The position numbers were made by a program, and so were the translations under genes. DNA of 64,000 nt from Camelus dromedarius (lineage: Eukaryota), in assembly GCF_036321535.1 (NCBI RefSeq), contig NC_087436.1, positions 4,154,001 through 4,218,000 on the forward strand, in the 5' to 3' direction. Within the stretch, counting starts at the first letter, position 1, and each line of letters begins with the position of its first letter. Below are positions 1 through 64,000 of the stretch, in pieces. The notes under the pieces are model-generated. The model made no database searches, was not told the DNA's origin, and worked only from the letters and a program-made list of their open reading frames with translations.

Positions 1-664
1 ATAATTTAGAGCTGATGGTACTTGTAGTCAGCAGCAGCAGGACAGTAGGTTGTGAGCATGAATAACTCTTGGAAAGAAAATGCTTTTACTAGGAGCATCT
101 GAAAATGTCTCCAACTATAGATTTAATAAATTGAATCACAGATCTACGGAATGTTTGCACTGAAAAGGTCTGGAGGGAGCAGGTCAAACTCCTCTTTTTA
201 TAAATGGAAAAAAATGAGGTTCAGCTACCAATAGAAAGTGACATTTGTCTTTTACAATGTAATAAGCTTCTAACAATCCCCATTATGAATAGTTCCCATT
301 GTTTACAACTGAAGATGGGGGTCAAAGCATATGTTGGTGAAAGACTGTACATTCAGAGATGAAAGCTGAAACTTAGACAAAATTAGATGTTCATAATGTT
401 TTTGAGTCCTGAAGAACAAAAACGTATCATATTGGCAACATACAAAAAATACTGAAGAAAAGTTTTTTGGTCATTTAAACTGCCAATTTTAAATTTTAAA
501 TTGCCAACTAATAAGTTTAAGTTTTCATTGGAACAAGCTTGTTGAAAAATTGAAGATGAAGACTCATTTCACTTTATCATTTTTCCTTCTTTAAAAAATT
601 AACTTTTTTTTAGTTTTTTAATTGAAGAGTTTTACTTTAATTGCAAATGCATGCTCCATTGTTT

Positions 665-920
665 AGAGAGGCCAGCGTTGTGGTAGTGAGACCTTGGGAA
701 TGAAGTTGCCTAAATTCATATTTGAACACAGCAGCTTGCTTCCTGAGTGATCTTGGACATCTTAAATTCTCTGTGCCATAGTTTCCTATAAAATAAGAAT
801 AAGAGAGTTGCTTCCTCATGACTGTGATAAGGACGGGTTGAATTAATGTGCAGAATCTACTTGGAAGACTTCCTGGCACAGAGGAAGGGCCATGTACTTA
901 GTGACAGCTATTATTATACT
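665..920 (+). mobile_element. MIR SINE, old
   Basis: MIR core-like GTGATCTTGGAC...CTCTGTGCCATAGTTTCCT and 3' end CCTGGCACAGAG...AGCTATTATTAT. Confidence 0.6.
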
Positions 921-1494
921 ATATCTGCTTTTATTATCCAGGTAAAACTTGAGTCTTACTGATTTCATCTCTAAAAATGAAATCTAATCATAAACTCTAA
1001 ATTGGAAACTCTAAAACTTCATAGTTGTAGCTAATTAACACATAAAGCTCAACCAAGAAACACACAGTGGAGACCAGGTAGCTGCAGACACCTGTGAAAC
1101 TTTCTGTTCTGCACGGACTCTAAGCTGTCACTAGCGTCACTTCTGAAATCTAAGGCAAGCTCAGGAATACAGCTTTACAGCTTGGCCTCGTCAGGTACCC
1201 AGACCCCTAAGCTCAGACCATGGCAGGGAAACAATTTGCTGTTCACATGTGCACTTACAAAAAATAGTATTAAAATGAACACTGTACATATTTTGTTGTG
1301 TGTTTGACATCGTTAACAGAAAAGAAAAGGAAAAAAAAAAAAAGGAAAAAAACCCATGCAGTTACAAATAAGGAGGCTATGTCTGAAAATTATTATTTTT
1401 TTTTTAATTATGTTTAGGATTTAGTGGCCAGTTAGGAGACAAATCATTTCACTGGTGTAATCCCTTGATTGACTAAACTTGTTTTTTTAATTAG

Positions 1495-1570
1495 GAAGAA
1501 GAGCTTGTTCCCTTTACCACCTGGGGAAAGTGTATACATATAACCCTTTGTGCAAGTGCTCTTTTTCTGG
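1495..1570 (+). pseudogene. ANO6: ANO6-like pseudo-exon (~exon 12)
   Basis: ttag|GAAGAAGAG...TTCTGG|gtaaga. Reads EEELVPFTTWGKCIHITLCASA, then shifts frame before FFW. 76 nt, 2 nt short of a 26-codon exon. Confidence 0.9.
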
Positions 1571-1929
1571 GTAAGAACCTGCCACACACTTTTAAAATAT
1601 AATGTGAAATGCTGAGAAAACTGAAAGTCAAGCTGGGAACTATGTAGTCTCATAGAGAAAACTTTTTCCAGAGAACATCTGAGCCAACGCAGGGCGCCAC
1701 TCTGGAGGTTCCACAGTCTCTTCTGATCACAGTGCTTCCCCCAATTCTTTTCACCTCATTTGTTCAAATCAGATCAGTGGTTTAGGATTCTCCAGGGTCT
1801 GATTAAGAGACCAGATGGAGGCATTAAGAATTCTAAAATTTTCCAAGATTAACAACCAAGGTAAAATGTCTAAGATAGCCTAACAAAAGGATAGTAGGAA
1901 CTATCAAAAAAAAAAATAAAAGTAAAAAC

Positions 1930-3100
1930 TATTGAAAGATATAAAAGATGCATTAGATCATCACATAATTCTAGATTAAAAGATCATATCTCCAAAATAT
2001 CAGAAGTTATAAAATTGATTTGGGGTCTCTTGTGAATAAAATCATATTAGTAATATAATAATTAATAAGATAATGAGAGTTTTACTAGTTCAAGAATAGC
2101 CAGATTAGAAAATAGGACAGGAAGTCCAGATATGGGCACTGATATTGATAATAAATTAATATAAGAGATGGAAGGCATTACAAATCAGGGAGATAAATAA
2201 AGCTTATTCAGTAAATGGAACACTTGTTAGCTACTTGGGGGGAAAAGAGAAGACTGAAATCATACAGTGAACCATATATTGTGATAAATTCCAGAAACAT
2301 TTAAAAAAGTAACACAATTAGAAAAAAACTAGAAATAAATATGGATGAATATACAACCTCTGGATGAGCAGTAAGTTTCAGAGGAAAATATATAAAGATT
2401 TCCATGCATCAGAAGCATCCTAATTTTAAACAAAACACCAGAGGATGTTATTTGTTTACACATTCGACAAGGGGCTAATTCCTTCAATACATAGAGAGTT
2501 CATTTCACTTCAAAGATAACATCAAAAAATCTCAGGAGCGTGGAAGGCAGAGAAGATGAACACACCTTCACAAAGGAAAAAATAGATGTCACAGTCCAAT
2601 GGTAATTCAGTCAGTGCACATCAGAATGAAATAGTTTTCCACCTCTCAACTGACACAGCTCTGTTTATGAGGATGAAGTGCCAGTGATCACCAATCCCAA
2701 GCCTAGGTTACTGGATATTTTTGGTGAAGTATGGTTGATTTACAATGCTGTGTTAATTTCTGGTGTACTCCTCAAGTGTTCTTAGAAAGCAGTCTGTCAG
2801 TTCATATCAAGAGTCAAAAATATTCATATGCTTTAATCCACTAATTCAGCTTTGAAAAACTTTTAATCAGGAAGTATTTGAAAATGGCAGGGAAAAGTCA
2901 GTATGGATGCAAGTCACAGACATACTTTTGTGTGTATATATATATAAAATCTCAGCCAAAATATTCTTCCAACCCTTCACATAGTGGAATATTATGCAGC
3001 CATGAAAAAGTGTGTCCATGAAAATATTTTATGACAAGTCAAATTGTTATGCTTATGATAAGCTTGAGAATAAAATTAATATATAAAATGATTTGTAATA
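1930..3100 (+). mobile_element. Ancient L1 (L1ME/L1MC-like) ORF2 3' and 3' UTR remnant
   Basis: A-rich and degenerate, with L1-like motifs such as TTATTCAGTAAATGG and GTGGAATATTATGCAGCCATGAAAAA. Boundaries are approximate. Confidence 0.5.
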
Positions 3101-3214
3101 TACAAACAATGCACAGTTCTGAAGGAATTATGTCTACAGGTAGAAGCATTTTTCTTATTTTATTTTTTATTCATTTTCAGAGTTGGAGTCTTTTGATTGT
3201 AGGTGACAAAATCA

Positions 3215-3665
3215 ATCTCCAATGTGCTTAAACAACAACCAAAAAATGGGGATGCAATGGATTTATTGGTTCCTGTAAATGGGAACCTCAGGTCTGAGGT
3301 CTGGCTTCAGTCAAGGAGAGATACTGTAGCCCAGATGATGTCAAGGGCTGGTTTTCTCCTGTCTTCATTCTGTGTCCAAGGATGTCTCAGCATGCTGCTT
3401 CTAGGCACTCAGCATCCCAGATCATCCATCCAAACCAAGAGAGGTCTCTTTTGGCAGCTTCCTCTCTTGATAGGGGAAGCTTATCATTCACATGGGCACA
3501 AGCACGTATCTCCTCACATAATAGTGGCTCTTACTGCGTTATTTGCCAATTCTCAAATCATGTGTGAGGCCAATAGAATGAGGGGTATTATTTGTCTTAA
3601 GCCAACTGAGATCTACCTCTGGTGCTTCAGAAAGAGTGGGTCAATCAAGCTTAAATCACAGGACT
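3215..3665 (-). mobile_element. Old MaLR LTR (MLT1J/K/L-like)
   Basis: GCTTAAACAAC...GATTTATTGGTTCCTGTAA...GGCTTCAG matches the reverse orientation of the MLT1 3' end. Approximate. Confidence 0.5.
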
Positions 3666-5806
3666 AAAAACAGAAGGGAGGTCATTTATCCTAAAGCAAA
3701 ATCTGGGTCCTCTTCTAAGACTGGGGACAGATCCAGGACTGCATTTCTGTCCACTACTGAGTACTTTCAAATTTTCTTTAATGAGCAAATATTAAAGTTA
3801 TGCTCGGAAAAAAATGATAAGTAAGAAGAAACTTGAGGAAGTAGAATGGAAAGCTTTCCTGTTTCTTAAGAAATATTGAATCCATTAAGTGCTTGGAAGA
3901 AAAACGGAAATGTGTCAAGTTTGTAAAAGTTCTGAAATGAATTAGAATTGATTTCACAGACCATGTAGGAGACAGTGCTATACAGTTAGTGTGTCTTTGG
4001 GCTCTTTGAGTATTTCAGTTCTTTCACTTAATAGTTGCTTCATTGGGGGCAAATTGCATCTTCTCCACGTGGCTCTATTTCCTCATCTGTAAAAGAGATA
4101 TAATATTACCTTCCCCACAGGATGATTGTGAGGATTTAGAAAAATAGATGTGTGCTGAAGCAATAGTAAGCATTTAAAGAATCTTAACTATTATGATTAC
4201 TTAATACACAATTAAAAAATTATTATGCAGACTTTTAAAAAATGCATAGTATTTAAATGGCCTATATGTGCTGTACAAGAGGGGAAGGCTTAATATACCT
4301 TCTATAATACATTTTTCTCAGCCTTAACTAATTTTCACATTTAATCACACACACACTAAAAAGTTATTCCTATCACAAGCATGAAGACTTAACTGTGAAG
4401 AAAAGGGTGATGAAAGAGAGTACGGGAGGAAATAAAATGTTTTCTCTACAAACTGATGGCTTAAAAACTAAGGGAAATGCCTTTTTAAGACTTTGGTCAC
4501 GATATTCATAGCTAATACTTAGGTAGAGTTTTTCACATGCCTGTGGTTAATGTTCCAATTGTTTTCACAATCAGTAAATCATTGACTCATCACAATAGTC
4601 CTATAAATTGCTATTATTATCCCCCCATTATGTGGGTGAGGAGATTGAAGCCCCTAGAGGTTAAGAAATTTGCACAAGGCCCGACAGCTAGCATCGGAGC
4701 TGGGATCCAGATGCAGGAGTGTGGCTCCAGGAGGGGATTGTAAACACTCCATCTGCTCTCCCTTGCAGGTGCAAGCCAGCCTCCCGCATTTACAGTAAAT
4801 AACATGATGTGGTTCACTTAGTCTTGAAATTCACATGCTTTGTAGCTTTCTCTCTGGGGCAGCCATCAGGAGCAGCCAGGGACACTGAGTACATGCTTCT
4901 GGACTATGACCAAGAAGGTAGATGGAAGGAAAACAGTTTAAAAATGGGATCTTTAATGTGCATTCTTCAGTGGCCAGAAAAAACCTGCCTAGTGAGGAAC
5001 TGAAACCCTATCAGCCACGTGTAAATTATTCTTCAGACACCCCCTTTGTCCTTGGGTCCACACAGACAGAACTACAATGGATCAGGGACATGAATCTTGT
5101 GCAAATGCAGGGAGTATGAATACCTGCCATTTTAAGATCTCAAGGAGTATGAAAAGCATGTGAAGCTTTCATCAGCAGAGACCTGCTGTCACTTCCAGTA
5201 TTTCCCTCAGGGCATGTCCACAGCTTCACTGGTCCTATTCAGAATGAAGACGACAGCTTGCACCTGCTGGCCCCTGATTCAGTGATAGGTTCTTCCTTGA
5301 AAGGAAGCATATCCCCTTCATGGGTTACAACTAGTTCATAACCTAAGTAATTCTATAGATGTAGAAGGGATATTTTCATTAGTTCTGCTATCATAGACTT
5401 GTCTCCAAAAGAACATGCCACCAGTTACTCCATTTTCACCCATTTAAAGATATACTTAACAGGCTTCCTTCTTTAGTGCAGTTTTAGGTTTACAGAAAAA
5501 TTCACAGAAAGTGGAGTTCCCATATATTCCCTATGCCCTGAACTCAGCTGCTCCTGCTGTCAGCAGGTTACATTAGTGGATGCACTCATTCTTTTTGACA
5601 TCCTTCATTCCTCCTCCCCTAAAGTTTAACATTTCTGATATTCACGTATCTTGTGGCATTTACGTGTGATTTACATCACTTCTCACGTTTATGTGAGGTT
5701 TAAAGCACATGCATGTTGTCTGTTTAAGCGTGGGTTGGGGGCAAGAATTCTGTGTAAAAATACGATCATTAGTGAGTCTCATGCTGCTGGGTTTTTGGGT
5801 TGTCAG

Positions 5807-6033
5807 GTCCTGTTGACCATTGCTTCAGTTATTGGGATCATTGTCTACAGGCTCTCAGTGTTCATTGTATTTTCAGCAGAACTTCTCAAGAACCTGAATG
5901 GAAGAGACCCAATCCAGAAGTACCTGACTGTGCAGGTGGGCCATGCCCATCACTACTTCCCTCATCAGTTTTATCATCATCGTGACCCTGATCGCCGTAT
6001 ATGAGAAAGTGGCAGTCATGATGACTGAGTCTG
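5807..6033 (+). pseudogene. ANO6: ANO6-like pseudo-exon (~exon 13)
   Basis: tcag|GTCCTG...TCTG|gtaag. Reads VLLTIASVIGIIVYRLSVFIVFSAELLKNLNGRDPIQKYLTVQV, then a +1 frameshift near 5938, then AMPITTSLISFIIIVTLIAVYEKVAVMMTES. Confidence 0.93.
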
Positions 6034-7122
6034 GTAAGCTCCTCCTGCAGCTTAGGTCATTTCTACACCAGTTTTACAACCAGGTCAAAACAGAGACTAC
6101 CTTTTAGGCACTTCAATTCCAGTATATTACAGTCTTTAGAAAACTTCAAGTGTAAACGTATTTTCTCTAGCCTATGTGAGAAGTGAATTAGCTCCAGCTT
6201 TGGATTAGTAAAAGGGACAAAGGAAGCATTAGAATGTCCAAGCTCTGTGTAAACAGGTCAGTGCTTAATAATAATTTCATTTACATTAGATCATGTACCC
6301 TACTGTTGAAAGTAAATAGTCTCTTGCAAATAAGTGAAGAGGGTTGTGGTTCCAGTGGCATATTTTCTTGTGCATTATGGAGAGGACAAGTAATCACAGT
6401 GTTATGTGTCTTCCCCCCATGCTGTTCCTGTTAGTGTAGCTCCATTCCCATCAGCTGTGGCGTCTATAATAAATGTTTCTTCTCTCTGGCTTGTATCCCA
6501 GCCAGCAGCTTAGCGGCCCAAGTTAAGTGCTTCCCACATGCTGCATGTGGCTGGGTGGCACTCCCAGTGGTCTGCTCAGTGGTAATCTTCTGAAAACACC
6601 AAGACCAATTCAAATTCTAAACTAGGAGTTTGACCCATTTTATGTTCCCCAAATACTACTAGCAAGTTGCCCCGTGTTTTGTTTAGTTTCTTCAATAGTC
6701 CTACCTTACTGCCGTTCAGGGAGACAAGAGAATATCATTTAGCAGGATGTTTAAAAGTAGCTTTCTGTCAACTTACACCTGACAGAGGACAGTTCTTGCC
6801 CATTGGATACTGTTGTGCTTATAAATTTTAAGGAATGGCTGAATTTTTTTTTTTTTTTTGCCTTGTGGGATATTGTGTTCATAGTGGGAGAAACTCTTAC
6901 AACAGTGTGTACATTGGAATTAACATAGTAGCTATGATAATGAATTCAAAACTGCTTAAATGAAAACAGTGTTAATTGTGTGTGTATATGTATGTATATA
7001 TTTTTGTGTGTGTATATGTATGTATATATTTACCGTGTTAACTCATGTGTCCATGGCTTTGATTAGGGTCTCAAAGCCATTCACAGTTTTGCAGATTTAA
7101 CTTTTCTTTGTTCTAGCTGCAG

Positions 7123-7291
7123 AGCTCCCAAGGACCAGACTGACTATGAGAACAACCTAGCCATGAAGGTGTTCTTGTTCCAGTTTGTCAACTAGTACTC
7201 CTCGTGTTTCTACATCACATTCTTTAAGGGAAGATTTGTGACTTATCAGGGAGATCTGGTGTATTGGCTGTGAAAATACAGAAATGAAGAG
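7123..7291 (+). pseudogene. ANO6: ANO6-like pseudo-exon (~exon 14)
   Basis: gcag|AGCTCCCA...GAAGAG|gtgtga. Reads LPRT (-1 nt) [49 protein letters not shown]. Stops are TAG 7193-7195 and TGA 7271-7273. Confidence 0.93.
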
Positions 7292-7466
7292 GTGTGAGTA
7301 AAGCTTTGTGTTCAGACAGTCTAACCGTTTCATGTTTTCTCTTAGTTGCCCAATGAAGAGTGTCTTTACTCTCTGTTCCTTAGATTTTTTTAGGCATAAA
7401 ATAATGATTTTATTTCATGTTAGAGCTATCTAAAATTTAAATGAGATTTTTTTTCTAATATTCCAG

Positions 7467-7564
7467 TGTGACCCAGGTGGCTGTTTCCTTGAATTGATGA
7501 CACAGCTGACAATAATCATGGGAGGACAGTCAATCTGGAATAACATACAAGAGGTGTTACTTCC
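7467..7564 (+). pseudogene. ANO6: ANO6-like pseudo-exon (~exon 15), frame still open
   Basis: ccag|TGTGAC...CTTCC|gtgagt. 98 nt, reads [33 protein letters not shown]. Confidence 0.93.
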
Positions 7565-7974
7565 GTGAGTACTAAGTCATGTGATCATGGGGTGAGAATG
7601 GCCCACCCATCCACGTCATTTTCCTGCGTGCCCATCTCTAAAGCAGGGGAGGCTCTGCTTATTAAAGCTCTCCAGATAAGATAATCCAGCCAACAGTGTA
7701 AATGTACCTGCTGTTTAATAATTATGCTTAAACACCTTCCTTTTTATGTTTAATTTAAACCCCCAAGTGTTATAGTTTCTGCTTATTATCCCATCACTGG
7801 GGACTGACTGATCAGAGCCCTTTGAGAGATGGCCCTTTTTGGGGCTGTGAACTAAGTTTTCCCACAAGTTCCCACAACTTTCTCCTCCTTTGATACATGC
7901 ATTTAAAAATCCATAACAAGAATTTGTTGAGTGCCTATTATGTGCTGGTCACTGTATTAAATGTTGTACATATA

Positions 7975-7984
7975 TGTGTGTGTG

Positions 7985-8029
<45 letters not shown>
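7975..8029. repeat. (TG)n microsatellite inside a MIR remnant
   Basis: Pure TG run at 7987-8028. Confidence 0.95.
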
Positions 8030-8031
<2 letters not shown>

Positions 8032-8425
8032 AATTTAATCACCCAAACAATCCTTATTCTTATCTTCCTTTTGCAAATGAATATCCTGTGGCTTAAAGAG
8101 GGTAAATGATTTGCCCAAGCTCTCAATGCCAATAAGAGACCACTGTGGGACTCAGATGTAAGACCCTATCTCTCTGAATCCATGTTCCTCTAAGAACAGA
8201 GACTCTCTTGGGGTCCTAAGGCACAGTGTTAAATAATGTTTTAAGAGACACTTGTCTAAAATAATAACTACAGAGGTTTTGACTTACTGTTCTCTTCCTA
8301 AAAATGAGAAAAACAGATGTTAGCAAAGGTCACACTATCCTTTTGATTTTCACATAAGCCCAATCCCACATCAAAGTGGACAGTCCAGTGTTATCTGCAA
8401 TTTCTGAACATTTCAAGGAGCTTAA

Positions 8426-8953
8426 TATATTCGCTTTCTGTTGCTGTTGTAACAAGTGTCCCCAAACGTCATGGTAGTAGGAAGAAAAAAGAAAAAGTCT
8501 CCACTAAACAACACAAATTTAACCTTGTAGGGTTCTTGAATGCAGAAGCCTGCTGAAGTCAAAGTTTTGGCAGGGCTGTTTCTGAAGGCCTCAGGCGAAC
8601 CTGTATCTTTGACTTTTCTGGCTTCCAGAGCCTACCTGCATCTCTTGGCCTGTGACCTCTTTTCTCTCTCTAAAGTTCAGTGTGGTTGTGTGTCTCTGAC
8701 TCTGATTTTGTGGTCACATCTCCTCTCCTCTCTCTCCTCTTCTGCCTCCCTCTTCCTCCTTTTAACGACCCTGGTGATTACACTGGGCCCACCTATATGA
8801 TCCAGCTCATCTCTCTTAGAGTCGGCTGGTTAGCAACCTTAACTGCTTCTGCAACAATAGGCCCCCTTTGCCAGGGAACCTGACCTCTTCATATATTCTG
8901 GGGATTAGGACATAGACATCTTGGGGGGGGGGGACATTTTTCTGCCTACCACA
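8426..8953 (-). mobile_element. MaLR solo LTR (MLT1D-like)
   Basis: Starts TTGCTGTTGTAACAAG and ends CTGGGGATTAGGACATAGACATCTTGGGGG...TCTGCCTACCACA, typical of MLT1D. Confidence 0.75.
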
Positions 8954-11900
8954 CTGGCTTTGAGTTTCTGTTCTCATGAAACTCTTGATCTCTCTTCTGT
9001 CTTGCCTTCCACACCAGCATTCTGCTCCTGGCCAACCTAACTGCACTGCTCACCCCTCTCTGTGGTGTCCCCCAAAACCACTTACACAAGCAGGCCTTAC
9101 TGTTGTTTGGAGCATGGAGGATAAACTCAAACAACTTGAATTTTGAAATAAGAAACCTCCATCATTTTAAAATCTTCCATGCCACTATAAAAAATTTTAA
9201 CTTCGTTTTTTAATTTTTAAACTATTTTAAACTTTGTTACTTTTTTTAAACTTTACTTTTTTTTCTTATCATCCTTCATTGTAGGCTCCAGAAAACTGCT
9301 ATTCTGCCCACCGCATCCAACTTCCCTTTCATTGTTTATCCTCCCTTCCCTAATCTTCCTTCTCTCTCCCTTATTACCAAGTTTCTGTCCATTCTCTTTA
9401 TAGGGCAGTTAAATTATTTTTTGTTTCTTTCTTTCTGTTTCTGCAGAGTGAACACCTTTGGGTGTCAGTGTGTCCTTCCACATTTCTTCACAAGGGCTTC
9501 TCCTTTTAGCTTCAGTATGAATTACTGGGGTCTGTCTCTAAACAAAGGCATTTCCCTTGTCCCCCAGCTCACCACGCCCCTCAAAAAAAAACAAGATTCT
9601 GATCTTCGCTGTGAAGTGAATCTTTTTTTTCCCCTACTGTGTAGTAGACAACTCTTACCCTGAGCTCACAGTCAGATTTTTCCAGAGGAGTAAAAGTAGC
9701 TCATGTGCAAATAATACTATTTTTCTCTGTGAAAAGAAATAGAACAGATAGAGGAAATACTTAACACAGATTACTCAAAAGCATTTCCTGAAGGAAATAG
9801 GCTAGTTATTTAACACTAAATTTTGTTGAATCTGGTTATCAGTGAGCTACTTTTACCAATCAAGGAGAAGGATTTAATTTCTAAATTGGTACTGAGCAAT
9901 TCATGTGAAATGAAACTTGCTCACATGAACTAGTTTAAAGTAAAGGGTGCATTATAGTATCTGTGGTCTGTTTATACCTTCGCTTAAGTAAGCACATTGC
10001 TGTAGGTTCCAGTGAGCTGAACTTTGCCTCCATGTATTTCTACTCTGGGCTAAAATATTTAGGGAATATATTTTGAATTATGTTTCCCTTGTTTGAAAAC
10101 CAGGAATGCTGAATGGTAGCCAAGTTCGAGGGTGGCTTGTGTTTTCCTCACTGCCTCTTTGCTTTGTATAAGGTGCCAGTTTCCTTCTTAATTTTTCATA
10201 TAAAATCCTAACATACCAAAGATCTATCAATTACTCTTGCTGCACCAAAACTATACCCATCCTCAAAAATAAATAGGAAGGGAAAAGAAAACTTATCAAA
10301 GTTAGCGACTATTTTCATGCTATTTAAATATGTCTAAAGGAACATAATGAAATGAAGTTCACCATAACTCACCTGCCTCCAACCCCCCAATTCCATGTGG
10401 GGTTCTTGAGTAGGATTCTGGGAGCAAATGAAGAAGGACAGTGATGCCGTGATCCAGGCTCCCTCTGGGGTCTCTCCAGCACTTGGATCGACACCTGGTA
10501 TAAAGTAGGTCTCAGTCCGAGCCAACTGAGTGAGTGAGCAACTCACAGGCATTGCATGCATAACATCAGTCAATTAAAAGCATTCTTTGTAGGACTCAGA
10601 GAATAAGCTGAGAGCCCTGAGGCCTTCCCAGCCTCACATACTATTTTGATATTGGGGTCATTTCTGGGAATGTTATTCTGTACTTGACAAAAGGCTAGTA
10701 CAATTCCAGGGTTAAGCAACTTGCCCTAGGGAAATTTTATGTTAAAATATTAAGAAAAATAAATGCCCAAAATGACATAGCATTGTCCTTTGGTGTTTAG
10801 ATAATTTATGGCTGTAATTTTCTTACTTTATATGTATTCTACAATTTCCACCGTGGGTATGCACTACTATATAATAAGAAAAAGCAAGTGTTTAAAAGAG
10901 AAAATCTCTCTTCTCCGGATATGATTTGGTTAGAGGATGAGTCAGATACATATAATAAGAGAATCTTAAATACATGTGTCCATAATTCACTCTTTAAATT
11001 CAGGAACAGGAAACTCAGGAATGAAATAGATTAAGAGAATCAAAGATACTTGTATTCAAGATTAGCAAGTGGGAGTGTCCTCAACAGAAATGGTGATAAT
11101 CTGTAATGCAGGGATTACATGTGATAATGAGGGTACAAAGACAACATGAAGAAGAAAATGCCACGTGGCAAGCACTGAGTAAAGGGCAATTTACTATGAT
11201 TATGGCAATATGTGTGGTCAATTCCCAAGCACATGATTGTGTAACCCCTGCTAGAGGGAGAAAGCTTCCAGCGTTGGCTGGAAAGGGGGGCGGATCCAGT
11301 GTCTGTATTTTTTAATATGTCTACAGGTGCTTCTCATGTGCAAATTGATATCCCTGCACGAGAACTGTAACTCAACAGAAAACCGAAAAGACCGAGGACA
11401 GTGATGGGTTGCCGACAGCCCAAGCTTTTCTGCCACAGAAGCGTGGTTCCTCTCAGGAAGACTGGGCAAGAGGCTCAGAGCCTTAGCTAAGGACAAGCCA
11501 GTCGGGGCTTCTAATACGACCTAATGCCATCGGCGGGGGAGGGCAGTTCAGCACAAGAAGGGAGCGCCAGATGAGTTAGCATGGAAGTTTCATCCTGGAT
11601 CCAAACCGTGATGGATTTGGGTCCCGGAGGGTAAAAGCCCTGCTTCCCTGGGGCATGGACCGCATTCCACAAGAGGCTGAGACAGGAAGTATGAGGCAGA
11701 GAAAAATTCCCTCAGGAGACTCCCGAGTCTGGGTGCCAGGAAGGGTGATGGACGAGCGCGGTCCCAGCGCCACCCGCACCGCAGGGCTCCTAGTGGCTGT
11801 GGAGCTGCACGCTCCCGGCCGGACCTCAGACCTGACTGCAGCGCTCTGGGCTGCGGCCTGGGGAGCGGCTTCAGCAGCAGGCTGTCCCCGTCATTCTCGT

Positions 11901-12134
11901 AGGTGCTGCAGTGACCCCCACCCCTGTGGAAACGATGTTCCCAAGCCAAGGCTATAAGTGACTTCAACCCTATTTACAGGTGACCACAGCTGATTACCCT
12001 GTGCTGCTCAAAAGGAAAATCCCACATGGGGTTTTGATGTGTTAGGGGTGTTGCTAATACCTGGCCTGCTTTGAATCATTTAATCCTGATAGCCTGTGGG
12101 CAGTGTAGGTTTAATCTCCCCATTTTATTTCAAA

Positions 12135-12313
12135 TATTTTTTTGTTAGAAATATAGTTGGTTTACAATATTGTGTTAATTCCTGGTGTACAGCATAGTGA
12201 TTCAGTTATACATACATATATATATATATGTATTCCTTGTCATATTCTTTTTCACTATAGTCTGTTACAAGGTATTGAATGTAGTTCCCTTTGCTGTACA
12301 GTAGGACCTTGTT
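12135..12313 (-). mobile_element. Short L1 3'-end fragment of artiodactyl/camelid type
   Basis: AAATATAGTTGGTTTACAATATTGTGTTAATTCCTGGTGTACAGCATAGTGATTCAG...CTGTACAGTAGGACCTTGTT. Confidence 0.8.
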
Positions 12314-12409
12314 TGATGCAAAAATTTCAAAACAAAGTATTTGCAAACTAAATCTAGCCATGTATATGACAGAGTTGAGTTTATCTCAGGATTTAAATGT
12401 GGTTTTGGT

Positions 12410-12770
12410 CTCCAGGATCCCTTTATCAATTTATCATAAGTAAACAGCCTGTGGACCCCTTCTCAGAAAAATGTTTTAAAATCATAAGATTTGGAGAATA
12501 AAGAAGGATTATAATTATACTGAAAAGCAGATATCAGAATATAGAAGTGGACATTTGTGATACAGTAACATCTGAATTATTGGAAGAACGTGTTGAATAA
12601 GAGGATCCAGCGGTGGGTCTACTAACCGCAACATTCTGCCATAGCAGTGAGTGTCAGTCATCTTCTGAGATCTGCAACAGTTGCATTTTGAATGTAACTA
12701 AAGTTAAACAATGAAAAAGCCATGAAGTGTGGATTCAGATTCAGGGGTATCTCGAGTCCATATCCCCACC
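12410..12770 (+). mobile_element. hAT-Charlie non-autonomous DNA transposon (MER119-like)
   Basis: GCCTGTGGACCCCTTCTCAGAAAAATGTTTT and GATCCAGCGGTGGGTCTACTAAC match the recalled MER119 consensus. Confidence 0.6.
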
Positions 12771-14182
12771 ACTTCCCAAAGCTCCCTGCTCTTCCCCTAA
12801 TGTCATTAAAAGAGGCGGGGAAAGTTTGTGAAGCGAAGGGCATGTTCCATTGCAAAGAAATCTCATAGCAAACCTGGGAGCATGGCCAGTGAACAGTTAA
12901 AGCTGAGATCAGAGGCAGTGGGAAACCTCGCAGGGGCAGCTCTTTACAAGTCACATCATATACTCTGTGTGTGTCCACGTGTGTGTGCATACAGACGTGT
13001 GGGCATGTATGATGTATACACCTGCCTTTCGTGTGAAGCCGCCTCACTGTCCAAATTTGAAATCCATCCACATGTGCAGTGCAGTCAGCAGAAGCTCAGC
13101 CGGACTCTAAGTTGTCTGTTGCTCTGTCTCTTCTGCTGAACTCCATGAGTAAACCGCGCGCCAGCTTTTGCTTTCAGGGACAACAGCTCTGAAGGCTACA
13201 GGTTCATGCCTTGTTTCACTGCCAACTCTGATTTCGTTTCAGGACAAATTGCCATTTGAAAAAGGGGGAAGCATTCAGTTGGCCCACAAGCCTCTGAGTG
13301 AGGAAAAAAGATAACCTTAGAGACAGCTCTGTGGGACAGCATCCAGGAGGGGGCAGAGCACTGGGCTGCGAGTCGAGGCTGTGTTTCTTTCAAGCTCTGC
13401 ACTGACTTTGAGGAGGCATGTCACTTCATTGGCCCTTCATTTGTTCAGCTTAAATTAGGGTCTTGGATCTGTTCGATCCAACGTTAGAGTATCACTTTTC
13501 TGCTCGGTGACCCTCCATGGCTCCGCAATTCCTTCAGAGGGAAAAATGCCCACATCCTCATGGCACCCTCTTAGGCTCCACCCCCAAAACCACCAGTTAT
13601 TTCCTACTCACTGTGGCCCACACCAGCCTCCATGCTGTCTGTCCAGCGTGAGGGACCTCCAGGCCTGTGATCACCGTTCCCTCTGCCCCTCCTCTGCCCA
13701 CCCCTTTGCCTCCGTCTTTGCCTTATTCAAAGGTCACTGCCCCAGACCCACTCCTTCCTACCACACATTCCTCGCCCTCCTTTACTTTCCCCGCAGCACT
13801 TATCACCAGCTCACAGACCCTGTCTTTCTTTCTTTTACTTATTTTCTCTGACAGTTTTCAGACTGGAAAGACCATGGTGGATAATAGCAGAGAAATGGGG
13901 GGAAAAAGACTAATGAGGGAAGTATCTTCTGAAAGCTGAAATGCCCACATGAAAGGAGGTAGGAGATAAAGTAGTAGTCGTTACAATTTTGGTAAACCCA
14001 AGGTACGTAGTCAGGACTAGTTTTCAAAGTATTTGGGGGTAAGGAGGCAGCAATAAAAAGAAATTTAACCTGAAAACAAATTAAATTCTTGGGAAGATGA
14101 TGTGTTCAGCTTGAATTGTCAGTAATACTTTAATGACCTTGGTCTAATAATATCCTGCCTTATAATTTGATCTGTTTGGCAG

Positions 14183-14306
14183 CTGGGTCATGAATCTAAT
14201 GGTACCACAGTTTCGGGAGCAGAACAGACCACCCCACGATGGGAACGGGACAACCATCTGTATCCCATGGGCAAACTGGGGTTATTTTATGAATACCTTG
14301 AAATGA
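14183..14306 (+). pseudogene. ANO6: ANO6-like pseudo-exon (~exon 16)
   Basis: gcag|CTGGGTCATG...GAAATGA|gcaagt. Reads WVMNL, then a frameshifting deletion, then VSGAEQTTPRWERDNHLYPMGKLGLFYEYLEM. The donor is GC. Confidence 0.9.
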
Positions 14307-17199
14307 GCAAGTCATCAGTGGAGATTTTGGTGCTGTCGGTTATACTAGAGTATGTTTTGGGTCTCAGAAGCATCGGTTACCGAGCCGAACAATGACCTAG
14401 CATACCGAAACGGAGCCCGCTTTTCTCCAATAGATGCAATTATGCAGTCAGGCTTTCAAATAGGGTGCCTGTGTGTATCTTTGTCAGTATTTATGTTGTA
14501 CAAAGCTGAAGATTTACTGCCAAGGAATGAAATGGAATATTCATTCAGGTACGTCTCCACCATTAATTCTCAGAGCGTTCTGACCATGTCATCTAAGGAT
14601 GAACTCAGAACCATTACTAGATGTGACTCAGCGCGGGCTGCAGCACATGCGGTGCAGCTGTTGGCTGATACCCTTCCAAACAGAGTCATGTGAGCCAGCC
14701 AGCCTGTGCAGAAAGCCCACAGGAGCAGCCTGCCTTGTTGCAGCAAGGGTCACAGGGTCACCCCTGCCACATCTCACACCTGCCTTTGACATTATTCCAA
14801 TTTCCTCTGACCCATGGTTTCTGCCTGGTTCCTTGAGTGACCTCATGGCACATCACTGGCTTGAATGCAGGATGAATTTGCTAGTCTGGAATTAAGGTTG
14901 AGCACAGATCCCCTCCTTCAATGTCTTTGTCCATTTCTGTACATTTCCTTGGTCTCTGTTTCTCTTTGGTTGAACTTGGTTTTGAGCTCTCAGTTGCCTT
15001 TGGTTGCATCTCAAAACAGATTTCCATAGGAAACATCATCTCTTCTATTATGCATGGCACGCTTTTATCTACTAGAAGGTTGATGATGTGCACATTTTGT
15101 ATCTGAGACTTTCAGCTCACCACTGCCATGAATTGCAGTTTTTATAAGCTTAGGAGAACAGGAAAGGATTTCGGTGGACAGGCTTTGTTTGCACTTATGC
15201 CTAGGTGTTTGGGTTTGCTAAGACACCCCTTTGTGCTTCCTGTTTATAAGTCTGCAGATAAAGGGAGGTTTTTGTTTGTTTGTTTGTTTACTGAATCACT
15301 TTCTATATATAAAATAATTGCTTTTAAAGATATACTTTATATATGGAAATGCATCTGCTTCCTTCGGGGAGTGAAAGGGCATCTTGCAGCGTCTTCAGTG
15401 AGCAATGCTTTGCAGCCTGGGGTCCGATTTGAGTCCGTTTTAGTTTTGCTGTGTTTCATGAGCAGGCTTCATCAGGGGTGCAGCTGCAGTCCCTGGTGTG
15501 GAAGCTGTTTGTCTATTCTGCTTATTTTCAAAAGGACTGTAATCCAATGACCCACTATTCCAAGATGAGTCATAATTGTAAATATTTCTTGTTGGGGCTA
15601 TTATCAGCATTAATAACAACAACATTCTGGGGGCAGCATATCATTTGTTACTTTAACACACACACACACACACAAACCTTGGAAAAAAGTTATTGTTCTA
15701 ATTAAGTCAAATAAAGGGCATTGAAGGAAAAGTATGCTTTGGGGAAGAATTGATAGGACTTTTAGAACTTCATAGTGTCATTAAAGTACCAATTAAATAA
15801 TTCAGCCTCCCCCTACCCTGCAAGAAAGGATGGAGTAACACCTATTCTAGAGAGATTTTTCAGATTTATTAAATTGTTTTCCTATTATCTAAATAATCCC
15901 TAATGAATTAGAAAAATTAATCCGTTTCTGAGAGTAGGCAGTCTGTTATTCTGTATTCGACGCTGGAGTGAAACCTATTTTTTGTTCTTTTGGTTCATGG
16001 GAGATAGAATTTCCAAGTGCTTTTTGAAGTATTTTTGTTCCTCTAAAACAAAGTGCCTTTGGTGGTGATCTCCCGACCACAGTTTCCTCCTTCCAATGTT
16101 CCCCATGATCATTAATGACACCCCATCTGCCTTTTTAGCTATGCCTCTTAGCTGCTGAAGGGGAACAGCTTCTGACAGATGACCCTGGAGCCCTCCACCC
16201 GTGCTTACAGCCACCAGCCCTGGTCTCCTTCGCCTGAAGTAACTTTCTCTGCTTTTATGCCTGGAAGGACCCTTGCCAAGCCTCGGCAGTAACTCTCCAC
16301 CTTTTACACAGATTTTCTGCTCTCCTTTCTAGGCATTAATCACACTTGATTCTTGTCTTGATGGTGCGTGATCGTGTCCGTGTCCATTGTGCTCCCCGGC
16401 TGGACTGATCCTGTCGGAGGCTGTAGTCAGGCTTTGCATCATCCCGTCCATGTCCGGAGCACTGCGGCCTGGACCCTGGTTCTAATACGTGTTTAAGTGA
16501 CTTGAACTTGGAGTTTCAACACACTCACATACAACTGTTAGATGAGTTGGTGGTAACATTGCCCCCACGGCCCCACCAGGATCTAAATGGCATATTTCTT
16601 TGAGTGAAAATTCTTTTTTATTTGTTGTAGTGAATTCCCCATCCTTTGAGATTATTAGAGTAACACTGAGGTGTCAGCCAAAATAGCTCTCCCCCCGCCA
16701 GCGAATGATCCTGCCTACTGAGAACTCAGACACGGGACATAAGTCTTAACATCTGGAAGCTGTAAGACACTGTTTTGTACTCAGAGCGCCCACAGCACAA
16801 ACACGTCTCTCAAGAACTTGGCAATGCCTTCCCAGCAGGCGGGCGGCGTGAGTGACATGCAGTGAGTGAGGATGTGAGCCCCCTTTGTCTCTGGTACTGC
16901 CTCTCCCACCCTTGTTGGGTTAGCTTGACCTTCCCTTCATATATTATATTCTCCATTCAATTTACTGCAGTTAATATCAGTTGTTCTTCAACGTCTCCTT
17001 GCACCCACCCCCTTCATCCCCTCTCTCTCCAGTGCTATCCCACCCTCGCCCCCTGCACTCTCCAGGCCTGTCTCCCGCACGCCCTCACCTCTGCTCTGTA
17101 TGCCCACTACCTGCACTGACATTTCTTTATCTCTGCGGGATGAACTTTCCAAAATGGCACCTGAGTAACTGGAGGGGATTGTAGAACTCTCATCTCTTT

Positions 17200-18760
17200 A
17201 CTCATTCATTCGTTTATCCATCCAACAAACACTGAGCACCTGCTGTGCCAAACACTGTATGAACTGCTGGGGAGACCAAGACAGGTAAGACTTGGTGTCT
17301 GCACTCCCCAGGCCAGGCGAGGCATGGCGAGTCGTTGATGGACTGCTAAGCAGGTGAACACACATTGGACTTCCTAGAGCTGGAGATATTTGAACTGGAT
17401 TTTAAAAGGTAAATGTAAGTTAGCTCTCAACGTGTGGTAGAGGGAGTGGACACTTCATGCAGAGAGGTAGAGACATATAAGAGCACACGGCATGAAGCAG
17501 CTTGGCCAGACTGAAGAACAACATGTAGGGCTAGAACAAAGGATCCATAGGTGGGGATATCAGTTGCACAAGGCCTCTGTCACGATGGGCCTTGTGTGCT
17601 TAGACTTGAATGTATCCTTAAAGAAACACGGATATATTGAAATATTTTTAAGCAAGAGAATTGCATAATGTTTATGTTGAAGAAGATCTGGTTATTCTTG
17701 CAGCAGAATGGAAGATAATATTTTTAGTGGGAGGATCATATTTTGGGGGGAAAGGGAATTTCGGGGACCACCTCAGGTAAACCAGACAACAAATGGCACA
17801 CACGTGCAGAGAGGCCCTGGGCAGAGGGAGAGAGACACGGGCGGCAGAAGTGGTGACTGCTGCAGAGGGGACAGCAGGGCCGGGGCGGCGGTCGCAGAGC
17901 TGCTGAGGTGACTTTCCAGTGACCCATCCGGAGAGCAGAGCGGATCTGCAGGGGGAGTGTAAGGGGAGGATCTGGTTTCGAGGAGATGGTTCTGTGTGTG
18001 GCATTTTGAGTGTGAGGTGTCTATGGGACATGTGAGGGGTGATGCCAGTAGTTAAGCTGGATTCACCAGTCAGGAGCTCAGAGGATCTGTGCGTGACGCC
18101 GTGGGGGTGATTCAGTCCTGCCAGGCAGAGGATTGAAGACGAGGCCCTGGGGAAAAGTGCCATGTACGCGGCAAATGGGAGAAGAGAAATCCACCAAGAG
18201 AAAGAAGAATAGCAGAGCAGTTGGGAGAAAACTAGTTGAGGCAACACAGAGAAGGCTGGCTTAAGAGGGATTTGAACACTGACTAAAAGGAGCATAGTGA
18301 GAAAGGGAGGTGTGTGGGGCAAAAAAGCAAGAGTTAAAGCCCACCTTTCATTGCCAAGCCTGGGGAAAAGGAGGAGGAGGGCTATACTTAGGTAGCCTTT
18401 AAAAAACAGATCTGTGTGTATCTGTGTGTGTGCATATGTGCACAAACAATTTTCTGCCTGGGCTTTTTAAAATAATTTAAGTAAAACAAAAATCAAGAGG
18501 GAGGAACATTCCACAGAGAGGAAAATATTTGTCCACGGCAAAAGCTACCTGGTAATCAAATAAACAGGGACTAAAAATGCCCACTGGCTTTGGAACACGC
18601 AGCCACCGGCAGTGCAATTCCTGTCTCAGTGCCGCGGTGAGGGCCGTGGGGGATGCAGGGCTCTGAGCCCTGGAGGAGTCATCAGCGCAGCTACTTCTCC
18701 AAGAAACTGGACTTTAAAGGGAAGAAGAAAGTGTAGGAAGTGTCAGAGAGCAATACAGGG
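17200..18760 (-). mobile_element. L2 LINE remnant
   Basis: L2 3' end CATTCATTC...CAACAAACACTGAGCACCTGCTGTGCC, followed by degenerate L2 body. Right boundary is approximate. Confidence 0.7.
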
Positions 18761-20910
18761 CCGTGAGAGAGGCTTGGGCGAGGGTTAGTTTTGTTTTACA
18801 TTGGGAGTTTCTGGCCTTGCTGAGTTGCTAGGCCTTTGCTGTTGTTGGTCTTTGTTCCAAAAGCTTTTTAGAAAGTTCTTCTCGCTTAAATATCTGAACA
18901 GATTAAATCATGTTGGGTTATTTCTGGTGTTTTATTTTAATTGAAAAATTATCTGGAATTTATTTTAATGTCAAAAATGAGGACACCGTACCAAGTGTTC
19001 CAATGATTTAGCTAATTACTCCAGAATTCCAATCCACCGATTTGAAGTGTCAGTTTTATAATATTACTAAAATCTTAAATAGCCACGTCTATTCTTGAAA
19101 TGTATTCTATTTCATTCATACTCTCAGTGCACTATTTCAAAACTGTTTCCATGACCATAGATTAATACATTCTAGAGTTGGTCCTATTTTATCCTTTTCC
19201 AGAATGTCCCTAATACTACAAATTCAAACATCCCTCTTCATTATTTTATCTGTATATTTGTGTATATTTCTGGAAGAACTTTAGGATCACCTTTCATCTT
19301 GTTTCCTTAAATCCATTTGGGATTATTAACTAAATTTGCATTCAGATTCTAAATTTATTTTGGAGAAAAAATTGGCTATGTCCCCCAAACTTGAGTCTGC
19401 CCAGTGAAGAGTATGGTGCATTCTACTGTTCATTCAGTCATCATTTTTTTTAACTCATTTATCAGAATCATGTTAACATTTTTCATTAATTTATTTCTGA
19501 ATAGTCTGTGCTTTGGTTGTCATTATAAATGATATATTTTCTGGGTTTTGAACTGGGTTGATCGCTAATAAAGTCTTAATTTCTGGCTTCTCTTGAATAA
19601 GAAGGAGATCTGACAGTGTGGGGCCCACTTTCCAATATGGTGACGGTGACCAGTGCGTTTCCTTAGGATGTCCACTTGCCAATTTGCCAGTGGCTGCACA
19701 CACTCCACACATTTCTGCTACTTACCTGCCCCCTGTAGGCAGATGAGCTCATGTAGGGTTAGGTGGGTTATGGACACAGATACTGACATCACTGCTGCCA
19801 CGCTGCTGACCCTGTGGCGTCACTAACTCTGCTTCTTCCTCTCTGACCTCCCTGAATATGACAGCTCCTTCTGGGCTGTGGACCTGCTGCATCTTTCCAG
19901 CACTGTCGGCTTTTCTGCAACACACCCCTGCCTCTCAGGTCAGAAGCAAATGTCAGCTCCTCCTACCCATCCACCCCACCCACGGTCTTGCCGTTCCTGG
20001 CCAGAGTGGTCCCTACCCCTTGACTGAGCAGTAACACTAAAGGGACTATAAATTTGCCTCTCATCCACTGTCTTATTTACATACATGTGCTAGTTTATTT
20101 TAAAGATCTGCCCGTTAGGAGGGGAGGGTCTAAAAGTCTTTTAGATCTCTGGCCTTATCATTTCTAACCGCTCCCCCACCCCATGGAACAGCTTACCACA
20201 GATCTCTGCTGCCCCGTCTGTAGCAAGGCCCTGTAAATTACAGACAGAGAGAAAAGAACTTCTAAGCCACCACCATAACTTTGACTTCCTGTGACCACAC
20301 AGACCATAGAAATATCAACATAAAAATTCCTGGAGAAGGATATTTTGCTTAGGAGGACACTTTAATTGCATACCTTTCTGTGACTTGTAATAACTTCATA
20401 GACCCACCTTCCCAGACTCAAGGGAGCTTGCTCACTTGCCTATTTTCAGTGTATTTCCTCCAACGTTCTCTATGCATAGCTTTCCCAAAGGTACATTTCT
20501 TATTTCTATTTAAATTGTTAGATACATCCACAATATTCTTTTTTTAATCCTCAATTACAAATCATCTTCCAAGATTGTATTATTTCAACACTGAGAGTGA
20601 ATAATATGCTTCAAGATTCCCAAGTTTATTACCAGCAAATAACTATGGTTGGCTAAAGACTTTTAAGTATGTTTTTCCTACTAAGGGTATATACGTGAAT
20701 TAAACAGTTTGTAATGAGTCTTCTTCCCAGAGATTTTATATTTGCCTTTTGTTTGGATTCTTTCACTGTTGAACATTATTATTACCATGAATGTCTTTTC
20801 TCTTTGGGATTTAGTTCACCATTTGCCCCTCTCTCTTTACAGGAGTAAAGGAATTTATGTTGTCCTTCATCCATCCACCACTCCATGTTGTGTGTCCATT
20901 CCTTCAACAG

Positions 20911-21119
20911 GTATTCAGTTTGGGTTCACCACCTTATTTGTGGCCTCTTTCCAGTGTGGCCCCTCTGTTGGCTCTGGAGAAAAACATATTGGAAATCAGA
21001 GTGGGTACGTGGAATCTTGACTACCCAGTATAGACGCATGGTGCCAGAAGAAGCCCAGGACGTCGCAGTGTGGCAGCCCACCAGGCAAGGAACAGCAATT
21101 CTGGCTGTGGTGGACCAAT
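20911..21119 (+). pseudogene. ANO6: ANO6-like pseudo-exon (~exon 17)
   Basis: acag|GTATTCAG... Reads IQFGFTTLFVASF / APLLALEKNILEIRVGTW / LTTQYRRMVPEEAQDVAVWQPTRQGTAILAVV / TN across about three +1 frameshifts. The donor is degraded (gctact). Confidence 0.9.
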
Positions 21120-23817
21120 GCTACTCGCTTCATGGGGTGAAGTCCTTGAAGAGTCCAAAATGCATTGGCGTTGCTTCCTAAGGAATCCAGTGTTGGGTAT
21201 TGTTTAATATGAGAGGGAGATGCTAACACTATCATCGTTATAAACAACATAGTTGTTGCAACTGTAATTGTTATTATTTTTAATATATTTTCTTTATAAT
21301 TATTATTTGTGACTTACAAGAGCTCTTACAGGGGCAGTTGTTAAGAACCGTGGCCATTATACTGTTGCTGAAGTGCTAATTCAGTAGAAGCATGGTAATA
21401 GTATTAATAAGCACTCACTCTTTTGATCCTCACATGATTGTAAAGGTCACCCAGCAGTGCTTGTATAACGGAGATAGAAATCTATCCGTCTAAGAGTTTG
21501 TAGAACCTAAAATAAGAGCAGTCATTCCACCGTATTTGACCATATATTCCAGACTATCAGTTTAAAGTAGGAACTACCTGATGAGGCCATAGAAACCCTT
21601 TGTGCATCCCCAATCATTCATTACCTTCCTGGCCCCCTGGGGCAGAGGTTCTTCCAGAAGGTGGCCCCATCTCTCCTCCCCACCCCACTCTTGGCCTTTG
21701 CTGCCCACTGTTGGTCATTAGCTAAGCATCCTCATGTCCTGCAGGTGTCTGAGCTGTGAGGGAACACAACTCAGCTGTTTACAAACTATACTGACTATGA
21801 CCAGGCTGAACAGCCTCTCTCCTCCCCTGCCCACACCCCCACAGGGCAACGGGGGGCTCACAACCACAGCGATTCCCATGCCAGCCCATCAGGGAACCTC
21901 CTTCCCTAGAAATATTCTTACAACAAGGGCTGTTTCCTCCCTTACTTCACTGACAGGCTCACTCCCAGGTTACAGTCCCCAACAAAAGGCTATCCCAGTT
22001 TGAATTTCTTAATCAAGTCACATTGACCCTGAGTACCTGGCATTTTCCTATGAGCACTCAGAGAAACAGAACAGGGCCTGGCAGTGGCTGCGGGCCAGGT
22101 TCCTGGGTGAGGGGACTTGCTGGGCCCTTCAGGTTCTGTAGTCTGGCCCAAGCTCAGCTCCCAGCACGGCGTCTTCCCACCTGCATGATTTCGGGCCAGG
22201 CTTCAACAGTTCAGAGCTTCATTTTATCATCTGCAAACAGAATAATTCCCTGCTGCATATTTTAAGACTGTTATGTACCACAAACGGTGCTTAAGGAATT
22301 CAGTGAGTCAATGCATGGAAGTCACACAACCTGGTCCTCAGGGAATGTTAGTTATCTTCATTATGCACCATCGATAAAATTGGCTGCACAGACTTGGCCA
22401 GGTATCAAAGCTACAGGCACGAGAATTTGACAATGTGTCACTGTCTGGATCATAGTCACAATTTTACACAGTAAAACAAGCTACCAGGGACCACCCAGCT
22501 ATCAGCCCACCCAACTCCCCACCCCAAGATCCCTCAATTTATCTGATTTGCTTGCTACCCCTACTTTTTGGAGAAGGTTGGCAAATCACACACAGTCAAT
22601 GACTGCTAGGTTATGTCCATTCCCATTCACTCAAATTGCCCCCATTTTCAGTATCCACTGTGCTGCAAAACATAGACTAATGTTCAGAAATATGAGAGCA
22701 AGGCCTTTCCCGTTCCACAGTCAGAGAAGTACGAATCTGTCATGTTTAATATGCCATGTGACACTAAGCAAGGCAGGAAAACAGGCTCCTGTGCTTTAAG
22801 AAAGTTTTTAACAATGACGTTTGAAACTAAAAGTGTTTTTGTTTGACCTTCAGCTAACCAGAAAATTCAATTGACTCCTATTCCCCATTACTCAGGTATC
22901 CTGGTTTGATTTATTAGGCACTTTTCCTCATCTCCCCAGCATGGCTTTGCTCCATCAGCACAGATGGAGTGTCTCCAAGGCTGCTCCGTGTGCATGGGCG
23001 TGTGCGTGCACACATGTGCACCCACTGATTGGTGCCACTGATTCATATCCAGGGGTTGTTCTGTCTTATAACTCAAGCATTGCTTTATTATATCCTAGAA
23101 AACTGCTTTTAGATCATTGATTGAACTATAGACCATCCTCTTGCCCACATTAGGAAGTGACGTCTTCCAAGACACAGGTCCTGTGTGCTTGTATATATGT
23201 ATAAGTAAGAATTAAATATGCACGTCATCCCCTCACATATTTAAGTTGTGCCTTCCCAATTGAATGTGCACAGTAAAGGCTAACTTCCCATAACAGGAGA
23301 ACTTTTAGGAAGAAAGAAGAAGGAATTAGCCACCAGGGAGAAGACAGGATATCGAGCAGAAGTTTGGTATAAAGTCATTTATTCTAAAGCTGCTCTGGCT
23401 CAATAAATAAGTGGAATTGACATTGTTGTATCATGCCAGAGCATCTGCTATTGAAGACCGATTTTAATTTACTTTGATATAAGTGGAAAATTGTGTCAGA
23501 ACAGCATGGGAAATGAAGCACACTGCATCTATCTGTACTCCTGAAGTGTGTCTCAGAGCTGCTCAGTTTTGAGGAAAAGTACCTTGTCTGGAGACAATAG
23601 AATTATTTTCATTGTTGGAATTTTTGTAGCTTCCAGAAGCACATCTGCAGGTGATTCTGTAAAAGTCTAGAGTTGACTTAAATAGCAGGAAATTTTAGCC
23701 TATTGAAATCAGGAGAAGTGAAATATTTTTGCCTACCACCACCACCACCACCACCACCAGGCAAGCACGTGTACACCCAGAGAGATTTCACATCAGAGGG
23801 AATGACGAAGCTGGTTC

Positions 23818-24341
23818 TGTTACCGAGGCCAAACTTGTTCTGCTCACTGCACAACAGTGATAAATAAATAAATCAGGAGACAAGGTTTTGGGGCAAGGAA
23901 TAGTAACTTTATTCAGAAAACTGGCAGACCAAGAAGATGGGGGACTAATGTCCTGGAGAATCATCTTTCCCAAGTCAGAATTCAGGGTCCTTTTAAACTA
24001 AAAAGGGGAGAGGGTGTGGTTGGTTGTGCAAACTTCTTGCTGCAGGCATTCTTTGCTCTTGCAGCCGTCCATGTGTGTCAGGCTATGGTGTCCCTGTAAG
24101 CCTCCAACAAAACAAAGGTAATTCTTTATTTTGCAACTTGCCATCTCTGCGTAAGTGCAGAAGTGGTAACATCCTTAAAGGTCAGAGCCCCGAGAATAGG
24201 CTTTCCTGTAGGTTTTAGGCTAAAGGCAACGTTGTTTTACAAAAGGAGCAGAGCCAGCAAGATTAAGCCTGGAAAACAGGGCACAGTGCTTCAAACTGAA
24301 GGAACAGATCCAATATGGCATCAGATTTGTTCTCGATTACA
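23818..24341 (-). mobile_element. ERV1-class solo LTR (524 bp) with 4-bp TSD
   Basis: TG...CA termini. GTTC is duplicated at 23814-23817 and 24342-24345. The polyA signal appears as TTTATT near 23910. Confidence 0.85.
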
Positions 24342-25598
24342 GTTCTAGTTAGGGGAAATTTTGCAGCAGAAAATCCCCTCAGTTGTTTTTCTTGCTTTGC
24401 CTGAGATCTTGTTTGTTGGCGTGTGGTCTCATGGTGTCTAAACCGTATGTTCAGATGAATACTATTAAAATCATATGGTGCAGAAAACATATCTGTTCTG
24501 CTTCAAAAAATTACTGAAACATTTAGCTTTGTTTATTCCATAGAATTTGGATTGAATCTATTCTCGACTTTCTTCTTCCTTCAAGCCAGTTGTTTACTGG
24601 AGGGTTTAAAGCCCAAATTAAAGAATTTTGGAGAAGACTCATGTAATTCATAAGAGCTTTACATCCGAATTTAAGACTGACCCATATTTATACTTTTAAT
24701 CAAGGAACACAATAAACTTTGTTAGTCGAACATTTATGACTTTTTTAACTTTGTCCATGTAATCTTTAGGAAGTTCAGAGGCTTAGACACTTGATCTAAC
24801 AAAACAGGTATCATTGCTTGACTCTGTGAATGAAAGAATCCCAGTATAGTTTCCTGCAAGTATATTTTATTAAAATTAATAAAGAATTCCTGCTCTCTAA
24901 TAAAGCAACAGACAGAAGCACATACTGAGTGTTTAAAATAAATCAGAATATAGGTTAACTTATCTAAGCAAGTCAAGATAGTATAGGGAAAAAAGTATGA
25001 AGTTGAAGGAAAATACATATTGTGCAATTAATATCCTATTTTAAAGAAGCAAATGATAAAAAAAAAGCCAATTTTTAAATCATTTATCTATGAAGGAGTT
25101 ATATAAAGCAAACATATTCATAAGTGTTACAGAAACTAAAGGGCTATTTAAATCTACATTATAAAAGATTAAATTATACCAAATAGATCTCCAAGGTTGA
25201 TTGATTTTCATGATATTTATACTTTTTGAAAATATAACTTATATAAAACATATCCAAGCAGCTCTTGAATTATCCACAGTAACCTAGTCTACAGTTACTC
25301 TTACTGTACTTAAAAATGTAATAGGCAAGGTTCGGGCCCTTGCTTCTGAACTGCCACTGGACTTCTGGATACTCCCTTAGGTTAAAGACCAAAAGCAAAG
25401 TAACTATTCTACTTTAAAGCAGTTGCTCAAAGACTCTAAGACATTCACTATCTATATCCAGTTACAGGAAAGAATTAAGTTTTCTGTACATTAAAAAAAA
25501 GAAATCTTCTGCTGAAAATGAAATTCTGTCATGTATGCTGACCATAAATATAAAGGCTCTAAATTAGTGCTCCCTTTGCTGTTTTCCTACCAGCACAG

Positions 25599-25620
25599 GC
25601 CATGATCATCGCTTTCACAT
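25599..25620 (+). pseudogene. ANO6: 5' stub of ANO6-like exon ~18 (AMIIAFT), cut off by the satellite
   Basis: Pyrimidine tract, then cacag|GCC ATG ATC ATC GCT TTC ACA T. This is exactly the peptide expected after ...AVVTN. Satellite sequence follows directly. Confidence 0.85.
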
Positions 25621-28600
25621 TCCCTTTATGCTAGATGAACTAACGCCTCTCCACATGCTCAATTCTGACAGTTGAATGTGTGTGAAAGCCGTCAATCACC
25701 TAGCTTGTTGAGAACACACAGTTTCTTTTCAGTGGGAAACTACATTACATACATATATATGGGGAGGTACTAGCTCCAAATCGGTTTTACAGTGAAATCT
25801 GCATGAAATTCTAACCGGCACTAGGAAACATACTGAAAAACCAGCTTAACTGTTTATAGTGCTACCTATTCTCTTTATGCTAGATGAACGAACCCCACTA
25901 CACATTTTCAATTCTGAGAGTTGAATGTGTGTGAAAGCCATCAATCAGCTAGCTGGTTGGGTACGCAGAGTTTCTTTTGAGTGGGGGAATAAATTACATA
26001 AACTTATATGGGGAGGTACTAGCTCCAACTCGGTTTTACAGTGAAATCTGCATGAAATTCTAACCGGTACTAGGAAACATACTGAAAAACCAGCTTAACT
26101 GTTTATAGTGCTACCTATTCTCTTTATGCTAGGTGAACGAACGTCTCTGCAAATGCTCAATTCTGAGAGTTAAGTGTGTGTGAAAGCCAACAATCACCTA
26201 GCTTTTTGGAAACAAACATTTTCTTTTGAGTGGGGAACTACACTACATTCATATATATGGGGAGGTACTAGTTCCAACTCTGTTTTACAGTGAAACCTGC
26301 AGGAAATTTACCGACACTAGGAAACATACTAAGAAACAAGAGTAATTATTTCTACTGCAACACATTTCCCTTTATGCTAGACGAATCAAAGCCTGTCCAC
26401 ATGCTCCGTTCTGAGATTTTAATGCGAGCGAAAACCATATATCACTTAGCTTGTACGGAACACACAGTTTCTTTTGAGTGCGGAACTAACTACATACATA
26501 TATATGGGGAGGTAATAGCTCCAGCTCGGTTTTACAGAGAAAACTGCATGAAATTCAAACCGGCACTAAGAAACATACTGACAAACCAGAGTAATCCTTT
26601 CTACTGCTCGCCATTCCCTTTAAGCTAGATGAAGGAACGCCTCCACATATGCACAATTCTGAGAGCTGAATGTGTGAAAACCGTCAATTACATAGCTAGT
26701 TGGGAAAACACAGTTTCTATTGAGTTCGGAATTACCCTAGATAAATATATATGGGGAGGTACTAGCTCCAACTATTTTACGGTGAATACTGCATGAACAT
26801 CAAACTGGCACGAGGAAACGTACTGAGAAACCAGTGTAAGTGTTTCTACTGCAAACAATTCCCTTCATCCTAGTTGAACAAACGCCTCTCCACATGATCA
26901 GTTTTGAGGGTTGAATATGTCCAAATGTAATCTATCACTTAGCTTGTAGGGAAAAAACAGTTTCTTTTGAGTGGGGAAATACACTCCATACATATATATG
27001 GGGAGATACTAGCTCGAAGTAGGTTTTACAGTGAAAACTGCATGAATTTCAAACCGGTACTAGGAAACATACTGAGAAACCAGAGTAAGTATTTCAAATG
27101 CTACCTATTCTCTTTATGCTAGATGAACGAATGTCTTTTCACATGCTCAATTCTGGGAGTAAGTTTGTGTGAAAGCCATCAATTACAGAGCATGTTGGGA
27201 CACACAATTTCTTTTCATTGGGAAAATAAAGTACATACATTTATATGGGGAGGTACTAGCCCCAACTTGGTTTTACAGTGAAAACTGCATGAATATCAAA
27301 CGGTACTAGGAAACATACTGAGAAATCAGAGTAAGCTTTCATATTGATACCTATTCTATCTATGCTAGATGAACGAACGTCTTTCCACATGCTCAAATCT
27401 GAGAGTTAAGAGTGTGTGAAAGCCTTCAATCACCTAGCTTGTGGGAACACACAGTAACTTTTCTGTGGGAAACTACACTACATACATATATATGGGGAGG
27501 TACTAGCTCCAACTCAGTATTACTGAATGAACTACAAAACGGCACCTGGAAACATACTGAGAGCCAGAGTAAGTATTTCTACTAAAACACATTCCCTTTA
27601 TGCTAGATGAAAGAACGTCTCTCCACATTCTCAATTCTGAGACTTAAGTGTGTGTGAAAGCTGTCAATCACCTAGTTTGTTGGGAAAACACAGTTTCTTT
27701 TCATTGGGTAACTACAGTAAAAACATATATATGGGGAAATACTAGCCTCAACTCGGTTTTACAGAGTACACTGCATGAACTTCCAACTGGCACTAAGAAA
27801 CATACTGAGAAATCACAGTAAGTGTTTCAATGGCTCCTCATTCCCTCTATGCTACATTAACGAACGCGTCTCCACATGTTAAATTCTGAGAGCAGAATGT
27901 GCGAGTAACCGGACAATCACCTATCTTGTTGGGAATACACAGTTTATTTAGAGTGTGGAACTAAACTACATACATATATATGGGTAGGTACTAGCTCCAG
28001 CTCGGGTTTACAGTGATAATTTCACGAACTTCAAACCAGCATTAGGAAATATACTGAGAAATCAGACTAAGTGTTTCTACTGCAACTCATTCCCTTTATG
28101 CTAGATGAACGAACGCTTCTCCACATGGCCAATTATGAGAATTAAGTTTGTGGGAAAGCAGTCAATCACCTAGCGAGTTGGGAACACACAGTTTCTTTAC
28201 AGTGGGAAACTACACTACATACATGTATATGGGGAGGTACTAGCTCCAACTACGTGTTACAGTGAAAACTGCATGAACTTCAAACCAACACTAGAAATAT
28301 ACTGAGAAACCAGAGTAATGTTTCTAATGCAACCCATTTCCTTTATGCTAGATGAACGAACACCTCTCCACATGGCCAATTATGAGAGTTAAATGTGAGG
28401 GAAAGCAGACAATCACCTAGGTAGTTGGGAACACAGTTTCTTTTCAGTGGGAAACTACACTACATACATGTATATGGGGAGGCACTAGCTCCAACTCGGT
28501 TACAGTGAAAAGTGCATGAACTTCAAACCAGCACTGGGAAACATACTGAGAAACCAGAGTAAGTCTACGTAGTGATACCTATTCTGTCTATGCTAGATGA

Positions 28601-29704
28601 ACGAACGTCTTTCCACATGCTGAATTCTGAGATAACTGTGTGTGAAAGCCGTCAATCACCTAGCTTGATGGGAAAACACAGTTTCTTTTCTGTGGGAAAG
28701 TACACTACATACATTTATATTGGAAGGTATTAACTCCAACTGGATTTTACAGTGAAAACTGCAGGAAATTCAAACCAGCACTAGGAAACATACTAAGAAA
28801 ACACAGAAAGTGTTTCTACTGCAACCCATTCCCTTTGTGCTAGATGAAAGTATGCCTGTACAATGCTCTGTTCTGAGAGGTTAATGCGAGCGAAAACCAT
28901 CTATCATTTAGCTGTAGGGAACACACAGTTCCTTTTGAGCGGGAGAATAAACTACAGACATATATATGGGAAGGTCCTAGCTCCAACTCGGTTTTACAGT
29001 GAAAACTTCATGAACTTCTAATGGGCACTAGGAAACATACTGAAAAACCAGTGTAAGTGTTTATATTGCTACCTATTCTCTTTATGCTAGATGAATGAAC
29101 GTCTCTGCAAATGCTCAATTCTGAGAATTAAGTGTGTGTGAAAGCCGACAATCACCTAGCTTGTTGGAAACAAACGTTATCTTTTGAGTGGGGAACTACA
29201 CTACATGCATATATATGGGGAGTTACTTACTCCAACTCGGTTTTACAGTGAAAACTCCATGAACTTCAAACCGGCACTAGGAAACGTACTGAGAAACCAG
29301 AGTAAGTGTTTCTACTGCAATCCATTCCCTTTATGCTAGATGAACGAACGCCTCCCCAAATTCTCAGTTCTGAGAATTGAATGTGTGTGAAAGCCTTAAA
29401 TCACCTAGCTTCTTATGATCACATAGTTTGTTTTCATTGAGGAACAACACTAAATAAATATATATCGGGAAGTACAAGCTCCAAATCGGTTTTACAGGGA
29501 AAACTGCATGAAATTCAAACCGGCAGTGTTAAACATTACTGAGAACCCAGAGTAAGTGTTTTTAGTGCTACCTATACTCTTTAAGCTATATGAAAAAAAC
29601 GTGTCTCCAAATGCTTAGTTCTGAGAGTTAAGTGTGTGTTAAAGCCGTAATTAACCTAGCTTGCTGGGAACACACAGTTTCTTTTCAGTTGGAAACTGCA
29701 CTAC
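25616..29704 (+). repeat. Tandem satellite array of ~248-bp monomers, ~16.5 copies, diverged
   Basis: The anchor CTAGATGAA(-like) starts at 25631, 25880, 26129, 26377, 26625, 26870, 27119, 27365, 27603, 27852, 28101, 28348, 28593, 28840, 29087, 29336 and 29586 (spacing 238-250). Recurring blocks include ATATATGGGGAGGTACTAGCTCCAACTCGGTTTTACAGTGAAAACTGCATG and ACTAGGAAACATACTGAGAAACCAGAGTAAG. Confidence 0.97.
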
Positions 29705-29795
29705 TTACTCTGGTTTCTCAGTATGTTTCCTAGTTCCAGTTTGAAGTTAATGCAATTTTCACTAAAGCCGAGTTGGATCTTGTACATCTATATAC
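29702..29795 (-). repeat. Inverted partial satellite monomer capping the array
   Basis: TACTTACTCTGGTTTCTCAGTATGTTTCCTAG...GCCGAGTTGGATCTTGTACATCTATATAC is the reverse complement of the monomer segment TATATGGGGAGGTACTAGCTCCAACTCGG...CAGAGTAAGT. Confidence 0.92.
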
Positions 29796-31428
29796 TTTTA
29801 ATTTTAATGATATTGAGCCCCAAAAGTCCTTTCAGAACAGCTGACTCTGAGAATTACCACAGGACTCTCAGATTACGAGAACTGGAGGGGATGGTCTCTT
29901 CTCCCCAGTTCAAAGTGGGTAAAACTGAGGCCCAGAGCATGGAAGGGACTTGTCCAAGGTCACTCAGGGGGTTAGTGTCAAAATGGGGGGTGATCCACAG
30001 CTGGAGACTGTTTTCTAAAGTGCATGTCTGATGCGGTCTCCCTCCACGCCCCCCTGTTGCCTGGAGAATAAACCCAAACTGCTTGGCAGGGCCTAAGAGG
30101 CCATTTACTCCTTCCCTTTCACCTCAGCCTCACCTCCCCAGCTCTCCCAGGTCAGGGACCTCCTGCATTCCTTAACGTGTCACTCTGATGTCTTTGCCCC
30201 TGATGTTTCCTGTCTCCCCACCTATCTAGTAAGCTCCTATTCACCCTTCACAACCCAACTTAAATGTGCCTTCCTCTCAAAAGTCCCCTCCCATTTCCAG
30301 GTTGAGTTACTCTGCCCCTCTTCTGCGATCCCGTAGCACTGAACGCATGTGATAGTAATTATTTGAGTATTTCTTTGTCCTCCTCCACCCATATGTTTTA
30401 TTTTGTCTTTGCTTCCCTGGAGCTTAGTCCAAAGCCTGGTCCATAGTAGGCACACAGTAAATATTTGTGACATTGCCATTGCCAAAGCTAAGGGACCCCT
30501 TTCTTTGCTTTCCTTCTCAGCTTTTCTATAGTATCTGATGCCACTGATTCTTTCTTCTTGAGATGCTTCCTTCCTGAGCGCCTATGGTTCCCCTCTGCCT
30601 GTTTTTCCCTTCGACCTCTCTTGACTGTTCTGTACTGGTCTCCTTTTGGGGTGTCCCTTCCTCTGTCCATCTCTTCTAGACTGTGATTGTTTGAGGATTT
30701 GTCCTGGCCTTCTCTTGTGCTCCTCAGGAAAGCCTTCTCTGCCTAGAGTGTCATAGGATTCAGGGTCTTTGCTTACGCTGTTCCCTCTCCCAGAGACACT
30801 TTTCCCCTTGTTTCTGGAATGACCAGCTTCTTCTCAACCTTCAGGTTTCAGCCCAGATGTCACCCTCTCAGAGAGTCCTTCCCCAATCACCTGAGCTCAG
30901 CCTGAGCTTGGGCACTGAGCAGCTGGTAGGACTGTTGGATGGCAGGAAAAGTGAAGGAGGGGGCAGGTCCTGGGCAGAGCGGAGCACAGAGAAGTGGAGG
31001 GGCATGCATCCGTGGCACGAGTGCTAACAGCTCCTCCCAAGTTACCGCTGGGGACTCCACGTCTCCTCCATCCAGTTTTTGGGTTATTAATGCTCCTCAG
31101 TAAACTTCCAGTGAGTGTGATAAAACACTTAGCAGGGTGCAGCCAGAGCTCATGAAAGCAGGATTTAGTGCCATTTTGTAGATGTCAGGGCTGACCTCCA
31201 CACTCGGGCTAGTGTGTATTTAAAATTCATGCCCAACTCTCTGCCTTCAGGGAGAAGGCCTGGGGCCTGGGGGAGATGACACAGTTCCACACTGCCTTTG
31301 CAGGTCTGTCACACTTGGAATGGGCGCTGGCCAGGGGGGCCTCCCAGCAGGGGTCAGGCCGAGCCAGGTGGGGCCTCCCATAGTCTCCTTCCTGATAAGA
31401 ATGGGCTTTGGAGCCAGACAGACCTGTG

Positions 31429-31541
31429 CTAGGTGACCAGCTAGCCCTGTTTATCCAGGGCAGAGGTGTTTCCCGGGGTGTGGCACTTCTCAGTGCTGAG
31501 ACCAGGAAAGTTCTAGCAAACTGGGATGAGTTGGTCATCCC
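31429..31541. mobile_element. hAT-Blackjack MITE (MER81-like)
   Basis: Imperfect terminal inverted repeats TAGGTGACCAGCT ... AGTTGGTCATCCCA, ~113 bp. Confidence 0.65.
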
Positions 31542-31829
31542 AGACCTGGCTCAACTACTTCTTTACTTTGTAAGCTTGGGAGGATAACTTCCCTCTCTGA
31601 GTGTCATTTTTCTCAGCTGTCAAAAGGAACAATTCTCCAAGGCCAGTGGTGCAGAGCAAGCCATAGTGCTGTGTGTATGCACTGGCTCTTGTCCAGTTCA
31701 TACACTTAGTTGCATCCATACTTGGTGAGCTGTCATTAAATCACAGCCTCCTCCAGAAGCAGACAGAGCCAGTGACCTGGGTAGGTAGAGGTGGACAATT
31801 CATTATATATATATAAAGAACAGTTAAAC

Positions 31830-32420
31830 CTACCTTGTTCATCAGGTAAATTAATGCAAGAGGCTGTAACGAACAACCCCCAAGTCTCTGTGGTTCAACA
31901 CAGTAGACGTTATTTCTTGCTTCCATCACAGTACTTGTGATGTACAGTCAGGCTAGGTGGCCCCTCACAGCAGTGACTCAGGGAGCCAGGCTCTTCCATG
32001 TGGTGGCTCTGCCATCTCCTAAAGCTGCCTTCTCTGCCTTAAACAAACTTTAGTGGGATCTTTGAGGGCAGGGGTCAGCAAAACTACACCCGGGAGGCAG
32101 TTGTGGTCTATGGCCAGTTTTTGTCAATAAAATTGTATTGGAACAGGCACACCCTTTACTCATTGTCAGTGGCTGCTCTTGCCCTACAGTGGCAGAGTTG
32201 AGTAGTTGTGACAGTCACTACATGGTCTGTAAAACCTAACTATTTACTACCTGGCCCTTTACGGAAAGCATTTGCTGACTTTGGCTTTAGGAGGTAGGCT
32301 TGGAAGTGGCATTCGTTATGTCCACCTGTATTCCATTGGCTAAAATTCAGTCTAATTTCCCCAAACTAGCTGCAAGGGAGGCTGGGGAATGTCGAGGATC
32401 ACATGGATTTAGCATGCATT
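31830..32420 (-). mobile_element. Old MaLR LTR (MLT1I/J-like) interrupted by MER58A
   Basis: GGCTGTAACGAACAACCCCCAAGTCTCTGTGGTTCAACAC...TTATTTCTTGCT and CCATTGGCTAAAATTCAGTC...CTGCAAGGGAGGCTGGGAATGT. Confidence 0.6.
32069..32283 (+). mobile_element. MER58A-like hAT-Charlie MITE
   Basis: CAGGGGTCAGCAAA...TATTTACTACCTGGCCCTTTACGGAAAGCATTTGCTGAC, with terminal inverted repeats. Confidence 0.75.
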
Positions 32421-33489
32421 AATGGTCCCTGCGATGCCAGTCTCTCAGGGTCATTGTGAAGATGTAATAATCATGCCTGCAAAGTATTTCTTGGAGGCTC
32501 CGGCACACGGCAGCTCTTCCATAATGACCCCCTGGGCTCCCCAGGTCTCAGTGATGTACCAAGTGGTGGGGAGGCAGGATTGTAGGGGAGGATCCCCTCC
32601 CCACTCTAGAGAAGAAAGAATAACTAGCCGTTCAGGTCTTGGTGACTAGGATGTGAGCTGAGCACCTTGTTGCATGTAATCTGGATTTGGGCTCTAGCTG
32701 TTTACACCTGGCCAGCTGAGGCAGAGACCAGGATGAACCCGGGGATGCTTATTTGAGCCCTGAGATGAGCACCTCCCAGACAGATTTTTTTTTCTCCTGG
32801 ACAAGCAGGGTAGCAGCTATGAGTTCATCAGCTCTTAGGATGTTGCCAGTCTCAGTGTGACCTGGCTGGACTTAGCTGGGATAGTCCCCCTCACCGTCCC
32901 CAGCTGTAATGTCATTTTAAAGAACAGCAAGTTTGGAAAATTACAAAATACGTTCAATTAATCACAGTATAGGAAAGATATATAACATTAAATGTATATT
33001 ATTAATATATTTTTGCTTTGGAAAGCAACTATGGTAAAATTTACTTAAAGCATCGATTGAAGGTTAATTAGTAGTTAAGCTTGATATTTTCAATTCATTC
33101 ATGTGAATTGAGCGTGACTCTTCACTAATAATAATGAAGCAATTCTGAGTTTAGTTTCAAGTTTGCTAAGTTTTCCCCCTTTTTCTACTGTCTTTTCATA
33201 AGAGTTGAGGTCCATAATGTGTAGAAATGTGACACTGAAATCACATAGCAGAGTTGTCAAGTCTTTTTATTTTTTTGAATAATGGAAGATTTCTTTTGTC
33301 ACAGAAATCCAGAACTACTCACCAAGAGAGATGCCTGAATGTTTTATCCTAAGGCAACAGTGTAGACATAGAAGTCAGTTCTTCTTGTAAAAATAAAGTC
33401 AAAGTCAGCAATACCAGCCCCCCAGTCTGACTGCAATCTCAGGGTGCCTGCCTAAAAGCACCCACACTTACCAGTCTGCTTTGGCTGGT

Positions 33490-34170
33490 CCTTCAGCACC
33501 CACTCACTGAGTGAGGAGCCCTATGTGCTGTCCTGACCCAGAGTTGTCCTTGCCTCAGAGAGAGGAGACATTCTTGTCTGGCACAGCCAGGACCTCTCTG
33601 CCCGAAAGCTGTCTGCTCTCCACCTCCTTGTTCCCAGCACAGCTCAAGGACGATACGGTCATGATGGCTGACAGACTTCAACAGATCAGGGTCTATCAGC
33701 CCCACCTGCAGCAGCTTTGAGATCTGTCTCAGTTCCTTTGGGATCCTTCTTAATATTTCATTGCTCACCCCGACCTTCTACCCCGGAGACCACTGGGTAT
33801 GTTTTCAAAGGCCAGTGCTTTTGTCTCTTCTCTCTCCTTTGGAGAATTGCCCTTAGGTTACTCTCAAGTTCACAGAGAGCCCGAAGGTTCCTGGGAATCT
33901 ACAGTTTACATCCTCACCATTCTCCTGGTGGAGCTCTCCTGTCTTGGATCAGGACCACCCTGAGATGCAACTTCTGCTCCTATAGAATCAGGATGATGCT
34001 ACCCTTGGTGGGGCCTTTGTCTGCGATCACACCCTTGTGTAGCTTCCTGCCCTTCTCTGACCTGCTTCTCTCTGTCCTTTACTGATTTCTTCTGGGTGCA
34101 CTTCACTAATAAGTCACATGCACCCAAATCCTTGTCTTGAGGTCTGCCTGTTTGGAACCTGACCTAAGAC
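33490..34170 (+). mobile_element. ERVL-class LTR remnant (LTR16/33/50-like)
   Basis: 3' end AATAAGTCACATGCAC...GGAACCTGACCTAAGACA. Left boundary is approximate. Confidence 0.5.
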
Positions 34171-36279
34171 ACAGGCATCGATGGGGGATTGGGGCTGCCT
34201 CTGTGAAGAGTTCGTGTGATCTGAGACGCAGGTGTCCAGCCATGGGGTGGGGAGGGGGGAAGTAAAAGCCTCAGCTTCTAATCATGGAAAAAGCCAGGCG
34301 ATAGAGCCTAATGGCTATGGTTACAGGCTTTGGTGTCAGGCAGACCCATGCTGCTGTCCTGGCCCTGTCACTTACCGTCTCCCTGTGGCTTTGGGCAATT
34401 TGCTTATCCTCTCTAGGTCTGAGTTTTCTCCTCTGAAAAATAGAGATAATGGTCACACCTGCTCCGTGGGATGGTTATGAGCGTGAAGGAAGCACGTGCG
34501 TGTGAAGCGCTGGGTGCGTGCTGGCACACGGCTAATACCCAGTGTGTGCTGGCCCGGCTTACGGTTTGGTTCAGGCTATTATTATTCTTTGGCTTGTGCT
34601 TTGTCCCCTATTTGTAACTGTGTGTGCCAGTGTCATCGTCTCCCCTGGCGGCCAGTTTTCATTTGTTGGTTCGGAGTGTAGAGTCAGGAGGGAGAATTCC
34701 TTTACTTTGTCAGGAACAGGAAAAATACTTAAGCAGTCTTGACTGTTAATTTGGCCTTTGATCGATTATCTGTAGCGTGATTGATGATGCCTGTGTGGCA
34801 TCGGTTGTTAACCATTTTTAACATTGCCCTTGTGTGGGGAACTCCGGATGAGTCAAACTGAGAAGATCATTTGCCTTTCATTTGACACAGTCTTTGAGAA
34901 AGTAAGAAGAAAAGACTGTAGGGATTGAAGGTAGGAACTGATAGGCCTCTGGAACCTTCTGTGGACCAGTCGTTAGCTCATTGAATCCTCCAAGTCATAC
35001 AAGGTTGGAAGTATTACCCTTATTTCCCAGCTGAGGAAACCAAGCGCTGTTAATTTGTGTAGAATCAAATAACCAAGTAACTGGGAGTGAGAGATGTTCC
35101 CCAGGTTAGCAAGTGGTGGAGCAGAACTTCAGCATGGGTCTTGTTTTTCTAAATTTCCTGCCTTTTTTTTTTTTTTTTCCAGCACAGAGTTAAATGAAGA
35201 CACTGAAATTATGCAGTAAAATTCAGTGAGAGTGGGGTGAAACTTGGGCATTGAGAATATAATAAAAATCACAGAAGCTCTTTAAGTAATAGTTGGAATG
35301 GAAGATCTCACAGTCCCTAGAAGCTCAGAGAACCTGTGCCTGTGGAAGACGCCTTCTAGGCTCAAGTGCAGAGCTCTCAGAAGGTTCTCAGGACCTTTCC
35401 TCCCACTGTCACAGCCTCTGGTGCCACCAGAATTAGATCCTCCTTACTAAATCCAGGAAAAGCCACAGCTCTGGGGCACTGAAGGGGTGTCTGTTCACAG
35501 AAGCAGCAGGTGTCCGTTTTGTGGCTGGGTGCTTGGCGATGAGGTAGCATACTGTGGGCGTACTTGTTGGGGCTTTGACATAAAACAGGCCCAGGCTCAA
35601 ATTCTGGCCCAGCCAATCAGCAGTGATGTCCCTTGGGCAAGGTATGTAACCTGTCTCAGTCTGTTTTCTCATCAGAGGGATGTATCTGAAGGTATTACAC
35701 CTAGTAAATGCTTCACAGCGCTTTGCTCCTGTCGTGGTTCATGCTTCCCCACCTTGCTGTCTGGGGGACAAACCTTCTTTGGGGATTTTGTTCTAGGATC
35801 ACCTTTCGTGATCCTCCCACAAGCCAAGCTAGCTGATTTTCTCTCTCTCTTTTTTCTGTCTCAGCAGAAAACTGTGAGTATGTTGATTAAGGCACTTGTC
35901 ACATTGTGTCATAATAATCTCTTTAAAAATCTGTTAAGAAATCCTTTGGCTGCAAGTAACAAATAATCAAATTCCAACTGGCTTTTTGGACGAGGAAATT
36001 GCTAATGTCAAGGGATGAAAAGCTAGAAGGAACTAGGCTCCATCTCGGAGTTTAAGAGGTGCAATCAAGGGAGAGAGGGGACGGAGTGGTTTTAAAATAC
36101 GAATGGAAACTCTCTGGCACGCCTCTCTTCAAGAGGTAGAGTCTAGATCCCTGTCCTTGAGTGCACATTCTTCTGGATCCTCATGGTCTTTATCTGTCTA
36201 ATGGGGTAATAGTCACGCTCACCTCCTAGAGTTACTGTCAGTAGAGTGAGGTCAGGCAGGTAGCATGCCTCGGGGAAGA

Positions 36280-36510
36280 CAGTGTTTCCAGGAATGTTGA
36301 AGGTCATTCTGCACCCACAGGGACTCAGCTGTTGGCCAAGTAAGTTTGGGAAGCTCTGAGTTAAGCTGGTTGGCTGTAGGATTCCTCAGAGCCTTGAATA
36401 AGCTCATCTTCATTGCAACCATCTAAGAAAGGCATATTATCAAGTGGCATTTCTTTAGTGTATTTGGCCCTAGAGTCCTACTTTGGAGGGCATTTTATGG
36501 GCCTGTGTCC
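36280..36510 (+). mobile_element. hAT-Charlie MITE (MER112-like)
   Basis: CAGTGTTTCC start, then AAGTAAGTTTGGGAAGCTCTGAGTTAA...GGATTCCTCAGAGCCTT. Confidence 0.55.
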
Positions 36511-37209
36511 ACTGCCTTAGCTCTGTGTTAGGGAAGCCACCTGTGGCCACCCGTGTCCTGTGGTGGGTCTGTGGCTGGTACCTCTCCTATTTGAGATGCA
36601 GGGCAGGCCCTGTGCAGTGAGTGGAGCCCCGCCTTTCCTCCTGCCTTGTGTGAATTCTGGGCTAAGTAGATGTAGCAGTGGCCTCACCTGTACCTCACTT
36701 GTCTCCCATAGTGCACAGGGGCTCATAGTCTCAAGGCTGCCATGCGCATCTGGTGCCAGGATGTCTGTGGAAAGGTACCCAGCAGGTGGTCCTGAGGGGC
36801 CTGGCCACGCACCACGCTCTTCTTACCACCTGGGCCTTGCAGCTCCATTTGTTACCAAAACAAAAGCCCCTGGAAAGTCAGCTCAAGGATGACATGAGCA
36901 CCTTTTAAGTAAAAGGCGCCTTCAATATCCACATGCCAAATGAGGTGCTTCCTGAGTGGACACTGTCATGGAGAACCCATCCTTTGCTTTCTTAGCTTCC
37001 AGGGTAGCCGATGGGTGTCAGGGCGGAAGAGGGCACTGACACAGATAGGATGGCACACAGCCACTCCCCGCCGTTCCTCCCAAATTTCTGTTTTCCTCCC
37101 CCAAAGAAAACAGCCATTTCTCCTGGCTTTGAGAATGTGATGCAGTGCCCTTTTTGTGGTGGGTTCTGGCCTCCTTTGTACCCTGGCTGTCCCAGTGAGG
37201 CTGCTTCTG

Positions 37210-37375
37210 TTTTTAAAAAATTTAATTTAATTTTGAAATATAGTCAGTTTTTTAATGTTGTGTTAATTTCTGGTTTACAGCCTAGTGATTCAGTTATACG
37301 TATATATATATATTCCTTTTCATATTCTTTGTCACTATGGGTTACCACAAGATATTGAATATAATTTTCTGGGCT
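37210..37375 (-). mobile_element. Short L1 3'-end fragment
   Basis: GAAATATAGTCAGTTTTTTAATGTTGTGTTAATTTCTGG...AAGATATTGAATATA. Confidence 0.75.
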
Positions 37376-37414
37376 AACAAGTTTAGCTATTTTACTTTGT
37401 GTGTGTGTGTGTGT

Positions 37415-37558
37415 GGTTTTTGGGGGTTTTTCTTGGTGGGGGGAGGCAATCATGTTGTTTGTTTGTTTATATATATATTTAATTGCAGTACTGGAGATGG
37501 AACCCAGGACCTCGTGCATGCCAGGCACATACTCTACCACTGAGCTACGTTCTCCCCC
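37415..37558 (-). mobile_element. tRNA-Ala-derived SINE of camelid type
   Basis: The minus strand reads GGGGAGAACGTAGCTCAGTGGTAGAG (A box) ... GAGGTCCTGGGTTCCATCTCCAGTAC (B box-like), then an AT-rich linker, ATTGCCTCCCCCC and an A-rich tail. Confidence 0.85.
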
Positions 37559-37561
37559 ATA

Positions 37562-37851
37562 TTTTATTTTTTTTAAATAGAAGTATAGTCAGTTTACAAT
37601 GTTGTGTCAGTTTTTGGTGTAATGTTTCAGTCATACATATATGTACATGTATTCATTTTCATATCCTTTTGCATTATAGGTTGCTACAAGCTATTGAATA
37701 TAGTTCCCTGTGCTGTACAGTAGAAACTTGTTTATCTATTTTATATACACTAGTTACTACCTGCAAATCTCAAACTCCCAATTTATCCCTTCCTGCCCCC
37801 TTTCCCCCTCTGGTAACCATAAGTTTATTTGTGAGTCTGTTTCTGTTTTGT
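37562..37851 (-). mobile_element. L1 3'-UTR fragment of camelid type
   Basis: T-rich tail, then GAAGTATAGTCAGTTTACAATGTTGTGTCAG...CAAATCTCAAACTCCCAATTTATCCCTTCC...GGTAACCATAAGTTT. Confidence 0.85.
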
Positions 37852-39111
37852 GGGGCTCCTTCTTAAGGCAGAAAAAGCTGTGGGTGAGGGACGGGAAGCC
37901 CGTTGGGCCGAGGCTTCAGACTCAGATACTTTTATCTGTCCCAGCCGCACAGCTTTGATACTCGTAGTGTGGAGTTAGTGTGGGATTCCCAGGGCTGTTG
38001 GGCCATCTTGGGATGAGAACCTCTGAGTGGCAGTTCTTGGTCTATTTTGGGGACCAGACAGAATCTTTGATTCCTCTCCCCAGAGAAACACAACCCAGAT
38101 TGACACAGATACAGTAGCCCTGGCATCTGGGGTAGAACCCCTTGGATTAGAGCACTATGAGTCTGCTCTCTTCTCATTTCCTTTTTGCGGTCCTTGTTTG
38201 GTGTTGCCTTCCCTTTAGGGCTGCATTCGTGCCTGTGCCCAAGACAGAGTGAGGGTGAGACACAGGAATGACCAGTTTCTCCATCTGTGATCCCCCATCC
38301 TGGTGGTGACAACACAGGTGACAGGGACCAGAGCATGAGCTTCCCTCATCCAGAACTTTGGATGGGACAAGCCAGGGCTGGAGGATGGGGAGGAGAGGAA
38401 AGAGATGGGGAGGGAAGAGGAAAGGAGAGGATGGAGGGGGGTGAGGAAAGAGACCCAAGAGGAGGGGGGAGAGGAGGGGCAGGTGGGAGGCGAGGGGCAG
38501 AGGGAGCAAGGGTCCCTGACTGGGGGCATTCAGGGTAGGGTGACGTGTGGGTTATGCCTGGTGACTTAGAGATGTTGGCGGCCTGAAAGGGAGGGAGGCA
38601 GAAAGCAGGGCTTTTCAATATGAGCATTCGTGTCGCTGTGACAGCGGTCATTTATCACGCCCTGAATGGGAGCTCAGGGCCCAGTGCCGTCACCAAAGGC
38701 CTCCGGGTGAAGTTTTACCTGAGTGTGAAAGGGGCTGGGGCCTGGGCCTGGCTCTCCTGTCGCCCAAAGGAGCAGCTCCTGGCGCTTCTGGGGCTGAGGG
38801 GGTGGCCCCCCGGGGGCCGTATGTTTGGAGCAGAAAGACTTTGGCACCAGAAGAGGGGACACAGGGCAGGATGTTTGCAGGTGGGGGACCCTCCAGGCAT
38901 CCCTGGCCATTGAGGGAAGGAGTTGCTTCATACAGGGGCCTGGAAAGACCTTCTCCAGGCACTGAATCAGGACCCTTCCCCCATTCAGTCTTGTGAGCCT
39001 GCCAAGTGGGGGTCCACATCTGGGCAAGTGATGTCACTGGTACCAGTTAAAGTTTTAGAAAAAGATACTATTTCATACCTACCACGTGTAGGTCATGTAC
39101 AGATTTTTAAT

Positions 39112-39222
39112 GAGGGTGACCCTCCCTGCTTGCTGTCCGGGAACTCGGGGGCTTCTTGGGATGCCGGACGTCCCATGTTAATCTGGGACAGTCCTGGGTG
39201 AAGCAGGACAACTCATCGCCCA
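39112..39222. mobile_element. hAT-Blackjack MITE (MER81-like), degraded
   Basis: AGGGTGACC start, internal GGGACAGTCCTGGG, similar in size and layout to 31429-31541. Confidence 0.5.
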
Positions 39223-42200
39223 AATGTTAAGTTGTTTGACTTCACAGTAGCTCTTGGAAAGAGGCACTGCATTTACCTTCACTTACAAGTAAGGAAACGG
39301 GCAGGGAGAACAAAGTTCCGGAGGCCAGAGGCCACAGAGCCAGGGAGCGGGAAGGCCTGGATCTGGAAGTAACCAGTCTGGTGTCTAAGTGTGCGCTCCC
39401 AACCCCTCCCCTGTGCTGCCTGGAACCTGGAGGCGACACCTGTGTGATGAACATGTTTTCTGAACAGTGAACCAGGATGATGGGGGCCCAGGGGCTCACT
39501 GGTCTGTAGGTCCCAGTGCTTGAGACAGGCCTGCCCCTCCCTGACTTCTTGGTCCACCTGGCCTGCAGAGGGGCAGCAATGGCAGAGCCCACCTGACCTC
39601 AGTGTGTGCAGTACCTTGAGTGTGTGATCCTGGTGTTGGGCCAGGAACACAGCTAACGCCATCCAAGGTCTTTGTCAGAACCTCCAGGCCAGTGAGGACC
39701 AGAGGAGAAGGTCGGGGAGGGCGCACATGTCGGAACTTGCAGCCCAGGATACTTTGCTGAGAGGCCCTACACCCCAGCCACGTGCAGCACCTGAGTGACG
39801 GCAGACGAGTGAGGACGGGATGACGTAGGGTTCCCGGACAGGAGCCACTTTGGTGTGTTTTCCATCCTGTGCTGTGGGTCAGCTCAGTCGTCCTGTGTCA
39901 GGCTCCGGCCAGAGGAGGATGCTAACCCAGATCCTGTGAGTCACGGCTGCTGTTCAGAGGCCATGTGGGAGAAAAGTGAAATCTCCCCCAAGTCTCCCTT
40001 TAGCGAAAGCTGGCTTTCCGTCTCCTGTGGGCTGTGCTGATGGAGACTCCAGTGCAGGTGTTTCCTGGCTACCACGCTCACTCCTGGCACCACGGGCCAG
40101 GCTCTCCGTCCTGGGAAGACAAGAGGAATGTGCGTGCAGGGGTGGGGAAGGAGCTGGGGGCACTGGAGCATCTCTATTTCTGCTGATGGAACAGCCCAGC
40201 TAGGAGCAGGGAACCACTAGCAGGTTCTCTGCTGCTTTACCCCCAAAGCCCAGCCACCAAGGCCTGGCTGGCATGGGCTTCCACCCCAAGCTATGTCTCC
40301 TGCGATCCTCTCCCAGCTCCTGCTGGAAGCCTTGGCTCATTGGTCCATTCCAGCCCCAGCCCAGACCCCTCACCTCTTGGCATTATGGTAGGGCCTTGCT
40401 GGGTTTGGTCGTCTCATTTGGAGAAGCTACAGTGTAACATCCAAGAGCTGACTGATGGGGTCTGAGTGATGGGAACACAGAGGTCTTGGGTGGCAGAGAG
40501 AAAGGCCACCAGAAAGCAGTGTAAGCCTCCTCAAAGGACCGGGTGACAGGGGATTCAGAGAAACGTGCTGGAGGAGGCCGGAGGGGGAGGCATCACTCGG
40601 ACCCGGGGCCCGTGAGGCTTCCCACTTCTCCCTCCTGTAGCATCACCCACTCAGCACGTGCGTAGCCTGTTCACTGGCACCTACTGTGTGCTTGTTCTGG
40701 GTTAAGCTCAGGGTACACAGGAGAAAGTCTGACATGGATCAAGTAAGTTACACATTATGGTTAGTATTGTGAAGTCGATAAATGGGGTGCTGAGATGGTG
40801 AACGACACGGAGGTCTGGGAAGGCCTTTCTGAGGAGGTGACTGTAAGTGGAGCCTGAAGGTTGGACCGGAGTCAGCCAGGGAGGGACAGGGACAGGGACA
40901 AGGTCCAGGCCTAGGGAACAGCGTGTGCAAAAGCCCCGAGCTTGCAGTGTGTGAAGAACTAAAAGATGGCTTGTAAGGTTAGAGCCCCGTGAGTGGCGCG
41001 GGGCAGACGCTCAGTTCTCCCGGAGCTTCCCCTGCCACCCCCCACCCCTGAGCCTCCTGCTCCAGCCTTAATTGTCTCAGAGGAGCTGAGCAGGGGGTTT
41101 GTGAGGGGCTCGCATTTGTGCCTTGCACGAGGGACATTAAGTGAACAGGGTCCGCCTCAGCTTTTCATGTCGTTAATTGGTGGCCTTCAGACTCTGAAAG
41201 AGCATCTTCCCTCTCCCACCCCTGATTTCATTGCCTCAGTTCAGTACACGTGAGCTCCGCACAAGGCAGCCTGCTTGGATATACTAGGAATTGTTTAAAT
41301 GAGACGGGGACGTATGGGTAGTTAAAAATGCAGCCTTCTACTCTGCCCTCATTAAGTATCAAATTACGTTACAATTACACCCAAATAAACTTGCTGAGAA
41401 GCTCAATAGGGGAGGTTCTGGGAGCTTCAGGAGATAAGAGAAATAGGGCCCAGTTTGGGGTGGTGGCCCTACGGCCTGCGTGGGCTCTGAAACCCAGGCA
41501 GTGCGTGTATGCGTGTGTGTGTGAGCCTGTGTGTCCGTGTCTGTGTTACCAGTTCCTTTGCCTTGTTTTGTCTGTTGGGCGTCATTGGCTCGGGCCTAGG
41601 CAGCTATGAGAGGGCAGCAAGAGGTCTTGTCCAGTCTCTATGCCAAGGGATCTGCCAAGACGCCACCATTCCCCAGCCATGTGATTGAGGAGAAAATCTT
41701 GTAGCCTCTTGGAGCCTGTTTCCTTCTCTGTAAAGTGGAGGTGATGCTGGCGGCTCTAGTCTCTAGTACCTGGCACCTGGGGGCTCTTAGGAAATGGGAT
41801 GAGTCACCATTTTTACTGCTGTTAGCTCACCAGTTGGGTCCATCACGGTCATCGGCTTCTCTCAGGGGTGGGAACCTGCCCTTCCCTCTGACTCTGACTC
41901 CCTCAGCCAAGCTGATTAGGCGCTCGGCTCAGGCCTCTGCAAGGCTGCAGTCTTCCCTGTAAGACTGACGACACTGCAGAGCACCTCCCCTGCACGGCCC
42001 TTTGCAAATGCTCACTCAGTCTTGGGAGGGAGGCATGGACTCGTTCAAGGTGGTTCTCCTAAAAAGTGGTAGAGTGGGATTCAGACCCAGGTGTGCCTGT
42101 GAGGCCACAGGCCCCGGGAGGTGACAGGGGGCCACTTGGTCCCCAGGCTAGTGGGGAAGATTCCTCTGAGTGGTTTTCAGCCATTCACTTTATGCAAGGA

Positions 42201-42488
42201 GCCAGCCTCGGAGCTGAGGCTCTTGGGAAGGGTCTGGATTAATCGTTATTAATACCTTATTAATAATTATTAATCATCACGAGGCTACTGCTGTTGCAGG
42301 GCTCCAAACTAGGCCAACCCCATTCCTCTTCTCCCACGACTGCCATCCACAGCCACTCCTGTTCAGGCCTGGGGTAGGGGACAGGAGGTGTTCCCATCAA
42401 AGGACCCTTCCCCTCTCTATTAGGTGGGTAAGGTTGCCCAGGGCTGTCAAGGCATTTTCGGCCAAGACCTCACAGCCTGCTGAGACCT

Positions 42489-42637
42489 TGTTGTGGGTGA
42501 ATTGTATCCCCCCACAAAAGATGTTGGAATCCTAATCCCCAGGACCTATTTCTAAATAGCATCTTTGTAGATAATCAAGTTGAAATGAGGTCATTGGGTT
42601 AATCCAGTATGATTGTGTCCTTATAAAAGGGGGAATG
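42489..42637 (+). mobile_element. MLT1B/C-like LTR 5' fragment
   Basis: TGTTGTGGGTGAATTGTATCCCCCC...AATGAGGTCATT...TGTCCTTATAAAAGGGGGAA. Confidence 0.65.
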
Positions 42638-43100
42638 TGGTTTGCAGAGTCCCAGCTCCAGCATCAAAATCAGAGTATAGAAGAAGAGATTTTGAAACAG
42701 TAGCTTGATAACTGACACAATATAAGTCAACAAAAATTTAATGCAGATACAGGCTGCACTATTAGAAGTATAGAGCCCAGTTTGAGGGAGGTGATAGTCA
42801 CCTTTTACCTTGAACTGGTCAGATCCATTGTGTTTAGGTGTGTGTACAACAATTTTAACAGGATCTAGCCCCCCCTGGAGTCCACATCGATAAGTGTCTT
42901 AATCTGGGGAGATTCAGAACCAAAGCAACATGAGGAACACATGATCAGGGGAACTAAGGCCCACGAGAAATAAGCACTGTCCTCACGTCCCTCAGGCTGC
43001 AGGTGAGAGACAGAGCCAGCTCGGTCTGGATGGTTCTGGGTGGGCAACAGTGGGCCCCAGAAAGGCAGGTTCCAGCTTTGGGATAAAGGAGATTGTTTTC

Positions 43101-43135
<35 letters not shown>

Positions 43136-43549
43136 TCCCTTTGATGGTAGACGCAATGCCTGCTTGTTACAGAGCACTTGGAACATACAGGTTACTGGGC
43201 TGTCAGCTGGGATGCGGCATAGAGACATTATCTTTTAGAGTTCTGGGCTCAAAGGGCTAGACCCCTCCATTCTGTGAGCGGGGGGCCCTCAAAGCACTTG
43301 CAGGAGGCCTGCGCGTTCCCCGCTGGCTTCTGTTCTCCGAGCCTCCCCCGATTAGACCCCTGCCCACGTGGCCCTGAGATTGAGCTTGCCTGGCATCAGT
43401 TCCCCCTGGGCCAGGCCCTCAAGGGTTCAGCTTCTAGTCCAGGTGCTTATCAAGGCATTTCTCCAAAGCCAGATTCTTTCCTCAGAGGAATTCTGGCGCT
43501 AGCTCTCAAGATAATTACATTTTTTCCACCTTGTTGCCTACGGAAAAGT

Positions 43550-45050
43550 TTAAAGCAGCAAATAAAAATCTTTTGTAATTATACCTCCCAAAGATGACTA
43601 CTGTTAATAACATTTTGGCCTTTTTTCCCCCTGCACCAGTATATTCATTTTTAAGATCATTGGGATCATGGTGAATATATAATTTTATATCTTGCTTCCC
43701 CTTACCCCCCTCACTTAACACAAGAGCGTTTTCCGAAGGCCAATATGTGTTTTTAAATACCTTTTAACAGTAGTGGCCTAATACTCCGCTCTTCACCTGC
43801 GTCAACTTGTTACGAGATATTTTGCTTATAGCTGATTTTTTTTTCTTTCATGACCAGTTTTCTTGTTGCTCTCTCTGTACATCAGTCTTTGTGCACATCT
43901 TTGATAATTTCCTCACGATAGAATCTCAGAGAAGGATTGGTTCAAGTGATATATTAAGCCACATTTTATTGTGGAAAAAATTTCAAATATACACAAGAGA
44001 ACAGTATACTGGACATGCCTGTGTGATCGCGTGGTTTCAACAATGACCAGCGTTCTGACGGGCTTGTTTTATCGACCCCTCCCCACTTTTTTGTTAGAAT
44101 ATTTTAAAGCAAGTCCTAGATGTTGTATCATTTCCCCTGTAAGAGTTAGATTTTACTTCTCAAATAGGTTAAGTAACTCTTAAAGCATGACCAGAAGGCC
44201 ATTCACAAACTTAAAATAATTAACAGTAATTCCTAAGTATCATCTCCTATCTGGCTGGGTCCAACTTGCCAATGATCTCAAAAATGATTTCTCACAGCCA
44301 ATAAGTTTGAATCAGGATCCATGCAAAAGGTAACATTTTACATTTGGTTGAAACATTCCTTAAGTCTCTCAACCTATACCTTTTCCTCCTTTTGAAGCCG
44401 TGTTCTTCATGTACTGATGAATCTGCTATAAAGTGTTTTATGGTTCTTGACACATGATAGAAACCGATTTCCAGGAGGGTGGTAACAGTTTGCATCTCTG
44501 CCAGCCAGTAGCCCCATGAGAGGGCACACATCCCGTTCTCAGCCTTGAATATCATTAAAATTTTAAAAAATCAGTTTGATAGGTGAAAGATGGCACCTGA
44601 TGGCAGCTTTAACTTGCATTTCTATGGTTATAAGCATGATCGAACATTTTCCCCATTTGCATGTTAGCTGTTTGTATTTCTTCTTTTGTTAGTTATCTCC
44701 TGTGACCTTTGCTCCTTTTAAAAAGGGTATTGATTAGCATGCTTGAGTTTATAACATAGAGAAATTTAAAGTTTTTATGTAGTCACATTCATTATCTTTT
44801 CCTTTGTGAATTCTTCCATTTTTTTTATGCTCAGAAAATTCTTTCCCTACCCCCAAATTCCATTCACCTACATTTTTTTCTCTCTCATTTTCTTATTTTT
44901 TACTGAGTTTTAAAATCCATCTGAGATCTCATATAATTAGACCATTGATCGAATACTATAATCCTCATTTCTTCAATAGTTTGCAATGTGCATTTACCAT
45001 GCTCTAATTTATTTACACACACATATTGGTCTGTTTAAGAACTTGTGCAG
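43550..45050 (-). mobile_element. Nested ancient L1 (L1ME/L1MC-like) remnants
   Basis: T-rich antisense L1 motifs such as TTAACTTGCATTTCT...CATTTTCCCCAT and TTTTTATGTAGTCA. Approximate. Confidence 0.55.
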
Positions 45051-47921
45051 TCTTCTGTTTTTCTGGGCTCCTGAGAGGTAGTGAGTGTCCCATTGTGGGA
45101 GGTATGCAAGCAGGAAACTTAAGTGCAAGGTCAGGCTGGGATCTTCTGCTCCTGTTTCTGGGGATTTCTGGTTTCCCTGCCCTAGGAGGACCTTTGTGCC
45201 TCTGGATCTGTTTGCATCAGCTCTGGGAAGCAGTAATGGTTTCTCTCCCTCCCTTCCCCATCTACCGGTCTTCCTGCCTTCAGGACGGACCTTCAGACTC
45301 TATTTCTGTCCATATGCTTGTGATCGGGGTGCAGAGCCCAGACCTCACCAGAGAGGCCTGGCCTGAGGTACCCAAAGGCCTCTTGGCTGGACTGTCCTCT
45401 GTGCACTCTGTGGACCCACATGGGGATAGGGATCTGGGCTCTGCTCTGAGGAGAAGCAGGATTTGTCCGCTTTCCCAGATACCCTCTGTCCTCATGGCAT
45501 TCCCCCAACTTACCATTACAGCTATTCGTGTGGCTTACCTCTCCACTAGACTGCCAGCCCGCAAGGACAGCGGGCTCGTATTTCCATTTCTGGCACATGG
45601 CAGGCACCTTCGGGTGGAAGGAAAGAATGAATGAATGGTCCTTTGGAACTTGGAGGGGACTATGGTGGCTTCATAAGCTGAGCCCAAACTGGAGCCCATC
45701 ATCTGACCAGAACAAATACTCTTTGGGGACAAAGGGACAGAACACCTGAAATTGAGGTCTATCCCAGAAAACCCAGTACAGCTGGTTGTCATCAGGAGGG
45801 CTGTCTCCTGAATCTCAGGTCCACGTGGAGCCATGAAAGTCACCCATGTTGACCCTGAGCTGACGTCTGACCTTGAGAGCGGATGATTTCTCCTCTCCAT
45901 GAGCACATTCCAGACAAAATGAGGTTGGGAGACATTTGCATCCAAACCACCAAGCTCTTTAAATGCTGGGGCCTGGAGGCCTGATGGGTTTATTAGGTTA
46001 TTGTGGAAGTTAATAATTTCTCTTCAATGACATGTAAAGGCAGTTATTTCAGGAGCCTGTCCATTTACACAAAGCCAAGTATTTGTCAAGTGCCAGAGGC
46101 AATTCCCAGGTGCCAGCCCCCCCTCAATAATTCTGGATTAGGGACAGCCTGAAATTAACTTACACAAATTTTCTTTCAAGATGCATGGAGCTCTGGGGAC
46201 CACTCAGGAATTTCAGGTTCCTGAAGATTATGCTGTCAGCAAAAGGGCTGGGGTGGGGGCAGCTGAGCCCCTGCAGCTTTCCAGCTGGGCCAGCTCCAGA
46301 GGGGGAGCGGGGAAGCGTGAGTGGGGGCAGGGCATGGATGGCCATTAGTCTGCAGGGGCCCATTTGCCTCCTGAAAACAACTTACTGCCATTTGTATCGC
46401 AAACCTCACGCCCAGCTTGATGGTTTTTCCTTGTTCTTTGACTCAGGCCCGGGGAGGGGCCGTGGCCTGGTGGGGACAGCAGGACTGGCACACGTCCCCT
46501 TGTGGCAATATATTAGGGAAGGTCAAAGAGCCATCAGCCCCTGTCTGGGAGTTAAGTGCTGGGAAGTGGGAGGCACTGCAGGGACCAACTCACTACTAAC
46601 TCACTCCTAGATCCCGAGAGCAAGACACTTCAGATCCCAGAGCCGTGGGCCAGAGGTGGGAGGGGTTCCTGAGCCTGGTCTAGCCTGAGCCCCTGGAGCA
46701 GCAAGAGCTCAGACCACTAAAGGAGGGGGCTCTCTGCTGAGGAGGGCGGCGTGGCCAGGGTTGGTGTAAATCAGAGAGACCTCTGCCAGGCCTCCTGGGC
46801 TCTGTGGAAAGGTCACCCCCGAGCTGTGGTTCCTGGCCAGCCTTGCTCAGATACCTTTAATCTGGCTTCCAGGAAAGGCATCAGCCTGGGCGGGGGCAGG
46901 CGGGAGTCGGACAGATGAAGAGCTCCTCTGGGAGCCGTGTGTCCAGGACCGGCCACCCCCCCCACCGGCTTAGGGTGGCAGGGCTGGCTGTGTGACGGAG
47001 GGATGTGGGGAGGACTCATTCTTTCTGCCAAGCTTCTCTGAGGCCAGGTGGTCCAGGCCAAGCCGAGAGAGGCAAGGCCATAGTTCTCACTCACTTTGGG
47101 AGTCTTGATTTGCACATCAAAGGGTCTAATCCTGGCAGGCCCTTGGGCCCCAGGGGGCCCCAGTGAAGTTGCATTCTCCAGACCCCTGTAGGCCTTGCTT
47201 GGATAGGTTTTGGGGGTCAGGGAGGTGGTTGGAAGGGAGCTAGGTGCATCTGAAAGGGGCCCCTTAATTCCCCTGCGTGGTGGCTGTGGCCCCTACAGAC
47301 ATCCTGGACCAGATTAGCCTTTAACCGGGCAGCTCCAGGCCTCAGCTGCGGGGCCTGGGGCTCCTCCTGGCGGGTGAGCTGGCCAGCTCTTCTGCTTTTG
47401 TCTCCAGCCAGCTGGAGTCCTTGATGAATGGTCTGCACACCCCCTGCCCTGAGCCCTGCCACCATGTTGAGTGCTGGTGTCCCCAGCCAAGAGGAATGGG
47501 CCCCACTAACAAGCTGGAGGTGGCAGCTCGGTGACCCCTGACCCCATGCACTTGGAGCCAGCGGCCTGGGGAATGGCTGCCCCCAGCCTGCTTAATGTGT
47601 CGGGCTGGCTTCTGCAAGGAAAACACATTCAGTGCTCATTAGAGAAAATTGGTCTAATTGGGCTGGAAGCATTCTACTGATCGAACATGGAATTTTTATT
47701 AGGAGGGTGACTGAAGTTCAGCCACAGTGTCCCAGCTGGGAGGTGGCAAGAGATTGTCTCTAGGGATTTCACCCAAAATCTCTTGCCAGCTGATATCAAA
47801 TATCTAGGGAGGTCTGGGTTTGAATTCAGACTGTGCTACCCACAGCCTACATCCTGGGACCCTTTGGGAGCTTCTCCTAGACCTGTTGCCTTAACAGTAA
47901 AATTGAAAAAGAAAGAAATTA

Positions 47922-49460
47922 GAGAAAGAAAGAGGCTGGAGGAATAACTCTCCCAGACTTCAGACAATACTATAGAGCTACAGTCATCAAGACAGCATGG
48001 TATTGGTACCAAAACAGACATATAGGCCAATGGAACAGAATAGAGAGCCCAGAAATGAATCCACAAACTTTTGGTCAACTCATCTTCGACAAAGGAGGCA
48101 AGAATATACAATGGAATAAAGACAGTCTCTTCAGCAAGTGGTGTTGGGAAAACTGGACAGCAGCATGTAAAGCAATGAAGCTAGAACACTCCCTTACACC
48201 ATATACAAAAATCAACTCAAAATGGATTAAAGACTTAACTTAAACATAAGACAAGATGCAATAAACCTCCTAGAGGAAAACATAGGCAAAACATTATCTG
48301 ACATACATTCAAAAATTTTCTCCTACAAGAAATAAAAGCAAGAATAAACAAATGGGACCTAATGAAACTTACAAGCTTCTGCACAGCAAAGGAAATCAGA
48401 AGTAAAACAAGACGACAACCTACAGAATGGGAGAAAATTTTTGCAAATGAAACCGACAAAGGCTTGATCTCCAGAATATATAAGCAGCTCATACGACTCA
48501 ATAAGAAAAAAATAAACAACCCAATCCAAAAATGGGCAGAAGACCTAAACAAGCAATTCTCCAAGGAAGACATACAAATGATCAAAAAGCACATGAAAAA
48601 ATGCTCAATATCACTAATTATCAGAGAAATGCAAATCAAAACTACAATGAGGTATCACCTCACTCCAGTCAGAATGGCCGTCATTCAAAAATCCACAAAT
48701 GACAAATGCTGGAGAGGCTGTGGAGAAAAGGGAACCCTCCTACACTGCTGGTGGGAATGCAGTTTGGTGCAGCCACTATGGAAAACAGTGTGGAGATTCC
48801 GCAAAAGACTAGGAAAAGACTTACCATATGACCCAGGAATCCCACTCCTGGGCTTGTATCCAGAAGGAAATCTACTTCAGGATGACACCTGCACCCCAGT
48901 GTTCATAGCAGCACTATGTACAATAGCCAAAACATGGAAACAGCCTAAATGTCCATCAACAGGTGACTGGATAAAGAAGATGTGGTATACTTATACAATG
49001 GAATACTACTCAGCCATAAAAACCAACAACATAATGCCATTTGCAGCAACATGGATGCTCCTGGAGAATATCATTCTAAGTGAAGTAAGCCAGAAAGAGA
49101 AAGAAAAATACCATATGAGATCGCTCATATGTGGAATCTAAAAAAAACAAAAACAAACAAAAACAAAGCATAAATACAGGACAGAAATAGACTCACAGAC
49201 AGAGAATACAGACTTGTGGTTACCAGGGGGGTGGAGGGTGGGAAGGGATAGACTGGGATTTCAAAATTGTAGAATAGATAAACAATATTACACTGTATAT
49301 AGCACAGGGAAATATACACAAAATGTTATGATAACTCAGAGAAAAAAATGTGACGAGTGAATATGTCCATGAATGGCTGAAAAATTGTGCTGAACACTGG
49401 AATTTGATACATTGTAAAATGATTATAAATCAATAAAAAATGTTAAAATAAATAAATAAA
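47922..49460 (+). mobile_element. Young 5'-truncated L1 (~1.5 kb; ORF2 C-terminus, 3' UTR, A-rich tail) inserted in a MIR
   Basis: Translates to L1 ORF2 ([36 protein letters not shown]...). AATAAA and an A-rich tail at ~49432-49460. AAATTA is duplicated at 47916-47921 and 49461-49466. MIR sequence continues on both sides. Confidence 0.95.
48362..49141 (+). pseudogene. L1 ORF2p C-terminal 259-aa open remnant (not a standalone gene)
   Basis: Contains the cysteine-rich motif [18 protein letters not shown], plus [10 protein letters not shown] and the natural ORF2 end. Endonuclease and RT core are absent, and there is an upstream frameshift near 48240. Confidence 0.9.
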
Positions 49461-50120
49461 AAATTATAGTATCCTTGCAGACTTGTGAGGGGGAAGTAAG
49501 ATTAAGTGTGCATCAGGGCCATGGTATTGCCCTTAGCAGGAGACTGGATCTAGTGGGGTCTGTGTGAGCTAAGATTGCATGTGGTTTCAGTTCCTTTGGC
49601 CAAATCTACTGCAATTCAGTAATAAACCAGCCAAGTCTTTGTTGGCTGCGATTGAGGTGACTCATTTGAGAGGTATTTTTAGACCGAGATCTGGTCCCTT
49701 GAAATGTGGGGGCCACACCCCTGGTAGTCTCAGAATCACCCTCTAGCAGCTCCTCCATCTCTTGCTGCAGCCACTTCTGTTTAGTATTGCCTGAATTTTC
49801 CTAAGCTTCCCTCGACCCTGTTCCTGCTACTCTGGCCTCAATGCAGACCGTCATGGTCACTGATCACTCTGACCGAGGAATTGTCCCCATGTCCTCCCTG
49901 GCCTCTCATCTTCTTCTGCCCTGGTCAAGCCTCCACACTCACTCTCCAAACTGGTCACCCTCCAGAATAGCTCATCCTGAACCCTGGTGACTCCTCTGCA
50001 AATGGATCTTTCTAAAACACAAGTTAGATCCAGTCACTTCTCAGCTTAAAACACTTTCATGGCTCCCGATTGCCTCCAGGATATAGCCCTAACGTCTTAG
50101 CCTGCACACTGGGCTCATCC

Positions 50121-50257
50121 ACAGGGTAACCATATCTGACTTATCATCTCAATCGAGACCATTTTATCCAGGACAAATAGTCAATTGCATGGGATGCTCT
50201 GCTAACAGGCATAAATCAAGACTGTGCCAGGCAAACTAGGGTGTATGGTCACACTGT
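50121..50257. mobile_element. hAT-Blackjack MITE (MER94-like)
   Basis: Terminal inverted repeats CAGGGTAACCATAT ... GTATGGTCACACTG, ~135 bp. Confidence 0.6.
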
Positions 50258-52090
50258 CCATCACGACCTGGTCCCCGCCCCATTTCTAATTATTCACCGT
50301 GGTGCCTCCTGTGCTTCCAGCAAAGCCCCCAATACCAGCTCTCTTCACTCATCTACACCTTAGCACACGCTGTTCCCTCTGCCTGGAATGAATGCCCCTG
50401 TCTTCGTTTTGGCTTGTGTGCTTCAAGCCCTCCTTTGATGTCATTTCTGCAGCTCTTTCTGACTCCCATCAACCCTGAAAGCTGTTTCCTTGTGTGTTAG
50501 TCATTTATTAATGCACAATGAGTACCCTGAAATGTAGGGGTTTAAAACAACCAAACACATTCTCTAATAACAGTTTTTGTAGATCAGGAATCTGGGACTG
50601 GGTGGTTGTGACTCAGCATCCCTCATGAGCTTGTGTCAAGGTGTTGGAAGAGGCTGGGGGCCCAGTTTTAAGCCAATTTACTCACATGATGGTGCTGACT
50701 CGGTGGCTCTGGATCTCCCCCTCACCCAGGGCTTTCCTAGCAATGGGGTTCCTTCTCTGTTGGCCCCTTAGGGATGCTGATCTGATCCAGTTAGAGCTGG
50801 GGTTTAGGGAGGAAGAAGAAATTCATAATTTCTTGGAAATAGAGCAGGTTTGTTTAAGAAAAGCAGGCTTATTTAAAAAAAAAAAAAAAACCTTTCATTT
50901 TGTATCTCAGTGATTTCTATGGATACCCTTCAGGGACTCCGTATCAGAAGGCACCTCATTAGCGATTCCTTTGGGACAGATCCACTTTTAGCTCCCAGGA
51001 GCCTGGACCTGCTCAGTCTCATGGTTTGCAGCTCTAAGGGAGGACCTGAAGCTTGACAGGTGGAGGCTCTGGCCAGCTTGGTAGGTGGGGGCTCTGGCCA
51101 TAGGCATTGGAAGGGCCCTCACTTGGGACCTTGGGCCCCCAGGAAGCTTGAGCTTACCGTCTGAGGCATCCTCATCCTGTTCCGTGATGCTGTGTTACGA
51201 ACGTGAAGGGTGTGCAAAGCTGACTGCATTTGGTCTGCTGCTGGCCACTTTTCTTGGGTGGCAAGGCTCCCTTTATTCTCCGTTATTGACCTAACACAGG
51301 GTCCTTGATTCCTAGATGTGAGCCATTCCAAAATTCTTCCCTCCTTCTCCCCTCCCCTCTGTTCATCCACATCCATCCTCCATCCATATCCATCCAACAA
51401 ATATTTCATTTTCCCTCCTGCAACTCTTCCCTTTCCTCATTCCGTTCCACCTGCACTAGCCTTCTCCTGTTCCTTGCACAGCCAAGCATGTTCCTGCCTT
51501 GGGGCCTTTGCATGGGCTGTGCCTTCTGCCTGGAATGTTCTTCCCCCTGAATCTCGCATGGTCAACTCCCTCACCTCCAAACTTGGCTTTACTGTCACCT
51601 GTCAACAAGTTCTTCTTCACCGCCTAATTTTGCAGACTGCCCTCTCCATCCCCGTGCGCAGCCTCCCTTGCCCGGCCCTGCCCCCCGCCGTGCTACATTG
51701 TCCTCCCCTGGCACCCTGCTTGCTTTTTTATTATGCTCTTTCTGGAGCGTAGAATACAAATTTCATAAAGAGAGGACTCTTTATTTTATTCACTTAAGAG
51801 CAGAATCTGTACGTCATAGATATTCATTAAACTTTATCAATAAGTGAATATTTATTTAGCACTTACTGTATACCAGACACCATAGGCATTGGACTAGGCA
51901 CTAGAAATATAGCAGAAAACAAGGCAGGTGAGGCCTCTGCCTTCAGAGGGCTCCCTAGGAATCTAATGAGTGAGATGGGCAGTGAACAGAACACAGAAAT
52001 AAGGATAATTACTGATCACAATCACTGGTATAAAGGAGGGAAGAGGGGAGACTGTAACGGAGAACACAGGGAAAGCCACCTAATCCAGGG

Positions 52091-52509
52091 TGCGTCAGTT
52101 TTCTGGAGCTGTTATGACAAAGTACCGCAAGCTATATGATTTAAAACAACAGGGATGTATTCTGTCGAAGTTGTAGAAGCTAAAAGTCTGCAGTCAAGGG
52201 GTCACTGCTCTCTCTGAAGGCTGGAGGGGAGAGTCTGCCTGCTTTTCCAGCTTTTGGTGGCCCCCGGCCTTCTTTGGCTTGGGGCCACGTAACTCCATGA
52301 TCTTTGCATGGCATTCACCTTTCCGGGGACAGATTTCCCTCTTCTAATTAGAAGAAGTTACTGGCTGAGGGCCCACCCTAATCCAGTATGACCCATCCTA
52401 ATGTGATTGCATCTTCAAAGAGCTTGTTTCCAAATAGGGTCACATTCCCAGGTCCTGGGGCTTAAACCTTGAACCTGTCTTTTTTGGGGACACAATTCAA
52501 CCCACAACA
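52091..52509 (-). mobile_element. MaLR solo LTR (MLT1A/B/C-like) inserted in an L2
   Basis: GCTGTTATGACAAAGTACCGCAAG...TTAAAACAACAG start and GGGGACACAATTCAACCCACAACA end. Confidence 0.75.
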
Positions 52510-52599
52510 GGGAGTCAGGGAAGCACTATGACATATCAGCTGAGTGGCCAGCCAAGGAGACGGGGATTATGAGTGGAGGAAGAGATCAGATTTATGGTT

Positions 52600-54300
52600 A
52601 CCCCTGACCCTTTCTTTTCCTTACAAGCTATTTGTTGAAGGAACGCCATTTGGCTGGTAGAGTTTCCTGGTCTGGATTTTGCTGACTTTATCTGCAGGTA
52701 CCTTCAGTGTGCGCCTCTGTCCTTGGTCCTCTGTGGAGGTGGGCAGCTGGACCCGGAGGCGGCGTCAGACCTGGTTTCAGTCCCTTTGGCCAGCTCCTCA
52801 GTGGGCTTGTGCGCTTTCGCCCGGCCGCACAGAATGTCAGGTGGTCCCTCTTTCTGTCTCAGCAGCTGTTGGTGCTCTTGTCAGCTCATCCCTAAATTCA
52901 CTGGGGCTGCAGGGGGCAACATTCCAACGCTATTCGCTCTTTTTCATTTATCAACTGGCAAGAGACTTTTAGACAGAGATGCTTCCCCTCCTTTACTCTT
53001 TGTTGCTCAGTGATCCAGGTCGTACAGGAAAGGCAGGACCCATGCTTCATTCTTTCCCTTGAGTCACCAGTTTTCAAGAGAATGAATTGGTTCTTTGTCA
53101 TCCTCAGAAGGAGACCAATGAATTCTTTTTCTGTATCATTATGAACTCTTGGATTGGACATGTTTGATGGGTTGCAGTCATTTATAAGTATTATTTTTTT
53201 TGAAGCTCACCTTGTCCCATTCCATCATCCCACGCCAGTAAGAGCTTCTTCAGGGCAGTTCTTGAGTCCTTTTGATACAACCCTAGTTGTCCCTGAGAGG
53301 TCCCTTGCTTTCTGTATGACAAGATGTACCAGATTCATCTTGGACATTTTCTGCTCCAGACCTGGAATCAGCTTTTCTCCAAGGCCTTTTATTTGAAATT
53401 TAAAAAAAAAAAAAATAGGGAAATGGTATTTCATGAGCACTATCCGGGTGCTAGGGTTGCATGCACATTACTACTGTTTTGATTACAAAGAAATAGGTTT
53501 TATGACACACACCCCTCAGCCAGAAACCAAGAGGACAGCACCCTCTGCTCCTACTGATAATTCCAATTTACATTAGGATTTTACTTAATCTCTTTGTATC
53601 ACACCTCTCCTTTCTTCCATCCTGGGAATCACATCCTCAAGGACAGAGGGGAGGGTAGAATTAGAATATTTCAAAATTATGTATGCCTTACCCTGCCTGC
53701 ATCATACACACAATGGTCTCAAAATTACGACAGTAACACCACTGCCAACATACTGGAAACAGTCAGAACCACGTCTTCTTGGTTACGCTCTCCCCTTGCC
53801 CGCACTTGAATAGTGCGCGTGCCGGTGCCCTGTCAGAGGGTGTGGGTGTGACACACAGTGCCGTCTCTTTTCGATCTCCCTTGAGTCTTAGTTGTCCCAG
53901 TAACTATATATTTAATGTTCACTACACTAAATCCTTTTTTCTCCCTCATCTTTTTAGTCCTCTTTTCCCTCGTCTTTCTAGTCATTTTGGTTGTCTGAAA
54001 TTTGTTCTCTAATAGATTGTTCAGGAATAGCTTATGAGAAAAACGTTCCTTGAGTTCTTTTATATTAAGCATAGTTTGTCTGAGTCCATTTTACTTACAG
54101 ATCAGTTTTGCTGGACATAAAATGATTAACTTAACATTTTTCCTTCCTTGAATGTCTTAAGTATGTGACTTCGTTTTCTTCTGGCATCAGGTGTTCTTGA
54201 AAAGCCTCTTTATTTTTGCTGAGGTCTTGCTAAGCATTCTCTCCCCTCCACAACCTTGATCTTTCTCATTTGAATCCCCTCTTCTTTGTTATTCCTTCAT
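52600..54300 (-). mobile_element. Ancient L1 (L1MC/L1ME-like) 3' region remnant
   Basis: Antisense L1MC-type motifs such as TTGTCCCATT, CTTCTTCAGGGCAGTTCTTGAGTCCTTTTGA and CCAGACCTGGAATCAGC. Approximate. Confidence 0.5.
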
Positions 54301-57300
54301 TTCATTGTTGTTTATTCTCTGAAGCAGGTTACTCAGGCTTGTCTGCCTCCCTCTGCTTCTCTTTTCACAGGGAATAGAACAGTTGGTAGAGGAGCTTTTC
54401 TCGCTCAGCAGTCAGCTAGCTCTTCCTGAAGGAAATCAGTGGGCTCCACCCCACCAGGCCTCCACTTCAAAAGATACAGAAGATGCATCGACATCCTTGT
54501 TCTCTCCCTTTGATCTGAAGTTGAAAGCCAGGGCACTCACTGTCCTCCCACCTACAGCGATCTCGGAGTTCCATTTCTCTCCTACTTATTCCTTTTTTAA
54601 AAATTCTAAGTAAAAACACTGTACATGGTAAACTAAAAAGACTCCTAGAGTACACTGACTTTTCTTTGTGGCCCTCTTGACCCTGATGCCCATCCACAAT
54701 TTTTCCATCCCAGCTTGAAGACCTCTGGGCAGCTGCCTCTCTTGTACATCTGGCTTGTGGAAAATAAATGCTGGGCTGACACTGAGATGTCACAGTTTTG
54801 AATTTTGCCTTTTCATCCATCAGATTATGGCACCTCATTCAGAAGCTGGTAAAAATACACCAGTCCACTAAGCAAGACATGTACTATTAGGAGATACATT
54901 TTCCTGCCACATGGATGGTAGCTGTGAAAAGTTCCTGCAGAGCAGGAGATCAATATAGGACATCAATAATTCTTCCCCAATTACTAATTTAGAATTGGAT
55001 ATTTTTCCCGTTCTAAGACTGGTGAGTTTTTATACGTTCAGTAGGATAGTAGACATAGTAAATTTTTATAAAGGCATTTTTTTTAAAAAACCCTTTCAGC
55101 TACCTGAAGCAGATTCCTATCTGCTAATAGCCTTGTACACTGAAAACAAAATCAGTCATTCCATAATATGTATTTTGATCTAAATGCCTTATCATTGTGA
55201 GAGACTGAAAGCAAATATGCCCCGGTAGTAAAGCAGAAGTAAAAAAAGTCATTTAGATTTTGGCTTTGTGATCAAGTGTCATCTTTTTGCATTCTTCAGA
55301 ACAGGTTATTAGGACATCACTCACTTACCTGTCATCCTCGTTTTTCCTTATTTAATTCTTTACAGTTTTCTTTCCTTTCTTCCTCTTTTGTTTTAAATTT
55401 ACTCTCCTAAAATTCATGGAACTAGGACACCAAAACTTACACATTTCAGATCTACAGAACACATTAAGTGTTGTCTAAAGTGTGTTTCTCTATGGAAATT
55501 CTCTGTTGTCTAAGGTGTGGGCATACATTTTGATCCTTCTCTAATTGTACCTCACACTGATGGGTTCTCCACAAAGCCTGGGTGTCTAAAGACAGTTACC
55601 AAGGATCCTCCATGAGTCAGCACTCTCAAACATAAACATAGGTAAGAACTGCTGCACTGCTTGCTATAAATGCAGTGCCCTAGATCCTATCCTCAGAGAC
55701 AGAGCTGATACCACTACAAGTCCTTGCATGGTCTGGTTCCCATCTGCTTCTTCAGCCTCAACTTACACCATGTCCCCCGCTCTCTCCTTGTTCCAGCCAT
55801 ATTGTCCTGCTGTACCCCCTTCTGTGTGCTACGCTCCTTCCTTTCTCAAGATCTTGGAATACACTGTTCTAGAGAAACAACATGTTAAAATACTACTTAA
55901 GCTCTGATCCCACTGCCAGAATGAAAGGACCTTGAAGGCAAGAATTATGCCCTCATTACTGTTGTTGATAATCATTAGATAAAGTAATGTTTATTAAGCT
56001 TTCTCCATGACTTTTTAATTTGTCTACAAATAAAATTTTTAAAAATATTTGTTATCTTGGACCTCAAGAAAGAAGAAACCTACCTTGTTCCTCTAAATAC
56101 AACCTTGAGTTTTGACTCACTCTGCATTGACAAGTTACTCTAGTTTTTAGCTAATTTATACTCACTGCTGTTTAAATAGGACAAGTCTAAGGTTCGTGAT
56201 TTGAATATGCTATGCCACATAGATTTATAAATCAATTATCCAATATTCTACATCATTTCTTTTAGATAATAGACAAACATGTTTTACATCTTTCTTTTGC
56301 ACAATTGTATTCTTATTGGAGATTTTTATCAGTCTTCTAATTCTAATTGAAAAATCAATGTCACTGTGATTTTTATTAGGATTCCATATGATTTTAATGA
56401 TTTCTTAGGTCAAGATGTTTTTAATTTGCTGAGTTGCATATTGTGGACATCTCACTTAAGCATCAGTGTCAGGGATCTGGGTGACCCAGGAGATGGATAT
56501 TACCATTTTCTGTGGTTCTACCTTAAGTAATATTATATTCCTTTGCCTTCAGTCTTAAACTAAACAATGTTACCTGCTAGGAAAATATTTTCTTTTAATG
56601 TATTAAATACCATTTACTATTCAATTATTTAATAATTGTGTCTATTCACTGCAGAAATATCTTCAGTGAAACTCCAGATGCTTCAGTATACGGTCAGGTA
56701 GCATTTAAAATAAGATGGTGAATATTGCAGTGGCAGATTGATTTGTCTTGTCCTACTGAGGAATTTTCTGCCAAACACCAGCCATATGTTGAAGGTGATA
56801 TTAACACTTTGGAAGAGGGTTAAAAATGGGAAAAAATAAAAATAAAGTTTAATTCTCTCCTAGGAGAAGAGTCTAGTGTGCTGTGAATTTACAACTGTGA
56901 AGAAGGCTCTGTCTATATCAGTGTGTTTTCTGTATGACTTTTAACAGTGTAGGGATAGCATAATCTCCCAACTCATTGGCCATCAGTTTGGTTTTCTCTT
57001 CCTTTAAGACATCCCCAAGTTTCAAGGTTACATTAATCCTATAACCACATTCAGTACTTAGATGACTGTAGCTACAGAGCACCAGTCTTAGGAGTCTAGC
57101 AACACAAGCCAAGATGAGGTAAAACAGATCAAACATTGCTAAACGATTCCCTAAGCCAATTGTTACTGTAGTTTTAAAAATTGCTTCAGTTAAAGTGGAG
57201 CTGTAAACTATTTTTCTAACAAATAATAAAAGTTTAATCTACTTTAAAGTGTTTAAAAATCTTCTACAATATGATTTCGTTCAAAAGAGAGAGAAATTGG

Positions 57301-58689
57301 GTGCCAATCTGTGGAGCTACTATGAAATAAGTAGATAAAGTAACATTATTTATATATTCACGATCATGAAAAAAACCCTCACCCAAATTAAATATATAAT
57401 TTTTCTTAAACATTCTCTTAATTCTTTGAGAAAACAAAAGATAGGATTCTGTCTCCAGATCCTACTTAGGGTCTACTGAAATCATTTTGATGTCTAGAAT
57501 TTCAGTACCAAGGACAGTGTCAAGTCTAGTGCCTTTTAAAGGGAGAGTCCTGAACAGAGATGCAGAAGATCAGGCTGGACACAGTTCTCACAAAGTGAGA
57601 AAACAAGGGGAGGAAGGATCAGAAGGGAGAATGGGGAAGGGAGGAAAATGGACCACAAAGTGATTGGACTTTCAGTTTGGGGAAACTGATATAGATATCA
57701 AAGTGATCTTAAGGAAATTATAAGAATACAAATGGCCCCACTAAATTGTTGCCCTTGATGATATGAGAATGTAGCAGGAATATGAACTTGTCTCATACTT
57801 TGACTTATTTCATAGATACATTTCATAGCAACATTTCATTATAAAATTTTCAAAGTGAGAATCCACATTAGAATTAAATAAATGAAAAAATTATATGACA
57901 TCTTAGACTAAATATTCTAGATAAAATATTGTGCCTTAAACTCTGTGCGTGGATAGCTTTACACCTGAATCCACATGTATACACATGTGTCTTCCAAGCA
58001 TCAAATTTAGCATTGTTTCACTATATAACAATAACATGAAATATACAGCCTATATTTTCATTAAACAAAGGATAATATATAAGCAAAATTTTCATTTTGA
58101 CATGAAAATATAAAGCACTGTGATTTACTTTGTTAATATTACAACTAATTGAAAATGATTTATTGTTCAATATTATAGTACTTTGCGTGAACACAGAATG
58201 AGATTTTTGAAAGAACATTAACATATATTGTAATATAAAAAGCACCTTCTAAAGTTTCTAAGAATCAGATAATTACATAAAATAAATATATTTAGAGCTT
58301 TTGAAGGGGAAAGCTGCTGGAGTCTGTAATTTATTCAGTTTCATTATGTTGTAAAATTTTAAGAGTTGGAAGTAAACTTTACAACCACCTAAATGATTTC
58401 ACGTGATTAAACTAAGATCCGTATGACTTTATGATTTACTTCTTAGTCCACTATTTATTAAGAAATGTAGCAGCCATAGCTCAGGCCTTCTGGGTTGTTT
58501 CCCAGGACTCTCCCTCAAACATTACACGTCTTTCCTCAGGGAGACTTGGAGGTACTTTTCTTATTGCAGTAAATGTTGCCAGTCATTTGCTCGGCCCCAA
58601 ACTTAGGAGAAATTGCTGATTTGTATCTGTATGTAAACGCATCTCCTGTGCTTTCAGTGGATACTACGGATTCTTTCTAAGGAATGTGG

Positions 58690-59385
58690 TCAGTTGTCTT
58701 CACCGTCCCTGTTGCTAGCATAGCCCAGGTTACCGACCTCCTCACTGGGACTGTTGCAGATGTCGCCGAGCTGGCCCTCCTGCTTCTGCCGCTGTCCCAC
58801 TGTAAATTGTGTTTCACAAGTAGGCTTCATAGTTTTGTTAATGCACATCGATTATAGTAAATATCTGCTTAAAATTCTCTAATATTTCATAATACATTCA
58901 ATATAAGTCAAAATGTTTATTTTTCTATGGTCTGTAAGGTCCTGCATGATGCACATCTTTCCCTCTTTAAACTTGTCTCCTTCTAATTATCTTCTTGCTA
59001 GTTAGGCTCCCATTATAAAGGCATTCCTAAAACACACCATGACTTGCTGTCTCAGTGCCGTTGGATTTGCTTTCAGTTCTTCCTGAAACACTCATTCCCC
59101 ATCCAACGTGTCATATGGCCGTCTCCTCCTCATTGTTTAGGATTCCGTTAAAATCATGCTGCATGTTAGAAAAAACCTGCTATGATAGACTCCCACTGGT
59201 TATTCTGTATCCTATCACCTGGCTGTATTAACTTCATAACATTTATCTCCACCTGACATTCTTGTTCCAGCATAAGCCCCAAGAGAACAGAAATATTATC
59301 TGGCTAGTTCTTGCCTCTATTCCCAGCTCTGGAAGAGTTCCTCACATGAACTGAAAAGATATAAAAATATTTGCTGACTAAATAA
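58690..59385 (+). mobile_element. L2 LINE 3' remnant
   Basis: Pyrimidine-rich L2 body ending AAAAATATTTGCTGACTAAATAA. Confidence 0.6.
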
Positions 59386-59902
59386 TGACTGTGATCATAT
59401 CTGTGCAAACAATGAAGAATATTTAATTTCAAGTTTTACTCAATTAAAGGAAATAGAGGGAAATGAAAGAATTTTACAATATAAATTTTAAAAGCTACCA
59501 CACAAGCAAATAACAGTGTAGGAAACATTAACAGTCATTAAAACTACTGAAAACCTCATTGACCAAAATATAGGGATTTAGTTTTTCAATCATGCTTACA
59601 GATTTGTTTCTCAAAATGGATAAGAAGCAATATGGAGAAGTACTGCCCTAGATTTAAATCAATTATTGGGTAATGAGTCAGGGAGGTGGACATGCTGAGA
59701 TCCTTAACAAAAAATGCCATCCACAGAATGAGTCATCAGTGCAACAGAAGGCAGCACTGTGGTATTAAGACACTGTTCAGGACCTAGGAACCTAAAAGAA
59801 CAATAACCAACACAAAAAACAGGATGTGTAGAACTCTGGCAATAATTCTTAAAGCTATCAGTCTTGAGTAAAGTGAGAACCATTTAAAAAAAAAAAAAGA
59901 AA

Positions 59903-61465
59903 ACTTTCAATTTGATGTAGTCCTGCCTGCCCATTTTTGCTTTTGTTACTTGTGCTTTTGATGTAATTTCCAAGAAATCATTTTCAAGAACAATGTCAAG
60001 AAGATTTTCCCCTATGACTTATTTTAGGAATTTTATAGTTTCATGCCTTATGTTTAACTTTTTAATCAATTCTGAGTTTATTTGTGTATTGTGTAGGACG
60101 AGATCAACTTTCATTCTTCTGCATGTGGTTATCTAGTGTTTCTAACATCATTTGTTGAAGATACTGTCTTTTTCCCATTGCGTATTCTTTTCAAACATCG
60201 ATTGATTGCATGCATGTGGCCTTAGTTCTGGGCTGTCAGTTCTATTTCCTTGTTCTAAATGTCTGTCTTTATGGTAGTACCATAAGTTTTAATTACTGTA
60301 GCTTCTACACAGCGAAGGAAATAATCAATAGGATGAAAAAGTAATGTAAGGAACAGAAAAAAATGCAAACCATATCTGACAAGGGGTTAATATGCAAAAC
60401 ATATAAAGAATTCATGCAACTCAACATCAAAAAAAAATCAAATAATCCAATTTAAAAATTGGCAAAGAACCTTTAATAGACATTTTTTTTCCCCAAATAA
60501 GACATTCAAATGGCCAATGGGTATAAGAAATGGTGCTCAACATCACTAATCATTAGGGAAATGCAAATCAAAACTATCTACTCACACCAGTAAGGAGGAC
60601 TGTTATAGTTTAAAAAAAAAAAGATAACAAATGTTGGCTAGAATGCAGAGAATTTTGAACTCTTCTACATTGTTGGTGGGGGTGTAACATGGTGTGGCTA
60701 TTGTGAAAAAAAAGTACAGATGTTCCTCCAAAAAATAGAACTACCATGTGATCCAGCAACTCCACCTCGGGATATATATCCAAAACAAAAAACAACAAAA
60801 AAAGACAGATAACTGCATTCTCATGTACTTCCCAGCATTATTCACAATAGCCAAGTTGTGGAAACAACACAAATGTCCAGGATAGGTTCATGGTCAAAGA
60901 AAAAGTGGTATATTTATACAATGAATATTATTCAGACTTAAAAAAGAAGAGAAGGTAATCCTGCCATTTGCAGCAACATGGATGAATATTGAAAGCATTA
61001 GGCTAGGTGAAATAAGCCAGTCACAGAAGGACAAATACTGAATGATGTCACTTAAATGAGAAGTCTAAAATAGTCAAACTCATAGACGCAGAGACAAGAA
61101 CAGTGGTCACCAGGCGCTGAGGGGAGGGGAGGAGAGACAAAAGTTGCTGCGCAGCGGGCGGCTGTAAAGTGTCAGTTACGCGGGAAGAATCCGGCCCGGG
61201 GACCTGCTGTGCAGCGTCACCCCTGTAGTCAGCAATATGTGTAATGTACTTAAAATTTAAGAAAGTAGATCTCGTGTTAGATGCTCTTACCATAAAAAAG
61301 GGGAGGGAGGCACATGGGTACTTTGGAAGGTGGTGAATTTGTCTATAACTTTGATTGTGGAGTTGGTTTGACGAGTGTATGTATATGTTCAAACTCATCA
61401 AAACTGTATTTATTATATATATGCAGTTCTTTGTACGTCAGTTAAACCTCAGTAGAACTTTTAAG
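59903..61465 (+). mobile_element. 5'-inverted (twin-primed) L1, L1MA10/L1MB-like: antisense piece 59903-60304, sense piece 60300-61465
   Basis: An antisense ORF2 segment switches to sense at AGCTT (60300-60304). The two pieces are contiguous in the L1 consensus (...CATCAAACTAAAAAGCTTCTGCACAGC...). Candidate TSD AAAAAAGAA on both sides. Confidence 0.85.
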
Positions 61466-62513
61466 AAACAGAAAAAAGAAGACCTTTTACTGAATAAGCA
61501 CACAGCGACACCCACACACCCACTCCTGTGATGAGAATATGCCGTAAAAGTGTACATACAAAAATATACATGAAAGGAAACCTAAGTCAGAACGATGTTA
61601 CACAAATCATTCATACAAGTAGTTGTTGAAAATCCACCGTGTCCCAGGCATGTCTTAGTGTGGGGAGAGTGTGCGTTTGTGGTGCTGCTTATCACAGAAA
61701 TGCTAATTAACGCAGCAGGACAACGGACTGACCAAACAATTGGTAAGTAACCCCCTGTGCTGCAAGAGAGGAAGACAATTACACAAAATCATCTATGTGC
61801 TGTGATGTGTTTGCTCTTTTAAATTTCACTAATTTTTAAAATATCTCCCTGAAATATGAGATAGTGCCTTTTACCAATCATTACTCCTACAGTACTGTCT
61901 GAAAGGCATTCCAGTGTCTTCTACACTTTGATTTGTTGTTTTCCCAAGTTCAGAACTTTCACTAAAGTTAGTAATTGTTGAACTTCAAAAAGTCTCTCTG
62001 TCATGGAAGAGATTATGGTATTTGAAAAGGAGGCTGGTTTAGTTATCTTCTAAGACTTTATTATCCTTTGCTTTTCATGACATCAGACTCGCTCATCTTA
62101 ACATTCGTCCTCCGGTCTTGGATGATGACACACCCCCCATCCAACTATTCAAGCTGTCTCTAGATCACTCTTCCTTCCATTTTCCGCCTATATTACCTTA
62201 TCCAATCTATCACCAGAGTTATCTTGGAAATTATTTTCAAATCCGTCAATTTTTCACTAATCTTACTGCCAATTCCCTAACTTTCATTTTTAGTTATGTC
62301 TCACCCTAGTCTCCTTTCTGCTTCATCCACTCCTCATTGAAGTGTGACATCACCCTTTGAGAACAACTCTAAACGGTGTACCTCCTCAGGTTTAAACTCT
62401 CTGGTGGCTTCACGTCACTGCTGTCTCTGAAGCACCTCTTCATTCTCATCTCTTACTCCTTTCCTGGGACTCCTTAAGCCTCTCCCCTTCCGCCAGCACG
62501 TACGTACGTAGTA

Positions 62514-62516
<3 letters not shown>

Positions 62517-62563
<47 letters not shown>
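62517..62563. repeat. (AC)n microsatellite preceded by a short (TACG)n run
   Basis: Directly visible in the sequence. Confidence 0.95.
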
Positions 62564-62564
<1 letters not shown>

Positions 62565-64000
62565 CGCTCCCCTGAAGCTAACACACAGTCCCACTTACAG
62601 TCAGACACGCTGTTTTCTGTCCTTTCCTTTGCCTGATGACTTCAGGTTTCAAAGGTTTCTCCTCTTTGTCTCACTCAATTGAAAGCTCTTTAAGGGCACA
62701 AACTGCCATTTTTCTTGTGTATATAAAATACTCAATAAATGTCAAATGAATTTGTTCCATTCCTACTCTTAGCTGCCACACAGCTAATGCACTCTTCCTG
62801 TCCACTCAATAAAATGTGTGAATAATTCTGATTTGATATTTAAATTAAGGTAGAGTCATGACTCTCATTTTTTATACTTAATGTCTTTTGCTCATATTTT
62901 ATTCTGTTTCAGAGGGAAAAAAAGAGCCACTTTGTGGGGAAAATTATTACTGTGGAAATATCCAAATGTTAAACAACTGTATTACTTAACTTTCTGATGT
63001 ATATTGTTGTTTACCAAAAAGTAACCATTTCCTCATAAGTCATTGTGATAAAACAAAAACAAAAACAAAAACAAAAACAAAAGCCTTCTCTCATGACTGT
63101 GAGAAGGGAAAATCTAGCTTCCAGGCAGGTGATATGAATTTGATTAACAGAAGGAATCATACATATTTTATGTCTGTAAAATGTAAAATATGAAAAGTAA
63201 TTCAAAAGATAAAATACAAAAAAAAATCGGAAGTTTTAAACATCAGTCAGTATTATAAATGCATATTCCTGTAAGAGTTTCTGGGCATAGATGTCTACAA
63301 AGATATCCAAGTGACTAAACTGTCTGTGTATTCTAGGCACATAGTGTTTGGATATTTGAAGCCAAAAGTAGCTATTTACCCAACAATCCACTGTAGGAGT
63401 GGTTTTCTTCATACAAAAATTGGATCCTATCATTCTCCCACTTACTTTCTCAAGGTCTTCCCACAAAATATATAATATTCTACTTGTCTGGAATCTGAAA
63501 TCATTTCCTGGCACTCTACACCTCACTCTTCCTACTCCAGTTTGTAGTTTTCCAAACATGCTCTGCTGGCAGATTTTCTTTTCTTTCACTTCCTGTTACA
63601 TCTCCCCTACCTTTTTTCCCTCAGAAACAAGTAAATCTTATCTCAGAGTTCCCTCCCCCATGATTTTGACATTTCCAGACACCCAGGTTTTGCCTATCTT
63701 GTATGTCCATTGTACTTCCTAACAAAATGGGCATTAAATTTAATACTCACATTTTCATTGTTTGCTTGTATGCCTTTTTAACATATTCAAAAAAGCCCCA
63801 AAAAACTGAGCTCCTGCTTTGAGCACTGGAATTAAAATAATTAACAGAACAGATACAGCTTCTGATCTCTGCAAGCTTACAGACGGTTGGGAAAGATGGA
63901 CATTACGTAGAAGTAACAGTAAAATGCATGATTGAGTATTAAAGGCTTTACCAGAATGCACTGCAGTTGTCATGCCAAGTACAGGCATCAGAGAAGGCCT

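Follow-up and report, generated by a model that had tools for sequence, protein, structure and literature searches.

Within the 64,000-nucleotide stretch of DNA analysed here (the window), a 249-bp satellite array begins inside an exon of a duplicated ANO6 pseudogene segment. The join between exon and satellite is a real and old rearrangement scar, which is carried by dozens of amplified copies of the pseudogene segment and is not private to this locus. The feature is an ordinary segmental-duplication mosaic scar without function.

The exon/satellite junction in the window

The junction was read directly from the window. A polypyrimidine tract and an AG splice acceptor (positions 25597-25598, forward strand) precede 22 nt of a truncated ANO6 exon (25599..25620, forward strand), which hold the codons for AMIIAFT plus a single T. 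The letters at the join are ...ttttcctaccagcacAG|GCC ATG ATC ATC GCT TTC ACA T|TCCCTTTATGCTAG..., with zero extra bases between exon and satellite, and the translation across the join is QAMIIAFTFPLC followed by a stop. The exon was assigned from the sequence, its translation, protein matches and the alignment to the parental gene. The array of 249-bp monomers, which we read as the left arm of an old palindrome, occupies 25621..29708 (forward strand) on the basis of TRF and monomer matches; the TRF call itself spans 25619-29708, with a period of 249 (also 494), 16.5 copies and 78% matches. The initial annotation had correctly described the acceptor and the 22 nt of AMIIAFT exon running straight into satellite.

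The parental ANO6 gene is located at C11:50.64-50.69 Mb. The 24-codon start of the full exon, taken from a paralogous copy (L024), returned Anoctamin-6 in all eight of its eight protein matches (E 6.5e-5, residues 741-764, AMIIAFTSDMIPRLVYYWSFSIPP). The intact parental exon (L055:1486-1689, C11) aligned over all 68 residues to Anoctamin-6 741-808 (E 7e-34), compared with an E value of only 7e-8 for Anoctamin-1. Positions 24343-25621 of the window were 85.8% identical over 1296 columns to the parental intron and exon (L055, C11:50684806-50687840), and 24343..25598 (forward strand) was assigned on this basis to the ANO6 intron of the duplicon, which ends in the polypyrimidine tract and AG. The exon preceding the truncated one (20910..21118, forward strand; ..QFGF..LTTQYRRMVPEEAQ..AILAVV) was recognized from protein matches and reading frames. 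It is spread across three frames, which amounts to two frameshifts and marks it as a pseudogene. Its 21014-21118 part matched Anoctamin-6 chains in eight of nine match rows (E 5e-10, residues 707-738), and the Pfam Anoctamin model matched the exon twice, each time under the curated cut-off: once in frame 0 (positions 334-350, E 0.022) and once in frame 2 (positions 368-399, E 8e-4). An ANO6-derived exon remnant of the same pseudogene duplicon (7127..7318, forward strand; G000:C1:4161127-4161318(+)) matched Pfam Anoctamin positions 193-254 (E 3.2e-9) and contains in-frame stops (two TGA and one TAG). Because of these frameshifts and stops, and because the last exon is cut after seven codons, the ANO6 segment of the window is predicted to be non-functional as ANO6 (TMEM16F) coding sequence. 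Several other candidates for the parent were rejected. Two short AMIIAFT-exon queries gave one 62-nt match (77%), too little to be of use, in the eight best Pfam Anoctamin loci (L001-L008), seven of which are other paralogues, while L002 is the parental ANO6 locus, ending upstream of the short queries. C14:60.218 Mb holds an exon of another anoctamin, and C12:32.337 Mb (FTSDMIPRLVYYYAYS...) is another paralogue without DNA similarity.

The breakpoint interval comprises 25616..25620, where the bases CACAT fit either partner; CAT occupies 25618-25620. Parental ANO6 reads GCTTTCACATCAGAAATG at the breakpoint, and CACAT is therefore ancestral ANO6 sequence. In the monomer alignment, CAT was present in 59 of 91 in-phase monomers and CACAT in 8 of 91, and the satellite consensus at the junction phase is CAT, i.e., a 3-bp overlap. 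Monomers fitting CACAT had been cited in the initial annotation, and CACATT does occur at the same phase near 26361 and 27588. The 5-bp microhomology proposed there stands in part: at least 2 bp are common to both partners and no filler is present, so that short microhomology is real, but it measures 3 bp (CAT) against the consensus. The 5-bp overlap (CACAT) would be an upper bound, reached only if the donor monomer belonged to the minority variant. According to our own arithmetic with equal base frequencies, about 5% of random blunt joins would show an overlap of at least 3 bp by chance and about 0.5% one of at least 5 bp, and only the 5-bp reading would be clearly non-random.

The abrupt boundaries alone would also fit an insertion of the satellite array into the exon, e.g., from circular DNA, with the remainder of the gene lying beyond the array. 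This explanation appears highly improbable. The remaining parental exon and the downstream intron matched nowhere in the whole window, and for the exon remainder and intron of a full-exon copy the sole matches, at 48.5-49.5 and 60.4-61.1 kb, were 69-78% identical and are read by us as interspersed repeats. ANO6 exon and intron homology is thus absent right of the array, including the region beyond 29.8 kb, where the initial annotation had asked for it to be sought. Beyond the array, the DNA is paralogous to C18:15.32 Mb, a mirrored junction occupies the array's far side in the palindromes described below, and direct reading of both array ends revealed no duplicated target sequence. These results bear out three earlier statements, namely that the exon does not resume past the array, that target-site duplication is absent, and that duplicated ANO6 was joined to satellite rather than interrupted by it.

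Copies and ancestry of the junction

A junction 30-mer, searched with at most three mismatches, had 67 occurrences, 35 forward and 32 reverse, spread over 41 contigs (control 0), and a full-exon 30-mer was found at 48 places (control 0). Together they define a duplicon family with no fewer than 115 members. Among 29 non-self loci, 20 carried the junction and nine the full exon. An origin of the join at the window's own locus is contradicted by these counts and by the single nested clade that the junction forms. All 20 junction-bearing loci gave one collinear alignment, which ran from the ANO6 flank through the junction and approximately 1.5 kb into the array; the join is far beyond chance. For the window's flank, 39 non-self matches of 89-92% over 619 bp were scored from 142 candidates, and the rows used for the tree were 90.4-94.3% identical over 1.4 kb. 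Several paralogues longer than 1 kb thus exist at about 90% identity or more and the parental locus lies elsewhere in the genome (ANO6 on C11, 86%), as is characteristic of segmental duplications.

An ML tree of 31 rows, rooted on true ANO6 (C11:50.69 Mb) and restricted to the 30 loci closest in sequence to the window's flank, placed the 21 junction-bearing rows in one clade (100/99). This clade was sister to a five-row full-exon clade, with the parent outside, and was nested in the full-exon pseudogene copies. The nested position indicates that a single break occurred in a pseudogene that had been duplicated before, and that the broken form was copied afterwards. It also modifies the earlier description of the partner as a duplicated euchromatic gene segment: a duplicated ANO6 segment was indeed involved, but by then it was a decaying pseudogene copy and no longer a newly duplicated piece of euchromatin. 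The ..TTTCAAATTCC.. subfamily, which accounts for 36 of the 67 junction places, is without an exact member among the tree loci, and L017, with the CAAAT change in common, is the only tree locus near it.

Two further explanations of the recurrent join were weighed. A fragile site, or one prone to recombination, could have given rise to the identical join on several independent occasions, and the short CAT/CACAT identity could guide repeated joins. The identical break base in all copies, the collinear run of 20 out of 20 loci into the same monomer series and the single clade of junction-bearing copies make such repeated origin barely credible. Alternatively, the join might be an assembly artefact, i.e., a chimeric contig of ANO6-like and satellite reads; the array is repetitive, and assembly gaps occur in such regions (in the C20 copy, 200 N follow after 3.7 monomers, and then an inverted ANO6 piece). 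The window, however, is without N, and the left junction is seen, with independent substitutions, at 67 places and is therefore not a misassembly, the possibility against which the initial annotation had cautioned. In addition, contigs from independent runs of two other organism labels contain the right joint that is specific to the window, and we regard an artefact as extremely unlikely.

The fold-back joint, the palindromes and the right flank

The initial annotation described the array correctly at its left edge and incompletely at its right one, where the array ends in an inverted-repeat joint common to other loci and a second duplicon follows. The array end is a strand switch (29708|29709), after which a stub of the inverted satellite arm (29709..29788, reverse strand; row C1:4183710-4183788, minus strand) runs from monomer position ~224 down to 144. 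At this fold-back joint, monomer position ~122 on the plus strand meets 224 on the minus strand. The best alignment of window positions 29450-29788 (82%) extends across the centre of the C31 palindrome, and a fold-back 33-mer was found at six places, i.e., the window and five other loci (control 0). Three or four of these five loci have the joint in the middle of an ANO6>satellite><satellite<ANO6 palindrome. At C31, 33 monomer matches on the plus strand are followed by 31 on the minus strand, flanked by two mirrored junctions; the same layout was observed at C35 and C25, and head-to-head junction pairs were present at C31, C9, C35 and C13. Two inverted arms with common flanking sequence are therefore found at paralogous loci, and the window keeps only the ~80-bp stub of its second arm.

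The ANO6 flanks of the two C31 arms differ by 0.0035 substitutions per site, and their monomer pattern is mirrored in the outer parts. The arms at C35 and C25 are only 75-77% alike, which is no closer than any two satellite stretches, and a fold-back origin therefore requires later turnover of the array; the alternative is that two oppositely oriented arrays were joined. The palindrome at C9:53.17-53.20 Mb has a different centre, containing (TA)n. Because the 33-mer occurs at six places only and the C9 centre differs, we infer, but do not observe, that the junction clade in its entirety goes back to a palindrome. The arrays at C13:40.30 Mb and C18:32.41 Mb continue past the pieces compared.

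The joining of opposite arrays is also part of a broader explanation, in which duplicative transposition into pericentromeric satellite placed the ANO6 duplicon in an array that existed beforehand, the join represents one edge of this integration rather than a subsequent local break, and the palindrome results from recombination between two such arrays in opposite orientation. The satellite is far commoner and more widely spread than the duplicon, with 8853 first-look candidates (39 of them scored) distributed over many contigs. It showed nothing beyond 9-11-nt chance words in common with the ANO6 locus, and it is therefore not derived from ANO6. Both observations would suit such an integration, as would the C35 and C25 palindrome arms, which are not mirror copies of each other. 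On the other hand, the nesting of the junction clade in full-exon copies implies that the truncated form derives from a longer, pre-existing duplicon. Moreover, in the one full-exon sister copy examined, a diverged array of the same satellite (64-72% identity, opposite orientation) lies ~7.4 kb downstream, which favours local rearrangement in a duplicon already embedded in satellite. Taken together, we consider integration into a pre-existing array to be somewhat unlikely, and prefer the breakage of a pseudogene copy inside its exon.

The stub is followed by 33 bp (29789..29821), read directly from the sequence, that may consist of decayed satellite over the initial ~14 bp and of filler thereafter; no match was found between this stretch and the sequence upstream at C18. 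A second, unrelated duplicon of at least 12 kb (29822..41921, forward strand) is collinear with C18:15324709-15336980 at 87-89% identity, and the C18:15.32 Mb locus itself adjoins a C15 paralogue. The two duplicons have sharp boundaries, as the ANO6 part ends at 25620 and the C18 paralogue begins at 29822. Right of the array, 77 open frames of at least 85 aa were scanned against Pfam and revealed no domain; one PF07952 match (15.7 bits versus a cut-off of 25) fell in an A-rich, repeat-like frame and was dismissed as chance. The matches of a 20-kb right-flank query were dominated by a young interspersed repeat.

Contigs that cross the joint between stub and second duplicon came from two other organism labels, with one contig (X5) covering 29711-29906 with one difference and another (X6) covering 29713-29906 with none. 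The runs that contain the right-joint stretch come from seven studies and three organism labels. No read contig crossed the fold-back joint with at least 31 letters on each side; the X15 contig covers 29450-29731, i.e., 23 letters right of this joint, with no depth right of 29802. 'Opposite strands' joints, supported by 5-8 reads each, were seen in X23 Hi-C raw reads at positions other than the fold-back joint.

Proposed history and comparison with known systems

The whole reading, which we hold to be probable, is that of a non-functional rearrangement scar inherited by a segmental-duplication family in five steps. Part of ANO6 (C11:50.64-50.69 Mb) was duplicated first and decayed into the pseudogene duplicon, of which many copies with the full AMIIAFT... 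exon are seen. One copy was then presumably broken inside the exon and joined to the 249-bp array, leaving the observed junction with its overlap of 3 bp (CAT), possibly 5 bp (CACAT); end joining or a template switch would fit this step, since neither filler nor target duplication is present. A strand switch in the satellite, visible as the fold-back joint, probably came third and produced the ANO6>satellite><satellite<ANO6 palindrome. The junction-bearing unit was subsequently copied to the at least 67 places on 41 contigs where it was detected. Finally, the second arm in the window stops ~80 bp past the palindrome centre and is joined via ~33 bp to the C18:15.32 Mb paralogue, presumably because it was cut there. 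The palindrome may further be a core duplicon, whose satellite centre repeatedly breaks and folds back, driving its own spread and seeding pseudogene-rich satellite blocks on most chromosomes; this extension is speculative and, in our judgement, unlikely. If it were true, the junction and the fold-back joint would both serve as datable shared-derived markers for working out in which order the interchromosomal exchanges took place, and the blocks would have been born before the split of the three organism labels carrying the right-hand joint.

The value of the feature is that of a marker. Two base-resolved joints tag the duplicon family, let the history of satellite-associated segmental duplication in the lineage be ordered and dated, and help to distinguish copies during assembly validation. 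They also serve as a warning that ANO6-like gene models predicted at such loci are pseudogene fragments. The window locus is uninformative on ANO6 itself, the parental exon of which is intact on C11.

Primate mosaic pericentromeric segmental duplications, studied by Eichler, Horvath and colleagues, carry satellite-like repeats where duplicons meet; pieces of genes with euchromatic parents were repeatedly re-duplicated between chromosomes, and different duplicons are juxtaposed with repeat tracts at their seams. The window resembles them in its partial gene copies, juxtaposed duplicons and repeat tract at the seam. It differs in lineage, gene and repeat, in having an intra-exonic seam resolved to 3-5 bp, and in the palindromic nature of its repeat tract. 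Inverted beta-satellite blocks were reportedly described by Eichler and coworkers in 1998 as bounding the ZNF91-family duplicons of human 19p12. Common to both cases is an old, asymmetric orientation switch within a satellite array that flanks gene-family duplicons, whereas here the same gene/satellite junction stands on both sides of the switch at several loci, making these true palindromes of 7-30 kb. Human fold-back inverted duplications with a short asymmetric spacer are said to have been characterized by Hermetz and coworkers in 2014. The ANO6/satellite arms likewise meet off the symmetry axis, and with ~122 (plus strand) meeting 224 (minus strand) the spacer would be about 147 bp. In contrast to the human fold-backs, the ANO6/satellite joints are ancient, fixed, situated in tandem repeats and since copied to other chromosomes, and arm-to-arm identity has been lost at C35 and C25.

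In alpaca, pseudogene-rich satellite blocks are described in the text of Mendoza-Cerna et al. 2026 (PMC13751797) as fragmented multi-copy gene pieces amid discontinuous satellite DNA, forming megabase blocks on several chromosomes. According to this text, the blocks contain NEK10, ATF5, FMN2, uS3m, ACTB and ABHD17A fragments and satellite units of 1.8-8.5 kb. Unlike our case, neither a 249-bp monomer nor a base-resolved breakpoint is described in that text, and ANO6 and anoctamin are absent from the text and one text supplement of PMC13751797. Likewise, a search of the literature on ANO6 with segmental duplication and satellite, and on ANO6 in alpaca or camelids, yielded no description of the ANO6 duplicon or the junction. 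As in the alpaca blocks in the text of PMC13751797, the ANO6 copies related to the window also cluster in blocks, e.g., at C11:63.7-72.5 Mb, C98 and C6:88-91 Mb. On each large contig the copies gather in just one or two regions, many of them close to a contig end, a distribution that is only suggestive of pericentromeric or subtelomeric placement.

Structure and parentage of the exon/satellite join

At the left end of the array, the window sequence between 25580 and 25640 read ...ttttcctaccagcacAG|GCCATGATCATCGCTTTCACAT|TCCCTTTATGCTAG..., with the exon-like part in the middle. An AG acceptor (25597-25598, + strand) was followed by 22 nt of a truncated ANO6 exon (25599-25620, + strand), which translated as AMIIAFT plus one base and ran straight into satellite, as the initial annotation had described. 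The array (25619-29708) was delimited by Tandem Repeats Finder as 16.5 copies of a 249-bp unit with 78% matches, and the whole window (C1:4154001-4218000) contained no N. The first 24 codons of a full-exon paralogous copy matched Anoctamin-6 chains in 8/8 cases (E 6.5e-5, residues 741-764, AMIIAFTSDMIPRLVYYWSFSIPP), as did the preceding exon of the window (21014-21118) in 8/9 rows (E 5e-10). Since this preceding exon was split across three reading frames and a further ANO6 exon remnant (7127-7318) contained stops, the window copy is a pseudogene.

The parental gene was sought with a genome-wide degenerate pattern for FTSDMIPRLVYY, which returned two places. At the locus of C11:50686306 (C-numbers denote contigs of the same genome), intron and exon shared 86% identity with the window and with a full-exon copy. 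The exon was open over 68 codons and aligned end to end with Anoctamin-6 residues 741-808, with an E value of 7e-34 versus 7e-8 for Anoctamin-1. At the other place, on C12, DNA similarity was absent. Because the parent reads GCTTTCACATCAGAAATG at the junction site, the CACAT of 25616-25620 was inherited from ANO6, and the window sequence first departs from ANO6 at 25621. The parental exon ends in ...TGCAG/GCAAGT (positions 1686-1695 of the fetched C11 locus, L055), which would make the splice donor GC instead of GT, and at the same predicted exon end the pseudogene copies read AG/GTAAGT.

Sequence comparison revealed no relationship between the satellite and ANO6. The overlap at the join was evaluated by aligning 91 in-phase monomers from the window, C31, C9, C13 and C18, in which the consensus preceding TTCCCTTTATGC was ...CTGCAA(A/C)CCA. 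At the junction phase, CAT was present in 59/91 monomers and CACAT in 8/91, two of the latter belonging to the window's own array; these monomers are not all independent, because the two C31 arms are near-duplicates. Given these frequencies, a short overlap of 3 bp is certain, whereas the 5-bp microhomology proposed initially holds only if the donor was a minority CACAT monomer. Arithmetically, random joins with equal base frequencies would overlap by at least 3 bp in about 5% of cases and by at least 5 bp in about 0.5%. Neither filler nor target duplication was found at the join in the window sequence, and the join probably arose by end joining or by a template switch, using short microhomology.

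Junction copies across the genome

A search with the 619-bp flank on the left side of the junction gave 142 first-look candidates genome-wide, of which 40 were scored (the window and 39 others); the 39 non-self matches, among these 142 candidates, were 89-92% identical and distributed over many contigs. The identical exon/satellite join was present in 20 of the 29 other fetched loci (L010-L023, L026-L029, L031 and L033), while the other nine ran on into a full, stop-riddled exon (AFTPDTISCLVYHW...). All 20 junction-bearing loci gave a single collinear alignment from the ANO6 flank through the join into approximately 1.5 kb of array, ending only where the fetched DNA ended or, in L010, at an N gap. 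In a maximum-likelihood tree of 1.4 kb of flank (31 rows), midpoint rooting placed the root on the branch of the parent, and all 21 junction-bearing rows, the window's among them, grouped in one clade (support 100/99). This clade was sister to a five-row full-exon clade, with the remaining full-exon copies outside. From the shared collinear junction and its nested single clade we conclude that a single break, in an ANO6 pseudogene copy that had itself arisen by duplication, was later propagated. The initial reading, in which the join arose at this locus, is contradicted by the 20/29 loci sharing it and by its presence at 67 or more places genome-wide.

Genome-wide 30-mer counts, allowing up to three mismatches and using the backwards sequence as a control, placed the junction at a minimum of 67 sites on 41 contigs (35 forward, 32 reverse) and the full-exon pseudogene at 48 or more, with zero control matches for each. 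The two counts are minimum values, since more than three positions differ in some known junction copies. The partial ANO6 pseudogene duplicon is therefore present at no fewer than 115 places. Its extent, from the exon that aligns to Pfam positions 2-47 through the AMIIAFT exon, is at least about 48 kb. Dozens of contigs carry copies, and many of these contigs are small and unplaced; the parental exon (C11:50.686 Mb) is intact. The ANO6 copies are grouped in blocks, e.g., C11:63.7-72.5 Mb, C98:2.8-9.0 Mb and C6:88-91 Mb.

One identical variant (..TTTCAAATTCCATTT..), with CAAAT for CACAT and CCATTT for CCCTTT, was carried by 36 of the 67 junction places, suggesting that a single subfamily underwent a recent burst of amplification. 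Examples are C1:180619, C4:111252 and C169:503813. The 30 loci of the tree include no exact member of this subfamily; L017 (TTTTCAAATTCCATTT), which shares the CAAAT change, was placed inside the junction clade.

The 249-bp satellite is one of the major repeats of the genome; its 8853 first-look candidates were scattered over many contigs. In the single full-exon copy followed downstream, on C96 within the sister clade, a divergent array of this satellite family (64-72% identical, opposite orientation) started approximately 7.4 kb beyond the exon. The duplicon was therefore already among this satellite, so that a local rearrangement is favoured over the capture of a fresh euchromatic segment. 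Of the initial interpretation, a real join with short microhomology, and not an insertion, is retained; a local event uniting a euchromatic segment with satellite is not.

The fold-back joint and palindromic copies

At 29708/29709, the right end of the array, a + strand monomer (near position 122) was joined to a − strand monomer running from position 224 downwards. The monomer search traced this inverted stub to 29788 (match at C1:4183710-4183788, − strand). A palindrome at C31:803.4-819.8 kb (L049 and L050) is centred on the same fold-back joint and is ordered as ANO6>, junction, 33 + monomer matches, joint, 31 − matches, mirrored junction and <ANO6; the best alignment of window 29450-29788 (82%) spanned its exact centre. 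A joint-spanning 33-mer occurred at six places genome-wide (the window, C31, C35, C13, C25 and C9:52.97 Mb; control, 0) and lay between head-to-head junction pairs on C31, C35 and C13. All six, a small number, were forward-strand occurrences on their contigs; the reverse strand had none. The palindromic layout was confirmed on C35 (+ arm 1.85 kb, − arm 5.2 kb) and on C25. As the window and C31 lineages occupied separate branches of the junction clade in the tree, we infer that the strand switch is almost as old as the junction itself.

The palindrome at C9:53.17-53.20 Mb (junctions at C9:53172510 and 53202923) had a different centre, containing (TA)n (L056, C9:53188800-53190600, locus positions ~1500-1585). 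The arms of the C35 and C25 palindromes were only 75-77% alike, and those of C31 hardly differed in their ANO6 flanks (branch lengths 0.0014 and 0.0021) or outer monomers. Together, these observations require that turnover of the array, conversion between arms or independent events also took place. The near-identity of the C31 arms despite an old shared fold-back points to arm-to-arm conversion, recent re-formation or an assembly mirror effect. At L051 (C20:38107000-38114999), 3.7 monomers were followed by a 200-N gap (locus positions 1293-1492) and then by an inverted piece of the ANO6 duplicon (1493-7998), 96.5% identical to window 4599-11128 and far closer than the flank across the gap (92-94%).

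The junction is a feature without function, an old scar tagging an amplified, partly palindromic duplicon family, and its kind is already known. The general classes comprise mosaic pericentromeric duplications with seam repeats, inverted beta-satellite blocks around ZNF91 duplicons and fold-back inverted duplications. The closest printed description found (PMC13751797) concerns pseudogene-rich satellite blocks of the alpaca; it names other genes, and its satellite units are much longer than 249 bp. ANO6 is not mentioned in its text or in the one supplement searched, and a literature search for ANO6 with segmental duplication and satellite, alpaca or camelids returned nothing relevant. As two clean, shared-derived breakpoints, the junction and fold-back can be used to reconstruct the spread of satellite-associated duplications.

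DNA to the right of the inverted stub

Approximately 33 bases (29789-29821) separate the stub from a second duplicon, which starts at 29822 and extends at least as far as 41921; it is collinear with C18:15324709-15336980, the identity being 87-89%. When 29785-30600 was searched genome-wide, C18 was the sole other copy besides short repeat-like matches. Upstream of the collinear start, C18 showed no relation to the window sequence; C18:15322199-15324708 (L053/L040) was instead 91% identical to C15:10684313-10686444, the C18 locus being itself a seam. Both places are therefore mosaics. The remaining ANO6 exon and its intron had no match anywhere in the window, in agreement with the initial observation that the exon does not resume after the array; neither misassembly nor ANO6 continuing right of 29.8 kb was found. 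At least 78% of the sampled words of 29600-30100 were present in 19 runs from seven studies under three organism labels. The window-specific joint of the stub with C18-like DNA is real, being spanned by contigs from organism B (29711-29906, one difference) and organism C (29713-29906, no differences). Further to the right, window 47921-49475 contained a young interspersed repeat of approximately 1.5 kb (94-96% identical among the 39 matches scored of 21836 first-look candidates), by its appearance probably an L1 3' end.
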